NCBI GenBank assembly: GCA_964390745.1
Contig: CAYMIK010000003.1
Coordinates: 6,543 to 70,542, forward strand
Source: an uncultured Candidatus Saccharibacteria bacterium
GTDB lineage: Bacteria; Patescibacteriota; JAUYIX01; CAYMIK01
Length of the DNA stretch: 64,000 nucleotides
Direction of reading: 5' to 3'
The number at the start of each line of letters is the position of its first letter. Positions within the stretch are counted from its first letter, which is position 1. Positions 1-64,000 of this stretch are shown piece after piece. The notes under the pieces were generated by a model, which saw nothing but the letters and a program-made list of their open reading frames with translations, was not told the DNA's origin and searched no databases. The position numbers and the translations under genes were made by a program.

Positions 1-7278: not shown

Positions 7279-8229
7279 ATGCCTAAAAAACAAACATACA
7301 AAAATATTCGACAGTTGCTCATGATGGCTGCCATTGTTGCCATCGGTTTTTTTGGACTCCTTGCAAAACCACAAATGATCTTTGCTCAGGAAAGTACCTT
7401 TCCTGAAACTCCGCAACTTGTAACGTGCTCAGGCGCAGCTTGTAAGTGGTGTGATGTCTTTGCGCTTTTGCAACGTGCTTTCAATACCGCGGAAGTAATC
7501 ATCTTCCCGATTATTGTTATTTACATCATCTATGGCGCCGTTCTGTATATCATTGGTTCAACCAGCGGCAGTGAAGAGAGCATAGAAAAAGCTCGCTCAA
7601 CGGTAACGGATGCCATCATTGGTCTTGTCTTGCTCATGCTCACATTTATCATTGTGAATGCAGCCATAATTGGAATTACCGGAAGCAAGATTGAAAACTT
7701 TGTTAACCTCGACTGCTCTGTTATCGATACTTCTATTAGCAATGAAGGGGGAGGATCGATAACGCCACCTCCTGTAATAACTAAGCCGGCAACTCCTGAT
7801 CAAACGGCTCTTGGAAACATTACCGAAGAAGCTGCGCGACAGATTATGAAAGATAACGGCATTGCTATTAACCACGACCCCTGTCCGAAAACCACAGGAC
7901 GCGTTTCGGGTTGTACCAATCTTGCTGGTATGCGCGATGCAACTATTGCGGGAATTACGAATACAAATGAAGCGTGCAAGGCGTTTAATGGTGGAGCATC
8001 TTGCAATCTGATGATTAATGGCGGCACGGAATATGCGCACGCGGAGGGTACATACTCTCATATGAAGGGCTACAAGGTGGACTTTGCTGCAAACAGTGCT
8101 CTTACGAAATACATACATACGTTTAAGTACAAGGGCGTGCGAAGCAAAGATGGCGCGCGCCAGTATGTAGACCCAGCCGGGAATGTGTATGCCGACGAAG
8201 GTAATCACTGGGATGTAACGTACTATTAA
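7279..8229 (+). CDS. Membrane protein with an N-terminal signal peptide plus two TM helices (VirB2/TrbC-pilin-like topology) and a C-terminal M15/VanY-like (LAS) zinc peptidase domain. Likely a peptidoglycan hydrolase.
   Basis: N-terminal hydrophobic helices are seen directly. C-terminal SHMKGYKVD fits S-x-H-x6-D, and EGNHW fits E-x-x-H, the metal-binding motifs of M15 D,D-carboxypeptidase/endolysin-type enzymes. Confidence 0.55.
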   Translation: MPKKQTYKNIRQLLMMAAIVAIGFFGLLAKPQMIFAQESTFPETPQLVTCSGAACKWCDVFALLQRAFNTAEVIIFPIIVIYIIYGAVLYIIGSTSGSEESIEKARSTVTDAIIGLVLLMLTFIIVNAAIIGITGSKIENFVNLDCSVIDTSISNEGGGSITPPPVITKPATPDQTALGNITEEAARQIMKDNGIAINHDPCPKTTGRVSGCTNLAGMRDATIAGITNTNEACKAFNGGASCNLMINGGTEYAHAEGTYSHMKGYKVDFAANSALTKYIHTFKYKGVRSKDGARQYVDPAGNVYADEGNHWDVTYY

Positions 8230-8245
8230 TTTGTTGTAACTTTTC

Positions 8246-8282
8246 AAACTTTCGCTTGACAGTACGGGCGAAAGTTTTATTA
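8246..8282 (+). terminator. Intrinsic terminator (AAACTTTCGC...GCGAAAGTTT followed by TATTATTTT).
   Basis: 10-bp inverted repeat plus a T-rich tract directly after the stop codon at 8229. Confidence 0.7.
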
Positions 8283-8764
8283 TTTTCATTACGAATTTTC
8301 CTCTTTCGGTTTGGAAGCGCGGCTTCCAAGACGGAGGTTTGAGAAATTGGCAAACGTCCTTTTGGTCGTTTTCCGAAAGCGTGCCACGGGCCGACTCTTC
8401 GCTGTCGAAGTAATCGGTATCACCATCGCTCCTCGCAGGCGAGGCTGCAATCGACTCTTCAGCGTTTCGTCGCAAGACACAACGCCCGAAGGCCGATCAA
8501 TCACTCGGAGACTTGCCCGCAGAGCCGCAGACCGCGATGCCCGCATCGGACCTTCGGTTCGCATCAAGGGCCTTCGCAGCAACTATTGCTGAGCTGATCA
8601 GCAACGGAGACAACTTCGCTACACGTTACACGATTCAAACAACCCCAACCCCCGAGGCCAATGCACCCCGCGGCGGTTTCGGACGTACTTTTGTATCCTC
8701 TTTGACTTCGTGCCCACAACTTCATACAATGGCCTTGTATGAATGTTGAAAATGTTATTCACGA

Positions 8765-9406
8765 ATGAGCGAAGAAAACAAAAAAATACAGGACATCAAA
8801 GGGAAAGTTCTTAAAGCGCAACAAAAGCGACCCCGCAATATTGGTCAGTGGGTTGCCATTGCATGCGTGGTGTTTGTGTTGATAGTAGGAACGGGTCTTG
8901 CGAGCTTTGGTTTACCTCGAGTGCGACAAGGTTTGCAGCATGCTCAAACTTCGTTGTCGCACCTGGGATCAAAGGTGACGAATATTGATGGGATCAAAGG
9001 TGAAGTAAAGAACAGCGTAACCAGTGCAGTGCAGGGGCAGGTTGGAAATACGGTGAGCAATACGGTTCATGGTGCCGTAAATTCGGCAGTGAACTCGGCT
9101 GTTTCGGAGCTGGCACCGAACACTGATCTCTCTACGAATGGAATTGGAAACAAGACGATTCAAAATGTAAAAATCAAGGGCAAGGCCGTGTTGATCACGG
9201 GTATTCTTGCCGCACCAGCAAACACTGAGGCAAAACTTGAGCTGAGCGAGTCGAACTCCGCGCGTCTCATCGCCAGTATGTCGTTTGGTACGGCCCAAGG
9301 CCAGACCACAGCAACCATTGCGCGGCTTTTCACGGTCATCCCCGGTGACTATACCGTCCGAATTGAAACAACGGGCGCATGGAACGTCACGATAGTTGAG
9401 AAATAA
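8765..9406 (+). CDS. Hypothetical membrane-anchored protein with short internal repeats (NSVTSAVQGQVGNTVSNTVHGAVNSAV).
   Basis: ORF with N-terminal TM helix (WVAIACVVFVLIVGTGLASFG). Repeat-rich; no recognisable catalytic motif. Confidence 0.5.
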   Translation: MSEENKKIQDIKGKVLKAQQKRPRNIGQWVAIACVVFVLIVGTGLASFGLPRVRQGLQHAQTSLSHLGSKVTNIDGIKGEVKNSVTSAVQGQVGNTVSNTVHGAVNSAVNSAVSELAPNTDLSTNGIGNKTIQNVKIKGKAVLITGILAAPANTEAKLELSESNSARLIASMSFGTAQGQTTATIARLFTVIPGDYTVRIETTGAWNVTIVEK

Positions 9407-9422
9407 ATTTTCACCGTGCTCT

Positions 9423-10388
9423 TTAGGCGGCGCCAGCGGTCGCAGCTTTTGTTTTTATCCGAATCTTCTGTTTCTTTGATTTCTTGAGTTCTGGGTTGGT
9501 GAGCCGGCTAACTTTGAGAAGCTTGTAGTTGTGCTCACGTAAATATTGGGGAGTCACTTTGTATATAGCGGGTGCAAGATTTTCTACGACGAACTCAGTT
9601 TTTTTCTTTTTCCCTTCAATGTATGTTTCGCGCCAAATTTCGTTGAATCGGTAAAAGGTATGTTTGTGCAAAACAAACGTATGGTGCTTTTCTTCGATGT
9701 GAAACTTTTTAGCTTGTGGCTCGTTAGATCGAATCTGCCCCTTGAGATATTTATCAGTCAACCATAATTTGATTTGGAGTGGATGCTTTGACGTATTCTT
9801 TACGCGAAGATCCAAATAGTTATAGAAGATTGTTGCGCCAGAAGCAAAGGGGAGTACGCGGCCGGAATCAGGGAAAACATCAAGCGAGTGATGATGTCGT
9901 TCTGTGATGGTTGCTTCCGTGTGTAGAAAAATCCAGTGCAAAAAATTTGAGAGCTGGCATAAGCCACCACCCACACCTTCGCGTACATCACCACCGGCCA
10001 GGAGCATGCCGCTCGTGTATCCTTTTCTTTCGGTTGGCTTGCCGAGAGTTCGCCATAATGAAAAAGTTTCCCCGGGCTGGATAACAAGTCCGTTGAGTTT
10101 TTGTATGGCCACGCGAAGATTCTGAACTTTATTTATTTGAAGGCGCATGTCAGAGTCACCAAGGGTTCGCATCAGTACCGATTGATGACGAGCAACAACG
10201 GCTGGCAATTCCGTATCAGTAATGGTGTGAGCAACAGGAGTCACAAGGTCTTGGAATCTTCGTCGAGATCGTTTTGCGAAGATGATAGGTTTTTGTAAAA
10301 GGGGATAACGAAAAGAGACTGAACGATGTTTTGGATGTAAGTGATCGTACAGCTGTGCTTTTATTTTTTCAGTTGTCTTTGTGTGCAT
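9423..10388 (-). CDS. VanW-family protein.
   Basis: Conserved VanW-domain core GDVREGVGGGLCQLSNFLHW. Lys-rich tail. Confidence 0.7.
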   Translation of the reverse strand: MHTKTTEKIKAQLYDHLHPKHRSVSFRYPLLQKPIIFAKRSRRRFQDLVTPVAHTITDTELPAVVARHQSVLMRTLGDSDMRLQINKVQNLRVAIQKLNGLVIQPGETFSLWRTLGKPTERKGYTSGMLLAGGDVREGVGGGLCQLSNFLHWIFLHTEATITERHHHSLDVFPDSGRVLPFASGATIFYNYLDLRVKNTSKHPLQIKLWLTDKYLKGQIRSNEPQAKKFHIEEKHHTFVLHKHTFYRFNEIWRETYIEGKKKKTEFVVENLAPAIYKVTPQYLREHNYKLLKVSRLTNPELKKSKKQKIRIKTKAATAGAA

Positions 10389-10403
10389 GCAAACAAATTA
10401 TAC

Positions 10404-10970
10404 TCAAAAGACCAAATTTTGCAACAGCACGAGGCGGCGAGGGTACTTCGCTTCTGTGATTTCTGCTACTGTTTTCGTTTTTTTGTTTACGGCTTCTTCG
10501 TTGGCATCGCGGAAAGCGTTCATAAATCTCTCTTGCTCCTCCAATGAAAGAGCACGGAAAGAAAAAGTTTTTCCAAATTCTCTTGTTCTCGATTCGACAA
10601 TGTTCTCTGGAGGATTAAACCCTAGAGTATAAGAACTTTTTCCTAATTTCTTTAGGTTTGGATTTTGTCTCTCTCGGTAGTTATGAGCAAAACTCCGTGC
10701 TAGGGTTTCCAGATCTTGGTGAGAGCTGCTGGAACCGGAGTATCCTTCTCTTGATTCCGGATGCCTTCTCTGAAATTCAGTAGGATGAAGTTTTCCTTCC
10801 CACTTGAAGTGAATCAATTTTTGTGGCGACTCCAATGGGGTGCTGTACCCATGGCCGTGGTCTGTATGCGTATGAGAATGAGTAACAGTTTCCTCTATTG
10901 CGTAGATACTTATCTCCGCGGGTACATCTTCACGAGATTCTTGTTTGAGGAGGCTATCTTCAATAGACAT
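10404..10970 (-). CDS. Hypothetical protein with a His-rich segment (HSHTHTDHGHGYS).
   Basis: ORF only; no recognised motif. The start was chosen at MSIEDSLL so that the gene does not overlap the tRNA 3' end (ORF track start 10997). Confidence 0.45.
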   Translation of the reverse strand: MSIEDSLLKQESREDVPAEISIYAIEETVTHSHTHTDHGHGYSTPLESPQKLIHFKWEGKLHPTEFQRRHPESREGYSGSSSSHQDLETLARSFAHNYRERQNPNLKKLGKSSYTLGFNPPENIVESRTREFGKTFSFRALSLEEQERFMNAFRDANEEAVNKKTKTVAEITEAKYPRRLVLLQNLVF

Positions 10971-10989
10971 ATTTCCTCTTTGGCTTAAT

Positions 10990-11065
10990 TGGTACACCCG
11001 GAGGGATTCGAACCCCCGACCAACAGGTTAGAAACCTGCTGCTCTTCCAGCTGAGCTACGGGTGC
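10990..11065 (-). tRNA. tRNA-Arg (anticodon TCT) with encoded CCA.
   Basis: Reverse complement GCACCCG-TA-GCTC-AGCTGGAA-GAGC-A-GCAGG-TTTCTAA-CCTGT-TGGTC-GGGGG-TTCGAAT-CCCTC-CGGGTGT-A-CCA. Confidence 0.85.
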
Positions 11066-11182
11066 ACGTCCAAACAGATTATTTATTCAGATAGTGAAAG
11101 TACATATATCCGACGCCAATCGTGAGGGCAACAACAAGAATGATTCCAATGATCCCTTTCAAAACTCGAGCAACGGTGTAAT

Positions 11183-12112
11183 TCATGGCTTCCTCCTTTT
11201 TCCGTGAAATGCTTTGTGAACTTCGCGAAGCTGTCTGTTGGTTAAGTGGGTATACACTTGTGTAGTTGTGATGCTTGAGTGACCCAACAAAGTTTGTACG
11301 CTTCGGATATCTGCGCCGTTCTGCAATAAGTCGGTTGCAAAGGAGTGGCGAAGTGTATGCGGTGTGATGTCCTTTGTGATTCCGGCCTTGGCGGCGTAGT
11401 GCTTCACAATACGCTGAATTGAGCGCGGTGTCAATCGGATATCTTCGTCGTCGCTCTTCATTCTTTTTGCTCTTCCGCGGTCGTATCGAATAAATAATGC
11501 CTCATCGCTGTCGTGTCGTTTGTCTAAATAGCGCTTCACCCAGGTTCTTGCATCCGGAGAAATAAAAACGATGCGCAATTTGTCTCCCTTTCCACGAACA
11601 GTAAACTCATCTTTGCCGAGATTGATTTGGTTGATGTTCAGATTGGCGATTTCACTCACGCGAAGTCCGGTAGAGAAGAGGAGTTCGAGTAATGCCCGGT
11701 CTCGCATGCCCTGCATGTTGGTAACATTGGGTTGCTTCAACAGACTTTCTACTTCATCAGCTTCCAAAAATTCAACTTGCCGCTGTGTGGCCTTGGGAAG
11801 TTCAATTTTTTCGGCAGCTAAAGTTTCAATATCTTGTTTTGCTAAGTATTTTAAGAATGCACGAAGTGCAATCACGTGATAGTTCTGTGTTGAGCGCTTT
11901 AAAAGTTCGCCAGATTTTTTTCCTGGGCGATTTAAATACACGCGATACTGTTTCACGAGCTCGTTCGTTATCTTTTTTGGATCGGTGACGCCAGCCCACG
12001 CCAAAAAGCGGGTGAGATAGTGATCGTAGTTCTCAATCGTTTTTTGTGATCGGTTTTTTTCGACTTCCATGTAGGTCAGGAAATCGGTTTTGAGATTTTG
12101 GAGGTTTGCCAT
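11183..12112 (-). CDS. Tyrosine site-specific recombinase (XerC/XerD / phage-integrase family).
   Basis: C-terminal catalytic region HTLRHSFATDLLQNGADIRSVQTLLGHSSITTTQVYTHL, with the R..H..R..Y tetrad context. N-terminal SAM-like core-binding domain. Confidence 0.85.
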   Translation of the reverse strand: MANLQNLKTDFLTYMEVEKNRSQKTIENYDHYLTRFLAWAGVTDPKKITNELVKQYRVYLNRPGKKSGELLKRSTQNYHVIALRAFLKYLAKQDIETLAAEKIELPKATQRQVEFLEADEVESLLKQPNVTNMQGMRDRALLELLFSTGLRVSEIANLNINQINLGKDEFTVRGKGDKLRIVFISPDARTWVKRYLDKRHDSDEALFIRYDRGRAKRMKSDDEDIRLTPRSIQRIVKHYAAKAGITKDITPHTLRHSFATDLLQNGADIRSVQTLLGHSSITTTQVYTHLTNRQLREVHKAFHGKRRKP

Positions 12113-12194
12113 CGGTCATATTGTACGACACATTAGAAATTTATTCTAGTTGAAGACCGGGGGGGCGCCGCGCTGCGACGCCCCCCGAATGCCG

Positions 12195-12536
12195 TTACCC
12201 TTGGATCTGAGACTTGTGGTTCAGATTGCCCTCGTAGTCGAAGTTGAGTGCGAAACTATCGATCTCCCGCTTGCGGCAGGTGTCGTCGTAGATCCGACAC
12301 TCCACTGCGTAGCCGCTTGGGCTCACGGCCGTCCTCACCTCGAGCCGTGTTGCGAAGTTGCACGTTTCTGACGTCGGAAGCACTTGGGCGAAATGCGGGT
12401 CTCTTGGCTTGTGGGACCTGCGGAGCAATGCGTCGATGATGGCGCTCATCCATTGCCACATTCTCGTGTTTGCCTGCTCCGTTCCGGGGAACGCTGCCGT
12501 GTCGATCTTGATCTCCATCGTAGGACCCTTTCGCAT
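12195..12536 (-). CDS. Hypothetical small protein (113 aa) encoded inside a GC-rich islet next to the tyrosine recombinase.
   Basis: ORF with protein-like composition in strongly GC-shifted DNA. No homology recognised; coding status uncertain. Confidence 0.3.
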   Translation of the reverse strand: MRKGPTMEIKIDTAAFPGTEQANTRMWQWMSAIIDALLRRSHKPRDPHFAQVLPTSETCNFATRLEVRTAVSPSGYAVECRIYDDTCRKREIDSFALNFDYEGNLNHKSQIQG

Positions 12537-12624
12537 GCCTGTAGTGTTATTGGTGGAGAGAGAGAGGGAGCGGTTGTCCTTGTGCAGGCTATTACTCTCT
12601 CAAGAGATTGTCAAGAGTATGCAT

Positions 12625-12653
12625 TTGACAAAAATAACCCCATGTTGTAGAAT
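12625..12653 (+). promoter_or_regulatory. Near-consensus sigma70 promoter TTGACA-N17-TAGAAT upstream of rpsO (leader about 90 nt).
   Basis: TTGACA at 12625-12630, 17-nt spacer, TAGAAT at 12648-12653. Confidence 0.7.
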
Positions 12654-12742
12654 CTGGGAGCAAATTCGAAGTTGTTTGACGGCACCTTACGTGCTAGGGC
12701 GCACGCGGCAATTTCACGTTATACATTTAATATCATAGAAAC

Positions 12743-13018
12743 ATGGCACTCTCAAAGAATTCCAAGACCCGAATCATTAAGAAATTCCAGACTCACGAAA
12801 AAGATACGGGATCCCCAGAAGTTCAGGTTGCAGTTCTTACCAAGAAAATCAATCAGTTGACCTCTCATCTTAAGACCAACCGCAAGGACTTCAGCTCACG
12901 CCGAGGTTTATTGAAGATGGTTGCCAAGCGACGCAAGCTTTTGTCGTTCTTGAAGCGCGAAGATGAAAAACGATACAAAAAACTTCTCAAGTCTACTGGC
13001 TTGAAAGAAGTAGCTTAA
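12743..13018 (+). CDS. rpsO: 30S ribosomal protein S15.
   Basis: Full-length S15-like sequence (MALSKNSKTRIIKKFQTHEKDTGSPEVQVAVLTKKINQLTSHLK...). Canonical position upstream of pnp. Confidence 0.95.
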   Translation: MALSKNSKTRIIKKFQTHEKDTGSPEVQVAVLTKKINQLTSHLKTNRKDFSSRRGLLKMVAKRRKLLSFLKREDEKRYKKLLKSTGLKEVA

Positions 13019-13038
13019 AAAGTTCCAAGGAAAAAGAT

Positions 13039-13572
13039 TTGTTTCTCCAAAAAAACCCAAATCAACGTGTAGGAGTGTTCGTTGATGTGTCGAACATGTA
13101 TCATTCAGCGCGAAATATCTATCGCGCGCACTTGAATTTTGGTGCAGTTTTGGAAGCAGCCGTTGCCGGACGCCAGTTGGTTCGAGCCATTGCCTATGCT
13201 ATTAAGGCCGATGCTCCTGAAGAAGAAAAGTTTTTCCAGGCATTGGCGAATCAGGGTTTTGAACTCCAAATCAAAGAGCTCCAGACCTTTGCGGGCGGTG
13301 CGAAAAAGGGGGATTGGGACATGGGAATTGCTATCGACACCATTAAGTTGGCTCCAAAGCTTGATACCGTAATATTGGTATCAGGAGATGGAGACTACTC
13401 TGTGTTGTTGGAACACTTGCGCACTATGGGGTGCCGAGTTGAAGTAATTGCGTTCGCAGAAAGCGCATCGCACTTACTCAAAGCTGTTGCCGATGACTTC
13501 ACGGACATCTCACAAAACAAGAGAGCGTTCCTGAAGCGGGTGCCAGCTCGAAGATTGCCACCTCACCAGTAA
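13039..13572 (+). CDS. NYN-domain (LabA-like / DUF88) protein, a predicted RNase.
   Basis: VGVFVDVSNMYHSA... and ...ILVSGDGDYSVLLEHLRTMGCRVEVIAF are the NYN/LabA acidic-residue signatures. Confidence 0.75.
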   Translation: MFLQKNPNQRVGVFVDVSNMYHSARNIYRAHLNFGAVLEAAVAGRQLVRAIAYAIKADAPEEEKFFQALANQGFELQIKELQTFAGGAKKGDWDMGIAIDTIKLAPKLDTVILVSGDGDYSVLLEHLRTMGCRVEVIAFAESASHLLKAVADDFTDISQNKRAFLKRVPARRLPPHQ

Positions 13573-13610
13573 AAAGTGCGATCGTTTGTTCTCAGGCAAT
13601 TGCTCCTGAA

Positions 13611-13660
13611 GGCCATCCGGAGGCCGAGTGCGAATTTCCAGTGGGAAATTCGACACGTGC
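13611..13660 (+). repeat. Structured repeat element copy 1 (GGCCATCCGGAGGC...GTGCGAATTTCC-AGTG-GGAAATTCGACACGTGC) in the pnp leader.
   Basis: 12-bp hairpin. The same element with compensatory stem changes recurs at 15998-16102. Confidence 0.6.
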
Positions 13661-13820
13661 TTGAAGGGGGAACTGCCTGAGAGCAAAGAAAAAAAATTCA
13701 AAAAACAAAAACAAAAGCCCAACTCATTCAAGTTTTGTTTATAATTTAATTTTCTCTTCGTAAGACACATAGGCTTGGTTTACAAGTCTGCAGTCTTCCG
13801 AAGAGACATGAAAGGAAACT

Positions 13821-15965
13821 ATGCAAAAAGTTTCACGTCAGGAAACCGTTATTGACGGTAAGAAGGTAGTTTTAGAAGTAGGTAAATACGCAGCACAAGC
13901 AAATGGTGCCGCAACGTGCCAGATTGGCGAAACCGTTGTTTTGGCAACCGCTGTTATGGGAAAAGAAGATCCAAACATCGACTACTTCCCATTGATGGTT
14001 GAATATGAAGAGCGAATGTACGCTGCTGGAAAAATTAAGTCCAGCCGATTCGTAAAGCGCGAAGGCCGAGCAACCGACGAAGCAATTCTTACTGCTCGTT
14101 TGGTAGACCGAGGACTTCGTCCACTCTTTGCTGAAAGCTTTAAGCGACAAGTACAAATTATTGTGACCGTTTTGTCATACGATGGTGAAAACGATCCAGA
14201 TTTAGCAGCTATTCTTGCTGCCTCGACCGCATTGTTGGTTTCAGATATTCCATTTATGCAACCAATCGCTGGTATTCGTGTTGCTTCCATTGATGGCAAA
14301 TATGTTTTGATGCCATCAAAAGACCAAGAAGAGAAGAGTGTTATGGACTTAGTAGTTTCTGCTAAGGCAGATGGACTCGTAATGGTTGAAGCTGGTGCAA
14401 ATATGGTTACGGAAGAGTTGATTCTTGGTGGAATTGAGCAAGCACAAGCTGCTGCCAAGACGTTGTGTGAATTACAAGAAGCAGTTCGAAAAGAAGCTGG
14501 CCGCGAAAAAGTAGAAGTTGTTGCTCCTACGCATAACGAAGACCTCTATACAACCATGAAAAAACTTCTCGAACCAAAGTTCGAAGAAATTTTCATGACC
14601 AAAGGAAAAGTTGCACGAAACTTGGCCTTCTCTGCTCTCAAGGCTTCATTGAAAGAAGAGCTTGGTTCAACCCGATTCGCATCACTTAGCCCAGAAGACC
14701 TTTCAAACGAAGAAAAAGAATTTGCCGGCTACATGGAAGAGCTCTTCAATGAATACGTCCGAACACAAATCTTGCAGAACGCAAAACGATTTGAAGGACG
14801 AGCGCTTGACCAAATTCGAGACATCAATGTTCAGGTTGGCGTGTTGCCACGAACTCACGGAACAGGCTTGTTCCAACGTGGTGAAACGCAAGTTATGACC
14901 ATTGCAACTCTTGGAGCTCCAGGATCAGAGCAGATTTTGGACGGAATGGAATTGGATGAAAAGAAATACTACATGCACCACTACAACTTCCCAGGATTCT
15001 CGGTAGGCGAAGTTGAGCGAATGGGTTGGCCATCTCGACGAGAAATTGGACACGGCGCATTGGCAGAACGCGCACTCGTTCCTGTGTTGCCTGACCGCGC
15101 GAAGTTCCCATACATTGTACGATTGGTATCAGAAGTACTCGAAGCTAATGGTTCTACCTCAATGGCTTCAACCTGTGGTTCTACATTGGCACTCATGGAC
15201 GCTGGCGTTCCTATTAAGGCCCCAGTTGCAGGTGTTGCCATGGGACTCATCATGGACAAAGACGGCAAGTATCAGATCTTGACCGACATCCAAGGTGAAG
15301 AAGATCACTTAGGAGACATGGACTTCAAAGTTACCGGAACCAAAGATGGTGTTACGGCCATGCAAATGGATATCAAGGTTACAGGAATCACTCGAGAAGT
15401 GATGATTGAAGCCTTGGAGAAGGCAAAAGTTGCTCGTCAATTTATCTTGGATAAAATGACGGCAGTTATTCCTGCTCCACGAGCTGAACTTTCCAAGTTT
15501 GCTCCACGAATCGTAACGCTTACCATCAACCCAGCCAAGATTAAGGATGTTATTGGTAAGGGTGGCGAAACAATTAACAAGATCATTGACGAAACCGGCG
15601 TTGAGATTAACATTGAAGATGACGGACAGGTCAACATTGCTTCTGCCGACGGTGCAGCACTTGAAAAGGCTGTGAAGTGGGTGAACGATTTGACTCGTGA
15701 ACTTGAACCAGGTGAGTTGTTTGATGGAGTTGTTACGCGCGTTGAGAACTTTGGTGCATTCGTCCGCGTACTTCCTGGAAAAGAAGGATTGGTACACGTC
15801 TCACAAATTTCCAACAAGCGTATTGATGACCTTACCAAGGTTGTGAAGGTAGGGGACAAGATGAAAGTTATGGTTATGGAAATTGACGAAAAGGGACGAT
15901 TGAACTTGTCACGAACTTTGGCGATTGCAAAGATTGCTGAACAGAAGAACGAAGAAAAAAAGTAG
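13821..15965 (+). CDS. pnp: Polynucleotide phosphorylase (PNPase).
   Basis: Two RNase PH domains plus KH and S1 domains, readable throughout (e.g. FKVTGTKDGVTAMQMDIK; C-terminal S1 ...GLVHVSQIS...). Confidence 0.95.
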   Translation: MQKVSRQETVIDGKKVVLEVGKYAAQANGAATCQIGETVVLATAVMGKEDPNIDYFPLMVEYEERMYAAGKIKSSRFVKREGRATDEAILTARLVDRGLRPLFAESFKRQVQIIVTVLSYDGENDPDLAAILAASTALLVSDIPFMQPIAGIRVASIDGKYVLMPSKDQEEKSVMDLVVSAKADGLVMVEAGANMVTEELILGGIEQAQAAAKTLCELQEAVRKEAGREKVEVVAPTHNEDLYTTMKKLLEPKFEEIFMTKGKVARNLAFSALKASLKEELGSTRFASLSPEDLSNEEKEFAGYMEELFNEYVRTQILQNAKRFEGRALDQIRDINVQVGVLPRTHGTGLFQRGETQVMTIATLGAPGSEQILDGMELDEKKYYMHHYNFPGFSVGEVERMGWPSRREIGHGALAERALVPVLPDRAKFPYIVRLVSEVLEANGSTSMASTCGSTLALMDAGVPIKAPVAGVAMGLIMDKDGKYQILTDIQGEEDHLGDMDFKVTGTKDGVTAMQMDIKVTGITREVMIEALEKAKVARQFILDKMTAVIPAPRAELSKFAPRIVTLTINPAKIKDVIGKGGETINKIIDETGVEINIEDDGQVNIASADGAALEKAVKWVNDLTRELEPGELFDGVVTRVENFGAFVRVLPGKEGLVHVSQISNKRIDDLTKVVKVGDKMKVMVMEIDEKGRLNLSRTLAIAKIAEQKNEEKK

Positions 15966-15997
15966 TTTTCAGAAGTGTTTGAAGGTTCTGTCTGCTT

Positions 15998-16102
15998 GGC
16001 CATCCGGAGGCGGAGCGGGCATGGATCCGAGTCGCGTAAGCGACGAGGAGAGCGACGCCGAGGCCGAGTGCGAATTGCCCGCTGGGGCAATTCGACACGT
16101 GC
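15998..16102 (+). repeat. Structured repeat element copy 2 (the same flanks with hairpin GAATTGCCC-GCTG-GGGCAATTC, plus a 51-nt insertion containing a GUAA-tetraloop hairpin).
   Basis: Shares GGCCATCCGGAGGC and GCCGAGTGCGAATT...AATTCGACACGTGC with copy 1. Stem substitutions are compensatory. Confidence 0.6.
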
Positions 16103-16151
16103 CGAGCAGATCAGACCTTCAAACGCTCGCAAAAATTAAAAGGAGTGAACT

Positions 16152-17756
16152 GTGTCACGATTTCGACCACATCCAAGTTTGAAACAAGAACTTTCTTCGG
16201 ATCAAAAGAAGATCAGGAGCTTCGTCGTTATTGCAGGTCTTGTTATCTTGGTCGGTGTAGTTGCTGGAATTCTTGTCTGGCTCTTTTTTTCGAGCAAGAA
16301 TTTTAGCACGGCATCTCTGACGCCTATCGATTCCGAGCTCTACATGAAGCTTGAGTGGCGTGAGTCGAGTCAACAAAACACAAACTTGAATAATTTGAGC
16401 CTTAGCCTCGGTGGCCCTACCACCATCGATGACTTTTTACATTTGATGATTCCAAGTAAATTTGGAAATACTGCAGTGAACTTCCAGAGCGATATTGCTC
16501 CTTGGATAAGTGATGATGTTGCTATCGTGCGAAGACACCTTGGAAACAAAGACGAAGACATAAAGCTGTTTGTTGCCTCTGACAAAGATAAGGAGCAAGC
16601 TTTTCTTGATAAGATTACCCGCGAAGCCGATACTACGGCAAAAGAAAGCTACAAAGGATACCAAATCGAAAGTCTTTTTGGTACCGCTCAAGTTGCCTAC
16701 GCTCAAATCGGTAACACGGTTGCCTTTGCAGGAAAGCCCCAGGTTCTCCATGACGTCATTGATGTCGCCGTAGGGGACACAAAGCCACTTACCAAGGCTT
16801 CTGATTTCAAAGTCACACAACAACACCTTGATACGAATGTAGTTCTTTCAACCTTTATGGATATTGCACCCTTCTTGCGCCAACCTGGTGTTCTTGGATT
16901 GAGTGAGAGCGCCGCGCTATCGCTTTCGGGCAAGGCTCGGGTGGGAATTACGATGGCAGCAAAAGAAAATGGATTCGGTTTGCAGATTTTTATTCCAAGC
17001 CCCGCAAAGGATGGAGTAAAAAATAACTTCAACAACGATATTCTCGCGGTGACTCCAAACAATATTGCTGGATACATTGGAGCTTCTGATCTTTCGAGCT
17101 TCGCGAAGCAGTATCTTGCAACCATTTTCAATGTCAAAGAGCTGAAGGACCACAACATTACGCAAGATACTATTAGATCAAAGTATGGTGTTGATCTTGA
17201 TCAGGACCTCTTTAGCTGGATGCAGGGTCAGTACGCACTTGTTTCAACCGAACTTGGAAAAAGTGACTTCGCGCTTATCTTTAAAGTAGACAACAAAGAC
17301 CAAACACAGGCGGCGATGCGAAAAGTTGAGAAGGCAATTGTTGGGATTTCGAAAGAGTTGAGCAAAGAACCCGATAAGATACCTTCAGAATTTAGCGAAT
17401 CAGCTGGTGCCCGGTACCTGGCTCTCGGCGGAAAAACCAACACGTACCTCAACTATACGTTCAAAGATAACTTCCTGATCTTTGCAACCAACCGAGAGAC
17501 ATTAGACCTCGTTGTGAAGGGTAATGAGGGTCAGCCAAAGCTTTTGAATAGCAAGCAGTACGAGTTGGTGACAAAAGATCTTCCTTCTGGTAATGCAAGT
17601 GGCGGACTCTACTTCAGCGGTGACTTTGTTCTTGGCTTCTTGAAGAGTCTTGGCTTTAACCTTTCTGCCTTTAACCGTCACGTGGTAGGTTTAGGAATAA
17701 AATCTATCAATGAAACTGATGGAAAAATGATAACTGGCTTCTTGCCGATACTTTAA
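16152..17756 (+). CDS. Hypothetical membrane-anchored protein (single N-terminal TM, large extracytoplasmic domain).
   Basis: GTG start preceded by AAAAGGAG RBS. TM helix VVIAGLVILVGVVAGILVWLFF. No recognised catalytic motif. Confidence 0.6.
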   Translation: MSRFRPHPSLKQELSSDQKKIRSFVVIAGLVILVGVVAGILVWLFFSSKNFSTASLTPIDSELYMKLEWRESSQQNTNLNNLSLSLGGPTTIDDFLHLMIPSKFGNTAVNFQSDIAPWISDDVAIVRRHLGNKDEDIKLFVASDKDKEQAFLDKITREADTTAKESYKGYQIESLFGTAQVAYAQIGNTVAFAGKPQVLHDVIDVAVGDTKPLTKASDFKVTQQHLDTNVVLSTFMDIAPFLRQPGVLGLSESAALSLSGKARVGITMAAKENGFGLQIFIPSPAKDGVKNNFNNDILAVTPNNIAGYIGASDLSSFAKQYLATIFNVKELKDHNITQDTIRSKYGVDLDQDLFSWMQGQYALVSTELGKSDFALIFKVDNKDQTQAAMRKVEKAIVGISKELSKEPDKIPSEFSESAGARYLALGGKTNTYLNYTFKDNFLIFATNRETLDLVVKGNEGQPKLLNSKQYELVTKDLPSGNASGGLYFSGDFVLGFLKSLGFNLSAFNRHVVGLGIKSINETDGKMITGFLPIL

Positions 17757-19648
17757 TGTCACAATCCGAATCAAAATCACACAAAATTTCTGTTAAAGTT
17801 ACTTACTCTGCAAAGAAGTTCTTGAAACTGGAGGAAAAGAAGCCAGAAGTTGCTAAAACTCCGGCTCCTTTGACGCAAGCAAATCGAATTCTCCCAAAAC
17901 CGGTGCTTCAAAAAGCTGAAGAGCCCAAGAAGTCGGAGAGTTCAATGACAAAGATCGAGCCACAGAAAGTAACACCTGCAAAAAAAGAAACGCGGGAAGA
18001 TATTGTTGTTCCGAGAGCACGAAAAAAGTTTTTTTCTTCCGTAACTTTGTGGTTGAACGACTTTGCGCGAGGTTTTAAAAAACACTGGATCAGTTCACTG
18101 GTTGTCTTTGTGGGCGCCGTCTTGATTTTGGTCGGAACGTTTATCGTTTGGCCGCAAGTTTCGTATATTTCGGAACTCCCAAACATCCTCCCACAAAACA
18201 CCATCGCTTTCGTAGGTGTCAGTATTGATCCCCTGAACCCAGAAGTTCGTGCTTTGGCACGTGATGTGATGGGAAATGCTGGAAGTGTTGATACACAAAA
18301 GATGTTTTCGGATCTTGCGCTTCCGGTAAACTCCAATGCCTTGAAAGGTATCGATATAAAAAAGATGATGAGCAAAGAAGTGGGTTATGCGACGTTTCCT
18401 GCCGATGACGGAATGGCGCAAAGTATCATTTTACATGTCTCGAAACCGCAAAATGCACAAAAAATCCTTGAAGCTGTATCAGCAGGGAAGAACCTGGAAC
18501 AGAAGAGTTATAAAAATGAAACGGTTTTCACCATTCGTGATAAAGAAGATGCCACAAAAGCATTTTCGTATGTATATATTCGAAAGTTTGTAGTAATAAC
18601 CTCGGGCGTTACGGCGCCTTTTACATTTGTTGATGTCGCAAAAGGTGACAAGCCTGCATTTTCGAAACTTGAAGATTACACAAAGCTTGCAGACAAGCAA
18701 AAAACTATTGCTGCAGCACGAGGATATCTTGACTCAAGCAAAATTGCACAGCTTTCATTACCCGAGAGCTTGAAACAATTTACAAAAAGCTCACCTTACC
18801 TCACGGATGGGCGAGCGCTTATTGTTTCGGCTTTTGAAAAGGATGGCGCACTCTCGATCCAGACAATGTTCGCGCGCAAAAAGGTGGATATTCAGAGCGT
18901 GAAGAATTTGAACCTCACCGCTTCGCTTCCGCTAACGTCCATTGCAAGTTTCCAAGGGCAAGATTTTTCTGTCGATTGGCAAAATGCTGAAACATCACTC
19001 AAGAACTCGCAGCCACTCCTTGGTTTTTACTTCTCGAACATCGAAAAACGTCTTCAGGACTCATTTCAGTTTAATATCTCAAGTGATTTCTTGAGATATT
19101 TTGAGAATGCGTATGTTATTGCGCTCGACACCACAACGTCCCGGTCAAAAAATACGGGAAAACCATTTCAAAACACCTCAGTTGTTCTCAAACTCAAAGA
19201 TGCGAAGCTCTTTGAAGAGGGTCAGGTCCAACTGGAGGACAAAGTAAAGAAGATTCTCTCTTCACAGTTTCAGAATGAGCCCGTAAATCTTACGCAAGAG
19301 TCATACGCAAACCTTACGCTGAGTGTTCTTTCGGGTGAAGCGCTGCCGTTCAATGTTTACTATGTGGTTCATGATGATGCACTGTACGTAAGCACTACCA
19401 AATCCTTTTTCGATAATATTTCTGATGCAGCTTCTGGTGCTCTTTCTTCGCAGGATGCATATGAGAAGCTTAGCTCGCTTGGCTTGAATGGAGCATTGCA
19501 CGCCTCGTTTCTGGATCTCAGTAAACTTGCTCCTGTAGCTTCTCTTGGAGCGGTTGCGAAAATCTTTGATGGGGCACTTGTCTTAGACGCACAAAAAGGG
19601 GATAATGCGGTTGTTACTGCATATTTCCATTTTGTTGCGAATAAATGA
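17756..19648 (+). CDS. Hypothetical membrane-anchored protein, probable paralog-like partner of the upstream gene.
   Basis: Start overlaps the previous stop (TAATG). TM helix ISSLVVFVGAVLILVGTFIVW. Similar architecture to the upstream gene. Confidence 0.6.
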   Translation: MSQSESKSHKISVKVTYSAKKFLKLEEKKPEVAKTPAPLTQANRILPKPVLQKAEEPKKSESSMTKIEPQKVTPAKKETREDIVVPRARKKFFSSVTLWLNDFARGFKKHWISSLVVFVGAVLILVGTFIVWPQVSYISELPNILPQNTIAFVGVSIDPLNPEVRALARDVMGNAGSVDTQKMFSDLALPVNSNALKGIDIKKMMSKEVGYATFPADDGMAQSIILHVSKPQNAQKILEAVSAGKNLEQKSYKNETVFTIRDKEDATKAFSYVYIRKFVVITSGVTAPFTFVDVAKGDKPAFSKLEDYTKLADKQKTIAAARGYLDSSKIAQLSLPESLKQFTKSSPYLTDGRALIVSAFEKDGALSIQTMFARKKVDIQSVKNLNLTASLPLTSIASFQGQDFSVDWQNAETSLKNSQPLLGFYFSNIEKRLQDSFQFNISSDFLRYFENAYVIALDTTTSRSKNTGKPFQNTSVVLKLKDAKLFEEGQVQLEDKVKKILSSQFQNEPVNLTQESYANLTLSVLSGEALPFNVYYVVHDDALYVSTTKSFFDNISDAASGALSSQDAYEKLSSLGLNGALHASFLDLSKLAPVASLGAVAKIFDGALVLDAQKGDNAVVTAYFHFVANK

Positions 19649-22317
19649 CCCCATTTGAAAAAACCTTTATTGCTATAGACCTCGAAACAACTGGCCTGGA
19701 ACCTTCCAAGGCCCAGATTATTGAAGTTGCTGCTGTGAAGTTTCGAAACGGAAAAGAAATCGGTAAATTTTCTTCTCTCGTAAACCCTGGAAGAAAGATC
19801 CCTTTCATTGTAACCGACATTACGGGGATCTCTGATGCCGATGTTGCAAACGCTCCGGCCTTTGACTCGATTCGCGATGAGCTTTCGGAGTTTATTGGTG
19901 AGAATCCTATCGTTGGCCACAATGTCGCCTTTGATCTTGGCTTCTTGAAAGCATATGGGTTGGACTTTGGCGCCTCTGTTTTTGATACCTGGAAGCTAGC
20001 AACCATTGCGTTCACCGGATTTCCTTCGTACAGTCTTGAAAATCTTGCTCCGCGACTTGGGCTCGACCCAGGAAGCTCTCACCGTGCCTATGATGATGCA
20101 AGACTTTCAGGAAATTTGTTCTTACGCATTTGCGAGGAGATGCTTCATGTGTACCCACGTGCAGTACTGGGTGATGTAGTGCAATTTTTGCGTCGTCGAG
20201 ATTGGGAGGCGGAAGAGGTTTTCACCGAATTGCTCGAAAAGGCACAAGAAAGTGTCACCAAGGACCACCGAGAAACTTTGAAACTTCCCAAATCACTGAA
20301 GAAGATAGAAAATGCCAAGCAACTCTTTGATTCCAGTGTTGTTGCCAAAGCAATTCAGGGCTTTGAACCAAAAGAAGTGCAAGAATCTATCGCTTCTGAA
20401 ATGGTGGAAATACTTTCGAAGAAAAAGAATGCGCTTTTTGAAGTGGCGCCTGACTCAGGGCGTATCCTGGCTGCCCTCAGCGGATCATTTCTTGCAACGG
20501 AGGGAAAGAAATCCAAGACCGTCTTTGCAACAACCAACTACACACTGCGATCGGCAACATTCCAGAAGGATTTAAACCTTCTGGAAAACATTTTTGGTAA
20601 TGTTGTAGTTGCTGTCGCCAAGTCACAGGACTCGTACCTTTGTCGTGAGCAACTTTCGGCGTTTATGCGTCGTCAGGATGTGACCGAAGTAGAGATTGGT
20701 TTGATTGTGAAGGTTCTACTGTGGCTTTCAAAGACACAAACAGGCGATATGGAAGAGCTCTCACTTCTTCGCGAACAAAAAATGGTTGCGAAGGAGCTTT
20801 CGTTTGAAGGTTGTGCGTATCATCACGAGAAATGTTTTGCGTACAAAGCCCGATTGCAGCTGGAAAAGGCGAACTTGCTAATAACGGATCACGGAACGTT
20901 GGTGAAAACACTTTCACGGGCAGAAGTTTTTGAAGCAACGGAACAACTTATTGTTGATGAGGGTGAAGAACTCGAAGAATCTACCACCAAGGCACTCTCG
21001 CAAACCTTCTCCCAGAACATCATTCTTGAATTTTTAGATATGCTCACTCGAAAGGCCCCAGGAATTGGTTTTCTTGAACGGGTTTCGAATGAAACCGATG
21101 ATACAACGCATGCTATTTGTGATGAAGCCAGAGATGTTATTGCATCTGTCATCGAATCTGCCATTCTCCTCTTTGGGGTTTTGGGTATTGGCGTCAGAAA
21201 GTGGGGGAAGGTAGATGAAGAGACACGGTTTGCGGTAGAGCTGCCCATTGAAGCATCGCTCTTTGAAGAACGCGAAGGAAAAAATATACAATCGGTGTGC
21301 GAAACATTCCTTGAAAAGTGTCAGTTGCTTGCTGAGGTCCTTTCGAAGCTTGATGAAAACCTTCATAAAGCAAAAAAAGATATCTTTTTCCACGAAGTCG
21401 GTGCCATACAAGGAAAACTCACTAGCATTACTACGGGAATTTCAGAAATTGTTATGCAACAAGAGAAGCGTTGGGTGAACTGGGTCGTTCTGAAGCCGGA
21501 TAAAGACTTTCTCATCAAGAAAGCTCCGCTTTCCGTGGCATCGTTTCTTGAAAAGAACATCTTTGAAGGAAGATCAGCTGTTGTTCTGGCAAGAAATGTG
21601 ACTTTTGAAAATGAAACACGATACATTGAACAAAGAATTGGTCTTGGTGGGTTCGCGCTGAAGCAGTTTGATCAAGGAGATGTCTCAAAATTCGTCTCTT
21701 TGGCGCAGGTCACCGATATGCCCGTACCAACCTCACCCAAGTTCTTAGCAACAACCCACGAAATCATACTCGAGACACTTCTGAAGCTGCGGATTCCTGC
21801 ACTTATTGTGGTTCCAAGCTTCACGGCAAGCAAAACCTACTACGAAAACCTTAAACCAGAGCTTGATGCTGTAGGTTTCTCGGTCTTTGGCCAAGGAATA
21901 AGTGGGGGAAAGCAAAAAATTCTTGAAAAAGTTGAAAAAGCTGAACGCGCCGTGCTCATTGCTACGCCTTCATTCCTTCATGGGGTTAAAAATCTGAGCG
22001 TAGCGTCACGACTTGTCTTTGTTTTGCGCTTTCCGTTCGCCCCTTCCTTCAGTGCACTCTCGAAAGCGCGTGAATTTGAGTACGGAAGCTCTGCATTCAT
22101 GAACTATTCACTCCCACAAGGCGTACATTTGTTTCGAAGTATCTTCTTCTACCTCATGGGGAGGGCCACAAAGGACAAACGAAGCCTCGTTTTGCTCGAT
22201 AGCCGCATTGGAACCGCACGCTATGGTGAGGCTATCATGAACTCACTCCCAAAACACCATACGGAGAAGCTTGAAAAGGACGAAGTTTCTGACTGGTTGG
22301 CCTCCTGGCTCGCATAG
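19645..22317 (+). CDS. DnaQ-like 3'-5' exonuclease (DEDDh) fused to a DinG-like helicase-related C-terminal region, as in Gram-positive DinG. Walker A appears degenerate.
   Basis: Exo I FIAIDLETTGL, Exo II HNVAFDLGFL and Exo III HRAYDDARL are clear. The long C-terminal region lacks an obvious GxGKT/S. Confidence 0.6.
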   Translation: MTPFEKTFIAIDLETTGLEPSKAQIIEVAAVKFRNGKEIGKFSSLVNPGRKIPFIVTDITGISDADVANAPAFDSIRDELSEFIGENPIVGHNVAFDLGFLKAYGLDFGASVFDTWKLATIAFTGFPSYSLENLAPRLGLDPGSSHRAYDDARLSGNLFLRICEEMLHVYPRAVLGDVVQFLRRRDWEAEEVFTELLEKAQESVTKDHRETLKLPKSLKKIENAKQLFDSSVVAKAIQGFEPKEVQESIASEMVEILSKKKNALFEVAPDSGRILAALSGSFLATEGKKSKTVFATTNYTLRSATFQKDLNLLENIFGNVVVAVAKSQDSYLCREQLSAFMRRQDVTEVEIGLIVKVLLWLSKTQTGDMEELSLLREQKMVAKELSFEGCAYHHEKCFAYKARLQLEKANLLITDHGTLVKTLSRAEVFEATEQLIVDEGEELEESTTKALSQTFSQNIILEFLDMLTRKAPGIGFLERVSNETDDTTHAICDEARDVIASVIESAILLFGVLGIGVRKWGKVDEETRFAVELPIEASLFEEREGKNIQSVCETFLEKCQLLAEVLSKLDENLHKAKKDIFFHEVGAIQGKLTSITTGISEIVMQQEKRWVNWVVLKPDKDFLIKKAPLSVASFLEKNIFEGRSAVVLARNVTFENETRYIEQRIGLGGFALKQFDQGDVSKFVSLAQVTDMPVPTSPKFLATTHEIILETLLKLRIPALIVVPSFTASKTYYENLKPELDAVGFSVFGQGISGGKQKILEKVEKAERAVLIATPSFLHGVKNLSVASRLVFVLRFPFAPSFSALSKAREFEYGSSAFMNYSLPQGVHLFRSIFFYLMGRATKDKRSLVLLDSRIGTARYGEAIMNSLPKHHTEKLEKDEVSDWLASWLA

Positions 22318-22363
22318 GCTCCGCGGCCTGTGGATAAGAAAAAAATAATTGTTCACTCAACAT

Positions 22364-22384
22364 CCTTTCTTGAGCAAGAAAGGT
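22364..22384 (+). terminator. Intrinsic terminator CCTTTCTTG-agc-CAAGAAAGG followed by a T-rich run.
   Basis: Perfect 9-bp hairpin 46 nt after the stop, followed by TGTTCATAAATTTATTTTATTT. Confidence 0.7.
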
Positions 22385-22438
22385 GTTCATAAATTTATTT
22401 TATTTAAGCCAAAATATTCACTTGTTCACAGGGGGATA

Positions 22439-22467
22439 TTGATCAAAACGTAATTTCATGTTATAAT
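22439..22467 (+). promoter_or_regulatory. Sigma70-like promoter TTGATC-N17-TATAAT heading a ~450-nt structured noncoding transcript or leader.
   Basis: The hexamers and 17-nt spacing are seen directly. The -35 is identical to that of the tRNA-Arg promoter. Confidence 0.5.
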
Positions 22468-23009
22468 AGTTTTGTCAGTGAAAAAAGCGCCCCTTAACAA
22501 CATATATATCCGGTAGGAATACCTGACCTGAAGCGAGTCTTCAGAGCAGATATTCCTACTGCCGGATCTCGCCTTGGAGAAAACAAAAAGTAAGCGCAAA
22601 ATCAAAAACAAAAGTGCTTCCAAAAATACGAAGCACACAAAAAACAAAAAAATACAAAAACACAAAAAACAAAAAGCGTTTAACGGAAAATAGTAACACC
22701 TAGGTTTCCATACAGGCTGGTAGGAAAATAAAGACCTTTCTTTCAGGAACAAGGATTACTGAAAACCAAAAGGCAATCGTACATGACAAGTAGCACAATC
22801 TGTGAAACATTCAACGCTTGAATGTTTCGAGCAGTGAACGTTTCACGGATTACGCTCATCATCATCGATTCTTAGCGGGGACTCTCCCCTAAAGTAATTT
22901 ATCGGGGATAGTCCCCGCCCAATTCAAAGCCCTAGTGGCCGCGGTTGAGCGGGGATTTTTGATATTTGGGGTTTTTTGCTACAATACGGTTGTAAATAAA
23001 GAGAAACCT

Positions 23010-23363
23010 ATGCCATACAGTGAAGTGTTTTTGGGCGAAATGAAGAAGCGTTTGTTGGAGGAGAAGGGGAATCTTGAAAAAGAGCTTGGGGTATTCGCAA
23101 AAGAAGGGAAGGGCGGACACTACGAGGCACAAAAGCCAGAGCGTGGCGATGTCTATGATGAAAATGCTCAAGAAGTGACCGAACTCCAGAACGAATTTTC
23201 GGTTGAACCTACTTTAGAGAAGCGACTCGCTCGTGTTCAGAAGGCTTTGAAGCGCATGGAAGATGGTTCATACGGAATGTGCGATGGAGAGATGACCCCA
23301 GAAGCTCGTCTTGAAGCTGATCCATCCGCGGGAGCTCTCGAGACGCGCGATGAAATGGAATAA
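23010..23363 (+). CDS. DksA/TraR-family-like protein (coiled-coil N-terminus; C-terminal zinc-finger Cys largely absent).
   Basis: Coiled-coil KKRLLEEKGNLEKEL... with acidic tip and C-terminal ...DGSYGMCDGEMTPEARLE. Proximal TGcTACAAT extended -10. ORF track start 22935. Confidence 0.5.
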   Translation: MPYSEVFLGEMKKRLLEEKGNLEKELGVFAKEGKGGHYEAQKPERGDVYDENAQEVTELQNEFSVEPTLEKRLARVQKALKRMEDGSYGMCDGEMTPEARLEADPSAGALETRDEME

Positions 23364-23829
23364 GTCCGATTCACTTCGGCTATTGCTGGCGCTTTCTGTT
23401 GGAATGGTGCTTTTTGGTATAGACCAGTTCATAAAACATCTGGTTTTGCGGGGCACGTGGCACAGTTACTTCAACGGTCAGCTTGCGATTGGGCCATTCT
23501 ATAACGAGGGCATCGCTTTTAGCATTAGTCTGCCCAATGTTTTGCTGGTTCTGGCGATCTTTGCATCGGTTGTTTTTGTTTTTTGGATGACATTTTTTGA
23601 AGTTCATGTACATCCCATACTTTCTGCGGTTTCACTCGGCCTTGTTCTGGGGGGATCGGCTGGCAATGCGCTGGATCGTATCCGCTTTGGCGCGGTTACC
23701 GACTACGTTCACGTCTTTCAGGTATCGGTTTTTAACTTTGCCGATGTTTCGATCGCTCTTGGGCTCCTGATTCTTGTTGTTTTACTTTTCAGTAAGAAAA
23801 ATAAGCTTCTGGGAGAGGCTAAAAAGTAA
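23350..23829 (+). CDS. lspA: Lipoprotein signal peptidase (signal peptidase II).
   Basis: Four TM helices. Conserved GNALDRIRFGAVTDYV and FNFADVSIALG motifs. ORF track start 23311. Confidence 0.8.
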   Translation: MKWNKSDSLRLLLALSVGMVLFGIDQFIKHLVLRGTWHSYFNGQLAIGPFYNEGIAFSISLPNVLLVLAIFASVVFVFWMTFFEVHVHPILSAVSLGLVLGGSAGNALDRIRFGAVTDYVHVFQVSVFNFADVSIALGLLILVVLLFSKKNKLLGEAKK

Positions 23830-24028
23830 AAAAATAAAAATAACAAAACAAAAATGGACAAACTCATCGAGCAAACAACACAACAAACACGGATCTTGGA
23901 AGAGCGACGAGATATTCTCATCGCTGAATCAATACAAACGGACGAAGAAGCCCTGAAGCGTGAAATACTCAACTACCTTCTGGATGAAGAAAGTGATTTT
24001 CACATATAATTAACTGAGTGTCGTTCTT

Positions 24029-24640
24029 TTGAACGTTGTAAATTTTCTCACAGCACATATTGAGCAGTTCGGCGGGTGGAGTTACCTCGTACTTTTTGTT
24101 TTGACGTTTTTTGAGTCGCTTATTTTCATTGGCTTCTTTATTCCCGGCGCGCTCATTACCGCTATTGTTGTTTTTTTTGAATTGCACGGAAGCCTCAATG
24201 TATTTTTGGCGACACTATCTATAATGGTAGGTGCGTTTTTGGGTGATGTCGCAAGCTATTATCTTGGAACAAAGGGAACGCACCTCTTTAAGGATGAGGG
24301 GAAGATTTTGAAGCGTGCTCATTTGGAGCGTGCCGAAAGATTTTTTCATCGGCATGGTGCTAAAAGTGTTTTTATTGGGAGGTTTTACCCGATCCGCCCA
24401 ATCATTCCCTTCGTTGCGGGTCTTTCGCACATGAGAAAAAGAAAATTTTTATTTTGGTCAGGTTTGAGTGTTGTCCTGTGGGTTGTGCTGTACTTTTCGC
24501 TGGGTTATTTCTTCGCAGGTGCGTTGAAAAAAGTTGAAATCTGGTCAGAACGAGCGAGTGGGTTCTTGCTTGTTGGTACCATTGTGTTGATTGTTGGGTA
24601 TGGGGTGGTGAAGCGACTTCGAAAAGAGCGCTCTGAGTAA
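24029..24640 (+). CDS. DedA-family (SNARE-associated/VTT-domain) membrane protein.
   Basis: Characteristic ESLIFIGFFIPGAL and FIGRFYPIRPIIPFVAGLSHM motifs. Confidence 0.8.
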   Translation: MNVVNFLTAHIEQFGGWSYLVLFVLTFFESLIFIGFFIPGALITAIVVFFELHGSLNVFLATLSIMVGAFLGDVASYYLGTKGTHLFKDEGKILKRAHLERAERFFHRHGAKSVFIGRFYPIRPIIPFVAGLSHMRKRKFLFWSGLSVVLWVVLYFSLGYFFAGALKKVEIWSERASGFLLVGTIVLIVGYGVVKRLRKERSE

Positions 24641-24693
24641 ATCGGGTTAGCCACGTTTAGAATATTTTAATGTTTCACTGCTAACGTTGCCGC

Positions 24694-26208
24694 ATGGCAA
24701 CGAAATTATATTCCGCAGCAATTCACGGGCTCGATTCGCAACTTGTAGAAGTTGAAGTTGAGATCGTAAAGAACATGGCGGAGTTTAAAATTGTTGGGCT
24801 CCCTGATACAACCATCTCTGAAGCGAAAGAACGCGTACGTTCGGCAGTACGTAATAGCGGCGCGAAGTTTCCGCCATCGAAAGTCATTGCTAATCTTGCT
24901 CCAGCTGCGGTTCGAAAGAATGGTGCATTGTATGATGTGCCGCTTTCGCTGGCAATATTGGCTGCATCGGGCCAGGTGGCACCAGATTCACATGCTTTAT
25001 ATGTAGGCGAGTTGTCTTTGTCTGGCGAAGTCCGGCCCGTGCCGGGCGTTTTGTCTATCGCCTTGCTTGCAAAAAAGCTCAAGAAGTCATGCGTGTATGT
25101 GCCGCGGGAAAACGCTAATGAGGCGAGCCTGGTTCCCGGCGTGATTGTGTATGGAGTTGCAACATTGTCGGAGTTGATGGCGCACTTTAAGGGCGAGAAG
25201 ACGCTGGAGCCTTGGAAGAATTCAGATGATACAAAATTTTGGGCGGTCTCTGCCGAAACAGACTTTGCTGATGTGAACGGACAAGCGTTCGCAAAGCGCG
25301 CTTTAGAGATTGCTGCTGCCGGTGCTCACAACATTTTACTTTGGGGGCCACCCGGCTCAGGAAAAACAATGCTTGCCAAGGCATTTCCGGGAATACTGCC
25401 GCCCATGGAGTACCAAGAAGCTTTAGAAGTAACACAGGTTTACAGTGTTGCGGGCTTACTCGAGCCCGGTGCTGGAATTATTTCTCGAAGACCGTTTCGC
25501 GCGCCACATCATACGGCGAGTGCACCATCTTTAATCGGTGGCGGGAGCCACCCAAGGCCGGGCGAAATAAGTTTGGCGCATCGTGGGGTACTATTTTTGG
25601 ACGAAGTGGCAGAATTTCCAAAGTATGTTTTGGAGAATCTTCGCCAACCCCTCGAGGATGGCATTATCCGTGTATCGCGTGCCTCTGCTTCGCTCACTTT
25701 TCCTGCGAATATTATTCTGATTGCCGCACTGAACCCGTGCCCATGTGGGAACTTGGGAAATGCGGATAGGGAGTGTACATGCACCATGAGTCAGGTTGCA
25801 AGTTATCGCAAGAAACTGTCGCAACCCTTGCTTGATCGAATCGATCTTCATGTTGAGGTGCCGTATATTAAAGTAGGTGAGTACGCGAAGGCCCCAAGTG
25901 ACGACTCCAGAATGGTTCGAAAACGAGTTGAGATAGCACGCGGCCGCCAACTTCTGCGGCTGAAGCATTCTGGTGTTATGAATAATTCGGAGATGAGTGC
26001 AAAACAGATCAAAAAGTTTGTACATCTTGAAGATCTCGCGCAGAAGTTACTTACCGATGCGGTCACGAAGCTTCATTTGAGCACACGTGGGTACTACAAG
26101 ATTCAAAAAATTGCACAAACGATTGCTGACCTTGCAGGATCCGATACCATAACCTACAATCATCTTGCGGAAGCGCTGCAGTTCCGCGAAAAATCGGTGT
26201 TTGAATAA
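24694..26208 (+). CDS. comM: YifB/ComM-family Mg-chelatase-like AAA+ ATPase.
   Basis: N-terminal Lon-like domain; Walker A GPPGSGKTMLA; Walker B VLFLDEV; C-terminal Mg-chelatase-like helical domain. Confidence 0.9.
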   Translation: MATKLYSAAIHGLDSQLVEVEVEIVKNMAEFKIVGLPDTTISEAKERVRSAVRNSGAKFPPSKVIANLAPAAVRKNGALYDVPLSLAILAASGQVAPDSHALYVGELSLSGEVRPVPGVLSIALLAKKLKKSCVYVPRENANEASLVPGVIVYGVATLSELMAHFKGEKTLEPWKNSDDTKFWAVSAETDFADVNGQAFAKRALEIAAAGAHNILLWGPPGSGKTMLAKAFPGILPPMEYQEALEVTQVYSVAGLLEPGAGIISRRPFRAPHHTASAPSLIGGGSHPRPGEISLAHRGVLFLDEVAEFPKYVLENLRQPLEDGIIRVSRASASLTFPANIILIAALNPCPCGNLGNADRECTCTMSQVASYRKKLSQPLLDRIDLHVEVPYIKVGEYAKAPSDDSRMVRKRVEIARGRQLLRLKHSGVMNNSEMSAKQIKKFVHLEDLAQKLLTDAVTKLHLSTRGYYKIQKIAQTIADLAGSDTITYNHLAEALQFREKSVFE

Positions 26209-26219
26209 TATGAGGAGTC

Positions 26220-26789
26220 ATGAATCACTATACCGTTATTGGTTTCGCAACGAAGAAAATCGACGAGGCTGCCAAAAAGCTTCGTGTTGAGTTTGGCGAA
26301 GATATGTCTGAAGTTGTTGACCAGCCTGATCATGTGATTTTGAAGAATTCACCACAGTTTGCCGTAAAGCGAACGTTTTACTTAAACGATGGGGTAACGG
26401 AGCAGGAACTTTTCAAAGCTCTTGAAGGGTTTACCTTCAAGCCATTCACGCTTTCGGCAAATCACTTAGGAAGGTTTCCCAAAACCGAGTATGGGAATAT
26501 TGTCTTTGCGGAGATCGATGTAACACCCGAGCTTCGAGCGGTGCACGAGGACCTCGTGAATCGCGTAGCTCCTCTTTCGAGAAATAAGTTCCCACAGTAT
26601 GAACGCGAAGGTTATAGGGCGCACATCTCGCTCTGTTACGAGCTGCCCGACGACAAGGTTGATTCATTTGAGAGGGCTGCAAAAAAGCTTCTTCCGTTTA
26701 ACTTCGAAGTCACGAAACTCTCGCTTTTTCGCAAGTACAACATCGAAAAAGATGAGGTGGAGCTACTCAGGGAGTTTTCCGCTTCGTAA
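26220..26789 (+). CDS. 2H-phosphoesterase superfamily protein (LigT/ThpR-like).
   Basis: Two H-x-[ST/I]-L motifs (DHVIL, AHISL) with appropriate spacing. Confidence 0.5.
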   Translation: MNHYTVIGFATKKIDEAAKKLRVEFGEDMSEVVDQPDHVILKNSPQFAVKRTFYLNDGVTEQELFKALEGFTFKPFTLSANHLGRFPKTEYGNIVFAEIDVTPELRAVHEDLVNRVAPLSRNKFPQYEREGYRAHISLCYELPDDKVDSFERAAKKLLPFNFEVTKLSLFRKYNIEKDEVELLREFSAS

Positions 26790-26820
26790 GGTTTTTAAAA
26801 TGTGCTAGAATGCTTCCATC

Positions 26821-28968
26821 ATGCAGCAAAATATTCTGAAAGATTTAAATGAGGAGCAGCGAAAAGCGGCTGAGACTTTGAACGGTCCAGTTTTGATTTT
26901 GGCTGGCGCGGGCTCAGGAAAGACCAAAACCCTCACGCATCGAATTGCGTATATGCTCGGGAAGGGGATACGTGCGGAAAATATTCTTGCTGTGACCTTT
27001 ACCAATAAGGCTGCTGGTGAAATGAAGGAACGTGTTCGTAAGCTGCTGGGTGCTACGGCCGTGCTTCCTATGATGGGGACATTCCACTCCATCTGTTTGC
27101 GAATATTGCGTATTGAAATTGAGCGCCTTGGGTACAATAAGAACTTTGTAATTTATGATACACAGGACCAGAAGTCTCTCATGAAGAAGGTCTGTGTGAA
27201 GTTGCGCATCGACACAAAGAAAACCAACCCAACATTGTTTTTGTATTTGATCTCTGGCGCAAAGAATGAACTGATGACACCAAAAATGTATGCGTCAAAA
27301 GCTAACGAGTATAATGAGGAACTTGCTGCTCAGGTATACGAGGAGTATCAGAAGCAGTTGCAAGATGCCAACGCCTTGGATTTTGATGACCTCATTATGA
27401 TGACGGTACAAATTTTTCAACAACAGCCAGAAATTCTCAAAAAATATCAGAACCGTTTCAAGTATCTCATGGTTGACGAGTATCAAGACACCAACCATTC
27501 ACAGTACACACTCATAAAGTTGTTGGCCGATGCAAATCGCAACATCTGTGTGGTGGGCGATGACTGGCAAGCTATTTATAGTTTTCGTGGCGCCGATCTG
27601 CAAAACATCTTAGACTTTGAAAAAGACTATCCAGACGCAAAAGTCTTTAAACTCGAACGAAACTATCGATCGACACAAAAGATTTTGGATGCAGCGCAGT
27701 CGGTGATTGCAGGAAACCCCCGACAAAAGAAAAAGAAACTCTGGACGGATATGAAGGGTGGCGATGATGTTCATATTTTCGAACTCCAAGACGAACGTGA
27801 TGAGGCAGCATTTATTGCTCGCTCTATTCGTGACCGCGTTTTTGGAAAAAACCAAAGTTACTCTGACTTTGCTATTCTGTATCGTACTAATGCGCAATCT
27901 CGAGCAATGGAAGAAGCGTGTTTGGAGTACAACATACCGTATCGCGTGGTAGGCGGTATTCGTTTCTACGACCGATCAGAAATCAAAGATATTATGAGCT
28001 ATCTTTCACTCATGAAAAACTCCAAAGATCTGGTGAGCTTTGAGCGAATCATCAATGTTCCTCCACGTGGTATTGGAAAAGCAACGGTTGATCGCGTTAT
28101 GGAGTTTGCTACTGATCTGGGTATTGATATGGTTGAAGCCTGTGAACGCGCTCAGGATATTCCGGGCTTGCAAGCTTCCAAGGTTCAGTCACTGTTGAAA
28201 TTCGGACAGCTTCTTGGCAAACTTCGTGACGCGGAGGGCCGCCTGACACTCGATTACTTTATTGAATTTGTTGTTACGGAGTCTGGGTACAAAGACGCCT
28301 TGCTCGATGGAAGCGAAGAAGGTGAATCTCGGTACGAAAATATCGAAGAATTGAAAACCGTTGCGAAGCGATACAAAACTTTGGAATCGTTTTTAGAAAA
28401 TGTTGCGCTGGTTTCTGACACGGACTCATATGATGAAAATGCAAAAACCGTGACGCTCATGAGTTTGCATGCATCCAAGGGTTTGGAGTTTAAAAATATT
28501 TTCATCATCGGAATGGAAGAAGGTATTTTGCCACATGCACAAAGCATGATGAGTCAGGCGGATATCGACGAAGAGCGTCGCCTTGCGTATGTGGGCATGA
28601 CACGCGCAAAACAAACATTGAATATTACTTTTGCAACCTATCGAACGCTCTATGGTGAATCACGAGTCAATGGGATCTCTCGTTTTCTTGAAGAAATTCC
28701 AGATGATCTTGTTCGAAAAAATCTTTCAACGCATTCGCTTATGTACTCCAGCAAGGTGAAAGATCGAGAGACCACGACAAGTGATGACTCGGAGTTTATC
28801 GATGAAACGTTTGAGAATCCTTTTGAGGTAGGGGATGAAGTCTATCACGCAACGTTTGGTAAGGGACGAGTGAAAAGCTCACAGGACGAAATTGTGGAAG
28901 TTGAGTTTGAGAAGGGCGGGAGCAGAGAATTGTCCGTTGCCCACGCTCCCTTGAAGAAGCTGAATTGA
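26821..28968 (+). CDS. pcrA: UvrD/PcrA-family ATP-dependent DNA helicase.
   Basis: Motif I AGAGSGKT, Ia TFTNKAA, II VDEYQDT, III VVGDDWQAIYSFRGA, and helicase motif VI (VGMTRAK). Confidence 0.9.
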   Translation: MQQNILKDLNEEQRKAAETLNGPVLILAGAGSGKTKTLTHRIAYMLGKGIRAENILAVTFTNKAAGEMKERVRKLLGATAVLPMMGTFHSICLRILRIEIERLGYNKNFVIYDTQDQKSLMKKVCVKLRIDTKKTNPTLFLYLISGAKNELMTPKMYASKANEYNEELAAQVYEEYQKQLQDANALDFDDLIMMTVQIFQQQPEILKKYQNRFKYLMVDEYQDTNHSQYTLIKLLADANRNICVVGDDWQAIYSFRGADLQNILDFEKDYPDAKVFKLERNYRSTQKILDAAQSVIAGNPRQKKKKLWTDMKGGDDVHIFELQDERDEAAFIARSIRDRVFGKNQSYSDFAILYRTNAQSRAMEEACLEYNIPYRVVGGIRFYDRSEIKDIMSYLSLMKNSKDLVSFERIINVPPRGIGKATVDRVMEFATDLGIDMVEACERAQDIPGLQASKVQSLLKFGQLLGKLRDAEGRLTLDYFIEFVVTESGYKDALLDGSEEGESRYENIEELKTVAKRYKTLESFLENVALVSDTDSYDENAKTVTLMSLHASKGLEFKNIFIIGMEEGILPHAQSMMSQADIDEERRLAYVGMTRAKQTLNITFATYRTLYGESRVNGISRFLEEIPDDLVRKNLSTHSLMYSSKVKDRETTTSDDSEFIDETFENPFEVGDEVYHATFGKGRVKSSQDEIVEVEFEKGGSRELSVAHAPLKKLN

Positions 28969-29077
28969 TCCGAACCCTGCGAATTACTGAAATATGGTAT
29001 AATATCCCTACCTTGAGGCTAACATAAACCCCATTCGTACGACTCTGCGAAAGGCCATTTTTATCGGAGGAATTTCC

Positions 29078-29983
29078 GTGCTCATTTTGGGAGCAGGGAT
29101 CTTTTTGTTTTCCGATAAGAAGGCCGAAGGACAAAGCCAAGGAACAATCCCAATTACTATTCGAGATGGAAACCTGGAGTTTCAAACCTTTACGGATGCA
29201 ACCACGGTTGAGTCGGCACTAACATCGCTCAGCCTGACGTACTCAAACAAAGATATTGTTACACCGCCAGTTGCAACGCAATTGAATTTTGGAGCAACCA
29301 TCATTATTACGCGATCAAATGCGATCCGTGTAAACGATGGTGGTAAAGAAACCGACTACGAAACTCAGGTAACAACCGTTGCTGATCTTTTGAAAGAGCA
29401 CAAAATAACGCTCAATAAAAAAGATACCCTCAATCCTTCACCTGCAACGCTCCTGGTGCCATCAATGATGATAACCATTACGCGTATAACGGAAAAAGAT
29501 GTTGATCAAAAAGCGGAAATTGCTTTTGAGACTATCCGTCGAAATGACGCGAGCGTCCTGCGAGGTCAAACGAAAACGACTCAACAAGGAAAAGAAGGTG
29601 AGAAGACACAAACATTCCACGTAACCTATAAAAACGGCAAAGAAATTCAGCGAGATCTCGTGAAGGAAGTGGTGAATACGAAACCGACCAATCAAATCAT
29701 TGTTGTTGGAACGAAACTTTTGTTTGGAAAAACTTTAAGTGGCCGCGCAACGTGGTATTCGTATATGGGCGGCATGACGGCGGCAGCACGAGATTGGCCA
29801 AGAGGTTCACGTCTGCTTGTGACAAACTTAGACACAGGAAAATCAATCGAAGTTGTCGTCGATGACTACGGGCCTTCAGCGGGTGGCGGGAATCTTATTG
29901 ATCTTGATGCCGATGCCTTTGCTGTTCTCGGCCCATTGAGCAAGGGTGTGCTACGAGTGAAAGTTTCACAGATATTGAACTAA
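29078..29983 (+). CDS. Cell-wall associated protein with N-terminal TM, DUF348/G5-like region and C-terminal RlpA/3D-type double-psi beta-barrel domain.
   Basis: GTG start with GGAGGAA RBS. C-terminal GRATWYSYMGG...LLVTNLDTGKSIEVVVDDYGPSAGGGNLIDLDADAF matches the RlpA/3D DPBB signature. Confidence 0.6.
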   Translation: MLILGAGIFLFSDKKAEGQSQGTIPITIRDGNLEFQTFTDATTVESALTSLSLTYSNKDIVTPPVATQLNFGATIIITRSNAIRVNDGGKETDYETQVTTVADLLKEHKITLNKKDTLNPSPATLLVPSMMITITRITEKDVDQKAEIAFETIRRNDASVLRGQTKTTQQGKEGEKTQTFHVTYKNGKEIQRDLVKEVVNTKPTNQIIVVGTKLLFGKTLSGRATWYSYMGGMTAAARDWPRGSRLLVTNLDTGKSIEVVVDDYGPSAGGGNLIDLDADAFAVLGPLSKGVLRVKVSQILN

Positions 29984-31578
29984 GCCCTCAGAACCGTAAA
30001 GGCTACAACAATCAGAAAGAGTGAATATGATCCGAAGACGAGCCACTCGTTTACTTTTTTGTTATTGATGAGCAACCAGCTCAATACAGAAAAGAGAACT
30101 GCGGTGACAATGAGCTGCTTTGAGTGCAAGATGATCGGGAAAAGAAGAAATGAAAGTACGAAAAGCAGCGAAATAATAATCTTTCCGCGTTTTTCTCCAA
30201 ATAGTGTTGGAATGGTGGAAATACCATTTGGTTTATCGCCCTCAATATCTTTTATGTCTTTGATATTTATGACGAGTGCAACAACGAATACCATCAAGAC
30301 AAAAAAGGTAATAGGGAACTCAACGAAATCTCCCGATGCGGCAAATGGCAAGAATCCTTCTAAGATGAGAATCGCGGTTCCAAGCGACATCAAAGCAGGT
30401 GCAATGAAGGCAAATCGTCTCAGCCTCATTGGTGGACATGAATAGAGGTAGGCGAGCACAAGGCTTACGAGTGTGAGGACCAAGAAAGAGTAGCCTACTG
30501 CGAATGCTGCCACCACGGCAACCACAAAACTCATGAGGCCGATAGCTTCGAACTCCTTAATACTAAAGATTCCTTGCACCAGCAAGCGATCTTTATTGGA
30601 GATGGCATCAATGGCAACATCGTTCCGGTCATTCGCAGTCAAAGAAAAGGCCCAGACACATGTGGCAGAAATAAAGAGTGCTACGAGCGTAAGAATGGCA
30701 TATGCGCCGTGATCAAATGTTTTATGAAACGTTGTAACACCGATAACGATACCTATAAAGAGCGCGCCGTATTGGAAAAGTAAACGAAGGTATCGGAACT
30801 TTTGAAGGAATGCTACGAATTTCTTTGGGTCCAGGAAGTATGCGGCAACTAAAAGTTGTATAAACATCATGGGGAGCAAGATGAGCGCCATTTCCACACT
30901 GAAAAGCTCCTGAATCTTTTCTGGTCCATACGAAATGGCGAATATATCTCGTGTTGCAAGGAACCTGCGCAAGATATCGAGCGGGCTAGTAAGCCAGGGA
31001 TTTGCAGGGAGCGATGCGAGTGATCCCAAGATTCCAGGAAGCGCGCCATACACAAACGCAATCGTGTAGGCTATGAGAACTCCTAGCAGCGTCTTGCCTT
31101 TGTTTCGCGTCTTTATGAATATATACATTCCTACGAGCAGCATGGTAACGAAGGCTTCAACACGAATTCCGTACGTTGCTCCGGATCTAAAGTTTGGCCC
31201 CAGGAATGTTATGAAGTCGCGGGCAAGTTCTGGAAGGGGAGCCATGAGGTAACGGATTTGAAGATCCCCTTTGCCCCCAGAAATAATGAAATCAACGACG
31301 GGAGGAATGATGAATGCAAAGAAGCCAAACAAGACAATGTTGAGAATCTTTTTCATCTCAACCTTGGTGATCAATCGGAGCAAGATGGCGGTACTCAAAA
31401 GAACACACGCGTAGAAAAGTGGCGGGTGTAAGAATATTGCCTTTATGGGATAGATCGAAAGTCCGTTCCCAGAAAAACTTTCAAAGGTCATTCGCAGGAG
31501 GTTGATAGAAAAAAATACAGCGAGCCATGACGCTACGCTTATTTCCATCCCTTCAATCTTCTCGATAATTCTTCGCAT
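29980..31578 (-). CDS. UbiA-superfamily prenyltransferase with a large additional N-terminal polytopic membrane domain.
   Basis: C-terminal IKDIKDIEGDKPNGISTIPTLFG fits the second Asp-rich motif of UbiA/DGGGP-synthase-type prenyltransferases. About 14 predicted TM helices. Confidence 0.6.
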   Translation of the reverse strand: MRRIIEKIEGMEISVASWLAVFFSINLLRMTFESFSGNGLSIYPIKAIFLHPPLFYACVLLSTAILLRLITKVEMKKILNIVLFGFFAFIIPPVVDFIISGGKGDLQIRYLMAPLPELARDFITFLGPNFRSGATYGIRVEAFVTMLLVGMYIFIKTRNKGKTLLGVLIAYTIAFVYGALPGILGSLASLPANPWLTSPLDILRRFLATRDIFAISYGPEKIQELFSVEMALILLPMMFIQLLVAAYFLDPKKFVAFLQKFRYLRLLFQYGALFIGIVIGVTTFHKTFDHGAYAILTLVALFISATCVWAFSLTANDRNDVAIDAISNKDRLLVQGIFSIKEFEAIGLMSFVVAVVAAFAVGYSFLVLTLVSLVLAYLYSCPPMRLRRFAFIAPALMSLGTAILILEGFLPFAASGDFVEFPITFFVLMVFVVALVINIKDIKDIEGDKPNGISTIPTLFGEKRGKIIISLLFVLSFLLFPIILHSKQLIVTAVLFSVLSWLLINNKKVNEWLVFGSYSLFLIVVAFTVLRA

Positions 31579-31645
31579 ATGTTTACTCGAATTCTACACA
31601 AAAACAAGGCGAAAAACAACTGAACTTCATGGTATAATGTTCCGC

Positions 31646-32689
31646 ATGCGAACACCCCCGAAAATAGCTCCCAAAGAACTTCTTTCTGCCAAAGATCGTA
31701 TTGATGCCAGGCTAAAGCATTTCTTCGCCACAAGAAAAAAAGAACTCTCCAAAGATACGGAGCTCCTTTCGTATTACAAAATGCTCGAGGAGTTCTGTCT
31801 TCGAGGAGGCAAAAGATTTCGTGGTTACTTGGTCTTGCTGGGATATCGCATTGCAGGAAAAACCCCAACTCCTGCCATTCTGGATGTTGCGTGTGCCATA
31901 GAACTTCTTCATACCGGGCTGCTTATTCACGACGATATTATTGATAGTGATACTACTCGAAGAGGGAAGCCAACTCTTCATGTTATGCTTACGAAGAAGC
32001 TTGGCAATGCATCACTCGCCGCTCAAGTTGCAAAGAATCTTGGAACGCTCCTTTTTGATGATGCCCTTCGTCTCATCCTTGATGCAAATTTTTCCGATGA
32101 TCAAAAGATTGCGTGTGCCAAGATCATCGCTGAAACGTCGCTCTCAACCGGGTTTGGAGAAGTGATGGACATTGTCTTGAGTCACAAAGATATCTCGAGT
32201 GCAACCGTTGAAAAGATTCTACTTTTAAAAACTGCACGATACTCCGTAAGTCAGCCGCTCACAACTGGGTATATATTAGGAAATGGTAAGGTGCTTACAA
32301 AAATACTTCGCTTTTCTGCCGACGCATTGGGAATTGCATTTCAAATTCGTGATGACTCGCTTGGTGTGATGGGGAAGAAGCTGTACCAAGGGAAAGCAAG
32401 CGATATTCGCGAAAAGCGCCCGTTTGTATATATGCCACTGATGAAAAAGTATCTCACGAAGCTTGAAATGTTGTATGTTTATGGGGTAAGCGCAAAGAAG
32501 CAGCTCACGAAGCAGGACCTTGATGCACTCAAGAGATTGTTCCATAAGCCTGCTTTTGAGCGTACGGTCCAAAAACGTGCAGCGCGATATCTTCTGAAAG
32601 CAGAAAGAGGGTTTCGGCGAATACTTCCATCGAAGCTTCAAAAGGAGATGAATCAAGTTATCCATTTTGTCTTTAATCGAGAAGAATAA
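31646..32689 (+). CDS. Polyprenyl diphosphate synthase (trans-isoprenyl diphosphate synthase, IspA/GGPPS-like).
   Basis: FARM LLIHDDIIDSDTTRRGKPT and SARM FQIRDDSLGVMG motifs. ORF track start 31502; ATG at 31646 avoids overlap with the divergent gene. Confidence 0.85.
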   Translation: MRTPPKIAPKELLSAKDRIDARLKHFFATRKKELSKDTELLSYYKMLEEFCLRGGKRFRGYLVLLGYRIAGKTPTPAILDVACAIELLHTGLLIHDDIIDSDTTRRGKPTLHVMLTKKLGNASLAAQVAKNLGTLLFDDALRLILDANFSDDQKIACAKIIAETSLSTGFGEVMDIVLSHKDISSATVEKILLLKTARYSVSQPLTTGYILGNGKVLTKILRFSADALGIAFQIRDDSLGVMGKKLYQGKASDIREKRPFVYMPLMKKYLTKLEMLYVYGVSAKKQLTKQDLDALKRLFHKPAFERTVQKRAARYLLKAERGFRRILPSKLQKEMNQVIHFVFNREE

Positions 32690-33513
32690 TGAAAAAAGAA
32701 GAACGAAATCGAAGAAGAAGATTCGGCCAAAACTTTCTGATCGATCAGGGGTTTACAAAAAGAATTGTTGATGCTGCAAGTCTTACCAAGGAGGATACAG
32801 TATTAGAAATTGGCCCTGGTGCTGGTGCTCTCACGTTTCTTCTTGCTGAGAAGGCTGGAACGGTTTTCGGAGTAGAGAAGGATCCACTCCAGGCACTGAG
32901 CCTTACCAAGGCGCTTCAAGACAAGCATGTTCAGAACGCTTCCGTTCTTACCGCAGACATTACGACCTATCAATACTTGAAGCACTTTCCAAAAACCTAC
33001 GACGGCATAGGCGACTTCATTGTTGTTGCGAATCTTCCGTATTATGCTGCCTCACATATTATTCAGATGCTTGTTGCTGCCCCGGTTCGGCCAAAACGTG
33101 TTATAGCCATGGTACAAAAAGAAGTGGGAGAGCGAATATGTGCGAAGCCGGGCGATTTTTCGGTCCTTACCCTTGCTATTCAATGGTTTGCAGACGCTCG
33201 ACCTCTTTTCGATGTTCCGCCTGAGGCCTTTCAGCCACGCCCGAACGTTGTTTCGCAGGTGATCGAGCTTACCCCAAAGAAGGAGAGTGCTTTACCCGCC
33301 TCAAAAATTGATGAAGCTAAGGCCTTTCGAGTCGCCAAAATTGGTTTCTCAAGCAAGAGAAAGAAGCTTTCGAATAACATCGCCTCGGGGCTCACGATTC
33401 CTCGCGAAACTGTGGAAAACTTGCTGGTGGAGTTGGGCTTACGGCCAGACATTCGAGCAGAGGAGCTTGGCGTTGAGAATTGGCTTGATGTAGCCAAAAA
33501 GATTCTTCCCTAG
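32689..33513 (+). CDS. rsmA: 16S rRNA (adenine1518/1519-N6)-dimethyltransferase.
   Basis: RFGQNFLIDQ and VLEIGPGAGALT SAM-binding motifs; KsgA-like length. Confidence 0.9.
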   Translation: MKKEERNRRRRFGQNFLIDQGFTKRIVDAASLTKEDTVLEIGPGAGALTFLLAEKAGTVFGVEKDPLQALSLTKALQDKHVQNASVLTADITTYQYLKHFPKTYDGIGDFIVVANLPYYAASHIIQMLVAAPVRPKRVIAMVQKEVGERICAKPGDFSVLTLAIQWFADARPLFDVPPEAFQPRPNVVSQVIELTPKKESALPASKIDEAKAFRVAKIGFSSKRKKLSNNIASGLTIPRETVENLLVELGLRPDIRAEELGVENWLDVAKKILP

Positions 33514-33549
33514 GCATGCTGGTTGTTTGATCGCCAGAAGTATTTGACA

Positions 33550-33577
33550 CTAGGCCACCTTTGTGGCCTAGTTTTTA
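33550..33577 (+). terminator. Intrinsic terminator CTAGGCCAC-cttt-GTGGCCTAG followed by TTTTT.
   Basis: Perfect 9-bp hairpin plus a T5 run 37 nt after the rsmA stop. Confidence 0.75.
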
Positions 33578-33601
33578 ATTGCGAATCTGGTGGAAGCGAG
33601 A

Positions 33602-33630
33602 TTGAATTTCTTCGATCTTTGTGGTAAAAT
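33602..33630 (+). promoter_or_regulatory. Sigma70-like promoter TTGAAT-N17-TAAAAT at the head of the T4SS-like cluster.
   Basis: The hexamers and 17-nt spacer are seen directly. Confidence 0.5.
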
Positions 33631-33682
33631 TTCTTTGCAAAGTTCAAAAAGTTCAAACAAAAAGCACTTCTTCGAGGCTATG

Positions 33683-34711
33683 AAGATGCAGGAAACAAAA
33701 ACCAAGAGCATTGGAGAGAATCCAAATTTGAAACCGTACGTCGTTGTTGGCGTGGGTGTTCTTGCCATTGCGGTAAGCGTTTTTCAGCTTCTTTCCGGTG
33801 CACCAGGAAATCTTCTTCGTGCACGAGGTGACGCAAATGCGCTCAAGGAGGCCGAGAACCCAGGAAGTACCCAAAAGAATGCCGAGACCGCAATCGTGGA
33901 CAATATTGATAGTGACTCCGATGGGCTTACTGATACAGAAGAAGAGCGAATCTATCACACCGATCCATTTAAGCCCGATAGTGATGGGGATAGTTTCAAA
34001 GATGGTGACGAAGTAAAGACCGGTCATGATCCGCTGGTGAATGAGTCGGGTAAAAAAAGTAATAGCTCAACTACGGCTAATAACTCACAGAGCCAGAAGT
34101 ACAATCGTTTTATTGCGGACACGCCAGACGATCTCTCTTCGCTTGATCCAACAAAGTATTTAAGCCAAAGCGATATAAATCAGTTGCAGAGCGGCAATCT
34201 TAATAGCAGCAGTGTTGAGAAGCTCTCTAGTTTGGTACTGGCGAACACGGCTATTCAGAGCACCGGGCTTCCTGATGTTCCAGACTCAAGCATTATTATT
34301 ACCAACGAGTCCGGCAAGAATGCCGTGCAGCAGTACCTCATCGCTATTGGTTCTACGGGGCTTTTGAATGCACCATTCTCAAATCAGCAGGAAATGACTA
34401 CCTATGTCATGTCTGCGCTCAATGGGGACAGTGCGAAAGTCCAAAAGCTTGTAAATTTTGCAAAAGACACTGAAGCCAAAATGAAAAAGATTCCTGTTCC
34501 ACAGGAAATGGTGGAAATACACAAAACAGCTATTGGAACCCTCGAGCTCTTTCAGCAGTCTGCACCTGTGTTGATGAATGCCTCGTCGGTTGACCCCCAA
34601 ACGGGCCTTGTTGCAACCAACCAGCTTCGCGTTCTAGCCAATGCCACCGAAGATCTCGCCAAGCAGATTGGCGCGGTAGTCCAAAAATATGGATTTAACT
34701 TTTCACTGTAA
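33683..34711 (+). CDS. Secreted protein with thrombospondin-type-3-like calcium-binding repeats (first gene of the T4SS-like cluster).
   Basis: GAGG RBS. Signal/TM YVVVGVGVLAIAVSVFQLL. DSDSDGLTDTEE...DPFKPDSDGDSFKDGDE repeats. ORF track start 33590. Confidence 0.6.
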   Translation, partial: KMQETKTKSIGENPNLKPYVVVGVGVLAIAVSVFQLLSGAPGNLLRARGDANALKEAENPGSTQKNAETAIVDNIDSDSDGLTDTEEERIYHTDPFKPDSDGDSFKDGDEVKTGHDPLVNESGKKSNSSTTANNSQSQKYNRFIADTPDDLSSLDPTKYLSQSDINQLQSGNLNSSSVEKLSSLVLANTAIQSTGLPDVPDSSIIITNESGKNAVQQYLIAIGSTGLLNAPFSNQQEMTTYVMSALNGDSAKVQKLVNFAKDTEAKMKKIPVPQEMVEIHKTAIGTLELFQQSAPVLMNASSVDPQTGLVATNQLRVLANATEDLAKQIGAVVQKYGFNFSL

Positions 34712-35523
34712 TGAAAAAAGTCTTACGAAAAAACATTAGCATCTTCTTCATAGTCCTCTCGTTGCTCTCCGCATCGTGGGGGATACTGAGCGCACCGCAG
34801 CCTGCAGAGGCTCAGTGGGCCGTTGAAGATATTTTAAAGCTGCCAACCGATATCCTTGAACAAAACATTTTTCCAACTATCACTGACATCGTAAAGGGTT
34901 TCACGATTAGCTTTGCCTACCAAGACCTGTTGAAGTGGATTTCTGGTGAAGGTGGCGGCAAGCCAGCATTTATTACGAACTTTGACCAGTGGCTATATGA
35001 CAAGGCAGACATTGCCGCGAGCCAATTTTTGGATCAAACGCTTGGTGATGCCTACAACGTTCTTTGTACTGGAATCAACGTAAATCTTGCGTTGTACTGG
35101 AAGCCACAATTCGAAGAGACAAAATTCGATGTTCCGAAATGCACACTCTCGGAGATACAACAGAGATTCGAAAACCCCGGGACGCAATGGGTAGACTTCC
35201 AGGCAACGCTGACCGGTACCAATAGCGACGCGGGATATCTTTTTGCCACGCTTGATTTAGCGAACCAGAAGCAAGCCGAAGAGACGTTTAAAAATTTCAC
35301 CGAAGCAATAGCCGGACAGGGATATGTGAGTGAAGATGAAGATGGCAACATCAAGACTCCAGGTTCGAGCATTGCTGATCTTGTAAATGCAGGAACACAG
35401 TCGCTGTACGATGTGGGAACGAATAGTACTGGTTGGTTCAACTTTGTAGGACCCCTTATCGAAGCAGCAATCCAAGGCGCCCTGAAGAAAGGCTTCAATC
35501 AGTTTAACCAGTTGAACCTGTAA
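34711..35523 (+). CDS. Secreted hypothetical protein (signal peptide), possible T4SS periplasmic component.
   Basis: Signal peptide MKKVLRKNISIFFIVLSLLSASWGILSAPQPAEA. Start overlaps the upstream stop. Confidence 0.55.
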   Translation: MKKVLRKNISIFFIVLSLLSASWGILSAPQPAEAQWAVEDILKLPTDILEQNIFPTITDIVKGFTISFAYQDLLKWISGEGGGKPAFITNFDQWLYDKADIAASQFLDQTLGDAYNVLCTGINVNLALYWKPQFEETKFDVPKCTLSEIQQRFENPGTQWVDFQATLTGTNSDAGYLFATLDLANQKQAEETFKNFTEAIAGQGYVSEDEDGNIKTPGSSIADLVNAGTQSLYDVGTNSTGWFNFVGPLIEAAIQGALKKGFNQFNQLNL

Positions 35524-35527
35524 GTTT

Positions 35528-36502
35528 ATGGTCGATGGCATAAAGCCGCGATTGAATACGGATAAGCCAGGGGCAGTCGCACCTTCGCAACAAAAAAGTT
35601 CAAATTCGAATACTCCACAGCAAGGAGCAGGCGATATTGATGAGCTGAAAGCTGCTCGTGCTGCTTCGGCACGTCCGGTTAAAAAACCTTCGCTTCTAAA
35701 GAGAGCGGCCAATGCTGCGCTTGGGAGAAAACCGAAAGATCCGGAAGCGCAGAAAAAGAAGCAAGCGAGCGCCGCCAAGATTGCTGTTGCGAATGCAACG
35801 AAGACTCCCCATGATCCAGACCAAAGCGCATCCCAGATTTCCTCTCTCCAAGATCCCGGAAAGGATGCGAGTGTTGAGGGAAAGCAATCTCTATCTACTC
35901 CGCGTCCAAAGAATGAACCACTGCCCGCGAGAATCGGGGGGAATCAAGATGGCCTACAGAATGGCAGAATTGGGCAATCAGAGCAAATGCCCACCAATTT
36001 GCCTTCTCGAGGAGCCCCGGGCGGAGCAGTGCAAGGAAATCGGGCTATGTCGCAACCAGCGGTTGCGGGTGGCCAGATGGCCGCTGGAACTTCTGGTCAA
36101 GGAACCTCGTCGCAAGGATCACCAAATCTGAGCGATACGAAAAAAGTTGAGTTGGCTAACAATCTTTCGATTGCACGAAATGATGATGCCAAGAAAAAAT
36201 CTGAAGGTGGCGATGTCGTCTCTGAAGGAGCCGATCAAGTCACTGGTGGGGGAACCATGCGTGCCGTGGGAAAACAGGTTGGCGGTACGGTAGGCGCTGA
36301 AATTCAAAAGGCATACGATGGGCCCGTTCGTTCGCTTGTGACCACTACGGCTCTTGGTTGCTGTGTCTCTACATGCGGTTCGGGTTGCGTGGCTATTTTT
36401 CTCCTCATGGTGCTTGCAGCAATTTTGTACGGATCAATCGACTCTTTTCCTGGCGGGCAGTATATCCTACAGGCCGCCCTCTGGTTCCATAATTTATTCT
36501 AG
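35528..36502 (+). CDS. Low-complexity, largely disordered (Gly/Gln/Ala/Lys-rich) protein with a C-terminal Cys-rich hydrophobic segment.
   Basis: ORF composition. C-terminal ALGCCVSTCGSGCVAIFLLMVLAAILYG. Confidence 0.45.
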   Translation: MVDGIKPRLNTDKPGAVAPSQQKSSNSNTPQQGAGDIDELKAARAASARPVKKPSLLKRAANAALGRKPKDPEAQKKKQASAAKIAVANATKTPHDPDQSASQISSLQDPGKDASVEGKQSLSTPRPKNEPLPARIGGNQDGLQNGRIGQSEQMPTNLPSRGAPGGAVQGNRAMSQPAVAGGQMAAGTSGQGTSSQGSPNLSDTKKVELANNLSIARNDDAKKKSEGGDVVSEGADQVTGGGTMRAVGKQVGGTVGAEIQKAYDGPVRSLVTTTALGCCVSTCGSGCVAIFLLMVLAAILYGSIDSFPGGQYILQAALWFHNLF

Positions 36503-36503
36503 A

Positions 36504-38705
36504 ATGAAAAGCAAAAAACACTTCTTTTTAAAACATAAGTTCAAGATCCTCGCATTACTCGGGGTTGTTGTGTTTGGTGTTGCGGCTGTTGTTGCAAGCC
36601 CGCACATAGTGCATGCATCAGGAGTTCTTGATGACTTCAAACTTATTATATTCAACTTCTTTACCCTTCTTGCTCAGGGTGAAGCCGCTTTGATGGACAT
36701 GTTGTCCAAGGGATTTATTACTTTTACAACCTACCAAGGCTACTTCAGTGAAGACTTTGTTCGAACGGGTTGGGGAGTTATCCGTGACTTTGTAAACCTA
36801 TCATTTATTCTTGTGCTCATGATCATTGCACTTATGTCGATCTTGAGTATAGAAGAAAGTGCTGTTCGAAAGCTTTTACCCCGATTTATTTTTGCGGTAC
36901 TACTCGTAAACTTTAGCTTCTTTGTCACCAAGGTCATTATTAACGCAGCGGACGGCATAACTATTGGATTTGCTCCTGCTATCAACTCGTTAGGCGATGT
37001 ACTTTCTCAGTATATGAAAGCCTGGACAGCGTATCAGATAAAAAGCTCAGAGAATGGTTCACCCGACACCGCCGTGCTCATTTCTGCACTGGTGATGGTG
37101 GTGCTTCTCGGGTTTGTGGTTGTCGCCATGTTCAGCATTACCGTTGCAATGCTGGCCAGAATCGTGGCTCTCTGTATCTTACTCATTCTTTCTCCTGTTG
37201 CTTTTTTGGCACTTATCCTTCCTTCAACGAGCGGGCTAGCTTCCAAGTGGATGCACAGCGTTTTTTCTTACGCATTTTGGGGGCCCGCGGCAACGTTCTT
37301 TGTGTGGTTATCGGTGATAACCTTCACCTCAGATGAGAGCCAACTCACCAAGGCCCTTGTGGCAACACAAGGGAGCTCCATTCCTGAGGTTGGCACTTCG
37401 AGCGGTCAGCTCCTTAAATTTATTGTGGTTGCAATCTTCCTCTATGTTGCCATTATCGCCGGAAAGCTTTTGGGTAACACGGGAGCAGACTTAGGAATGC
37501 AGGCCGTGAAGGCTGCTGGTGGCCTTGCTGCCAAAACGGCAAAGGGTATTGGTTATGGTCTTACCACCGCAACGGGTACTGCCGGTTTAGGGAAAGAAAT
37601 AGGTAAGCGTTGGGAAGAATTCCGTGGCCGCACAACGAAGGCACGAGCTGATGAACTCTCAAGCGCCATGCGTGAACCGACCATCCGAGCCAAGCTTAAA
37701 GGTGCCAAGGCATTTTTACCAAGCAAAGAACGCAATGAAAAGATTAAAAAGAAGGCGCGGCTTGCTCGTGAACGAGAGAAGCAGAAAGACTATGCTGAGC
37801 TCACTGGTCCTGAGCAGGAAGCAGCAATGACACGACAATCTGGCGACATGGGAAGCCTTGACTCGATGGAAAGTGCAGCTGCGATGCTTCGCCAACACGC
37901 CAAGCAAGGCACGCTTTCACGTTTGAAAGATAGTAAGGGCAATCAACTCATTCGACCGGGCGAAAACATGGCTGCGGATATTCAGAAACTTGGTTTTGCT
38001 GGTGCAGATGCGGATGAGATTGCTGCACAGCTTTCAAACATTAGCCGTACGACGGATACGGGCGACCTGCGTTATGTTGGTGGTGCGAGACTTGATATCG
38101 GTGGAGGACAGGGAAATACCGACTTTGCACGAAACGATGCCGTCCAGTCTGGTGAGGCTATTTCGCAGGAAGTTGAAAAGAGAACTCGAAAGGGTCCAGG
38201 CGAGGCAAAGAAACTCAAAGAAGATGTACTTCACCCAGATCAAGAGGGTATTCACGTTATTGCTGGTATCGAACCAATGACGGGATTAGACGGAAAGCCG
38301 ATGTCGTTACGCTCTTCTATGAACGGAAAAGCACTGAACGAAGTTCGACGTCATGGTACGCTTTCCGATCAGGATAGCGCTGTTTCTCAGATCAACAAAG
38401 CCATTGAAGCAGCAAAGGCTGCCAACCCTGGTATGAGCCCGAAGGATCAAAAGTTTGATGTGGAAATTACAGTACGAAATGACGATGGCTCAGTTGAAAA
38501 GCAAAAGATTAGTTCTACGGTTGAGCGAGCTTCCGAATACGTGAAAAAAGCTAATAGCATCAATACCGACTCAGATGCACCCTCGCAGTCTTCATCCGGA
38601 AACCAGCCACCACAGAATAACAATCAGTCGGCCCAGAATGCTCAACCCAACACTGGATTTGGCGCAAACGGAAATCCTTGGTCGTCTAATAATGAGACTC
38701 GCTAA
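36504..38705 (+). CDS. VirB6/TrbL-like polytopic T4SS inner-membrane protein with a long hydrophilic C-terminal extension.
   Basis: At least 6 TM helices with TrbL-like arrangement and a Gln/Asn-rich tail. ATG at 36504 follows the stop of the upstream gene (ORF track start 36354 rejected). Confidence 0.6.
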   Translation: MKSKKHFFLKHKFKILALLGVVVFGVAAVVASPHIVHASGVLDDFKLIIFNFFTLLAQGEAALMDMLSKGFITFTTYQGYFSEDFVRTGWGVIRDFVNLSFILVLMIIALMSILSIEESAVRKLLPRFIFAVLLVNFSFFVTKVIINAADGITIGFAPAINSLGDVLSQYMKAWTAYQIKSSENGSPDTAVLISALVMVVLLGFVVVAMFSITVAMLARIVALCILLILSPVAFLALILPSTSGLASKWMHSVFSYAFWGPAATFFVWLSVITFTSDESQLTKALVATQGSSIPEVGTSSGQLLKFIVVAIFLYVAIIAGKLLGNTGADLGMQAVKAAGGLAAKTAKGIGYGLTTATGTAGLGKEIGKRWEEFRGRTTKARADELSSAMREPTIRAKLKGAKAFLPSKERNEKIKKKARLAREREKQKDYAELTGPEQEAAMTRQSGDMGSLDSMESAAAMLRQHAKQGTLSRLKDSKGNQLIRPGENMAADIQKLGFAGADADEIAAQLSNISRTTDTGDLRYVGGARLDIGGGQGNTDFARNDAVQSGEAISQEVEKRTRKGPGEAKKLKEDVLHPDQEGIHVIAGIEPMTGLDGKPMSLRSSMNGKALNEVRRHGTLSDQDSAVSQINKAIEAAKAANPGMSPKDQKFDVEITVRNDDGSVEKQKISSTVERASEYVKKANSINTDSDAPSQSSSGNQPPQNNNQSAQNAQPNTGFGANGNPWSSNNETR

Positions 38706-38708
38706 ACT

Positions 38709-39869
38709 ATGATCGATGTAGCAAAGCTTCAACCCCAAGACCTTCAAGACGAATCGCGCTTTTCTGAAATTCAGAAAGCGTTGGTTGAGGCTGTTGAAGA
38801 AGGTCGTGCTCGTGATGCACTCGATTTTCGCATTGCCGTGCAGCGATTCTTTGTCATGTTTAAAGATCTTGAAGTCCAGAAGCCAGAACTTTTTAGAAAT
38901 TATCGAAAACTTATTTTGTACATCGAGCTTGAGCTTTTTGAGATCCTTACTGATGATCTCCAAGTGCTTTTGCTTGAAAAGTATTTTACATCGTTTGCAC
39001 AGTTGAAGCTTGATATCAAGCAAAAGGTAGAGACGGCACTGCTTCTTGAAGACCCGCTCCTTGTTGATGACAAGAAGGAAACGCTCATTGCCGCTCTCCT
39101 CAGAAATCAAACGCTGATCGGAAGAGAGAAAATAGAACTTTCAGGAAGACTTGTGAGCCCAACGATTGCCAACTGGGTGGCGAAATATCGTTTGCGATTT
39201 GGCAATAAACCCCAGGACGAACTGGTGCTCATGGATTTTACTTCACGCGATGAGGCGAGATCCTTGAGTGAGGAAGATCGAGAAAAACTCCATACACTTC
39301 TTCAGATAGTTGAGAAGCTGAAATTCGAAGAAGAGCCAGAAGAGGAGACGGAACCCGAGACGCCAACAGAGAAGAAAGAGCGTCCAAGCCTTTCTCCATT
39401 GTATGTTCCTCTCAAGAAGCCAAAGGTTTCTCTTAAGGAAGTGCAAAAAGTAACTTCGCCTATGGGTGGAATTCGTCCGCAGGTTTCACGAGCTCCCCAG
39501 ATGCAGGCACAACAAGCACACAATGTTCAGGCGCCAACGGGAATGGTTCAATTTCGCTCACTTGCTGATTTGAACAAACTCGATGTATCCATGATTGATC
39601 GAATGGAAGTTCCTTTTTCACAATTCGTACCGAAGATAGCGCAAGAGATTCAAAAAGTATACACTCGATCACCAGAATCCAGACGCCACATAGTGGATCT
39701 TTGGCAGCAAAGCCCGCTCTACAAACTCTACCTTGCGATGGGGGATGAATCGCTACAAATGAAGTTACCCATAGCTCAGATTGCTGAACGTCGTGCACGA
39801 AGCGGTCAGCCAACACTTACCAAAGAAATGTTTCATCTTGTAACTGAACTTAACGACACGATCCAATAA
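38709..39869 (+). CDS. Hypothetical acidic protein within the T4SS-like cluster.
   Basis: ORF, translationally coupled to its neighbours. No recognised motif. Confidence 0.5.
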   Translation: MIDVAKLQPQDLQDESRFSEIQKALVEAVEEGRARDALDFRIAVQRFFVMFKDLEVQKPELFRNYRKLILYIELELFEILTDDLQVLLLEKYFTSFAQLKLDIKQKVETALLLEDPLLVDDKKETLIAALLRNQTLIGREKIELSGRLVSPTIANWVAKYRLRFGNKPQDELVLMDFTSRDEARSLSEEDREKLHTLLQIVEKLKFEEEPEEETEPETPTEKKERPSLSPLYVPLKKPKVSLKEVQKVTSPMGGIRPQVSRAPQMQAQQAHNVQAPTGMVQFRSLADLNKLDVSMIDRMEVPFSQFVPKIAQEIQKVYTRSPESRRHIVDLWQQSPLYKLYLAMGDESLQMKLPIAQIAERRARSGQPTLTKEMFHLVTELNDTIQ

Positions 39870-40552
39870 TGCAGTACTCTGTTCCACAATTCGTTGATGT
39901 TGAAGACAAGGTCATTGGACCATTGTCTATCAAACAGTTCCTTTGGATTCTCGGGGGAGCGGGTATCAGTGTCGTTCTTTGGTTAATACTTCCCGTAGTG
40001 CTTGCTGTTCTGCTCGATATCCCGGTGTTGTTGCTCGCTGGAGCCTTTGCCTTTTTCAAAGTGAATGGTGTCACGTTTCCCATGTACGTTGCAAACCTTT
40101 TTGGGTTTGTCATTAAACCTAAAACGCGCGTCTGGAAGCGCGAGGTGGAACTTGATAAAACTATCGTGAAGGCAGTTGATAAGAACGAAAAGCCAAAGCT
40201 TGAAAAGATTAAGCTCAGAGACGTCAACATTAAGCAGCTTGCATATATTTTAGATCACGAACTTGCTGCTCAAGCCCAAACACACACCGTTACAAATCCT
40301 ATCGAAATGACACAAAAACCTCAAGCACAGGTTATAATGAATCAGAACGTTGAAGTGCAGAACCAAAACCTTTTGACCCAGCAGGCCTATCAAGCGCCAC
40401 AAGAACAGCCGGCTTTGGCACAAGCACCCGCACCAGAGCAGACACCCGACCTTCTTCAAAACAGTGAACCTGCCTTAGATCTGCCAGAAGTTGAGCAGCC
40501 CAAAAATTCGCCGATTATAACATCGATTAAACCATTTAGAATGCCCAAATAA
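39869..40552 (+). CDS. Small two-TM membrane protein, VirB3/PrgI-like in position and topology, with a Gln/Pro-rich tail.
   Basis: Two adjacent TM helices near the N-terminus. Located immediately upstream of the VirB4-like genes. Confidence 0.4.
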   Translation: MQYSVPQFVDVEDKVIGPLSIKQFLWILGGAGISVVLWLILPVVLAVLLDIPVLLLAGAFAFFKVNGVTFPMYVANLFGFVIKPKTRVWKREVELDKTIVKAVDKNEKPKLEKIKLRDVNIKQLAYILDHELAAQAQTHTVTNPIEMTQKPQAQVIMNQNVEVQNQNLLTQQAYQAPQEQPALAQAPAPEQTPDLLQNSEPALDLPEVEQPKNSPIITSIKPFRMPK

Positions 40553-40553
40553 C

Positions 40554-41303
40554 ATGGCAAAGAAACAAAAAACTTCACCCATTCGTACCAACGAGCTTCA
40601 CGATCCGATGCTTGCCGGTGGAAAGATTGATCGAAGTACCCAAAAGTATCTTGATATCGCCGAAATTAAAGAAGACACCATTGTTTTAAAAAATGGCGCG
40701 ATTCGAGCAGTACTTCTGATCTCCAACGTTAACTTTGCGCTTCTTTCGGATGAAGAACAGGAAGCAATTATTTTGGGCTTCCAAAACTTTTTGAACTCAC
40801 TCGATTTTCCTATTCAGATTGTGGTGGAATCTCGCATCCTGGAAATTCAGCCATACCTTGATATGTTGCAAACATTTGAGAATAGCCAAGTGAACGAACT
40901 GCTTCGCGAACAAACTCGTGCCTACCGAGAGTTCGTAGGGGATTTGGTTTCTGACGCAAACATCATGGAGAAACGATTCTACATTGTTGTGCCCTTCTCG
41001 CAAGGCGAAAACAAGGAAGAAGGATTCATGTCAAAGATTAAAAAAACATTGAACCCAAGCAGTGTCGTGAAGCAGAAAAAAGAAAAGTTTGAGGTATATC
41101 GAAACCAGTTGCTTCAGCGTGCATCATTGGTTGCCAACGCTATTGGCGCTGTTGGTATGAGCTGTGTACTTTTGCAAACACGAAACTTGATTGAACTCTT
41201 CTACGCCGCATACAATCCAAAAGAGGGGACGCAGCCTTCGCTTGGAGATGTCACCAAATTACAATTAACAGGAGCATCTGAAGATGACGCCCTCGCAGAA
41301 TAA
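40554..41303 (+). CDS. Protein resembling the N-terminal domain of VirB4/TraE-type ATPases (possibly a split VirB4 N-domain).
   Basis: ...GAIRAVLLISNVNFALLSDEEQEAIILGFQNFLNSLDFPIQIVV... resembles the VirB4 N-terminal region. It overlaps the next ORF by 20 nt in a different frame. Confidence 0.4.
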   Translation: MAKKQKTSPIRTNELHDPMLAGGKIDRSTQKYLDIAEIKEDTIVLKNGAIRAVLLISNVNFALLSDEEQEAIILGFQNFLNSLDFPIQIVVESRILEIQPYLDMLQTFENSQVNELLREQTRAYREFVGDLVSDANIMEKRFYIVVPFSQGENKEEGFMSKIKKTLNPSSVVKQKKEKFEVYRNQLLQRASLVANAIGAVGMSCVLLQTRNLIELFYAAYNPKEGTQPSLGDVTKLQLTGASEDDALAE

Positions 41304-43302
41304 CCAACAAACCGATCCTGCTGCAAAACAAGCTGCAGGCGTACTGCACTTCCTCAATAAAAAGGGAGCGCAGCCCGATGAGCAAACGCAAAGTATTCTT
41401 GAGGCAGAACGAATCTTCCAAGAAGGGGTAGCTTCTGTTATTGATATCATTGCTCCATCGGCCTTGAGTGTTAACCCAAACTTTATTCAGGTTGGTGAGC
41501 AGTTTGCTGCAACCTTGTTCGTCTTTGTGTACCCACGCTACCTCCAGAGCGGCTGGTTCACGCCCGTCATTAACATGAGTATTCCGTTCAATATTTCGAT
41601 GTTTATTTACCCCGTTCAGTCAGAAGTAATTTTAAAGAACTTGAAATCAAAGTCATCGCAGGTGGAATCACAGTTGCGAATCAACCAAGAAAAGGGAATG
41701 TCACGTGATCCTGTGCTGGAAACTGCTATGCAAGACATCGAACAGCTGCGTGATTCTTTGCAACAAGGAACCGAAAAGTTTTTCAAGTTTTCCATTTACA
41801 TTACCGTGTTTGGAACTGACGAGAAGAAGATGAAGAAAACCTTGGAAAATGTTGAAGGCCTCATGAACGCCCGCCTTATTTATACCAAGCGAGCTACCCT
41901 TCAGATGGAACAAGGATTCAACTCTACGCTCCCTCTTGGAAACGACGAGCTTTCTATTACGAACAACATGAACACGTCGCCACTTTCTACCGCATTTCCA
42001 TTTGTATCGTCAGAGCTCACACAAAACGATGGAATTTTGTACGGAATCAATCGTCATAACAACAGCCTCATTTTGTTTGATCGATTTACATTAGAAAATG
42101 CCAACTCGGTGATCTTCGCTAAGTCTGGTGCTGGAAAAAGCTATACAACCAAACTTGAAATCTTGCGCTACATGATGAACGGCACTGACGTTATGGTCAT
42201 TGACCCAGAAAATGAATATCAGCACTTGGCAGAAGCTGTTGGTGGTGCATATTTGAAAATCTCTTTGACTTCACAAAGCCGAATCAATCCGTTTGATCTT
42301 CCACGAAACTCTGACGAACCCGTTTCAGACATTATTCGTTCGGCGGTCATTCAGTTGAAGGCCATGATCAGTCTTATGGTAGGGAAGTTGGATGCAACCG
42401 AAGACTCAATGTTGGATAATGCATTGATTGAAACCTACGCTAAAAAAGACATCACGGAAAACACTGCTTCGCTGGAAAATGCTGAGTTCCCAACTATGAG
42501 CGACCTTGCCGATATCTTGAGTAACGTGAGCGGCGGCGAAAGTCTTTCGCAGCGAATTTCGAAGTACACGGTTGGAACTTTTTCCGGTTTGCTCGATAAG
42601 CCGACCAACATTGATCTCACAAAGCAACTTGTGGTCTTTAATATTCGAGACCTGGAAGATGAACTTCGTCCGATTGCCATGTTCCTCACGCTCTCGTTTA
42701 TCTGGAATATCACACGATCTTCGCTCAAAAAGCGACTCCTCTTCATCGATGAGGCGTGGTGGATGATGCAGTACGAAGACTCCGCGCGATTCTTGTTTGG
42801 TCTTGCCAAGCGCGCGCGAAAATACTACCTCGGTGTAACCGTCATTTCTCAAGACGTGGCAGACTTCTTGTCTTCTGACTACGGACGCGCGGTGGTAAAC
42901 AACGCCTCGTTGTACATTTTGCTCAAACAGTCACCAGCTTCGATTGATATCATTACACAAACGTTTAGCTTGACGCGCTACGAACGACAGTTGTTGTTGC
43001 AAAGCTCGGTAGGGCAGGGGATCTTCTTCGCCGGACAACGTCACGTAGCAATTCAGGTTGCAGCAAGCCCACGAGAAGACCAGATTATTACGAGCGATCC
43101 TCGACAGTTGCTGCAAATTCGTGAAGCAAAGAGAGAGTTTGCTGAATCGATGCGGCAACAAGACGCACAAGAAGCAGTAACCGACGAACTCGAAGGACTT
43201 GAAAGCATCCCTGCATCAAATGACGAACCAGAGCAGGCAACACAGGCTGCCACTCCTTCACAAGAATCAGCACCACAAGGAACCAATGAACCACAGGCTT
43301 AA
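41284..43302 (+). CDS. VirB4/TrbE/TraE-family type IV secretion ATPase.
   Basis: Walker A FAKSGAGKSYTTK, Walker B LLFIDEAWWMM, and characteristic C-terminal motifs (GVTVISQ). Confidence 0.85.
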   Translation: MTPSQNNQQTDPAAKQAAGVLHFLNKKGAQPDEQTQSILEAERIFQEGVASVIDIIAPSALSVNPNFIQVGEQFAATLFVFVYPRYLQSGWFTPVINMSIPFNISMFIYPVQSEVILKNLKSKSSQVESQLRINQEKGMSRDPVLETAMQDIEQLRDSLQQGTEKFFKFSIYITVFGTDEKKMKKTLENVEGLMNARLIYTKRATLQMEQGFNSTLPLGNDELSITNNMNTSPLSTAFPFVSSELTQNDGILYGINRHNNSLILFDRFTLENANSVIFAKSGAGKSYTTKLEILRYMMNGTDVMVIDPENEYQHLAEAVGGAYLKISLTSQSRINPFDLPRNSDEPVSDIIRSAVIQLKAMISLMVGKLDATEDSMLDNALIETYAKKDITENTASLENAEFPTMSDLADILSNVSGGESLSQRISKYTVGTFSGLLDKPTNIDLTKQLVVFNIRDLEDELRPIAMFLTLSFIWNITRSSLKKRLLFIDEAWWMMQYEDSARFLFGLAKRARKYYLGVTVISQDVADFLSSDYGRAVVNNASLYILLKQSPASIDIITQTFSLTRYERQLLLQSSVGQGIFFAGQRHVAIQVAASPREDQIITSDPRQLLQIREAKREFAESMRQQDAQEAVTDELEGLESIPASNDEPEQATQAATPSQESAPQGTNEPQA

Positions 43303-43828
43303 AGTATCTATCTTCATAGCATTTGCTCTGACATCACTTTCGCTTATTGGCGCGGGATGTGCTCAACCAGCTTCAAAAGTTGAGGGAGTTTCTACTGGAG
43401 AAAATGTTTCTGAGGATGCGGCGCGTGCAGGAATTACGAATGATCAACTCGATGCTATTATTACTACTGCTGAGCGATTTGCTGAACGATTTGGAACGTT
43501 TACGAACCAAGATAACTTCCAAAATTTCCAGAATCTCAAGATTTATGCAACACCTTCAATGCAGTCGTGGATGGATGGATTTGTTCAGGACGAACAAAAG
43601 AAGTTTAAAGATCAGAATATCGCATTTTACGGTGTGACAACTAAGGCGCTCACTCCTAAAGTTCTTACGTCGCGGCCTGATGACATCCAAGTGCTTATTA
43701 ATACCGAGCGACAAGAGATTACTGATCAGTCCGAGACGCCAAAAATTTCGTACCAAAACATTATTATCGACATGCAGCATGTTGATAATGACTGGAAGGT
43801 AAACTTCGCACAGTTTCAAGGAAGCTAA
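43283..43828 (+). CDS. Lipoprotein (lipobox LIGAGC), possible T4SS periplasmic component.
   Basis: MNHRLKVSIFIAFALTSLSLIGAGC signal plus lipobox. Start overlaps the VirB4 stop. Confidence 0.6.
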   Translation, partial: PMNHRLKVSIFIAFALTSLSLIGAGCAQPASKVEGVSTGENVSEDAARAGITNDQLDAIITTAERFAERFGTFTNQDNFQNFQNLKIYATPSMQSWMDGFVQDEQKKFKDQNIAFYGVTTKALTPKVLTSRPDDIQVLINTERQEITDQSETPKISYQNIIIDMQHVDNDWKVNFAQFQGS

Positions 43829-43898
43829 AGCAAAACTTCGCAAATGAGTGAATGCGCAAGTTTAAGCAGTAGGGCTTAAACTTTGTGGTTTAAAAGAG

Positions 43899-46800
43899 AT
43901 GAAACAAAATCCATTCAAAATTATACTAAAAAGTGTTCTCGTTACGCTTGCAACCATAGCGGCTGCGGTTGTTGCCTTCCTTTTTTCGCAGGGTGGGGTA
44001 CTTCGAAATGAACTTTTGCACGCACCCGTTACGACGGCTTCGGCTGCTGATGCCCACATAGAAGATGGTCCACCGTGCGATGAAGCTGTCAGCCCGGGCG
44101 ACATCTACCAAGGAAGAAGAATGGCCATAGATGTACCCGATCTTGGCATCAATCAAACGGCAACCGTAGATGTAGCTCATGAGTTTAATCAGAAATGCTT
44201 AAAGGGGCGGTTCGCTGATGATGAAATTCATGGTGGTTTTTCTACTGCGACAATCACGTACGACATGAATAATCTTACCAACAGTTGGGACACCATGGAA
44301 CGTGCTTTGGCACTTGGTGCACCTGAGGGCATTGAGGGAATGAAGGAGGGCTTTGAGCTCACTGAAATTTCCGTTTGGGATAACGACTTTACGAATGCGG
44401 ATACCACTCCCCATGCGGAACAAGATTTTCCTAACTCGTGTAACGTAATGTATACCCGTCGACGAGAAGGCCGAAGAAATGACGGACAACCACGCGTACA
44501 AGAACGTGCAAGTCTTGGTTCGTTCTGTTGTTCTAATGGGTGGGGAACGGAAGAGTACCTGGAAAATCCTGCCGAAGCTTACATTGGTGAAGGCATGGAT
44601 CCGTACGACGAAAAGTTTAAGAACTGGTTTGAAAGCTCTCCTGAGCCTGACGAAGACGGAAATCCTACCAACGGCTATTCTGGTTTCATGACAGGGCATG
44701 ACACATTACGGTGGGAGCAGACCACTCAATCGGTTGACATAACCTTTGAGCAAATTCCCGCAACCCACATGAAAAAGAATTTCAATTACACTATTCCATA
44801 TCCTGGTCTATTGTTTAAGCACCTTGCGGACCGCGGGCAGGGAATCGGGTACTACCGAAGTTCTGCTGTGGGATTCATGGACGACAAACAGGCTGGGAAT
44901 GGTGAGTGGGACGATGTTGATACGAGCGTTGGGTGCGATATGTCAGTCGAAATACCACTTCCTTGGGATGCGCCAGATGATCGAAACTGGGTAGTGCCTA
45001 CCGCGTATCCTTGTCCTTCGGCAACACCGGAGCATGATGCAAATGGAAAAGTAGCCTGGGCTCACAATGAACCCTATGTTGACGAAAACAACAATGGTGA
45101 ATATGATTGCCCAGATCCAAGCGACGATGCGACATGCGAAGACTTCGCCGATATTGGAAATGGATATGCGCGCCCAACCGATGGTGGAGAGGCGGATATT
45201 TGGACATTTGAAGCCGGTTCAGGATCGATCGATCAAACCGTTGCGCCAGAGCTTACATTTAACCGACAGCGGATTGACATCGCTGGCTCACCGAAGGGCC
45301 GCGCCATTCCGTATTCTCCCGTAACAATATTTTATCCGTTGACGAACATACATATTAAGGGAATTTTTGAGGCGTATTCACAAACACAGTGCAACTGTCG
45401 ACCAACAGATAAGGCTGGTGAAACGTCAATAAGCCCAACAGGACAGAAATTTGTTGGTTGTCAGGCTACGTTTGGTGATACTTTTGAGCCTGCGCAGTGT
45501 GGGTTTTGTGGTTCGAATCAACCGCTCTTAAGTGGTGAAGAACTCCCGAATAGTTTGGCTGCTCGTGGATACCAAAAAGCCTACTGTGAAGATTCGCTGC
45601 CACGTGTTACGGATGTTCGTTGGCCACCGATTAATTTTAATACCTACAGTTTCAATTGGGAGCTTTCGTCTGGTTCTTTGACGGCTGTCTTTGATTCGAT
45701 TTTGAAAGATACCGGGCAATTGCCACAGGTGGACATCAATGTTGCACCGGTCTCGCCACGAAAAGGGGACTCGGTACATGTTGCCGCCATTCCTTTGTCG
45801 TTTTTCCAAAATCCAAAAGACATGTATTTTGCTTGGCTCATAAATGGTAAAACACAGCAAGGCCTTGTTGCTGGTGCGGCCGAGCGCGTTCCTGGTCACC
45901 AGGCTCCACCGGATTTTGTCGAACAGGTTCCGGCTTCTGCGGATTTGCCCAATGGTGCAACGCTCGTACATAAGGAAACGAGAGAGTTTTACTTTGCTCC
46001 CAAGCGACCAGTAAAAATTGATGCCAATAACGATGGCATGGATGATGGCTGGGAGATGAGATACTTTGGAACAACCTCGGTTGATGCGGCAGCTGATCCA
46101 GACAAAGACGGCTACACGCCATCAGACTTTGCAAGCATTCGTCCAAGTATTTTTGCGAGCGGCAGCAATAACAGCAAAGAAACCTATGCCGACGAAAAGC
46201 GATTTATGTACATCACTCCGGGTGTCTGGTTGGGGAAGAAAACTTCTTCATGCAGCCAGGTATTTATCGTTCCTGACAACTTCAATCCTGAGTGGTTCCC
46301 AGAAGATCGCTTACCTGGATGTACAACGCAGCAGTCTGGCTTGAGCAATGCCGAAGAATACGTTTGGGGAACGAACCCTACCGATGCGGATACCGATGAC
46401 GATGGATTTCCTGACGGCGCAGATCTCGTTGGTGTTGGTCAAATGCAGTGGAGCTATGTGAATGAAACTGGCCCACTCGATACTAACCGCGACAAAGTTG
46501 GGGTGATCGTTCTTGGAAAGGGAAGCCAAGTTAGCGAAGCGCAGGCGGATACGCTCACACAGATCGTGTGCGTCGATAAGACTATTTATCCCGGGAGCAA
46601 TAACCAAATTGATTTGCAGGTGAACCTTGATCCAACAACGCCTGTTCCTGGAGAGCCCCTAACAATTACCGTCAACAACGGAGATCCTAGCATTAAAGAT
46701 GGCTTCTTGACCTATGACTGGAAAATTAACGGTGTTTCTAAGGGCGAGGAAGAGCAGGGAAAGAATACCTTAGAGATGAGCGCAGAAGAAACTCAGGGTC

Positions 46801-47798
46801 TGGTGACGGGTCAGCTTTTAAACATTGAAGTTACTGCTTACAATAATAATCCAAACCAACAAAGCTATGGCGGCGTTGGATCGGTTTCGAAAAGTATTCC
46901 TATTGGATTGCGTTACGACTCGCTAGAGATTACTCAGCACAGGGCCGACACGAATGAAGATGAAGTTGTTTTCCCGTTCCCATCAGAAAACCTCACCGAT
47001 GCAAACCGTGCTGAGGCACTGGCTACGCAACTCAAAAAGAATATTGTTATTAACCGAAGCGATGACGTAAAGATTTCTATTACCAATGTTTGGTCTGATT
47101 CGATAAGCAAGAATCTTTACTTTGAATGGACGGCTGATGGCTTGCTACAAAACAAGAAGGACGCCGGAAAGGGAAGTGGGGTAGGCAGCGGATATGCAAG
47201 CTATACGTTTAATCCAAAAGAATTCTTACCAAACGATCTCACGAGCATCGATCTTCCACCAAAGAACCTGGAAGTTATTGGTCGTGCAATTGATACGGCG
47301 ACTCAAAAAGAGGTTTTAAAAATCGATCTTCACTTTGCCTACGACAATCCAGGCATAACCATTTCAGAAGAAGGATCAGAAGATACGGGACAACTTGCCT
47401 TGAGGGCCAACACGACCTCACTTGCTGATGCTGGAAGCCTGTACTACACCTGGAAGATAGGCGATAAGACTATCTCGGAAGGAAAAGGTTTGAGCTCTAT
47501 CAAACTTTCGTATTTGCAAGCAAGTGCGGCGCCTATCGTTCAATTGACAGTAGCGGATTTGAGTGGAACCACTGCGAAGCAGGTGACGGTGGAGAAACAA
47601 ATTAACATCTTTGACTCCAATCTTTCTCTTCGCCAAAAAATTGGATACGGCGCGTACGGCTTCTTGCTCAATATGCGTTACAACTCCGTGAAAGTTGCCT
47701 ATGTTTTCCTTACGTTTAACCTGGTCTTCTTTGCCTTCTACGGATTCTATCTTGCCTTCAAAAAGAAAACACCTCAACACCATGCTCGCCAAGTATAA
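43899..47798 (+). CDS. Giant surface protein paralog 1 (1299 aa): N-terminal signal anchor, PKD/Ig-like repeats, TSP3-like Ca-binding core, C-terminal TM anchor.
   Basis: Y-x-W-x-I-N-G repeats (YFAWLINGK, YDWKINGVS, YFEWTADGL, YYTWKIGDK). Core IDANNDGMDDGWEMRY...AEEYVWGTNPTDADTDDDGFPDGADLVGVGQ. Hydrophobic tail plus KKKTPQ. Confidence 0.75.
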   Translation: MKQNPFKIILKSVLVTLATIAAAVVAFLFSQGGVLRNELLHAPVTTASAADAHIEDGPPCDEAVSPGDIYQGRRMAIDVPDLGINQTATVDVAHEFNQKCLKGRFADDEIHGGFSTATITYDMNNLTNSWDTMERALALGAPEGIEGMKEGFELTEISVWDNDFTNADTTPHAEQDFPNSCNVMYTRRREGRRNDGQPRVQERASLGSFCCSNGWGTEEYLENPAEAYIGEGMDPYDEKFKNWFESSPEPDEDGNPTNGYSGFMTGHDTLRWEQTTQSVDITFEQIPATHMKKNFNYTIPYPGLLFKHLADRGQGIGYYRSSAVGFMDDKQAGNGEWDDVDTSVGCDMSVEIPLPWDAPDDRNWVVPTAYPCPSATPEHDANGKVAWAHNEPYVDENNNGEYDCPDPSDDATCEDFADIGNGYARPTDGGEADIWTFEAGSGSIDQTVAPELTFNRQRIDIAGSPKGRAIPYSPVTIFYPLTNIHIKGIFEAYSQTQCNCRPTDKAGETSISPTGQKFVGCQATFGDTFEPAQCGFCGSNQPLLSGEELPNSLAARGYQKAYCEDSLPRVTDVRWPPINFNTYSFNWELSSGSLTAVFDSILKDTGQLPQVDINVAPVSPRKGDSVHVAAIPLSFFQNPKDMYFAWLINGKTQQGLVAGAAERVPGHQAPPDFVEQVPASADLPNGATLVHKETREFYFAPKRPVKIDANNDGMDDGWEMRYFGTTSVDAAADPDKDGYTPSDFASIRPSIFASGSNNSKETYADEKRFMYITPGVWLGKKTSSCSQVFIVPDNFNPEWFPEDRLPGCTTQQSGLSNAEEYVWGTNPTDADTDDDGFPDGADLVGVGQMQWSYVNETGPLDTNRDKVGVIVLGKGSQVSEAQADTLTQIVCVDKTIYPGSNNQIDLQVNLDPTTPVPGEPLTITVNNGDPSIKDGFLTYDWKINGVSKGEEEQGKNTLEMSAEETQGLVTGQLLNIEVTAYNNNPNQQSYGGVGSVSKSIPIGLRYDSLEITQHRADTNEDEVVFPFPSENLTDANRAEALATQLKKNIVINRSDDVKISITNVWSDSISKNLYFEWTADGLLQNKKDAGKGSGVGSGYASYTFNPKEFLPNDLTSIDLPPKNLEVIGRAIDTATQKEVLKIDLHFAYDNPGITISEEGSEDTGQLALRANTTSLADAGSLYYTWKIGDKTISEGKGLSSIKLSYLQASAAPIVQLTVADLSGTTAKQVTVEKQINIFDSNLSLRQKIGYGAYGFLLNMRYNSVKVAYVFLTFNLVFFAFYGFYLAFKKKTPQHHARQV

Positions 47799-50034
47799 AA
47801 GCATTCTTACAATTTTTGCGGTACTCGTCCTGGGTCTTTTGATTTTGGCGCCAGAAATCTCCGTTGAAGCTGAATCGGTTAACAAAATTCCTGACCGAAC
47901 GGTGGGCGCAAACGGTGCAAGTGAAACACCGGACCCTCCACAAACTTCAAGTGCCGACGTCTTTCCTCCCTTCCAGGTCAGTGCGGGCTCTATTATCACG
48001 GGCATCAACTATAAGTTTAATAGCACGCAAGACCTTACGGACGCCTTCAATGGTGCTGGCAAGAAACTCGCTATCCCAATGGTGAACATTTCTATTGCTG
48101 GAAATGGTGTCGCTGAGACAGGTGCAACAACGCTCGTTGCACAGCCATTGAATTTTTCTGGTACGTTTGTTGATCAATATTTTGCGTGGTGCGTTGGAAG
48201 CAAGGAACGAAGAATTTCACAAAATGGTATTGTTGCGGGCGGAACTCGCATTCCTCTTGATGGAAATGGGAGTGATTGCTACGACGACGTTACGAGAATA
48301 CCAAGTAAGTCTGATGATACTGACTCTAATGCCGATGGAATGGGGGATAAGTGGGAGCAGCGATATTTTGGAACGTTGAGTGTTGATCCTCGAGGTGATA
48401 AAGACCAAGATGGATTTTTACTTGATTCAACGAATGCGCCGGTTGGGCCTGACGGGGTTATCAAACTTGTCCCAAATAGTATTGCGGGGACACGTAACTA
48501 TGATACCTGTGACGGAACATTTCAAAATGCTGAGGAGTGGGTATGGGGAACAAATCCAATTGATCCAGACTCCGACGATGATGGTTATAGTGACGAACAA
48601 GATGTATGTGGTAAGGGTCAGCTCAGCTTTGGATACACACCGCCAGATGGTGTGACACAAGAGAATCCTGAATTTGCTGAAGTTATTGCTGACGGCTATT
48701 CATTGTTTAAAGAAGAAAATGGCCAGCTCCAAATGGCAAAGATCGCCAACTCTGGTCAGACGCTGTTTATATCACAAGGTCAACCATTGGATGTAGCGCT
48801 GGATTACCGCATCGTCAATCTTTCAACGGAGCAAAACCAGACGACACAAGAAAACACCAATAACGGCAAGCTTCAGAAGGATATATATGTTAACGATGAA
48901 GTAGAAATGCATGCTGCGGTAGGGAACAATCAAGAGGCTGAAGGTAATCTTCATTACCAGTGGAGTTTCCAGCTTCTCGATGGTGGTGTTGACGATCCTG
49001 CGCATCCCGAAACCGTCATTGATAGTGTCGGTCCACTTCCTTCGCATTACGGAATTCCGGACAGTCGGCTGGGTGGGCGTGCGGGATATGGTCTGAATCC
49101 CTATCGTCTTAAAATTGCCGCTGCTGGAACAGATGAAACTGGCACGGGTTTTCACATTACCCCAAAGACGGGCAACAAAGTGGTTGTCACTGTTGCCGTG
49201 AATGAACCAAGTACAGGAAAGAGAACCGAGATCCAACAGAGTTTTCCTATTGCAACTTCGGTAACGTTGGATTTTGAGCCTGGGCTTCCTATTCAGCCAT
49301 TGTACCCACAAGCAGATATTTCTACAGCTCCAGAGTACACCGTTACAGCTATTGCGCCGGGTCTTGCAACAAACGACTTTTTGTATGAATGGTATGTTGA
49401 TGAAAAGCTTCAACCGAATTCGAAGATCGGTGGGGATAGTTTGAAGTTCAAGGCAACGAAGCCATCGGGGAGTTATAAGATCTCTGTTGTCATGACACGT
49501 GTTGCTGATGAGAAAGTTTTTGCCAAGGTGACTACAAAGGCCATAGTTTCGCCCTTGAAAGTTTCCATAACCAACTGTCCCGACTACACGCAAGGTGGGG
49601 TCGTGAACGCACCAGGTAAGTCAATTGCACTGAATGCGAACATTACGGCCCAAGGAACATTTCCTGGGAGCTTGGAGTACCAGTGGTTCGTTAACGGTAA
49701 GCCGCTCACCGACGTCCTTACAGCACCACAAAATTCTGTAACCTTCATACCCACGCAAGAAGGTGCGTACAACATAAGTTACTTCATCCAGGCTGTTGAG
49801 CCTACTGAGGCAAGTGCGGTACGGTTTGTACCGTTCGCTATTGAAGATAGTTGTCTCATATCGGTAACCGGCTCTACTACCGTTACCACTGCACAGGCAT
49901 TTTCGAGGCTGGTTGCAAGCGCTGTTTTTGCTATCCCCAGTGTATTTCGGGGGGTATTGACTTTTGGGGCGATAATCTTTGTAATTTTTGGTATAATATT
50001 CCTAGTACGAAACAAAAAACACAGAAAAACATAA
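47782..50034 (+). CDS. Giant surface protein paralog 2 (about 750 aa).
   Basis: Signal anchor ILTIFAVLVLGLLILAP. DSNADGMGDKWEQRY...AEEWVWGTNPIDPDSDDDGYSDEQDVCGKGQ core. C-terminal TM plus RNKKHRKT. Overlaps the upstream stop. Confidence 0.75.
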   Translation: MLAKYKSILTIFAVLVLGLLILAPEISVEAESVNKIPDRTVGANGASETPDPPQTSSADVFPPFQVSAGSIITGINYKFNSTQDLTDAFNGAGKKLAIPMVNISIAGNGVAETGATTLVAQPLNFSGTFVDQYFAWCVGSKERRISQNGIVAGGTRIPLDGNGSDCYDDVTRIPSKSDDTDSNADGMGDKWEQRYFGTLSVDPRGDKDQDGFLLDSTNAPVGPDGVIKLVPNSIAGTRNYDTCDGTFQNAEEWVWGTNPIDPDSDDDGYSDEQDVCGKGQLSFGYTPPDGVTQENPEFAEVIADGYSLFKEENGQLQMAKIANSGQTLFISQGQPLDVALDYRIVNLSTEQNQTTQENTNNGKLQKDIYVNDEVEMHAAVGNNQEAEGNLHYQWSFQLLDGGVDDPAHPETVIDSVGPLPSHYGIPDSRLGGRAGYGLNPYRLKIAAAGTDETGTGFHITPKTGNKVVVTVAVNEPSTGKRTEIQQSFPIATSVTLDFEPGLPIQPLYPQADISTAPEYTVTAIAPGLATNDFLYEWYVDEKLQPNSKIGGDSLKFKATKPSGSYKISVVMTRVADEKVFAKVTTKAIVSPLKVSITNCPDYTQGGVVNAPGKSIALNANITAQGTFPGSLEYQWFVNGKPLTDVLTAPQNSVTFIPTQEGAYNISYFIQAVEPTEASAVRFVPFAIEDSCLISVTGSTTVTTAQAFSRLVASAVFAIPSVFRGVLTFGAIIFVIFGIIFLVRNKKHRKT

Positions 50035-52628
50035 TGAAACAAAAGTTCGCAAGTGGAGTTTTTCTGACCCTCGTGCTTGCCGGGGTTGTTTTTTTAATTC
50101 GAACGAATTTTGCCTCCGCACAAAAGATATCAACGGGCGACGAGAACGGTGCTGCCATTCAGGATAACAAAGGCGTTGACGAAGGGTTCAATAACGAGGA
50201 AGAAGACATCCATGGGTGCGTCTGGAATAAAGACGTTTTGCCCAATGGAGCAGTAAACTATCACACCGAGGAGCCACAAGCGCCGCCGGAGTTTTATATC
50301 GAAAGTCCGCCCTTGGGAGATCCATGCAATTTCTACGAACAAAACGATTGGAAGAACCTCAAGGACAAAGGTGAAGAAGCGCTTTGGCCTATCGGGTGTT
50401 TTAACCCGGTAAACCTTTACGTTACTCCACTTACGGGCTCGCTACCAGCATGGATTGGCGCGTATGGAGCCTTCGAGTTTAACAAGAATTACGATTCTTG
50501 GGATGAGATGTACTATGCCACCATGGGAGCATTCAATAAGCGTCAGAATCCACCGAACGTTGACCTCAAAGTTGCAAGCATGGATCCCGCTGTTGGCTCG
50601 CAGATGAACCTGACCGCAGGACCCCTTCGGTATAATTCGCCGCTCAATAAAATTCTCTACGGCTGGTCAACACAACTTCCTGGCGAATCATATGTAAGCC
50701 AAGAAGGTCTTGTTGCTGGTGGGCGAGAGCTCACGCAGGCTGACGTAAATGATATTAGGGTTGGTGGCAAAGAAGTAAATTTTGGTGCGTGTAAGCGTGT
50801 GACACGCAAGGTTGTAACCGACTCAGATAAAGATGGTCTTGATGATAATTGGGAGAAGCGATATGCGCCAAACGGGGACATCTCTAAGATCACGAGAGAT
50901 GGGGATGACGATAAAGACGGTATTGTGTTGGCTCAAGTGCTTGCACAAGAAAATAAGCCACCACTTGATCCAGAAGGGAACCCTATTGATGAGCCAGATG
51001 TGTATTCTGGTATTCGTGTAACGCCCGATACAACCGCCTCTTCGGCTCCTGGAGATGGTACATTTACCAACCAAGAGGAGTTTATTTGGGGAACAAACCC
51101 CGAAGATCCTGATACGGATGACGATGGTTTCCCCGATGAAGCCGACATCTTGGGCCTGGGTCAAATGAACTTTAAGGCAACAAGCCATATTGATCAGCGC
51201 GAAGGCGTTGATGATCGAATGAATTATCGAGTTGCAACGGTGGGTATTTCAAATTTTGCGAGCGAGGATAACTCTGGTCATAAAAAAGTTTTCATCGACA
51301 GCGAGGCGAAGACGGTATACGCGGGAATACAAAATAGCCTGGATGCCAGCCTCTTGAATATAAACGAGCAACCGAACGCTAACAATGTCACAGGGATTTC
51401 GCAGTTGAATAATGGCAGTGATATCTATGTTGAGGCCAGTGCCTTCCAGTCGGAAGGGGACAAGGCAGCACTTGATTACGCATGGTTTGTGCAATTAAAA
51501 GACCCCAGCAACCAAGAACTCAGCGAAAAGGTTCATGTTCCATCAACGCCAGATTTTACGAAAGAAGATATTCAGCAAGAAAGCGGAAGAATCGGGAAGT
51601 ATATTTTCCGTCATAAGCTTACGGAACTCGAACAGTACATGAAAGATAACCTTTCAGCTCCCTATACGTTTGATGGTGCGCCTGGTTCGCTTATCTACAT
51701 CACGGTGGAGATGTGTAATCTCGTAACGCACGAGTTTGCTTCGAAGCGAATTCCTATAGCCATTGGTTCCGACAAAACGATGGCTATTCAAATCACTGAT
51801 TTGAATACAAGCGAGACCATGAGTATCGAAGACTATACGGCAAAGTACTGCTCGCAAGATGTTGCAAAGAATCAGCTGCCAAACCCGGCATTTTGCGCGT
51901 ATCAAGGCAGATCCCTCAATGAAATTCTCCCATGGATCGTATTTGAAGGCTCTCGAATTGTTGTGACGGCCGAACCTATTCAGGCAGATGCAAAAAATGT
52001 CACCTTGGAATGGTGGGTAAACGGTGAGAAGGTGAACGAAGCATACGGCCCAGATTCGCAAGATAATCAACTCACAATCTATCCCGAGTCAACAACACAG
52101 GTGTACACCATTCAAGCGAAAGCATATACAAACGACAAATACAGAAATGAAATTTATAATGGACAGGTGAGTATGCAAGTGATGGGACCAGAGGTAGCAG
52201 TTCTTAATACACCACTTACTCCAACGGTGGGGTCTTCCCTTCAACTTTCTGGGCAGCTTTTGAATTTCCCTGAAACCAATGTTGGTTCGTATTCGTGGAC
52301 CATTACCAGCCCTAACGGAACGGAGCAAAAACTCACGGGCAAGAACCCAACATTGAACGTCTCCGATGCGGGAAATTATCATGTGAAATTAGAAGTTGCG
52401 TTCCAGGGTGCAGAAAATACACAACGTGTTCTTGTGACAGAAAAAGACATCACGGTTGGAACTGCAACGCTTACTCCAACGGCACAGATTCGAAAAACAT
52501 TGGCAAGCATGGCAAGCATTGTGCAGGCACAAAGTATCCGCGTGTATGAGTTTGCCTTTGTTGGTTTCATCGTGCTCATTGGCGTTCTGTACTTCTTTGG
52601 ATTCATAAAAAAACGATCAGCTGCATGA
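50034..52628 (+). CDS. Giant surface protein paralog 3 (864 aa).
   Basis: TAATG overlap start. Signal anchor. DSDKDGLDDNWEKRY...QEEFIWGTNPEDPDTDDDGFPDEADILGLGQ. C-terminal TM plus KKRSAA. Confidence 0.75.
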   Translation: MKQKFASGVFLTLVLAGVVFLIRTNFASAQKISTGDENGAAIQDNKGVDEGFNNEEEDIHGCVWNKDVLPNGAVNYHTEEPQAPPEFYIESPPLGDPCNFYEQNDWKNLKDKGEEALWPIGCFNPVNLYVTPLTGSLPAWIGAYGAFEFNKNYDSWDEMYYATMGAFNKRQNPPNVDLKVASMDPAVGSQMNLTAGPLRYNSPLNKILYGWSTQLPGESYVSQEGLVAGGRELTQADVNDIRVGGKEVNFGACKRVTRKVVTDSDKDGLDDNWEKRYAPNGDISKITRDGDDDKDGIVLAQVLAQENKPPLDPEGNPIDEPDVYSGIRVTPDTTASSAPGDGTFTNQEEFIWGTNPEDPDTDDDGFPDEADILGLGQMNFKATSHIDQREGVDDRMNYRVATVGISNFASEDNSGHKKVFIDSEAKTVYAGIQNSLDASLLNINEQPNANNVTGISQLNNGSDIYVEASAFQSEGDKAALDYAWFVQLKDPSNQELSEKVHVPSTPDFTKEDIQQESGRIGKYIFRHKLTELEQYMKDNLSAPYTFDGAPGSLIYITVEMCNLVTHEFASKRIPIAIGSDKTMAIQITDLNTSETMSIEDYTAKYCSQDVAKNQLPNPAFCAYQGRSLNEILPWIVFEGSRIVVTAEPIQADAKNVTLEWWVNGEKVNEAYGPDSQDNQLTIYPESTTQVYTIQAKAYTNDKYRNEIYNGQVSMQVMGPEVAVLNTPLTPTVGSSLQLSGQLLNFPETNVGSYSWTITSPNGTEQKLTGKNPTLNVSDAGNYHVKLEVAFQGAENTQRVLVTEKDITVGTATLTPTAQIRKTLASMASIVQAQSIRVYEFAFVGFIVLIGVLYFFGFIKKRSAA

Positions 52629-54937
52629 AACGTTTTCTTGAAAAATTTGGTGCGTTCATTGTTTCCGCTGCAATGATGGTGGCCCCATTCTTTTCCGTGA
52701 AGCCTGCACAGGCGCAGCTCACTGATGACTCGGGGCTTGCGGTGGACATAAGTAAGGACTGTGCCGATATTGCAGAAGACCAGAGTGCTCCTGACCCCGG
52801 CAATGTATTTCCGCCCGACTTTGTTATTGACTGGCCCCCGTTTATTGGCCCGCCATTTCCCACGGCGACATATCCTTTAGGCCATCTTGACTGGAAGGTG
52901 AATTCATTTGCCGAGTTCTTTGACTCGATGGGTTTTATAAATAACTCGCAATCAACGCCACCAGAAGTGAAGATTACTGCTGCCTCTTTTGGGAGCCACG
53001 AAGGTGATCCGATTACACTCATGGCGCAGCCTACGAGTTTCCAAACCAAGCCTGATCAGCTCGACTACGCGTGGTGGAATGTTGTGAAACCAGAAGGTTC
53101 GAACGAAGAAACCCTCTACAGTTTAAATGGTGTCGTTGCGGGTGGTGAACCATTCACTTTACGAGACAAGCCGTTTTCTGATGGGACGCGATGTGGCGTG
53201 ATGACGCGAAAGCCAACATTGGACGAAGACAATGATGGTATGGATGATCAATGGGAGCGCCGATACTCCGGAAAAATTGGGGGCCTTGAAGCAGGAGCAG
53301 ATCTGGATGGCGATGGTTATTTGGCTGATTCGTTTCAAGACAACGTGACGCTGGCACCGTATCGCATCGTTTCGAATTCGCAAGGTCAGGATGCGAAAGG
53401 TGCTAAGAAAACCAAATTTACAACAGGAGATAACTCCTTCGATAACCTTGAAGAATATATTTGGGGAACCAATCCAACTGATCCAGATACGGATGATGAC
53501 GGATACCCAGATGAGGCTGATGTTGCCGGCATTGGGCAAATGCAACTTCACTACACGCCAGATCTGGTTGCTGGTCAAAGCCAAACGGTTGAGCTTGACG
53601 CTATGGGGGAGACGTTTTTGAAAGGAGCCAACGAAAACCTCGTAACGCAGATCGTTGCGTATCGTTCCAATATTGCTGTTAATCTCTCGAAGCAACTTTC
53701 TATTCAGCTTGCTGCCTCAACGCAAAGCCCACAATTGGGCGAACCATTTCAGGTTCAGGCAAATTTATTTGGAACCGATGCTATTCCTGCAAGCCTCGAA
53801 TATACCTGGAGTATTACTGATGGGACAAAAAATATTGCGCTGAATCAAGAAGGCGCACCATGTAAACTCGTAAGCTTTGGTAATATTGTGGAGTGTAACT
53901 TCGGAGCGGGGGAGGTGTCTTCCGGCGACTCTGTTGTCTATGACCTCGATGTATTTGATCCATTGCTTGGTGAACACGTGAAGGCAAGCCTTTCGGTGCC
54001 TATCGGCAATACGCTCATTCTGTCAGCAAACCCCACACTAGTCCCGCAGTATCCTATTGATCAGACTGGTGAGTTTGTCGCAGCGCCCGCTGGGAATACA
54101 GAACTCGGTGAGCGATGGGTGGAGCTTACGGTAGACCTGGGCGATGGAAGTCCAGAAGACTATAACTTCGACTGGTTCGTGGATCAAACCAAAATGGAGG
54201 ATACGTGCTCTTCAATACCGCTTTCCTTCTCGGGCAAGGCAAAACCAGGAGGTGTTGGCCTGTGTGGAATTGGAACAAACATCTTGTACTATCATGCAAC
54301 AAGCACCAATACACACGTCTACGATATCGAAGTTCACGTTACGAATAAGCGCGATGGCTCTCGTCTTGCGGACGAAACGCTACAGCTCTTCACCGATCCA
54401 ACGCCAATGCCATTCCCCGGGCAGGAGAATGGGGTAGTAGGTGCTGCGTCGCAGACACAGGCATCGGCAATTCAGGTGCAAGCAACACCGGCGGATGCGA
54501 ATGCGCAGATCGTTGTACATGCGAACAATATCGAAACTTCACCAACAAATTCTTACACCTACAACTGGACAGTTGATGGGGCTAACGTCGCTAGTTCCTC
54601 ACAGAATCCTCGTGAACTTGTTTTTGCAGCTGACCCTGATAAGTCGCAGTACAATATTTCGCTGCAAGTGATTGAAAAGAGTGGCTCAAAGCTTGTATCG
54701 CAGAAGACGAGTAGTACCGTAGTTGCTGTTGATGTGACTTCAAAGTTTGACCGATGGAAGAGTGCTCGGCTCGCCTCCGTTGCTGAAACGCTCTACCCCC
54801 TGTATCATAGTATTGCCGGCAACACGAGTCTCTTCTTGTTGCTATCGGGTTTTGTGTTCATTGCTTCGGTCTATTTTCTACAAAAAAACACAGATGGTTC
54901 ACGCGGACCGGGTACCAAAGCTTCCAAGACATCATGA
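52625..54937 (+). CDS. Giant surface protein paralog 4 (770 aa).
   Basis: ATGA overlap. Signal peptide ...VKPAQA. EDNDGMDDQWERRY...LEEYIWGTNPTDPDTDDDGYPDEADVAGIGQ. C-terminal TM. Confidence 0.75.
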   Translation: MKRFLEKFGAFIVSAAMMVAPFFSVKPAQAQLTDDSGLAVDISKDCADIAEDQSAPDPGNVFPPDFVIDWPPFIGPPFPTATYPLGHLDWKVNSFAEFFDSMGFINNSQSTPPEVKITAASFGSHEGDPITLMAQPTSFQTKPDQLDYAWWNVVKPEGSNEETLYSLNGVVAGGEPFTLRDKPFSDGTRCGVMTRKPTLDEDNDGMDDQWERRYSGKIGGLEAGADLDGDGYLADSFQDNVTLAPYRIVSNSQGQDAKGAKKTKFTTGDNSFDNLEEYIWGTNPTDPDTDDDGYPDEADVAGIGQMQLHYTPDLVAGQSQTVELDAMGETFLKGANENLVTQIVAYRSNIAVNLSKQLSIQLAASTQSPQLGEPFQVQANLFGTDAIPASLEYTWSITDGTKNIALNQEGAPCKLVSFGNIVECNFGAGEVSSGDSVVYDLDVFDPLLGEHVKASLSVPIGNTLILSANPTLVPQYPIDQTGEFVAAPAGNTELGERWVELTVDLGDGSPEDYNFDWFVDQTKMEDTCSSIPLSFSGKAKPGGVGLCGIGTNILYYHATSTNTHVYDIEVHVTNKRDGSRLADETLQLFTDPTPMPFPGQENGVVGAASQTQASAIQVQATPADANAQIVVHANNIETSPTNSYTYNWTVDGANVASSSQNPRELVFAADPDKSQYNISLQVIEKSGSKLVSQKTSSTVVAVDVTSKFDRWKSARLASVAETLYPLYHSIAGNTSLFLLLSGFVFIASVYFLQKNTDGSRGPGTKASKTS

Positions 54938-57900
54938 AAAATAAAAATCTTTTTGCACAACTCGCACTTGCTTTTGTCGCGGTGGCCGTAACCAGCGGCG
55001 TTGTATTTTTTGTAGCCAAGCATCAGGCCTTTTCTGCAACAGTCACGCGAGATGGTGCCGCTTCCATTAACACGCAACGATTTGCCTTTCCGGCACGGAG
55101 CGGAACATCAACATTTCAAGTTGTTTCATTGCCAGAAACGCAATATGTTGCTGGGAATGTTGCCAATGATCCGTCCGTTGATGACTCGCAGTTCGTTGGG
55201 AGCTCCATTTTTACCATGTGGGATGGCACAGCAACAACGAGTAACTACGTGAACTTTGCTCACATGGGTCAGAACAGCGAGACTTCGGATAATTTCTTGT
55301 TGCAATTCTTTAATCAGACTCAGTGTATTGCTAACCCCGATGGAAAATCTGTTCCGGGAAACTTGAAAGACAAAAAGTTCACAGCAACATTTGTGAAACC
55401 CAATCTACTTTCGTCCCTGGAGACGACAACAAAAGCGGTGGTTCGTGCCTATGACGACTTCACGGTAGAGTGGGGAAACGGCCAAGTGAAAGTCACCATG
55501 CAGCGATACTGGCGCAAAATAAATCTTCCCGATGGCACAACTTCTGGAGCATTGAAACCAAATGATTACAATATCCAAAAACCGGAAGACTCAGACGTAG
55601 TAAGCGCCAGTGCTCCGGTAATTATGGTGCTTCCGTACGATGGTGACTTTGCTCCGCTCTCAACTCGTGTTGGGCATGGCGATCCGTACGATACGGAAAA
55701 GTTTGCTCGTCCAGCGCAAGTGCTTGTTGATGGTCAGGAAAACTTTGATTTCAACTTCTTTGACATATCAACAAGTGCCGAAGGGGAAGGTACTAGCCCT
55801 GACGAAGTTTCGTGTCGCCTGAACACCAACACAACCATTGTTGAAAAAACCCAGCCCTGCGGCTGTTTGAATAATGCTGATCAAAAAACATGCGGTGATC
55901 CAGAGGTTCCATTTGTCGATTTGTGGCCACCCGTGCAATTTAGTCTTGCATCGGGAACACAGTGGCAAGTAGAAAACATCTCTGATTTGCGTGACGGTAT
56001 TTCAAGCTACGGCGAACAATTTATGGACGATGCTATTGTTCGACTTGAGCTGAATGGGTATGACCCCTCACCAGGATCGAAGTATGTTGCACAAACATTT
56101 ATTAGCAACTTCCGAACCAAACCAGAAAACGCCTACTTTAGTTGGTGCTTTAATGGAAAATCACAGCAAGGTCTTGTTGCCGGCGGTGAGTGGATTACGG
56201 AAACAAAATCTACCACCGCAACACTTGATGCTGACGCTTCTGGATGTTGTGACTTTGTCACGCGAACACCCGCAAAAGACGCCAACAAAGACGGCATCGA
56301 CGATGAATGGCAGTTGAAGTATGGGTACAAGCTCACCGGCAATAAAGATTACATGTTGCCGGCAAATTATGATGACGATGTTGCGGCAGCAGGGGATCCA
56401 GCGGGCGTGACGGGTGACGGCTTTGTTGCTGACCAGTTTTTGGATACCGCAGGTGCGCGTATTGCTGTAACGCCTGGAACCATAACCGCCAAAAAGAATA
56501 ATTTCCCCAACGGTCAGGAACTTCCTACTGGCGACGGGCACTTTACTGCTGCCGAAGAGTATATTTGGGGAACTGACCCCACGGAATACGACTCTGACTT
56601 TGATGGCTATCCAGACGAGGCAGACATTGTGGGTATTGGGCAACAAAAAGTTGAGTTTATTTCGCAGCTCCAGCCTCGCGACTTTCCAACGGACGACACG
56701 GCGGGCAATGATCGTTACAACCTCAAAGTAAAAACCCTTGGTCGCACGGGGCAAAAACGTCCTGATACCATTGATGTTGCCGATCAACAAACAGAAACAG
56801 GTCTTGATCTCCAGAATGTCGTCCGAATTGCAGAAGACACCAAAGATATCTTTGCGCGAGATCCAGGATCACTTACGGTTGGCTTGCAGGTAAAACCAGA
56901 AACGCCAGGTTTAAATGATTCGTTTGTTGTGTCTTCAAACCTATCTCAGGGCTCGCGACTTGGAGGAAATCCAAAGTACTCTTGGTTCTTTAAGCGTATC
57001 CCCGGAAACGGAAACAATCCAGCGCCTGGCCCAACGAATGGTAAAACTGCGGCATTCAGTGGTGAAGGCCTCAGCTCTATTGATCTTAAAACGTACAACA
57101 AGCACGTTTCGGATATTTGTCCGGAGTGTGCTCCAGGCGATGAACTTCAGATAACGGTACAGGTTGAAGATACCGTTCGCGGCAGTGTTACCAGCAATAC
57201 TACCTCGCTTAGCATTGGTCTGAATAATTCGCTGCAGGTCTTTCAGGATTGCAATAAAGATGGTGCCGACGAAGAAGTGGGGAGCGGTACCTACTGTTTC
57301 AAGTCAAGCGGTGTAACCAAAAATATTCCTGTTCGTGTTGCGGTGAACTTTTTGGACGCGGTTTCTGATGACTATATCTTCAAGTGGAAACTTGATAGTG
57401 TTTTGCAGACCTCGAATTGTTTGCTGAAGAATGAAACAAGTACCACAACCCCGCGCAAGTGTGGTCTTGGCACGAGCCAAATGGTGTTTACGCCAACGAA
57501 AGATAGAAAGAACTATTCTGTTGAGGTTCTGGTCTACAAGAATGATCGAAATATTCCCGAAGGTCAGCAAAATCTTGCACCCAGTGCTGCTGTGGCACAT
57601 TTCACGACGACCGTCGCCTCGGGAACTCCTGCGGTGACCATTATTTTCGAACCAGCACCTGGTGACAACGGGGGATATGCACCTGGTTCAGCGGTAACTG
57701 CCCGTGCCTATGTTGATTTCTTGGATCCCAAGCCTCTTGGCCAACTTGCTGTTGATCCCAAAGTTCCTGACTCTCAAGATGGTGCCCATGCTCTTCGATA
57801 CGTCTGGCGATCAGCCTCAGATGGTTCTATTTTGAAGGTTGATGAAATTTCGAGTATCGACGGTAGTACGCTTGCTATTCAATCGCCCAAGGCAGGAATT

Positions 57901-58173
57901 TTTGGAGTTTCAGTCGAAGTTGTTTCGCCGGACTACACTGCTCCCAACAATACGAAGGCATTGATTCCTCTCGCGTATACCAATCAGGCGTACTTTGGCG
58001 AGCTGCTTCCAGAAAGCTCTCTGATAGGGCTCGTTTCGGTACGACTTGCCGCTATCCTTGGATTCATTCCAGAACCGCTGGTGAAGATGATCCAAGTACT
58101 TGGCGTCGCTGCATTTGGTGTAATTCTCGTGCTTGGGTTTGCGTACATCCCACGAAAACTTCGCCAAAAATAG
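54934..58173 (+). CDS. Giant surface protein paralog 5 (1079 aa).
   Basis: ATGA overlap. Signal anchor. DANKDGIDDEWQLKY...AEEYIWGTDPTEYDSDFDGYPDEADIVGIGQ. C-terminal TM plus RKLRQK. Confidence 0.75.
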   Translation: MKNKNLFAQLALAFVAVAVTSGVVFFVAKHQAFSATVTRDGAASINTQRFAFPARSGTSTFQVVSLPETQYVAGNVANDPSVDDSQFVGSSIFTMWDGTATTSNYVNFAHMGQNSETSDNFLLQFFNQTQCIANPDGKSVPGNLKDKKFTATFVKPNLLSSLETTTKAVVRAYDDFTVEWGNGQVKVTMQRYWRKINLPDGTTSGALKPNDYNIQKPEDSDVVSASAPVIMVLPYDGDFAPLSTRVGHGDPYDTEKFARPAQVLVDGQENFDFNFFDISTSAEGEGTSPDEVSCRLNTNTTIVEKTQPCGCLNNADQKTCGDPEVPFVDLWPPVQFSLASGTQWQVENISDLRDGISSYGEQFMDDAIVRLELNGYDPSPGSKYVAQTFISNFRTKPENAYFSWCFNGKSQQGLVAGGEWITETKSTTATLDADASGCCDFVTRTPAKDANKDGIDDEWQLKYGYKLTGNKDYMLPANYDDDVAAAGDPAGVTGDGFVADQFLDTAGARIAVTPGTITAKKNNFPNGQELPTGDGHFTAAEEYIWGTDPTEYDSDFDGYPDEADIVGIGQQKVEFISQLQPRDFPTDDTAGNDRYNLKVKTLGRTGQKRPDTIDVADQQTETGLDLQNVVRIAEDTKDIFARDPGSLTVGLQVKPETPGLNDSFVVSSNLSQGSRLGGNPKYSWFFKRIPGNGNNPAPGPTNGKTAAFSGEGLSSIDLKTYNKHVSDICPECAPGDELQITVQVEDTVRGSVTSNTTSLSIGLNNSLQVFQDCNKDGADEEVGSGTYCFKSSGVTKNIPVRVAVNFLDAVSDDYIFKWKLDSVLQTSNCLLKNETSTTTPRKCGLGTSQMVFTPTKDRKNYSVEVLVYKNDRNIPEGQQNLAPSAAVAHFTTTVASGTPAVTIIFEPAPGDNGGYAPGSAVTARAYVDFLDPKPLGQLAVDPKVPDSQDGAHALRYVWRSASDGSILKVDEISSIDGSTLAIQSPKAGIFGVSVEVVSPDYTAPNNTKALIPLAYTNQAYFGELLPESSLIGLVSVRLAAILGFIPEPLVKMIQVLGVAAFGVILVLGFAYIPRKLRQK

Positions 58174-58227
58174 GGGATTGCGGTTTTTCGTCATTTCTTT
58201 TATAATATTAGTGCAATCTGAGGGAAA

Positions 58228-58857
58228 GTGAATATAAAAAGTAAAAAACAATTTATTGCTGCCTTTTTTACCGTAACGAGTCTTCTCGGAGTGGTTTTTT
58301 CTGCGAGTGCACCTTCTGCTTTGGCGGAAACAGCGGGTGCTTGTCCGGCTGACACCGTTTCGTTTGTTTTAGGTGGAGGAGTCTCAAAAGGCGCGGATGG
58401 AACTGCAACCGTTGCGCCTTCCGTTATATGCTGTTGTGATGCGAACAAATTTCGTGGCGTAACTATCACACACGGTTCCACGCCAAAATGTCCAACCCAA
58501 AACAATGCCTGTAAGCCACTGAATATTGGTGTTGTTTCCAGATCGGATTTTCTTGCGGCTCCAGATGACAACAACCAAGATCTTACCGTTGACACCAACT
58601 CGCCACTGTACCCGCTAAAAGACCTCGCAAAGTATGTAGGGAACTGGTACACGGCACTCTTTTACCTTGCTGTCGTTCTGGCAATCATCCAGATCTTCCG
58701 TGGCGGCATTGAGTACTCCATTGCTGCTGGTAACTCTTCCAAGACCGAAGAGGCGAAGGGCTATATTGTTGAAGCCGTCGTTGGTTTGGGCGTAGCTTTG
58801 CTTGCTGCAGGAATTCTCGTGTTGCTTCGTGGCCCAAACATTTTTTCTTTTTCATAA
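58228..58857 (+). CDS. Small secreted Cys-containing protein ending in two TM helices (VirB2/TrbC pilin-like topology).
   Basis: GTG start with GAGGGAAA RBS and a TATAAT box upstream. Signal peptide. C-terminal helices ALFYLAVVLAIIQIF and IVEAVVGLGVALLAAGILVLL. Confidence 0.5.
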   Translation: MNIKSKKQFIAAFFTVTSLLGVVFSASAPSALAETAGACPADTVSFVLGGGVSKGADGTATVAPSVICCCDANKFRGVTITHGSTPKCPTQNNACKPLNIGVVSRSDFLAAPDDNNQDLTVDTNSPLYPLKDLAKYVGNWYTALFYLAVVLAIIQIFRGGIEYSIAAGNSSKTEEAKGYIVEAVVGLGVALLAAGILVLLRGPNIFSFS

Positions 58858-58863
58858 GAGTCT

Positions 58864-60102
58864 ATGCGACGAAGAAATCTTTTTATCGCTATTGGTGTAC
58901 TGGTCGCTGTTGCTATTGCAGCACTTATTTTTGTTTTTGTTCGAAGCCGCAACTCTACGGTGGGCGAGCCTATCAACAATGCTTCCAATACCTCATCAAA
59001 TGCGCAACTTTCGAATAACTCTGACAACACGAACTCCAATGGTACCAACAATACTACCAACGGTAATGGCGGTACAACGGACAAAGGGCCGATTGTAAAA
59101 AAGATTATCTCGAGCAAGGTGTTGTCACCAACCTTGAATGGTGGAAGCAATGCCTTGATTTTCTTTAACGTTGCTTCGAACCAGTTTTATAGCGCAGCCA
59201 TAGATGGAAGCAACCCGCAGGCTCTGACGCAAACAAAATTTGTGAATGTTTCTGATGTGAAAATTTCTCCAGCAAGGACCACTGCTATTCTTTCGTTCCC
59301 AAACCCGAACGGGAAGGTCCCCATAAAGTACTACTATGACCTTACGAAAGATTTGGCTGTAAAACTCAATGAAAACCTTGATACGTTTACATTTTCGCCT
59401 GATGGTGCAAAGCTTTTTTACAAGTACACTGACGTTTTGAAAAATGTAAATACATTTAATCTTTCGAATGCAAATGGAACGGACTGGAAAGCGATTAAGA
59501 ACTTTTCCATATCAAATGTTTTGCTCGATTGGATTCCTGGACAAGCCGGAAAGTTGGCCTTTCACTTAACTCCAAGTTCGTTCCGACAAAGCGCCTACTA
59601 TGTTTTTGATCAAAATGGTGAGAATGTCGTTTCTGTTTTGGATAAGGGGTACGGTGTAGATGGCTTGTGGTCAAACAATGGTCAACGTCTTCTTGCAACC
59701 TTTGCGTTGCAGCGAACAACCAATCTGGGCCTTGTTGCCGTAAACTTGGATGGATCGGGAAATATTAGCATTCCAAACTCGCGGACCTTCATTCAAAAGT
59801 GCGTCTGGATGAAAGATAATATTTCGGTCATTTGTGCTGTTCCTAAAACCCTTGACCCGAGGTACTTCCTGCCTGATGACTACAACAACGGAAATTTTTC
59901 AACCGATGATGACTTTTTCCGATTCAACACCAAAACAGGGGAGCACATTCAGTTGAAGCTCCAAGCGGCGAATGATAAAACTGATATTCCAAAGATTGAT
60001 GCTTCGAACCTGTTCTTGAGTAGTGACGAATTGACGTTGTATTTTGTGAATAAGGCTGATGGACAGACGTTGTATCGCGTGAGACTCGACGAGGCGTTCT
60101 AG
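58864..60102 (+). CDS. Membrane-anchored protein with an Asn/Thr-rich linker and a predicted beta-propeller (TolB/PD40-like) domain.
   Basis: N-terminal TM. Low-complexity N/T-rich stretch. Repeated beta-strand-rich segments (FSPDGAKLFYKYTD...). Confidence 0.45.
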   Translation: MRRRNLFIAIGVLVAVAIAALIFVFVRSRNSTVGEPINNASNTSSNAQLSNNSDNTNSNGTNNTTNGNGGTTDKGPIVKKIISSKVLSPTLNGGSNALIFFNVASNQFYSAAIDGSNPQALTQTKFVNVSDVKISPARTTAILSFPNPNGKVPIKYYYDLTKDLAVKLNENLDTFTFSPDGAKLFYKYTDVLKNVNTFNLSNANGTDWKAIKNFSISNVLLDWIPGQAGKLAFHLTPSSFRQSAYYVFDQNGENVVSVLDKGYGVDGLWSNNGQRLLATFALQRTTNLGLVAVNLDGSGNISIPNSRTFIQKCVWMKDNISVICAVPKTLDPRYFLPDDYNNGNFSTDDDFFRFNTKTGEHIQLKLQAANDKTDIPKIDASNLFLSSDELTLYFVNKADGQTLYRVRLDEAF

Positions 60103-60197
60103 GCTCGTTGGTATAACAAAAGCTTAATCTTTGTGTTCTAGATTTGAGGAGCTTCGAGAATCGAGGATTTTTTGGTAGTATAAAGGAAAGGAGAATT

Positions 60198-61535
60198 ATG
60201 GCTCAAACTATTTACGAATGCTCAAATTGCGGCGCTCAGTATCCAAAGTGGCAGGGTCGCTGCACGGAGTGCGGCAAATGGAACACTATTGATCAAGAAT
60301 CACACGAAGAGAGTGTTTCTATTGCAAAGGCTGAGGTGCTCAAGCCCTCAAAGCTTTCTGAGGTAACCGAAAAGTCAGCTTCGCGTACAGCGACTGGTAT
60401 GAAAGAGGTAGATGCAGTGCTTGGAGGTGGATTGGTTTCTGGTTCGCTTATTTTGCTTGGTGGAGACCCGGGAATTGGAAAGTCTACTTTGTCGCTACAG
60501 ATTGCCGGTTCGCTTGCAAAAAAACAGTCTGTTTTGTACGTTTCAGCAGAAGAATCTGAAGCGCAAATCAAGCTTCGTGCAGATAGGATGGATTTGGGCA
60601 AATCTCAGCTCAGCCTTTTGCATGCTTCGAATCTCGACAGTATTTTGGCAACCGTTCAAAAAGATAAACCTACGATAGTGATTCTTGATTCGGTGCAAAC
60701 GGTGGCTTCTTCTGCGCTGCCTTCAGTTGCTGGTTCTGCGCCACAGGTTCGTTTTGTGGCGGAACAATTTTTGCGCGTTGTGAAGCCGCTGGGAATTACC
60801 GCTATTCTGATTGGGCACGTGACAAAGGAAGGCGTAGTGGCCGGTCCAAAAACACTCGAGCATTTGGTGGATGTTGTTCTGTACCTTGAAGGAGATCGGT
60901 ACGGAAGTTTTCGTCTTCTTCGTGGCGTAAAAAATCGCTTTGGTGGAACCGGAGAGGTTGGCGTCTTTGAAATGTTGCGACAAGGTTTGGTAGAAGTTCA
61001 GGACCCTTCGAAAATATTCTTGGAAGAACGTAGGGCCAAGGATCCCGGAACGGCGGTCTTTGTAACGCTCGAAGGGAAGCGGGCTTTCTTGGGTCTCGTT
61101 CAGGCGCTGGTGACACAAACGAACTTTGGATACCCCAAGCGTGCGGCTTCGGGATTTGATTTAAACCGGTTACAACTTTTGGTTGCGGTGCTTACCAAGC
61201 GCGCGGGCTTGAACTTAGATGACCAGGATATTTACATCAAAACTGCTTCTGGTTTAAAAATTGATGACCCGGCGTTAGATCTACCTGTTTGCTTGGCGAT
61301 TGCTTCTTCGTTTTTGAATAAGCCTATTGACCCAGCAATGGTGGCATTTGGTGAAGTGGGTTTGGCTGGAGAAATACGAAGTGCACAACACACACGAGAA
61401 CGTCTCAAGGAAATTTCGAAGCTTGGTTTTAAGCATGCTATGCTCGCCAAAAAAGCGGAACTTGATAAGGTTTCAAGCTTGTCGCTTGTTCAGGTTGATA
61501 ATTTGACCGATGCTACAAAACACGGTTTGTTGTAG
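60198..61535 (+). CDS. radA: DNA repair protein RadA/Sms.
   Basis: N-terminal C4 zinc ribbon (CSNCGAQYPKWQGRCTECGKW), RecA-like Walker A GGDPGIGKST, KNRFG motif, Lon-like C-terminus. AAAGGAGAA RBS before the ATG at 60198. Confidence 0.9.
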   Translation: MAQTIYECSNCGAQYPKWQGRCTECGKWNTIDQESHEESVSIAKAEVLKPSKLSEVTEKSASRTATGMKEVDAVLGGGLVSGSLILLGGDPGIGKSTLSLQIAGSLAKKQSVLYVSAEESEAQIKLRADRMDLGKSQLSLLHASNLDSILATVQKDKPTIVILDSVQTVASSALPSVAGSAPQVRFVAEQFLRVVKPLGITAILIGHVTKEGVVAGPKTLEHLVDVVLYLEGDRYGSFRLLRGVKNRFGGTGEVGVFEMLRQGLVEVQDPSKIFLEERRAKDPGTAVFVTLEGKRAFLGLVQALVTQTNFGYPKRAASGFDLNRLQLLVAVLTKRAGLNLDDQDIYIKTASGLKIDDPALDLPVCLAIASSFLNKPIDPAMVAFGEVGLAGEIRSAQHTRERLKEISKLGFKHAMLAKKAELDKVSSLSLVQVDNLTDATKHGLL

Positions 61536-61561
61536 CTGCTGCTTCGCCTGACTTCGAACCT

Positions 61562-62155
61562 TTGAGAAGGAGTCAAAAATATCGAACCATGATTCTACCA
61601 AAGTCTTTTTATGCCCGTTCACCTTTGCGGGTCGCACCTGATCTTCTTGGAAAAGAGATTGTGCGGCAAACTTCGTTTGGGCGCGTTGGTGGAATTATTA
61701 CCGAAGTTGAGGCCTATCGGGGACACCTTGATCCTGCCTCACACGCATTTCGCGGGGCGACTCCCAGAAATGAGGTCATGTTTGGCGATGGTGGTGTTGC
61801 CTACGTATACTTCATCTACGGAATGTATTTTTGTCTCAATGTGGTAACTGGAACAGCGGGAACGGCCTCTGCGGTACTTATTCGTGCTCTTGTGCCCGCT
61901 ACCGGAAAAAAGCTGCTTTTTGAGCGAATTCCGGCCGAAAAAGTAGCGTCATGTATGTCGGGACCAGGAAAACTCTGCAATGTTCTCGAAGTTGACCGAA
62001 GGTTAAACGGCAAAAGTTTTCGTGGACCAGAAATCACTCTGTATGATCGTAGGATTCGCGTGCCAAAAAAAGAAATTTTCAAAACACCACGCATTGGTAT
62101 TAAGGTGGGCACAGACAAGCTGTGGCGATTTGTGTGGGAGAGGGATGCGGAGTAG
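61562..62155 (+). CDS. mpg: DNA-3-methyladenine glycosylase (Mpg/AAG family).
   Basis: Family-typical LLGKEIVRQ...GGIITEVEAYRG...DPASHAFRG...GVAYVYFIYGMYFCLNVV. Alternative start at 61589. Confidence 0.8.
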   Translation: MRRSQKYRTMILPKSFYARSPLRVAPDLLGKEIVRQTSFGRVGGIITEVEAYRGHLDPASHAFRGATPRNEVMFGDGGVAYVYFIYGMYFCLNVVTGTAGTASAVLIRALVPATGKKLLFERIPAEKVASCMSGPGKLCNVLEVDRRLNGKSFRGPEITLYDRRIRVPKKEIFKTPRIGIKVGTDKLWRFVWERDAE

Positions 62156-62158
62156 TGA

Positions 62159-62344
62159 GGGCCGCTGGTCTTACCTCGGAACCGTTTCGGCATAACACTT
62201 CAAAAAGTCACACGACTACCGCAAGCGGGAGTGTGACTTTTTGAAGGTCCTGCACTACGCCCGCTCGTTGCTTTCTAGATCACGAGAGTTATTCGGCGTC
62301 ATCAAGAGCTCCTGCGCGAGTTTCCTTGGAAAGACCAGCGGCCC
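62159..62344. repeat. Nested perfect inverted repeats filling the mpg/recG convergent gap: outer 14 bp GGGCCGCTGGTCTT/AAGACCAGCGGCCC and inner 16 bp CTTCAAAAAGTCACAC/GTGTGACTTTTTGAAG.
   Basis: Both inverted repeats are perfect. The outer arms abut the two stop codons. The inner 17-nt loop contains the CCGCAAGCGG mini-hairpin. Confidence 0.65.
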
Positions 62345-62347
62345 TGA

Positions 62348-64000
62348 CTACTCCAAGTGCACTTTTGTTTCGAAAATTTCGAGCTGTTTTTTGATTTCCG
62401 GAGAATTCTTCAAGCGCAGGTCAGTCTTCAAAAGTTTCGCTGCATGTTCTTTGGCAATATTCACCAAGGCACGATCTTCAAGTGAGGCAATCTTGAGCTG
62501 TTCTAGGTAGCCAGATTGCAGCGTTCCATACACCTGGCCTGGGCCGCGGAATTTGAGGTCGGCTTCGGCCAAGGCAAAGCCATCGTCAAGTTTTTCAAGC
62601 GTTCGTAAGCGTTCCAGAGAATTTTCCGCAGAAGAGCCAGAAAACAACAAACAATATGATTTATCTGATCCGCGTCCAACGCGGCCACGAAGCTGATGAA
62701 GCTGTGCGAGACCAAATCGTTCAGCGTTCTCGATCATCATGACGGTGGCATTTGGCACATCAACGCCTACTTCAATCACGGATGTAGACAATAGCATGTC
62801 CATTTTTCCTTCACGAAAGGTTGTCATGGCCTCATCTTTTTCTTCCTTCTTCATTCTGCCGTGGACAAAACCAACACGAAACTCGGGGAAAATAACTTCT
62901 TGCAGCTTTTTGTGTTCAGCAAGAAGCGCTTTGGCTTGCAACTTTGCACTTGGCTCAATAAGCGGAAAGATAACGTAGGCTTGGTGGCCTTGCAAGAGCT
63001 CTTTCTTTATGAATCCATAGGCATCTTCACGTTTCGCGGGAGGAACGAGAAACGTTCCGATCTTTTTGCGGCCCTTTGGCTTGCTTCGAATCAAGGAAAT
63101 TTCAAGTTCACCAATAAGAACGAGCGCTAGACTTCTGGGGATGGGCGTAGCTGTCATGGATAAAAAGTGGGGAGTGTACCCTGAGTATTTCTTTTGCAAG
63201 AACGATCGTTGCATGACGCCAAAGCGCTGCTGTTCATCGATAACGATTAAACCAAGGTCGCGAAACGCAATCTTTTTTTCAAAGACTGCGTGTGTGCCAA
63301 TGACCAAATCAGATTTCTTTGTGGCGTCTGCCAAGGCCGCCGTAACCTTTTTTGATTTTCCGCCCCATGTTAAACGAGTCTTTGAGGTAACAAGCGTAAC
63401 CTTTACGTCAAAGCTACCAAAAACTTTCTTTGCGGTTTCAAAGTGTTGTTTTGCTAAGATCTCGGTAGGCGCAACCATGGCTGCTTGCAAGCCGGCTTCG
63501 ATGGCGGAGTGTGCTGCAATCATGGCACATACGGTTTTTCCGCTTCCTACGTCACCCTCAAGTAATCGGTTCATGGGGTGTTTTCGTTCCATGTCTTTCA
63601 GGATCTCGAATGTTGCCCGTTTTTGATCTACGGTTAAAGCGAAAGGGAGGGCAGAAACGATCTTCTGTGTTGCTGTGGCAACAAACGGAATATTTCTTGA
63701 GCGCAATCGCTGAAACTTTTTTTGAATTTGTTGTGAGTGAAGTTGGAGCAAAAAGAGTTCATCAAAAGCCAACCGCTTCTTTGCGGTGCTTACATCCGGA
63801 AGCGAGGAAGGGGAGTGAATGAGGCGCAGGGCTTCAGATAAGGAAGCCAAGCCTTCTTTCTTGAGAATTTCTTTTGGCATTGGGTCAGTAATTTCAGAAA
63901 CCATCTGGAGTGCTTCGTGAATCCAGAATCGCATTTGCTTGTGGGTGATGCCTTCAGTAAGGGCGTATTCGGCAATGAGGCGTGCGGTATGCACGGCTTC
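62348..64000 (-). CDS. recG: ATP-dependent DNA helicase RecG (5' end continues beyond the window).
   Basis: Helicase motif I GDVGSGKT, DEQQRFG (motif II), TATPIPRS, and C-terminal domain. The reading frame is open to the window edge. Confidence 0.9.
   Translation of the reverse strand, partial: EAVHTARLIAEYALTEGITHKQMRFWIHEALQMVSEITDPMPKEILKKEGLASLSEALRLIHSPSSLPDVSTAKKRLAFDELFLLQLHSQQIQKKFQRLRSRNIPFVATATQKIVSALPFALTVDQKRATFEILKDMERKHPMNRLLEGDVGSGKTVCAMIAAHSAIEAGLQAAMVAPTEILAKQHFETAKKVFGSFDVKVTLVTSKTRLTWGGKSKKVTAALADATKKSDLVIGTHAVFEKKIAFRDLGLIVIDEQQRFGVMQRSFLQKKYSGYTPHFLSMTATPIPRSLALVLIGELEISLIRSKPKGRKKIGTFLVPPAKREDAYGFIKKELLQGHQAYVIFPLIEPSAKLQAKALLAEHKKLQEVIFPEFRVGFVHGRMKKEEKDEAMTTFREGKMDMLLSTSVIEVGVDVPNATVMMIENAERFGLAQLHQLRGRVGRGSDKSYCLLFSGSSAENSLERLRTLEKLDDGFALAEADLKFRGPGQVYGTLQSGYLEQLKIASLEDRALVNIAKEHAAKLLKTDLRLKNSPEIKKQLEIFETKVHLE

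Follow-up and report, generated by a model that had tools for sequence, protein, structure and literature searches.

What are two related, folded sequences doing on either side of pnp, the gene of the main 3' exoribonuclease, in a genome of an uncultivated lineage of the Patescibacteria? Given that these genomes are tiny and contain little non-coding DNA, a GC-rich, sequence-conserved element of about 100 nt that folds strongly and occurs on both sides of this gene is unlikely to be idle. The preliminary description of the window (the whole 64-kb stretch of DNA analysed here) regarded the two copies as a duplicated hairpin, and offered two readings: a mobile family of the REP/MITE kind, or a conserved processing signal comparable to the pnp leader hairpin of enterobacteria. 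Compared with their homologues in related genomes, the elements look like a previously undescribed RNA fold under selection, which flips and decays between strains.

Two hairpins around pnp

The two copies share three 14-mers, confirmed on the plus strand and in the same order: GGCCATCCGGAGGC at 13611 and 15998, GCCGAGTGCGAATT at 13623 and 16063, and AATTCGACACGTGC at 13647 and 16089. None of the three has a further exact match in the 64 kb, and matches with up to 3 mismatches are found at chance level (4, 7 and 6, against 3.1, 6.6 and 6.6 expected). With copy 1 left out of the covariance model, this copy is recovered at 54 bits (E about 4e-12). Overall, covariance-model scores are 54-62 bits for copy 1 (E 4e-12 to 4e-15), with the model positions of the P2 arm skipped, and 114-120 bits for copy 2 (E about 1e-29); no other sequence in the window exceeds 12 bits. 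The homology proposed for the two copies is upheld, but the repeat unit had been drawn too small, since both copies are the tips of long hairpins (Table 1).

Table 1. Positions of the hairpins, their parts and the neighbouring features in the window.
Feature	Position	Strand	Basis or remark
Tyrosine recombinase gene (Phage_integrase family)	11183-12112	-	1.5 kb upstream; syntenic with the locus
Sigma-70-like promoter match TTGACA-17-TAGAAT	12625-12653	+	Upstream of rpsO; 11/12 positions; consensus match only
NYN-domain gene	13039-13572	+	Pfam PF01936, E 2e-37; stop codon 12 nt 5' of hairpin 1
Whole hairpin 1, NYN-pnp spacer (P1 of ~27 bp and short-form cap)	13584-13688	+	Inverted repeat I4
Copy 1 core (W1), short form (junction strand, P3 hairpin, GUG; no P2 arm)	13611-13660	+	Covariance model
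P3 of copy 1: GUG-CGAAUUUCC / AGUG loop / GGAAAUUCG-A-CAC, bulged A conserved	13628-13656	+	
Conserved pnp 5' leader hairpin, separate from the repeat	13753-13806	+	Alignment fold, 8 orthologous leaders
pnp (PNPase, 714 aa), between the two elements	13821-15965	+	Pfam RNase_PH x2, KH_1, S1
Whole hairpin 2, pnp-DUF3352 spacer (P1 of ~24 bp and long-form cap)	15975-16124	+	Inverted repeat I2
Copy 2 core (W2), full long form (predicted three-way junction with P2 and P3)	15998-16102	+	Covariance model
P2 arm of copy 2	16004-16063	+	Helices 2 and 3 of the covariation analysis
P3 of copy 2: GUG-CGAAUUGCCC / GCUG loop / GGGCAAUUCG-A-CAC	16068-16098	+	

The P1 arms of hairpin 1 (approximately 13585-13612 and 13658-13687) contain a tandem G.A mismatch in UGAAGG/CUUGAA. 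As RNA, hairpin 1 folds at -54.3 kcal/mol (z -6.6; opposite strand -46.2) and hairpin 2 at -82.8 kcal/mol (z -7.5; opposite strand -75.2). Between the upstream and the downstream site the outer stems show no relationship, and what the two sites have in common is limited to the cap and a few inner pairs. The P2 arm, present in copy 2, consists from its base upward of CC/GG, a bulged G, a tandem G.A, GGCG/CGCC, a tandem G.A and GC/GC, and continues in its upper part with an asymmetric loop (GGGCAUGGA/GA) and UCC-GA-GUCGC GUAA GCGAC-GA-GGA.

Copy 2 had been described as carrying a 51-nt inserted hairpin with a GUAA tetraloop. The GUCGC-GUAA-GCGAC hairpin is indeed there, but the extra segment counts 53 nt, with an ambiguous boundary because GAGGC is repeated at both of its ends, and it is not an insertion: the segment is the P2 arm of the ancestral form, missing from copy 1. 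Copy 1 is the deletion derivative, since its homologues in two related loci (L005 and L020), at the same site and on the same stem, have the long form. The endpoints of the deletion match the GAGGC direct repeat, and the arm was probably lost through deletion between these repeats. Having no P2, copy 1 may be non-functional.

The gene order rpsO-NYN-pnp is kept in all loci that reach far enough upstream. The promoter match in front of rpsO is the sole strong one called in the region, and its position suggests one transcript spanning both elements and rpsO-NYN-pnp-DUF3352. Neither window copy has a called promoter next to it, nor do the upstream copy of L003 and the downstream copy of L021; at both window hairpins there was likewise no call of an intrinsic terminator, in which a U-tract comes after the GC-rich stem, and the sequence 3' of copy 1 is A-rich. 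Reading the flanks of all copies in the sense of the element, we found neither a promoter nor a terminator moving along with it.

The rpsO-pnp operon of Escherichia coli has a leader hairpin that serves in autoregulation by RNase III and PNPase, and a long hairpin in the spacer 5' of pnp naturally recalls it. By position and conservation, however, the counterpart of that hairpin is not the repeat but a separate fold at 13753-13806, which all orthologous leaders have kept (of its 21 pairs, 5 show both-side changes, in a set that includes L007 and L008, two loci without the GC-rich element). The GC-rich element is variably present and invertible: upstream of pnp it is absent in L021, L007, L008, L022 and L001 and inverted in L003, L004 and L024, and it also occurs downstream of the gene. 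Its stems, at 20-27 bp, are in principle long enough for RNase III.

Fold and conservation of the cap

In its full form the element is modelled as a three-way junction with a long P1 (20-27 bp), an irregular P2 and a P3 of 12-13 bp that has a bulged A and a conserved loop. The cap is GC-rich, and P2 combines two or three tandem G.A mismatches with a conserved asymmetric loop. Seven distinct full sequences were available for covariation analysis, all from one narrow clade, in which shared ancestry can inflate the shuffle control. Changes on both sides were found in 22 of 41 pairs, a number reached by none of 500 shuffles and compared with 5-11 in slid registers. Likewise, the covariation score was 0.36, against 0.14 in shuffles (0/500 reach 0.36) and 0.06-0.12 in slid registers, and 79.7% of the cells were paired, against 66.3% in shuffles. 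Pairing was 97.5% in helix 4 (P3), where 5 of the 12 pairs had changed on both sides. The compensatory change reported for the central stem of the two window copies is real (GAATTTCC/GGAAATTC in copy 1, GAATTGCCC/GGGCAATTC in copy 2), pair 93-104 having gone from U-A to G-C.

The mismatches themselves form a pattern. Columns 22/76, 23/75, 28/70 and 29/69 hold G.A or A.G in most sequences, and the mismatch cells of the helices comprise 35 G.A/A.G against 6 C.U/U.C. The strand in the element sense folds better by 7-13 kcal/mol at all five loci that were folded both ways, including the inverted copy of L003. A canonical kink-turn was considered and, judged by sequence, rejected: the G.A columns are conserved, but the adjoining bulge at the base of P2 is a single G, and the second motif has no bulge. 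A pseudoknot between CCAU of the junction strand and AUGG of the P2 loop, sought by eye, can be drawn for copy 2 and L006 but not for L005, L003 or L021, and was likewise dropped.

Copy 2 and the upstream copy of L006 share identical blocks of 11-20 nt (CGGAGGCGGAGCGGGCATGG, AGAGCGACGCCGAG, GAGTGCGAATT and AATTCGACACGTGCC), against an identity of 40% at the fourfold-degenerate sites of the two pnp genes, which amounts to saturation. The P2 tip hairpins of the same two copies are unrelated in sequence, and across L006, L005, L021 and L003 the P2 tip differs entirely with its pairing kept. The stem of copy 1 is nearly identical to that of the upstream L005 copy against a neutral identity of 58%; the hairpin 1 stem is nearly identical in both L005 and L020, where the fourfold-degenerate sites of pnp are 58-63% identical. 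The core is kept beyond neutral expectation, and selection for secondary structure, which the preliminary description had proposed, is supported by the both-side changes and by the shuffle and slid-register controls.

This pattern bears on the simplest alternative, namely common spacer hairpins (acting as terminators or RNase III sites) with tips that resemble each other by chance and a cap without a function of its own. Both hairpins directly follow stop codons, the downstream site holds plain hairpins in L003 and L005 and, in L006, a terminator with a U-tract, and a long stem alone could account for tolerance of either orientation. Core blocks of 11-20 nt that stay identical despite synonymous saturation, compensatory changes in P2 and P3, conserved G.A motifs and bulged A, and stems that have no U-tract all argue against chance similarity, and we regard this explanation, already disfavoured by the conservation pattern, as very unlikely.

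The fold matches no family in the collections searched. Against the 4227 families of Rfam 15 the window reaches the gathering score with tRNAs only, E-value scans (to 10) with both copies and L006 gave scattered chance matches of 6-21 bits, and ARAGORN called no tRNA or tmRNA at the copies. On inspection, the junction strands and arms agree with none of the following: the hammerhead core, group II domain 5, SRP domain IV, 5S rRNA, Y RNA, retron ncRNA and integron attC; no RT, TROVE-domain or intI context lies near the element. A pattern for P3 (GAGTGCGAATTN{4,24}AATTCGACAC) had no match in viral contigs and one among 241 million metagenome records, set aside as chance since it falls inside a high-GC coding region. 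The nine viral matches to a pattern for the base of P2 were rejected as compositional: all are in high-GC sequence, and the remainder of the element is missing from each. Searches with blastn against phages, plasmids and E. coli genomes returned no match.

Occupancy and orientation in related genomes

Nine more copies or remnants were found, all at the two pnp-flanking sites and in relatives whose PNPase is at least 77% identical. Covariance-model scores of 47-125 bits were obtained for both window copies, the upstream copies of L005, L020 and L006 and, on the minus strand, the upstream copy of L003 and the downstream copies of L021 and L020; the two copies of L024, truncated at contig ends, score 42 and 31 bits. 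At the upstream and downstream sites, respectively, the window has a short plus copy and a plus copy, L020 plus and minus, L024 minus and minus, L003/L004 minus and a remnant, L005 plus and a remnant, L021 nothing (the whole hairpin is absent) and minus, and L006 plus and nothing, a U-tract terminator standing there instead. In the L003/L004 remnant the outer stem is as in hairpin 2 and the loop is only GTGCGAGCTA. Orientation, presence and size (the short copy 1 as against long forms) all vary between loci, and every element-bearing genome that could be checked has at least one intact copy.

The element is restricted to two sites next to pnp, with frequent inversion of the whole tip and with internal deletions, copy 1 among them. 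None was found away from the pnp flanks in the 64-kb window or in the eleven related loci, whose distinct contig sequence amounts to about 125 kb, nor near pnp in relatives with 72% PNPase identity or less; its absence near pnp in L007 and L008 (72%) indicates that it is dispensable on longer time scales. One candidate in L007 (6307-6383, 22-24 bits) is a long hairpin with a GC-rich tip whose alignment matches mainly in shape, and it was not counted as a member. A PNPase protein search of genome contigs yielded only two loci, both distant and without the element.

Where the tip is flipped, the breakpoints lie in the outer stem, because a stem bulge moves together with the cap (L003 compared with L020 and L021 at the downstream site). 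A parallel is found in plastid non-coding DNA, where, according to the passage of PMC12371153 that cites Kelchner and Wendel (1996), hairpin loops invert repeatedly through inverted repeats with no dedicated recombinase. In both cases tips flip between close relatives through flanking inverted repeats; the plastid loops measure 4-50 bp, in contrast to the structured segment of 50-105 nt here, and the parallel bears on the mechanism of flipping only and not on the role of the element.

A dedicated switch would be another source of such inversions. The stem arms would then be the inverted repeats of an inverton, and the recombinase encoded at 11183-12112 would flip the cap and thereby change the expression of pnp or of the downstream genes. 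At both sites a segment between inverted repeats does occur in both orientations, and a gene of the Phage_integrase family is syntenic with the locus, but the two sites differ in their inverted repeats, which have no sequence relationship and so offer no shared recombinase site. The invertible part has a GC content of 55-69%, with no promoter called on either strand (window, L003 and L021). Moreover, L007, L008 and L009, all without the element, possess the recombinase gene just as well, L003 and L004 (independent samples of one lineage) carry the same orientation, and small hairpin-associated inversions need no dedicated enzyme (PMC12371153). We consider an inverton highly improbable.

A mobile family is a further explanation: a selfish DNA element of the ERIC, Correia or REP kind would insert into hairpin loops of transcribed spacers or spread between them, and conservation would reflect recent spread or gene conversion and not a function. 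The ERIC or IRU elements of enterobacteria, 127-bp imperfect palindromes, occupy transcribed spacers, form long stem-loops, occur in either orientation with variable occupancy, and influence how stable neighbouring mRNA is, depending on their orientation (PMC2229807). The present element resembles them in spacer location, long stem-loop, both orientations, variable occupancy and the existence of size variants. Unlike ERIC elements, of which tens to hundreds of scattered copies follow a common consensus that includes terminal repeats, it occupies two pnp-flanking sites only, has site-specific stems under a shared tip, and is not similar to any E. coli genome. ERIC size variants reportedly arise by internal deletion or insertion. 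The Correia or NEMIS elements of Neisseria are likewise co-transcribed hairpins with a long double-stranded stem, proposed to be targets through which RNase III modulates flanking mRNAs (PMC2229807), but their 24-bp terminal inverted repeats are conserved, they have TA target duplications and they number in the hundreds; the present element shows none of this. REP/BIME and REPIN sequences are extragenic palindromes at gene ends, in both orientations, and proposed mRNA stabilisers (PMC3733652, PMC3116915); these share the location and the orientations, but in them the stem is conserved and the loop variable, the reverse of the present case, and REPs are high-copy and tied to RAYT transposases.

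Several observations would suit a selfish element: close strains differ in occupancy (the upstream site is empty in L021, and L003 and L005 have remnants), short and long variants occur in both orientations, as in ERIC, sequence types cut across sites (the P2 tip of the upstream L024 copy resembles that of the downstream L020 copy, and copy 2 resembles the upstream L006 copy), one NCBI contig (L024) breaks within both copies, and ERIC and Correia transcripts also form long stem-loops within operons (PMC2229807). Against this, only two sites are ever occupied, both at pnp, in the 64 kb and the approximately 125 kb scanned, and the outer stems differ by site, which leaves no family-wide terminal inverted repeats. 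Comparison of the empty L021 site with the filled L005 site reveals no clear target-site duplication, in flanks that are A-rich and diverged. No transposase lies nearby, and the sole recombinase gene is also present in element-free genomes. Stems at the same site evolve by compensatory change, which points to vertical descent. With no copies elsewhere in the sequence scanned, no conserved terminal repeats and no true match in metagenome, viral, phage, plasmid and E. coli searches, the REP/MITE-like family suggested earlier is not borne out, and we think a selfish element unlikely.

Also comparable are the intervening sequences of 23S rRNA, which add about 100 structured nucleotides at helix tips, are sporadic among strains and have a stem suited to RNase III. 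The present element shares the size, the placement at an existing helix tip, the sporadic occurrence and the long stem; it differs in that the host helix is a hairpin of an mRNA spacer, and excision is putative.

Possible roles of the element

We tentatively favour, with a probability of roughly 0.4, the reading that copy 1 and copy 2 are paralogues, both belonging to a structured RNA specific to this clade, which caps processing or stability hairpins of the pnp message. One hairpin stands in each spacer, before and after pnp, and both are apparently co-transcribed from the rpsO promoter. The long stem would serve as a site of double-strand-specific processing, or as a block to 3' exonucleases, that delimits the pnp message, and this function would survive a flip. 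The G.A-rich cap may be a module for protein binding or tertiary folding that is active only if its own strand is transcribed. Flips would come about by recombination or template switching between the stem arms, and the presence of two copies per genome would let one of them decay. A conserved processing signal, the second of the two earlier proposals, accordingly remains plausible on the sequence evidence as part of this explanation. Several points count against the favoured reading. L003/L004, L021 and L024 carry minus copies only and would have no working cap if the operon transcript is the one that is read, yet these copies are structurally intact. The sample of seven full sequences is small, L007 and L008 manage without the element near pnp, and copy 1 has lost its P2 arm.

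A rival reading is a stand-alone gene of a trans-acting small RNA, a protein-binding RNA (possibly with PNPase or RNase III as partner) or a ribozyme, which merely resides in the pnp spacers and of which one intact copy per genome matters, at any site and in any orientation. Strand-specific G.A motifs are retained in minus copies, and each element-bearing genome that was checked has at least one intact long-form copy, with variable site and strand and decaying second copies. Further, a conserved core with variable peripheral hairpins is the usual signature of functional RNA, and the GC content of 55-69% stands out in a genome of 46% GC. Against this, no promoter- or terminator-like sequence moves with the element in its own sense; since all neighbouring genes lie on the plus strand, transcription of minus copies would have to start from antisense promoters present by chance. 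The element is also missing near pnp at 72% identity and below, and none of the 4227 Rfam families matches. We judge such a gene improbable. A bolder proposal, in our view quite unlikely, is that the cap represents a new class of functional RNA, a G.A-rich three-way junction with a protein partner in RNA decay or with ribozyme activity, which would be freed by stem cleavage from operon or antisense transcripts; at least one copy per genome would suffice, whatever its site and orientation, and a flip would act as an on/off toggle of the individual copy.

If the favoured reading is true, with stems that are processing sites and a cap that binds a protein, the element would add a lineage-specific layer of control over pnp and over the decay of operon mRNA. 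It is known from only a handful of strains, all assembled from metagenomes, which is a very narrow range, and barring a shown function its general impact is modest. The locus also provides a clean natural case of a structured element that flips through its own stem. Where a tip has flipped, orthologous sites hold sequences that are reverse complements of each other, which can lead astray both annotation and the discovery of RNAs by covariation.

Setting of the two copies

The GC-rich element flanking pnp has good comparative support as a real, previously uncatalogued structured element, of apparently narrow distribution and putative function. The 64-kb window contains each of three blocks, GGCCATCCGGAGGC, GCCGAGTGCGAATT and AATTCGACACGTGC, exactly two times, in the same order and on the + strand; near-matches elsewhere in the window are no more frequent than by chance, and a covariance-model scan with filters off recovered no third copy there. 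Both copies form the tips of long hairpins (fold z-scores of -6.6 upstream and -7.5 downstream of pnp), whose outer stems (20-27 bp) show no sequence relationship from one site to the other. The repeat noted in the preliminary description is borne out, as is the difference between the central stems, which is compensated so that pairing is kept.

The window has a GC content of 46%, its nearest named genomes are Patescibacteria, and the gene order is rpsO, NYN-domain gene, copy 1, pnp, copy 2 and two DUF3352 genes. A strong promoter-like site occurs in the region only ahead of rpsO, and neither copy is followed by a U-tract terminator, so that both copies probably lie within one long transcript; a canonical intrinsic terminator is rejected for want of the U-tract. 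The NYN-domain gene sits between rpsO and pnp throughout the lineage, including loci L022/L023 (56% PNPase identity); in the more distant L001, pnp directly follows rpsO. An A-rich tract after the first hairpin, AAAGAAAAAAAATTCAAAAAACAAAAACAAAAGCCC ... GTTTTGTTTATAAT, is well conserved in the 94-96% relatives and includes a TATAAT hexamer; a secondary promoter for pnp could lie there, though none was called by the consensus scan.

Features of the pnp region and of a second structured spacer (window positions)
Feature	Position	Strand	Remark
Tyrosine recombinase gene	11183-12112		
rpsO	12743-13018		
NYN-domain gene	13039-13572	+	PF01936, predicted nuclease
Upstream long hairpin	13584-13688		
Copy 1	13611-13660	+	short form
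A-rich tract	13690-13750	+	
pnp leader hairpin	13753-13806	+	CUCUUCGU / AGAC / UAGGCUUG ... CAAGUCUG / GUCU / CCGAAGAG
pnp	13821-15965		between copy 1 and copy 2
Downstream long hairpin	15975-16124		
Copy 2	15998-16102	+	long form
Convergent ORF	61562-62155	+	
Structured spacer	62149-62354		
Inner hairpin of spacer	62198-62246		perfect, 16 bp
Convergent ORF	62348-63994	-	

Fold, covariation and constraint

The full form folds as a three-way junction. P1 is a long stem, usually with a tandem G.A mismatch 3-4 pairs below the junction. P2 starts from a covarying base helix of 2-5 bp (C-G, A-U, U-A), followed by a bulged G, a tandem G.A, GGCG/CGCC, a second tandem G.A, GC/GC and a conserved asymmetric loop (GGGCAUGG), and is capped by a hairpin whose sequence is wholly different between lineages with pairing always kept. 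In P3 (12-13 bp), both a bulged A and the loop are conserved. Among seven distinct sequences, 79.7% of cells pair, against 66.3% in shuffles, and 22 of 41 pairs are changed on both sides, a number reached by none of 500 shuffles; a control with slid partners gave just 5-11 such pairs. This covariation support, from few and related sequences, is solid but not overwhelming.

In each of the five loci folded both ways, the element-sense strand forms the more stable fold, by 7-13 kcal/mol; this holds in L003 too, where that strand is antisense to pnp. Helix cells contain 35 G.A/A.G against 6 C.U/U.C oppositions. The features are therefore those of a nucleic acid acting as a single strand in one sense, for which RNA is the simplest candidate.

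At fourfold-degenerate sites of pnp, the window is 58-63% identical to its 94-96% relatives and 40% identical to L006, i.e., saturated. Even so, the blocks CGGAGGCGGAGCGGGCATGG, AGAGCGACGCCGAG, GAGTGCGAATT and AATTCGACACGTGCC are identical in copy 2 and the upstream copy of L006; the two copies differ, with compensation, in the P2 tip and distal P3. Such a pattern, not to be expected of a generic hairpin, points to an RNA core under constraint whose peripheral helices are free to vary.

Distribution, flips and exchange

A PNPase protein search found six close clusters of relatives (72-100% identity, the next at 56%), and their retrieved contigs were scanned, together with the window, using a covariance model built on four long copies. 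In the scanned loci, the element was seen solely at the two pnp-flanking sites and solely where PNPase identity is 77% or higher; it is missing at pnp in L007, L008/L009, L022/L023, L001 and L002. In each element-bearing genome that allowed the check, at least one long copy is still intact. The L024 contig (GCA_964573485.1, CAZNJS010000154.1, 2525 nt) has 1-97 in the upstream and 2469-2525 in the downstream copy; evidently the repeat interrupted the assembly, and this argues independently for two near-identical copies in that genome. The 72% relative L007 has, between an unknown gene and one that is xerC-like, a long hairpin (6307-6383, +) that is AU-rich except for its GC-rich tip. With a model score of 22-24 bits, it may belong to the family in strongly diverged form or be merely alike in shape.

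Element copies at related pnp loci (+/-, element sense same as/opposite to pnp)
Locus	Upstream	Downstream
Window	short form, +	long form, +
L020	+	-
L024	-	- (contig starts and stops inside the two copies)
L003/L004	-	hairpin with remnant loop only, GTGCGAGCTA, the element's 3' end
L005	+	remnant of minus copy
L021	hairpin wholly absent	-
L006	+	plain U-tract terminator

What sets the element apart is its apparent evolutionary behavior, with stem-mediated flipping, exchange across the pnp flanks and decay of the redundant copy. The extra GUAA-capped segment of copy 2, previously described as a 51-nt insertion, is present (53 nt by our count), but the direction is reversed: L005 and L020 carry the full long form upstream on the same outer stem as copy 1, which therefore appears to be a P2 deletion, with endpoints within a GAGGC direct repeat bracketing P2. 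Deletions are frequent (copy 1, downstream copies of L003 and L005, perhaps the L021 upstream site).

The downstream outer stem has a single-nucleotide bulge, located on its 5' arm in L003, a plus-type remnant, and on its 3' arm in the minus copies of L020 and L021, so the inverted segment takes in the inner stem, with breakpoints within the outer stem. Such flips would result if the two arms recombined or if the template switched from one to the other, a pattern described for hairpin loops in plastid DNA (PMC12371153). Orientation is independent of the PNPase tree (L024 groups with L005 but is inverted), so flips are recurrent. An inverton run by the nearby tyrosine recombinase is unlikely: the repeats at the two sites are unrelated, no promoter call fell within the invertible segment, and genomes lacking the element carry the recombinase gene just the same. 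The P2 tip sequence does not track the site either (L024 upstream resembles L020 downstream; copy 2 resembles L006 upstream and L021 downstream), which suggests exchange between the two flanks. Pairwise identity across the locus (12743-16552) to L005, L003 and L021 is mosaic, 0.68-0.99 per 75-column window within the same genes, suggesting recombination between strains of the clade.

Candidate roles

The element has no Rfam match and no tRNA-likeness. Nor is it the pnp autoregulatory leader, a place taken instead by another hairpin, conserved in 8/8 leaders with compensatory changes (5 of 21 predicted pairs changed on both sides) and shared by every relative whose PNPase identity is 72% or more, also where the element is absent. 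This hairpin matches nothing in Rfam apart from a chance mir-7 hit and is likely the analogue of the RNase III/PNPase autoregulatory site.

A dispersed REP/MITE-like family, raised earlier, is rejected, since the window and related loci hold no other sites and no common terminal repeats. No target duplication is visible between the empty L021 and filled L005 sites, with flanks that are A-rich and diverged, and a metagenome pattern scan and viral, phage, plasmid and E. coli searches gave no true match. ERIC elements exist in size variants, as does the present element. A selfish, ERIC-like element is kept alive by this close resemblance, since ERICs are likewise co-transcribed, found in either orientation and unusually conserved (PMC2229807); the missing other sites and common terminal repeats speak against it.

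We favor a reading in which the functional unit would be the whole hairpin. Its long stem would plausibly delimit the pnp message, either as a site of double-strand-specific processing or by barring 3'-exonucleases, a role that would persist after a flip, and the G.A-rich cap as a protein-binding or tertiary module active only if its own strand is transcribed. The weak point of this mechanism is that L003, L021 and L024 have minus copies only, yet these are intact, and that no promoter-like or terminator-like sequence in the flanks of the copies moves with the element. Either these copies are recent flips with decay still to come, or they are transcribed antisense, which would favor a trans-acting small RNA.

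A second large structured spacer, with no Rfam match and no sequence kinship with the pnp element, separates two convergent ORFs near the end of the window; its 33-bp outer stem (88% complementary) encloses about 140 nt, and the whole folds at -107 kcal/mol (z -8.5).

Follow-up and report, generated by a model that had tools for sequence, protein, structure and literature searches.

A chromosomal Patescibacteria-type T4SS locus without a relaxase, and the surface genes that accompany it

Does a cluster of type IV secretion (T4SS) genes with neither a relaxase nor a coupling protein beside it belong to a conjugative element, or is it a resident chromosomal machine of another use? The question is raised by a stretch of 64 kb (hereafter the window) in which an initial annotation had delimited nine such genes. 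Few machines have been shown to be indispensable to the epibiotic way of life of the ultra-small, very abundant and mostly uncultured Patescibacteria, and their T4SS is one of them: the cultured species Southlakia epibionticum requires it for epibiotic growth (PMC10633639). The same system without relaxase, with ksgA, radA and recG nearby, has been found in 2,407 Patescibacteria assemblies (PMC12102498), and tubular structures at a parasite-host interface have been tentatively interpreted as T4SS pili (bioRxiv 10.64898/2026.06.21.733656).

We conclude that the locus at 33680-60102 (Table 1) is very probably a Patescibacteria-type T4SS that resides in the chromosome, has been inherited vertically and derives from monoderm MPF-FATA conjugation machinery. 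It is not a new kind of system: loci of this kind have already been published as a phylum-wide CPR/Patescibacteria system, and the present one agrees with earlier descriptions of the Patescibacteria T4SS (Wang 2023; Quinonero-Coronel 2025), also in its absent relaxase and its KsgA/RadA/RecG context. A chromosomal, relaxase-less T4SS is likewise consistent with PMC12102498, PMC10633639 and PMC12857230; domain tests, synteny between housekeeping genes and the literature uphold the earlier opinion that the cluster is probably non-conjugative.

Table 1 Features of the T4SS locus and of the unlinked pilin gene (window coordinates)
Feature	Coordinates	Strand	Description
Second VirB2-like pilin	7279..8229	+	Not linked to the locus (26 kb upstream of it); C-terminal fusion domain without family name
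Terminator-like hairpin after ksgA/rsmA	33549..33572	+	10-bp stem, 6 GC pairs, then TTTTTAATT
Promoter-like site	33602..33630	+	TTGAAT-17-TAAAAT, extended -10 TG; 9/12 matches
Gene A	33680..34711	+	First operon gene; N-terminally membrane-anchored or secreted; bacterial TSP3 (DxDxDG) calcium-binding repeat
Gene B	34711..35523	+	Secreted (signal peptide), predicted all-helical
Gene C	35528..36502	+	Basic, low-complexity or disordered; single C-terminal hydrophobic Cys-rich segment (tail anchor)
Gene D, extended VirB6/TrbL	36504..38705	+	Polytopic membrane protein, ~350-residue hydrophilic C-terminal extension
Gene E	38709..39869	+	Cytoplasmic, mildly acidic (pI 5.6), no predicted membrane segment
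Gene F, PrgI/VirB3-like	39869..40552	+	Two hydrophobic segments
Gene G, TrsD-like	40554..41303	+	Detached VirB4 N-terminal domain
Gene H, VirB4 ATPase	41284..43302	+	Walker A 42127-42141, Walker B 42745-42762
Gene I, lipoprotein	43286..43828	+	Predicted VirB8-like (NTF2-like) domain
Gene J	43899..47798	+	Giant surface paralogue 1/5; 1299 aa
Gene K	47782..50034	+	Giant surface paralogue 2/5; 750 aa from ATG 47782
Gene L	50034..52628	+	Giant surface paralogue 3/5; 864 aa from ATG 50034; weak PKD matches
Gene M	52625..54937	+	Giant surface paralogue 4/5; 770 aa
Gene N	54934..58173	+	Giant surface paralogue 5/5; 1079 aa
Gene O, VirB2-like T4SS pilin	58228..58857	+	Signal peptide, ~100-residue Cys-rich domain, two-helix pilin domain
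Gene P, TolB-like (PD40) beta-propeller	58864..60102	+	Membrane-anchored; conserved T4SS-locus partner

All nine ORFs first delimited (genes A-I) were found on the + strand with the properties first ascribed to them. In gene H the motifs behind the call of a canonical VirB4, Walker A GAGKS and Walker B IDEAWW, were located at residues 282 and 488. Its best curated model is NCBIfam conju_CD1110, an MPF-FATA prototype, matched with 359 bits (cut-off 325) over model positions 177-734 of 752, and it also matches the TraG P-loop (96.4 bits) and CagE_TrbE_VirB (30.5 bits, GA 21). As TrbL PF04610 is likewise exceeded by gene D (35.0 bits, GA 25.9), the calls of both VirB4 and VirB6 stand at HMM cut-offs; several hydrophobic segments reach residue ~377 of this long ORF, and its homologs lie 5′ of virB4 in 36 of the 80 VirB4 genome loci compared. 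PrgI PF12666 is matched by gene F (43.9 bits, GA 27) and was found in 66 of the 80 loci. Gene G, described before as resembling the VirB4 N-domain, matches N-terminal positions of four VirB4/TrsD models, all below their cut-offs (VirB4_plasma, the best, E 2.6e-7; TrsD NF041427, 5.8e-5; CD1110, positions 2-123; TIGR00929), and the orthologue in the close relative L081 carries PF26593 TraC-like. Of the 67 related loci, 66 encode it as an ORF of its own, so this is a conserved split of VirB4 and not a frameshift.

For gene I an NTF2-like domain is predicted that is closest to VirB8/DotI/PrgL/TraM structures; Pfam and NCBIfam gave no VirB8 sequence-profile match, and the N-terminus bears a lipobox-like LIGAGC instead of a plain membrane anchor. 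Fold and gene position support the suggestion that the product may work like VirB8, an assignment by fold and not by sequence membership. Gene A matches TSP3_bac (33.5 bits, GA 25), has a hydrophobic segment and an acidic pI, and its homolog stands directly 3′ of ksgA in 10 related loci. No match to gene B was obtained in Pfam, NCBIfam, PHROG or PDB; its family comprises five related loci and 12 database proteins, and a comparison with the VirB5/TraC helical-bundle fold yielded an unusable AlphaFold model (pLDDT 39) and no match in the PDB profile search. The positional orthologue of gene C in L081 is only 25% identical but retains MVDGI at the N-terminus as well as the hydrophobic segment at the C-terminus. 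Gene E has neither a protein-family nor a PDB match, and in 19 loci virB6 and prgI enclose its homologs, which are tandemly duplicated in some.

The cluster had been delimited to 33590-43830, about half of the actual length: 17 consecutive, tightly packed genes on the + strand, no gap between them exceeding 70 nt, extend from 33680 to 60102. Junctions of -20 to +4 nt within 33680-43828 bear out the contiguous, mostly overlapping operon proposed before, and since envelope and surface genes follow on in this tightly coupled string, the end of the cluster is set at 60102 and not at 43830. The membrane core of the machine is made up of the extended VirB6, PrgI/VirB3, a VirB4 divided between the TrsD-like and the ATPase gene, and the lipoprotein of predicted VirB8 fold. 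The description as a minimized Gram-positive-type T4SS is supported by the domain tests except for its hydrolase: the cluster 33680-60102 contains no cell-wall hydrolase gene, and has a protein of predicted VirB8 fold instead. The VirB2-like pilins are a further departure from the Gram-positive type.

VirB4 is 57-65% identical to its best 120 database matches, a minority of which bear a source name, with few exceptions Patescibacteria/CPR; most of the 80 genome loci likewise come from this group (Andersen-, Doudna-, Berkel- and Falkowbacteria). By best-hit identity and synteny the window VirB4 is placed in the Patescibacteria VirB4 clade, which is monophyletic and nested in MPF-FATA, and the nearest named relatives of the locus are Andersenbacteria and other non-Saccharibacteria Patescibacteria, not Saccharibacteria. 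The likening to Saccharibacteria-like epibionts holds as regards the literature, where the T4SS is phylum-wide, but not as regards the nearest named relatives, and the window provides a clean, complete T4SS example from a non-Saccharibacteria lineage.

Among the monoderm MPF-FATA systems compared (pCF10 Prg/Pcf, pIP501 Tra, pGO1 Trs and C. difficile CTn2) the locus shares a VirB4 that passes the CD1110 (CTn2-type) model, a PrgI-type VirB3, the TrsD-type extra N-domain protein of pGO1, a protein of predicted VirB8 fold like PrgL, TraM or TcpC, and the lack of a VirB7, VirB9, VirB10 outer-membrane core. It differs in lacking a relaxase, a PcfC/TraJ-type T4CP and presumably an oriT, as well as a hydrolase of the PrgK/TraG type and an adhesin of the PrgB type, in possessing VirB2-like pilins, which Gram-positive systems lack, and in its fixed place in the chromosome between housekeeping genes. 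Bordetella Ptl, Brucella VirB and Helicobacter ComB similarly have no dedicated VirD4 and a non-conjugative use, but they belong to the diderm MPF-T type, which has VirB7, VirB9 and VirB10, and sequence relatedness is confined to the VirB4, VirB6 and VirB8 folds.

With the Patescibacteria-clade T4SS (PMC12102498; SEML1_0006-0019, PMC10633639) the locus has in common VirB4, a TrsD-like gene beside it, PrgI/VirB3, VirB6, PF18895 VirB2-like pilins, neither relaxase nor T4CP nearby, and a chromosomal position with ksgA 5′ and radA/recG 3′, as in class ABY1. In S. epibionticum SEML1_0012 is NTF2/VirB8-like, as predicted for gene I, and SEML1_0007 encodes a protein of >1000 aa directly 3′ of virB4, as in the window. 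That species has a lysozyme or peptidase gene after virB4, which the window lacks, a six-pilin array compared with one linked pilin here, and only a PEGA-domain protein listed at the position of the TolB-like propeller. The window further departs from the published Patescibacteria T4SS by its five paralogous giant surface proteins and by a VirB8-like protein that is lipid-anchored and lies directly 3′ of virB4.

Genes J-N encode, as judged from sequence, five paralogous giant proteins with calcium repeats, membrane-anchored at both ends; the acidic product of gene J combines an N-terminal signal or membrane segment, DxDxDG repeats and a C-terminal membrane anchor, and homologs of gene M occur 3′ of virB4 in 15 of the 80 loci. 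Gene O matches T4SS_pilin PF18895 (33.8 bits, GA 26.6) and a locus-derived pilin profile (E 1.2e-12). Searched singly, gene P gave weak matches only; its family profile matches PDB TolB chains (E 2.3e-16), PD40 being present in 19 and PEGA in 9 of 25 members, and of the 61 loci in which at least 3 kb of sequence 3′ of virB4 is available, 50 encode a member there, on the strand of virB4. No description of a TolB-like partner of the Patescibacteria T4SS was found in the literature searched. The unlinked pilin gene also passes T4SS_pilin (34.5 bits, GA 26.6); the His/Asp-rich C-terminal domain of its product has 1003 representative relatives, an N-terminal pilin domain in 27 of the 40 sampled, and the invariant residues His, His, Asp, Glu, His, Asp. 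Related loci encode pilin domains fused to GDSL/SGNH-type lipase/acylhydrolase, SLT lytic transglycosylase and Amidase_2 (Pfam). Neither these pilin-hydrolase fusions nor the fusion of a pilin to the His/Asp-rich domain was found described in the literature searched. Examples among relatives are GDSL-type acylhydrolase-pilin-SLT fusions and an Amidase_2 fusion. According to the 80-genome comparison the accessories travelling with the core are the protein of predicted VirB8 fold, the pilin, the TolB-like propeller and the giant surface proteins, a gene list useful for the choice of targets in the few cultivable relatives.

That the locus is instead an ordinary conjugative element (ICE or integrated plasmid), with relaxase, coupling protein and oriT outside the window or too diverged, is highly improbable. 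VirB4 does exceed the equivalog cut-off of the conjugative-transposon family CD1110, a few Patescibacteria with relaxases are known from the 2025 survey (PMC12102498), and the window encodes two recombinases adjoining tRNA genes, one of the serine (476-2143) and one of the tyrosine type (11183-12112). These recombinases, however, are 31 and 21 kb off with housekeeping genes between them and the locus, the tyrosine enzyme looks XerC/D-like, and there is no integrase within about 21 kb. The locus is flanked directly by KsgA upstream and by RadA and RecG downstream, and G+C is 0.44-0.49 throughout, even across locus and flanks. The order KsgA-A-(B)-VirB6-E-VirB3-TrsD-VirB4-(VirB8)-giants-pilin-TolB-like-RadA recurs in several Patescibacteria lineages; this synteny, kept in many genomes as the comparison suggested in the initial annotation has shown, largely refutes a mobile element. 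L081 has the same gene order, and its VirB4 (88% identity) and TrsD (83%) are closer to those of the window than KsgA is (55%); a VirB4 better conserved than KsgA is as expected of a core gene. A Pfam scan covering every non-shadow ORF of 120 aa or more in the 64-kb window detected no relaxase, VirD4/T4CP or VirB11 domains, as had been noticed before, the other P-loop proteins being RadA, a ComM-like Mg-chelatase-family ATPase (24694-26208), UvrD, RecG and a DinG-like helicase. The absence of VirD4 refers to this window, and a coupling protein may be encoded elsewhere in the genome: most of the Patescibacteria genomes surveyed in 2025 have VirD4-like T4CP homologs, at a great distance from virB4 (PMC12102498).

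For the chromosomal T4SS we propose that the VirB4/TrsD ATPase would supply the energy to assemble both a translocon of VirB3, VirB6 and VirB8 and a pilus or tube of the VirB2 type, that the surface proteins would attach to the cell wall of the host bacterium and, in relatives, pilin-tethered cell-wall hydrolases would open it; through the conduit macromolecules would pass from epibiont to host as effectors, or from host to epibiont as host material, and not the cell's own DNA by conjugation. The chances are close to even that the machine acts outwards, either as a translocator of protein effectors or purely as a pilus/adhesion organelle by which the site of contact with the host is secured and remodelled. 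The pilin genes, the predicted co-transcription of calcium-repeat surface proteins and TolB-like propeller with the core, the fusions of pilins to cell-wall enzyme domains in related loci and the proposal of effector delivery in PMC10633639 point this way, but the 64-kb window has no coupling protein for substrate recruitment, no recognisable toxin domain marks any product of the cluster as a candidate effector, and secretion without T4CP is known (Ptl, Brucella VirB; cited in PMC12102498) but rare. Rather doubtful is an inward machine that takes up nucleic acids or nutrients, comparable to the Helicobacter ComB T4SS or archaeal Ced, and feeds an organism unable to make nucleotides. It would account for radA and recG directly 3′ of the locus, the ComM-like ATPase and the association of ABY1-class T4SS with comF, recG and radA (PMC12102498), although such adjacency may reflect merely a conserved chromosome order; import has been hypothesized in PMC11665869, and feeding on host RNA in bioRxiv 10.64898/2026.06.21.733656. 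VirB4 matches the CedB and CedD models weakly (33.6 and 27.6 bits), far under the cut-offs of 700 and 600 bits, which we attribute to the common ATPase fold; a DNA- or RNA-binding component was not identified in the locus. We also suggest, tentatively and as an unlikely case, that the system may be a device for breaching the host wall and not a usual secretion channel, its extracellular half being an undescribed conserved module in which a two-helix pilin domain of VirB2 type is joined by a TolB-like (PEGA/PD40) propeller, membrane-anchored and obligatory, and by lineage-specific giant calcium-repeat adhesins. In this view the pilin domain would serve repeatedly as a membrane or pilus tether of wall-degrading enzymes, examples being the acylhydrolase-pilin-SLT, Amidase_2 and His/Asp-rich (7279-8229) fusions.

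Upstream of the operon the terminator noted before was recovered as a hairpin with a 10 bp stem and a T run, and its sequence is not kept in L081. The annotated promoter TTGAAT-N17-TAAAAT is present, and in an intergenic region otherwise diverged from the window L081 retains its -35 (TTGAA) and extended -10, the latter as TTTGTGGTA(A/G)AAT inside a diverged spacer, but such sites occur in the region at chance level (11 found, 11.6 expected). The starts of gene D and gene I were corrected to 36504 and 43286, and gene A likely starts at ATG 33680 rather than at GTG 33590; its GAGG-N3-ATG is retained in L081.

The type IV secretion-like cluster that the initial annotation had confined to 33590-43830 does contain the nine tightly packed ORFs listed there, with junctions of -20 to +4 nt between neighbouring genes and ATG starts at 36504 for the VirB6-like protein and at 43286 for the lipoprotein. 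Its end at 43830 is not borne out, as same-strand genes run on to 60102. A gap of 70 nt separates the lipoprotein gene from five large genes which mutually overlap or abut, and these are followed by genes for a VirB2-like pilin and, six nt past it, a membrane-anchored TolB-like protein. The segment 33680-60102 thus comprises seventeen same-strand genes with intergenic gaps of no more than 70 nt.

Features of the secretion locus and of other regions discussed in the text (coordinates relative to the window; gathering scores in brackets)
Feature	Position	Strand	Remarks
Terminator-like hairpin	33549-33572		
Promoter-like motif TTGAAT-17-TAAAAT	33602-33630		TG extension
A, secreted TSP3-repeat protein	33680-34711	+	bacterial TSP3 repeat, 33.5 bits (25)
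B, secreted protein	34711-35523	+	
C, disordered tail-anchored protein	35528-36502	+	
D, VirB6/TrbL-like protein	36504-38705	+	TrbL/VirB6 (Pfam), 35.0 bits (25.9)
E	38709-39869	+	
F, PrgI/VirB3-like protein	39869-40552	+	PrgI (Pfam), 43.9 bits (27)
G, TrsD-like protein	40554-41303	+	
H, VirB4 ATPase	41284-43302	+	TraG P-loop, 96.4 bits; CagE_TrbE_VirB, 30.5 bits (21)
I, lipoprotein	43286-43828	+	
J, giant protein	43899-47798	+	
K, giant protein	47782-50034	+	
L, giant protein	50034-52628	+	
M, giant protein	52625-54937	+	
N, giant protein	54934-58173	+	
O, VirB2-like pilin	58228-58857	+	T4SS_pilin, 33.8 bits (26.6)
P, TolB-like protein	58864-60102	+	412 residues
Second pilin-domain gene	7279-8229	+	T4SS pilin domain at residues 62-128; unlinked to locus
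Serine recombinase	476-2143		31 kb from locus
XerC/D-like recombinase	11183-12112		21 kb from locus
tRNA-like genes	3384-3458, 3473-3545		
tRNA-Arg	5480-5556		
DUF3352 paralogues	16152-19648	+	534 and 630 aa
ComM/YifB-like ATPase	24694-26208	+	
RpfB-like protein	29078-29983	+	

Profile matches uphold the calls of a TSP3-repeat protein, a VirB6/TrbL-like protein, a VirB3-like protein and a canonical VirB4 ATPase. The latter additionally matches AAA_10 and DUF87 (Pfam), carries Walker A GAGKS at residue 282 and Walker B IDEAWW at residue 488, and with 359 bits passes the equivalog cut-off (325) set for CD1110, an NCBIfam family of VirB4-like conjugal ATPases, covering only positions 177-734 of the 752 in the model. 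Gene G, taken previously for a VirB4 N-domain-like ORF, matches N-terminal positions absent from gene H in four VirB4/TrsD models of NCBIfam (VirB4_plasma 102-267, E = 2.6e-7; CD1110 2-123; TIGR00929 7-151; TrsD, E = 5.8e-5), and because it fills the positions that VirB4 lacks it is a TrsD-type detached VirB4 N-domain. A frameshifted VirB4 was considered and ruled out: the TrsD-like ORF is distinct from the VirB4 ORF in 66 of 67 related loci, therefore the split is a conserved trait and no sequencing or frameshift artefact. A VirB8 fold is predicted for the lipoprotein encoded by gene I. The idea that gene B encodes a VirB5-like pilus-tip protein was approached with an AlphaFold model from 12 sequences, which was unusable (pLDDT 39), and a profile search against PDB gave no match. 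The products of gene E and giant gene M had no match among PDB sequences, genes A, B, C and E had none in PHROGs, and gene C, considered as a hidden pilin, did not match the pilin profile derived from related loci. The searches yielded no fold for the products of genes C and E or for the giants.

The five giant proteins are acidic paralogues (pI 4.3-4.7, pairwise identity 24-34%), each with a hydrophobic segment at the N-terminus and a membrane anchor at the C-terminus, and they share DxDxDG calcium-repeat motifs with the product of gene A. The family profile of gene P matches TolB beta-propellers (E = 2.3e-16); PD40 repeats were found in 19 of its 25 members and a PEGA domain in nine of the 25.

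Relatives of the VirB4 protein number in the thousands, the best being 57-65% identical. Most matches carry no source name; nearly all of the best matches that do, and of the 80 genome loci, come from Patescibacteria, namely Andersen-, Doudna-, Berkel- and Falkowbacteria, the 'Parcubacteria group' and MAGs labelled loosely as 'Saccharibacteria'. The synteny comparison proposed in the initial annotation was run over 80 species-representative loci and revealed a conserved gene order: KsgA - gene A - (B) - VirB6 - E - PrgI - TrsD - VirB4 - (VirB8-like) - (giants) - (pilin) - TolB-like - RadA. PrgI was present in 66 loci, TrsD in 72, VirB6 in 36, the VirB8-like lipoprotein in 16 and the giants in 15. 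A TolB-like PD40 propeller, in some cases with PEGA, occurs in 54 of the 80 loci overall; among the 61 with at least 3 kb downstream, 50 encode it on the same strand downstream of virB4, which makes it nearly as constant a neighbour as PrgI and TrsD. It is frequently paired with a pilin gene, tandem pilin-propeller repeats being found in three related loci (L008, L009 and L010), and the propeller gene lies immediately next to virB4 in Berkelbacteria-like loci. L081, a close relative taken from a sequencing-run assembly, shows the gene order of the window unchanged from UbiA through the giants. Identity between the two is 88% for VirB4 and 83% for TrsD, and falls to 55% for KsgA and 25% for the product of gene C, so the pattern of sequence conservation fits a vertically inherited core machine and not a mobile element.

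The surroundings of the locus are chromosomal in character, with genes for UvrD, an RpfB-like G5/DPBB protein, UbiA, polyprenyl synthase and KsgA/RsmA upstream, and RadA, methylpurine glycosylase and RecG downstream. The G+C content stays at 0.44-0.49 across the window, with no step where the locus begins or ends. Pfam scans of all ORFs of at least 120 aa in the 64 kb, except shadows of larger genes, detected no relaxase, VirD4/TcpA-type coupling protein or VirB11, in agreement with what had been read from the sequence, and the only recombinases in the window are the two distant ones listed in the table. The reading as an ICE is rejected on synteny, composition and the absence, within the 64 kb, of a relaxase, T4CP and nearby integrase. 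We are confident that the locus encodes a Patescibacteria-type T4SS serving something other than conjugation. The earlier interpretation as a minimized T4SS in a non-conjugative role is supported, yet it is not new, since exactly the same system was described by Quinonero-Coronel et al. in 2025 (PMC12102498). That survey places 2,425 VirB4 proteins in a Patescibacteria clade within MPF-FATA, accompanied by TrsD, PrgI/VirB3, VirB6 and VirB2-like pilins (PF18895); homologues of VirB8 are infrequent and nearly confined to class ABY1, relaxases are almost absent, T4CP homologues lie distant from virB4, and the context is chromosomal, with ksgA and, in ABY1, also recG and radA. The locus is a genuine, well-delimited instance of a system already known, here in a lineage that has received little study.

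Pilin domains are also found in fusion proteins. The product of the second, unlinked pilin gene of the window continues behind its VirB2-like domain into a C-terminal domain of about 170 residues, which has 1003 representative relatives in a 50%-clustered library; 27 of 40 sampled relatives carry a T4SS pilin domain at the N-terminus. When the entire protein and 39 relatives were scanned, no Pfam family matched the C-terminal domain; no PDB sequence matched it either, and PHROGs gave only a weak tail-fibre match. Its invariant residues (H254, H261, D268, E307, H310 and D312) suggest, as a guess, that it may be a metal-dependent hydrolase, possibly resembling the LAS-type zinc peptidases (H-x6-D ... 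H). Long fusions are common among pilin-domain genes of related loci. Three of them (L008:19077-21017, L011:13447-15357 and L016:5901-7412) encode a signal peptide, a domain matching GDSL lipase/acylhydrolase (Pfam), the pilin hairpin and an SLT lytic transglycosylase, and one further pilin in the set bears an Amidase_2 domain. Both enzyme domains of the GDSL-pilin-SLT proteins would lie outside the membrane, and these fusions may provide the missing VirB1 function. Neither the pilin-enzyme fusions nor the TolB-like partner is mentioned in the main text and part of the supplement of the 2025 survey (PMC12102498).

By the roles of homologues in Gram-positive T4SSs, VirB3/PrgI would anchor VirB4 and its detached N-domain, VirB6 and the VirB8-like protein would form the membrane translocon, and the VirB4 ATPase would drive assembly of a VirB2-type filament. 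Judging from context, the calcium-repeat giants and the gene A product may serve at the surface or in adhesion, and the TolB-like propeller may be an envelope partner of the pilin. That the pilin, the propeller and pilin-tethered hydrolases constitute a conserved host-wall-breaching module is a tentative proposal which we consider rather unlikely. In Southlakia epibionticum, Tn-seq showed that epibiotic growth requires the locus (Wang et al. 2023, PMC10633639); among its products the authors name an NTF2-like protein, a protein of 1113 residues that comes behind VirB4, a lysozyme and a protein with a PEGA domain. A 2025 review (PMC12857230) and a perspective (PMC11665869) call the function of the Patescibacteria T4SS unknown and debate effector delivery and nucleic-acid import, and tubular structures at a parasite-host interface, possibly T4SS pili, have been reported in a 2026 preprint (bioRxiv 10.64898/2026.06.21.733656). 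We lean slightly towards an outward or contact function, to which we give a little under an even chance, and regard import as the more doubtful reading.

The clean terminator claimed upstream of the locus corresponds to a terminator-like hairpin. The claimed promoter motif is present, but promoter-like matches in the region do not exceed the shuffled level (11 observed, 11.6 in shuffled sequence). Its -35 and extended -10 elements are kept in L081, while the remaining intergenic sequence has diverged. GAGGCT-ATG at 33680 is also kept there, therefore gene A most likely starts at 33680.

Two genes situated a few kb before the T4SS could each be functionally linked to it: one for a competence-associated ATPase of the Mg-chelatase family (ComM/YifB-like) and one for the RpfB-like G5-DUF348-DPBB protein with a lytic-transglycosylase fold. 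Elsewhere, the large serine recombinase gene (region 476-2190) adjoins tRNA-His. ARAGORN could assign no normal anticodon to the two adjacent tRNA-like genes, one of which barely meets the Rfam tRNA threshold (31.1 bits), and after tRNA-Arg comes a 511-aa ORF without family, which is rich in G+C (0.55) and in Arg (region to 7112). Together 476-2190, 3384-3545 and 5480-7112 may represent a small integrated element. The two adjacent DUF3352 paralogues are encoded between PNPase and a DinG-like exonuclease-helicase.

Follow-up and report, generated by a model that had tools for sequence, protein, structure and literature searches.

Gram-positive T4SSs depend on surface adhesins; in a phylum-wide survey from 2025 none were detected in Patescibacteria, PrgB-like adhesins included (PMC12102498). 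The Patescibacteria T4SS was shown to be essential for epibiotic growth in Southlakia, the one Patescibacterium tested (PMC10633639). The locus of the Saccharimonadia model organism in which the essentiality was shown was described with different genes after virB4 (PMC12102498), and therefore the essentiality is not transferable to the gene family presented below.

In the window, i.e. the whole analysed stretch of 64,000 nucleotides, 18 co-directional genes with gaps of at most 70 nt form a cluster at 33590-60102. The cluster is a Patescibacteria-type T4SS locus of MPF-FATA-derived kind (PMC12102498): VirB4, VirB3/PrgI, VirB6, a TrsD-like protein and a PF18895 pilin are encoded, and no relaxase or coupling protein was found near virB4 in the Pfam scan of the window's ORFs (all except a few shorter than 320 aa). 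The T4SS genes and the array of five large genes, G1-G5, are as follows.

33590-34711, + strand: TSP3-repeat membrane-anchored protein, first gene of the cluster (TSP3_bac, 33.5 bits against a cut-off of 25, E 3.8e-8; TM segment at residues 46-73)
36504-38705, + strand: VirB6/TrbL-like polytopic membrane protein (TrbL, 35 bits, cut-off 25.9; multiple TM segments)
39869-40552, + strand: PrgI (VirB3-like; Pfam PrgI, 43.9 bits)
40554-41303, + strand: TrsD/TraC-like protein (window copy without a Pfam match, 86% identical to an L001 gene carrying PF26593 TraC-like)
41284-43302, + strand: VirB4 ATPase (P-loop_TraG, 96.4 bits; CagE_TrbE_VirB, 30.5 bits)
43289-43828, + strand: small membrane-anchored protein between VirB4 and the array (TM segment; no family match)
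43899-47798, + strand: G1, 1299 aa (signal peptide, Cys-rich head of ~535 aa, core, Ig-like modules, TM anchor)
47782-50034, + strand: G2, 750 aa (signal peptide, core, ~4 Ig-like modules, juxtamembrane helix, TM helix)
50034-52628, + strand: G3, 864 aa
52625-54937, + strand: G4, 770 aa
54934-58173, + strand: G5, 1079 aa (signal peptide, lectin-like head by prediction, core, Ig-like modules, two C-terminal helices, juxtamembrane and TM)
58228-58857, + strand: VirB2-like T4SS pilin with a Cys-rich N-terminal extension (T4SS_pilin PF18895, 33.8 bits, cut-off 26.6, residues 138-199)
58864-60102, + strand: membrane-anchored protein, always found after the pilin

The array (43899-58173) had been placed next to a T4SS cluster in the preliminary description. 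It was found to lie inside the cluster, with the VirB6, PrgI, TrsD-like, VirB4 and small-protein genes upstream and a single pilin gene beginning 54 nt downstream. The functional link between the array and the T4SS genes, proposed from a TSP3 repeat in the first gene of the cluster, was supported, and that repeat is a bona fide TSP3_bac; the product matches the core profile described below at positions 198-233 only, and its ortholog in the related locus L001, 62% identical, occupies the equivalent position. VirB4 is 90, 84 and 65% identical to the VirB4 proteins of L001, L023 and L003, respectively. The genes at the position of the small protein are 78% (L001), 55% (L023) and 55% (L031) identical to it, and those at the position of the protein following the pilin 57-64% (L023, L024), 46% (L032) or more weakly similar (L003, L027). 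The scan for promoter-like sites performed no better than chance. Terminator-like sites numbered 31 compared with 21.0 ± 5.0 in shuffled sequences (about 2 sd above), and none of them was located between the array genes.

A CPR/Patescibacteria-type host organism was supported. The Saccharibacteria were not indicated: KsgA upstream and RadA and RecG downstream match the ABY1 context described in PMC12102498, and judging by this gene context the host would be assigned to an ABY1-like class.

The five co-directional genes overlap at every junction, by 17 nt at G1/G2, as TAATG at G2/G3 and as ATGA at G3/G4 and G4/G5. The coordinates and lengths given earlier were correct, and the overlaps reported as TAATG or ATGA were recovered at three of the four junctions; proteins of 750-1299 aa are large rather than giant, as they had been called. 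The exact G1-G5 products are already annotated as proteins in a public collection. In BLASTP all ten pairs of the five proteins matched significantly, with E values of 2.6e-16 to 6.5e-29 and identities of 24-31%. At the DNA level the likeness was limited to a block of ~90 nt (EEYIWGTNP...GQ) with 64-72% identity and third-position differences, which rules out assembly duplicates as well as recent gene conversion. G1-G5 are thus true paralogs, old and divergent, and their description as translationally coupled paralogs of one architecture was borne out by the gene overlaps, the BLASTP matches and the common layout.

The element shared by all five proteins is an Asp-rich core of ~230-290 aa with 32 invariant alignment columns. 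The core profile matched exactly five ORFs of the window:

45615-46466, + strand: G1 core, aa 573-856 (310 bits)
47956-48645, + strand: G2 core, aa 59-288 (327 bits)
50439-51188, + strand: G3 core, aa 136-385 (328 bits)
52826-53563, + strand: G4 core, aa 68-313 (325 bits)
55918-56667, + strand: G5 core, aa 329-578 (304 bits)

The invariant columns include W, V, A, T, P and Q besides the Asp/Gly loops, and therefore the core is not mere low-complexity sequence but a shared domain, as had been proposed. Each core contains three loops of the D-x-D-x-D-G calcium-loop consensus with invariant D and G positions. The TSP3-like repeat reported for the five proteins was retained in part: the loop consensus is present, whereas the TSP3_bac model (PF18884) reached only 16 bits in G1 against the cut-off of 25 and did not match the other four. 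Profile positions 125-235 cross-match thousands of multi-TSP3 proteins; the full module of ~240 positions was found, among the matches listed, solely in Patescibacteria-type loci. The core belongs to no family in Pfam, NCBIfam or the PDB. The PDB sequence searches with the core, with the G5-first alignment of the whole family and with the alignment of G1 orthologs returned nothing, and no family match was obtained in NCBIfam and PHROGs. The core is presumably an Ig-like sandwich with three EF-hand/TSP3-like loops, stabilised by Ca2+.

Each of the five proteins starts with a basic n-region and a hydrophobic segment and ends in a TM helix followed by a basic tail, in agreement with the preliminary description. 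Surface display is supported by this combination of signal peptide and C-terminal anchor. The C-terminal TM helix is kept in 65 of the 81 family representatives and missing in about 14, hence membrane anchoring is not universal; the juxtamembrane helix motif 'LAS-x4-IP' is conserved family-wide. The sortase signal LPXTG (searched as LP.[TSA]G) is absent from G1-G5 and no NCBIfam C-terminal sorting model matched.

The modules had been described as PKD/Ig-like with a Y-x-W-x-[VI]-[ND]-G signature. The Ig-like fold was supported by structure prediction, whereas the PKD assignment (Pfam PF00801/PF18911) stayed below the threshold: PKD_4 scored 21.7 bits in G3 and 16.9 bits in G1 against a cut-off of 27, and G2, G4 and G5 had no Pfam match to PKD. 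The signature is exact in some modules; others retain only [YF]-x-W. Over the family, Pfam detected PKD (E<=0.01) in 8 and TSP3_bac in 3 of 53 members. The AF2 model of G2 had a mean pLDDT of 65.6, with C-terminal beta-sandwich modules at 80-92, and that of G5 a mean of 74.3, with a confidently predicted core at 80-91. Foldseek matched the models to chains of Ig-like/MG/FN3/BIg domains, including the Ca-binding adhesin SiiE for G2 as well as S-layer and capsid-decoration proteins built of Ig-like domains; with whole multi-domain models these were generic Ig-string matches with low TM-scores. A kinship with alpha-2-macroglobulin/complement proteins was considered and rejected, as the sandwiches are generically MG/FN3-like and only one weak A2M Pfam match occurred in the 53 members.

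G1 and G5 carry large N-terminal heads. The Cys-rich, paralog-specific head of G1 is highly conserved in eight orthologs, with dozens of invariant residues, many of them C, G, D or W. The head of G5 is predicted to have a laminin-G/ConA-like jelly-roll fold:

55066-55818, + strand: G5 head, ~aa 45-295 (predicted laminin-G/ConA-like jelly-roll)

The prediction was made from a 25-sequence alignment, and the location of the fold within the model is approximate. The predicted structure resembles LG/LNS or lectin domains; G5 matched no Pfam family at E<=0.1, Laminin_G and similar ones included. The G5 head may bind a ligand, possibly a glycan. The heads of the paralogs are mutually unrelated (hhalign probabilities below 15%), and across paralogs and clades the sole relationship was that between the heads of two groups of ~1000-aa relatives from other lineages.

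Relatives of the array were collected by several searches. The homolog search with the five-paralog alignment gave, among the matches listed, G1 orthologs only, and the single-protein searches gave orthologs of the query only. The profile search of genome contigs contained one true relative (L003) among the 20 loci listed, the remainder being generic TSP3 repeats; L018, at first sight a longer match, was rejected because its product is a TadE-like protein, not related to the family, in which TSP3 repeats and Calx-beta occur. The degenerate DNA pattern for EEY[IV]WGT[ND]P detected six metagenome contigs, three of which were informative. The order VirB4 (with or without the small protein), array, pilin was kept in all nine loci with enough flanking sequence (L001, L003, L023, L024, L027, L028, L031, L032, L034), over which the identity of VirB4 falls from 90% to 56%; the pilin follows the array in L003, L023, L024, L027 and L032. 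The copy number of the array is 3, at least 4 or 5 depending on the lineage.

Probably, G1-G5 are dedicated Ca2+-stabilised extracellular components of the Patescibacteria-type T4SS that mediate host contact. They would represent five anciently duplicated, non-redundant type-I membrane proteins of a monoderm MPF-FATA-derived T4SS, with a Sec-type signal peptide for export and the C-terminal helix and basic tail as membrane anchor. Outward from the membrane, each protein would begin with the juxtamembrane helix, continue as a stalk of 3-5 beta-sandwich modules of Ig/PKD-like kind and lead into the core; outermost in G1 and G5 would be the paralog-specific head, that of G5 with its putative lectin fold. 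The translational coupling of the five genes and their place between virB4 and the virB2-like pilin gene indicate that G1-G5 are produced along with the machine. In the likeliest arrangement they would be displayed around the T4SS as a fixed set, where they may bind surface structures of a host or partner cell and keep the two cells joined at the site where the T4SS operates. The Pfam, NCBIfam and PDB sequence searches showed no homology to characterised adhesins or T4SS components.

As a more tentative extension, the 3-5 paralogs might form a hetero-oligomeric extracellular collar/tip complex of the Patescibacteria T4SS through their Ca2+-binding cores and C-terminal helices, a lineage-specific and previously unrecognised substructure. 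Such a complex would be, for monoderm epibionts, the counterpart of the diderm outer-membrane core complex plus a pilus-tip adhesin and the physical junction for the uptake of host material. The spread of 3-5 copies fits independent adhesins equally well as a strict stoichiometric complex.

It is unlikely that the role is purely structural. On this reading the cores and C-terminal helices would assemble into a hetero-oligomeric collar or conduit, functionally equivalent to the outer-membrane core complex of diderms, by which the T4SS channel or pilus crosses the cell wall or S-layer, and the proteins would not take part directly in adhesion. In its favour, conservation is highest in the shared core and not in the heads, the translational coupling suggests balanced co-production, and VirB7/9/10 are absent from monoderm T4SSs (PMC12102498). 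In addition, relatives lacking the TM helix, e.g. P0058 and P0129, which are adjacent in L028, keep an amphipathic C-terminal helix, suggesting anchoring through partners. However, it is not obvious how 3-5 copies would fit a single symmetric assembly of fixed composition, and the predicted lectin-like head of G5, located farthest from the membrane, would face outward towards a ligand.

The sequences outside the core had earlier been taken as a sign of diversifying adhesins, i.e. an interchangeable repertoire of fast-evolving alternatives which track different or changing hosts in the manner of variable pilin or adhesin arrays. The surface exposure of the proteins, the unrelated heads and the variation from 3 to 5 copies among distant lineages are in line with this, and the Patescibacteria VirB2-like pilin arrays have been interpreted so (PMC12102498). 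The conservation data contradict it and make such a repertoire improbable. In L001, L023, L024 and L031 the five paralogs fall into five stable orthogroups whose order and sizes (G1 to G5: ~1250-1300, 750-815, 828-890, 729-792 and 1054-1079 aa) are retained, although the orthologs in the contigs keeping this layout are only 39-61% identical. The closest orthologs are 51-65% identical, at which synonymous sites are saturated. Conservation is even along the length of the orthologs, and the paralog-specific regions, e.g. residues 391-600 of G2 (0.57-0.71) and the G1 head, are conserved like the core. The divergence rate of G1-G5 is similar to that of the other T4SS envelope parts (VirB6, PrgI, pilin), not higher, and neither recent duplicates nor conversion tracts were detected in the array by BLASTP and the comparison of DNA repeats, the latter amounting to the one block of 90 nt.

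It is very unlikely that G1-G5 serve as S-layer-type proteins or at the cell surface in general and that their place in the T4SS locus is functionally meaningless: the Foldseek matches to S-layer and capsid-decoration proteins agree with such a role, but the VirB4-pilin position is kept in all nine informative loci, and the stop/start overlaps within the array and the tight spacing to its neighbours oppose it. That they are secreted T4SS substrates or effectors is hardly credible, since Sec-type signal peptides and C-terminal anchors are the opposite of what cytoplasmically recruited substrates carry, even though the lack of relaxase and coupling-protein genes near the locus makes a protein-export role of the T4SS plausible (PMC10633639).

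The array family appears to be undescribed in the searchable literature. As a conserved family outside the Pfam and NCBIfam models, it offers concrete candidates for the host-contact, extracellular part of the T4SS, and the core profile can be used to find the family in other genomes. If the five-subunit set is a defined complex, it would be a new structural module for T4SS biology.

Among the known systems, PilC of the type IV pili of Streptococcus sanguinis, a pilus protein with a lectin module, is similar at the fold level only (6% identity), and its scaffold is a pilin-fused module. SiiE of Salmonella and the Marinomonas ice-binding adhesin, both among the Foldseek matches of G2, likewise use strings of Ig-like domains as a stalk; the TM-scores are low (0.1-0.27) and the resemblance is therefore generic. 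These giant adhesins are secreted by a T1SS, reach several thousand residues and contain near-identical repeats, whereas G1-G5, of 750-1299 aa, would be Sec-exported and membrane-anchored and have few divergent modules. With the bacterial TSP3 repeat (PF18884) and the thrombospondin type-3 'calcium wire', which is packed on a lectin-like domain, G1-G5 share the D-x-D-x-D-G consensus and the unit ...GT[ND]P-x-D-x-D-[ST]-D-x-DG; in contrast, they possess just three degenerate, sub-threshold loops set in a fixed module of ~240 positions with an Ig-like sandwich. The VirB2-like pilin arrays, described mainly for other classes (Saccharimonadia, Microgenomatia), are also tandem, structurally alike at ~25% identity and located inside the T4SS cluster (PMC12102498), but those pilins are ~100 aa long, compared with multi-domain proteins of 650-1300 aa in the array family, and here a single pilin follows the array. 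PrgB, PrgA and PrgC of Enterococcus pCF10 are single genes, in contrast to the 3-5 ancient paralogs with an Asp-rich core unique to the array family; PrgB and PrgC have no homology to G1-G5 detectable with Pfam or NCBIfam, and G1-G5 carry a TM helix and basic tail in place of LPXTG/sortase anchoring. In its organisation PrgB is nevertheless alike: its gene lies within the operon of a monoderm T4SS, of the class that gave rise to the Patescibacteria system, and a surface-displayed elongated stalk with a distal binding domain, expected to hold two cells together, is the arrangement proposed here for G1-G5.

The five tandem paralogous surface-protein genes (G1-G5) are co-directional, and the annotated protein records of the public collection match their products exactly. 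The genes were located as follows.

43899-47798, + strand, G1, 1299 aa
47782-50034, + strand, G2, 750 aa
50034-52628, + strand, G3, 864 aa
52625-54937, + strand, G4, 770 aa
54934-58173, + strand, G5, 1079 aa

The reading frames overlap by 17 nt at G1/G2, in TAATG at G2/G3 and in ATGA at both G3/G4 and G4/G5. All ten pairs of products matched in BLASTP with E-values of 2.6e-16 to 6.5e-29 and identities of 24-31%. Lengths, overlaps and this significant mutual similarity agree with the preliminary description of five consecutive genes sharing one architecture. At the DNA level only a block of about 90 nt, coding for the last core motif, was recognisable with 64-72% identity and synonymous differences, indicating that G1-G5 are old paralogs, not assembly duplicates, and that the block is not of low complexity. 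What the five proteins have in common is a conserved Asp-rich core of 230-290 aa, which has 32 invariant columns in the five-paralog alignment and consists of the following parts.

Ig-like segment, ending in [FY]-[AS]-W ... Q-x-G-x-V-A-G-G
T-R motif
D-x-[DN]-x-D-G-x-D-D-x-W-E-x-x-Y
D-x-D-x-D-G
E-E-[YFW]-[IV]-W-G-T-[ND]-P-x-[DE]-x-D-[ST]-D-x-D-G-[YF]-x-D-x-x-D-x-x-G-x-G-Q

The core profile matched exactly five ORFs of the window, G1-G5; a weak match was also given by the TSP3 block of the first cluster gene (33590), for which a TSP3-like repeat had been claimed. The cluster (33590-60102) comprises 18 co-directional genes with gaps of at most 70 nt. Its 5' to 3' order was determined to be: a TSP3_bac membrane protein (33590), two uncharacterised proteins, VirB6/TrbL, one uncharacterised protein, PrgI (VirB3), a TrsD/TraC-like protein, VirB4, a small membrane protein, G1-G5, a PF18895 VirB2-like pilin and a conserved 412-aa protein. 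The array had been placed next to a T4SS-like cluster; it lies within it, after VirB4 and the small protein and before the pilin. The pilin (58228-58857, + strand, 209 aa; 392 aa in locus L003) has a signal peptide, a Cys-rich extracellular segment of about 100 aa and the pilin domain at residues 138-199. The 412-aa protein (58864-60102, + strand), which always comes after the pilin, is membrane-anchored with an Asn/Ser/Thr-rich linker; a weak DUF5050 match was the sole family match, and the genes at the same place are 57-64% identical in L023 and L024 and 46% in L032. It is probably a further uncharacterised T4SS-associated component.

A hairpin with a 10-bp stem (43858-43883, + strand) occupies the only sizeable gap of the cluster, 70 nt, immediately before G1; a role in regulation or processing is conceivable, as is a chance occurrence. 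A second PF18895 T4SS_pilin protein (7279-8229, + strand; 34.5 bits, residues 62-128 of 316) is encoded about 25 kb upstream of the cluster, apart from other T4SS genes.

Related loci were found in database searches. In L001 (a JGI contig), orthologs of 1292/750/857/729/1076 aa follow VirB4 and a small protein. The order in L023 is VirB4, small protein, 1253/750/828/751/1054 aa, pilin, a 401-aa protein and RadA, and L024 carries 1208+/763/887/759/1075 aa, pilin, a 415-aa protein and RadA. VirB4, a small protein and at least four array members were detected in L031. The placement is the same in distant loci, and the copy numbers differ: L003 and L027 (VirB4 65% and 63% identical) have three members each of about 660-705 aa, then the pilin; at least four members are present in L028 (60%), and L034 (56%) shows at least one before the contig end. 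Within the lineage, the number and order of the five are fixed. In L028/L029 (JGI 3300078497 contig) VirB4 is separated from the array by two short genes (248 and 221 aa), and at least two adjoining L028 members (P0058, P0129) end in an amphipathic helix without a TM segment.

An exhaustive search of 1.84 billion representatives with the core profile gave 5012 matches (E<=1e-3). Full-core proteins of 640-1330 aa made up about half of the best 150, and the remainder were multi-TSP3 giants matching profile positions ~125-235 only. A distance-based neighbour-joining tree of 80 cores, without support values, resolved five orthogroups, each containing one gene of the window together with its counterparts in L001, L023 and L024. 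An Anaerolineae MAG protein of 1146 aa (L018, 543-3983) with a TadE-like pseudopilin N-terminus, seven TSP3_bac repeats and Calx-beta, adjoined by another Tad-like gene, was judged unrelated to G1-G5; it is a further example of a pilus-associated protein that bears TSP3 repeats.

The interpretation with the best support sees in G1-G5 dedicated extracellular components of a Patescibacteria-type T4SS, co-produced with the machine. The first rival, a variable adhesin repertoire, corresponds to the earlier proposal of diversifying adhesins, and hhalign found no relationship among the heads (the parts N-terminal to the core) of different paralogs. The identities of G1-G5 with their orthologs were 51-61% (L001), 39-46% (L023) and roughly 25-30% (L003), compared with 90/84/65% for VirB4 and 86/74/50% for the TrsD-like protein. 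VirB6, PrgI and orf270 were 41%, 56% and 52% identical in L001, and the cluster pilin about 31% in L023. Conservation within the stable orthogroups is even along the protein, paralog-specific parts included. The values near those of VirB6 and PrgI and the even conservation show that G1-G5 evolve like other extracytoplasmic T4SS parts and unlike hypervariable adhesins, and the proposal of diversifying adhesins was not upheld.

A purely structural conduit is another rival. From the membrane outward, G1-G5 consist of a TM helix, a conserved 'LAS-x4-IP' juxtamembrane helix, 3-5 Ig-like modules, the core and the paralog-specific head. The G1 head is large (~535 aa), Cys-rich and strongly conserved among orthologs; that of G5 is also large and predicted to be lectin-like. 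The PKD and TSP3_bac modules described earlier were found in Pfam as sub-threshold matches, none reaching threshold, and NCBIfam gave no match; among 53 diverse family members, PKD models matched eight and TSP3_bac three (E<=0.01). Neither Pfam nor NCBIfam has a dedicated model for the family. AlphaFold2 models, built from an alignment of 25 sequences, had a mean pLDDT of 65.6 for G2 (C-terminal beta-sandwich modules 80-92) and 74.3 for G5 (core 80-91). Foldseek against PDB returned strings of Ig-like/MG/FN3 domains, e.g. complement C3, SiiE, Hoc and an archaeal S-layer protein, with low TM-scores, and the likeness is therefore generic.

Under a further rival G1-G5 would be surface proteins unrelated to the T4SS, but T4SS adjacency was found in all nine loci with informative flanks. 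Secreted effectors are the remaining rival; against them stand the N-termini of all five proteins, a basic n-region and a hydrophobic segment with A-x-A-like sites, and the C-terminal TM helix with its basic tail, as first described. The motif check of the five found no LPXTG. The C-terminus is tripartite family-wide (amphipathic 'LAS-x4-IP' helix, TM helix, basic cluster; 57950-58173 in G5, with equivalents in G1-G4), a layout that recalls protein-sorting signals; no known CTERM model in NCBIfam matched it. The TM helix is missing in about 14 of 81 family representatives, which mostly keep the amphipathic helix. These TM-less relatives, the constancy of number and order in the lineage and the dominance of the common core suggest that G1-G5 are a defined set rather than interchangeable variants. 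The proteins may also assemble physically. As dedicated T4SS components, the membrane-anchored proteins would hold a Ca2+-stabilised core and specific heads out on Ig-like stalks, most likely to bind the surface of a host or partner cell and stabilise the junction.

The T4SS cluster has KsgA upstream and RadA and RecG downstream, and the following genes flank it.

24694-26208, ComM-like Mg-chelatase ATPase
26821-28968, UvrD
60144-61535, RadA
62348-63994, RecG

In class ABY1, recG and radA often form part of the T4SS loci, and recombination and competence genes are co-located with the T4SS; KsgA is a frequent neighbour of virB4 (PMC12102498). Among the matches listed from species genomes, one full-core relative was labelled Patescibacteria. 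From the KsgA/RadA/RecG context, we infer an ABY1-type class. Elsewhere in the window, the 3' end of a large serine recombinase (Resolvase, Recombinase, Zn_ribbon_recom; region 476-3338) overlaps an opposite-strand tRNA gene (2117-2190), and a 321-aa protein with a Dockerin_1 match follows; an integrated element may end in this region. Two DUF3352 paralogs, 534 and 630 aa long, abut in tandem (16152-19648, + strand) downstream of PNPase.

The phylum-wide T4SS survey detected no adhesins, and no mention of TSP3 or PKD was found in the accessible part of its supplements (PMC12102498). No description of the G1-G5 family was found in the literature searched, the coverage of which was incomplete, and an earlier description is possible. 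The family is relevant to both Patescibacteria and T4SS research. Monoderm T4SS operons are already known to encode surface adhesins, namely PrgB and PrgC. In contrast to these, with which it has no detectable homology, the G1-G5 family has a different anchor and comprises 3-5 ancient paralogs.
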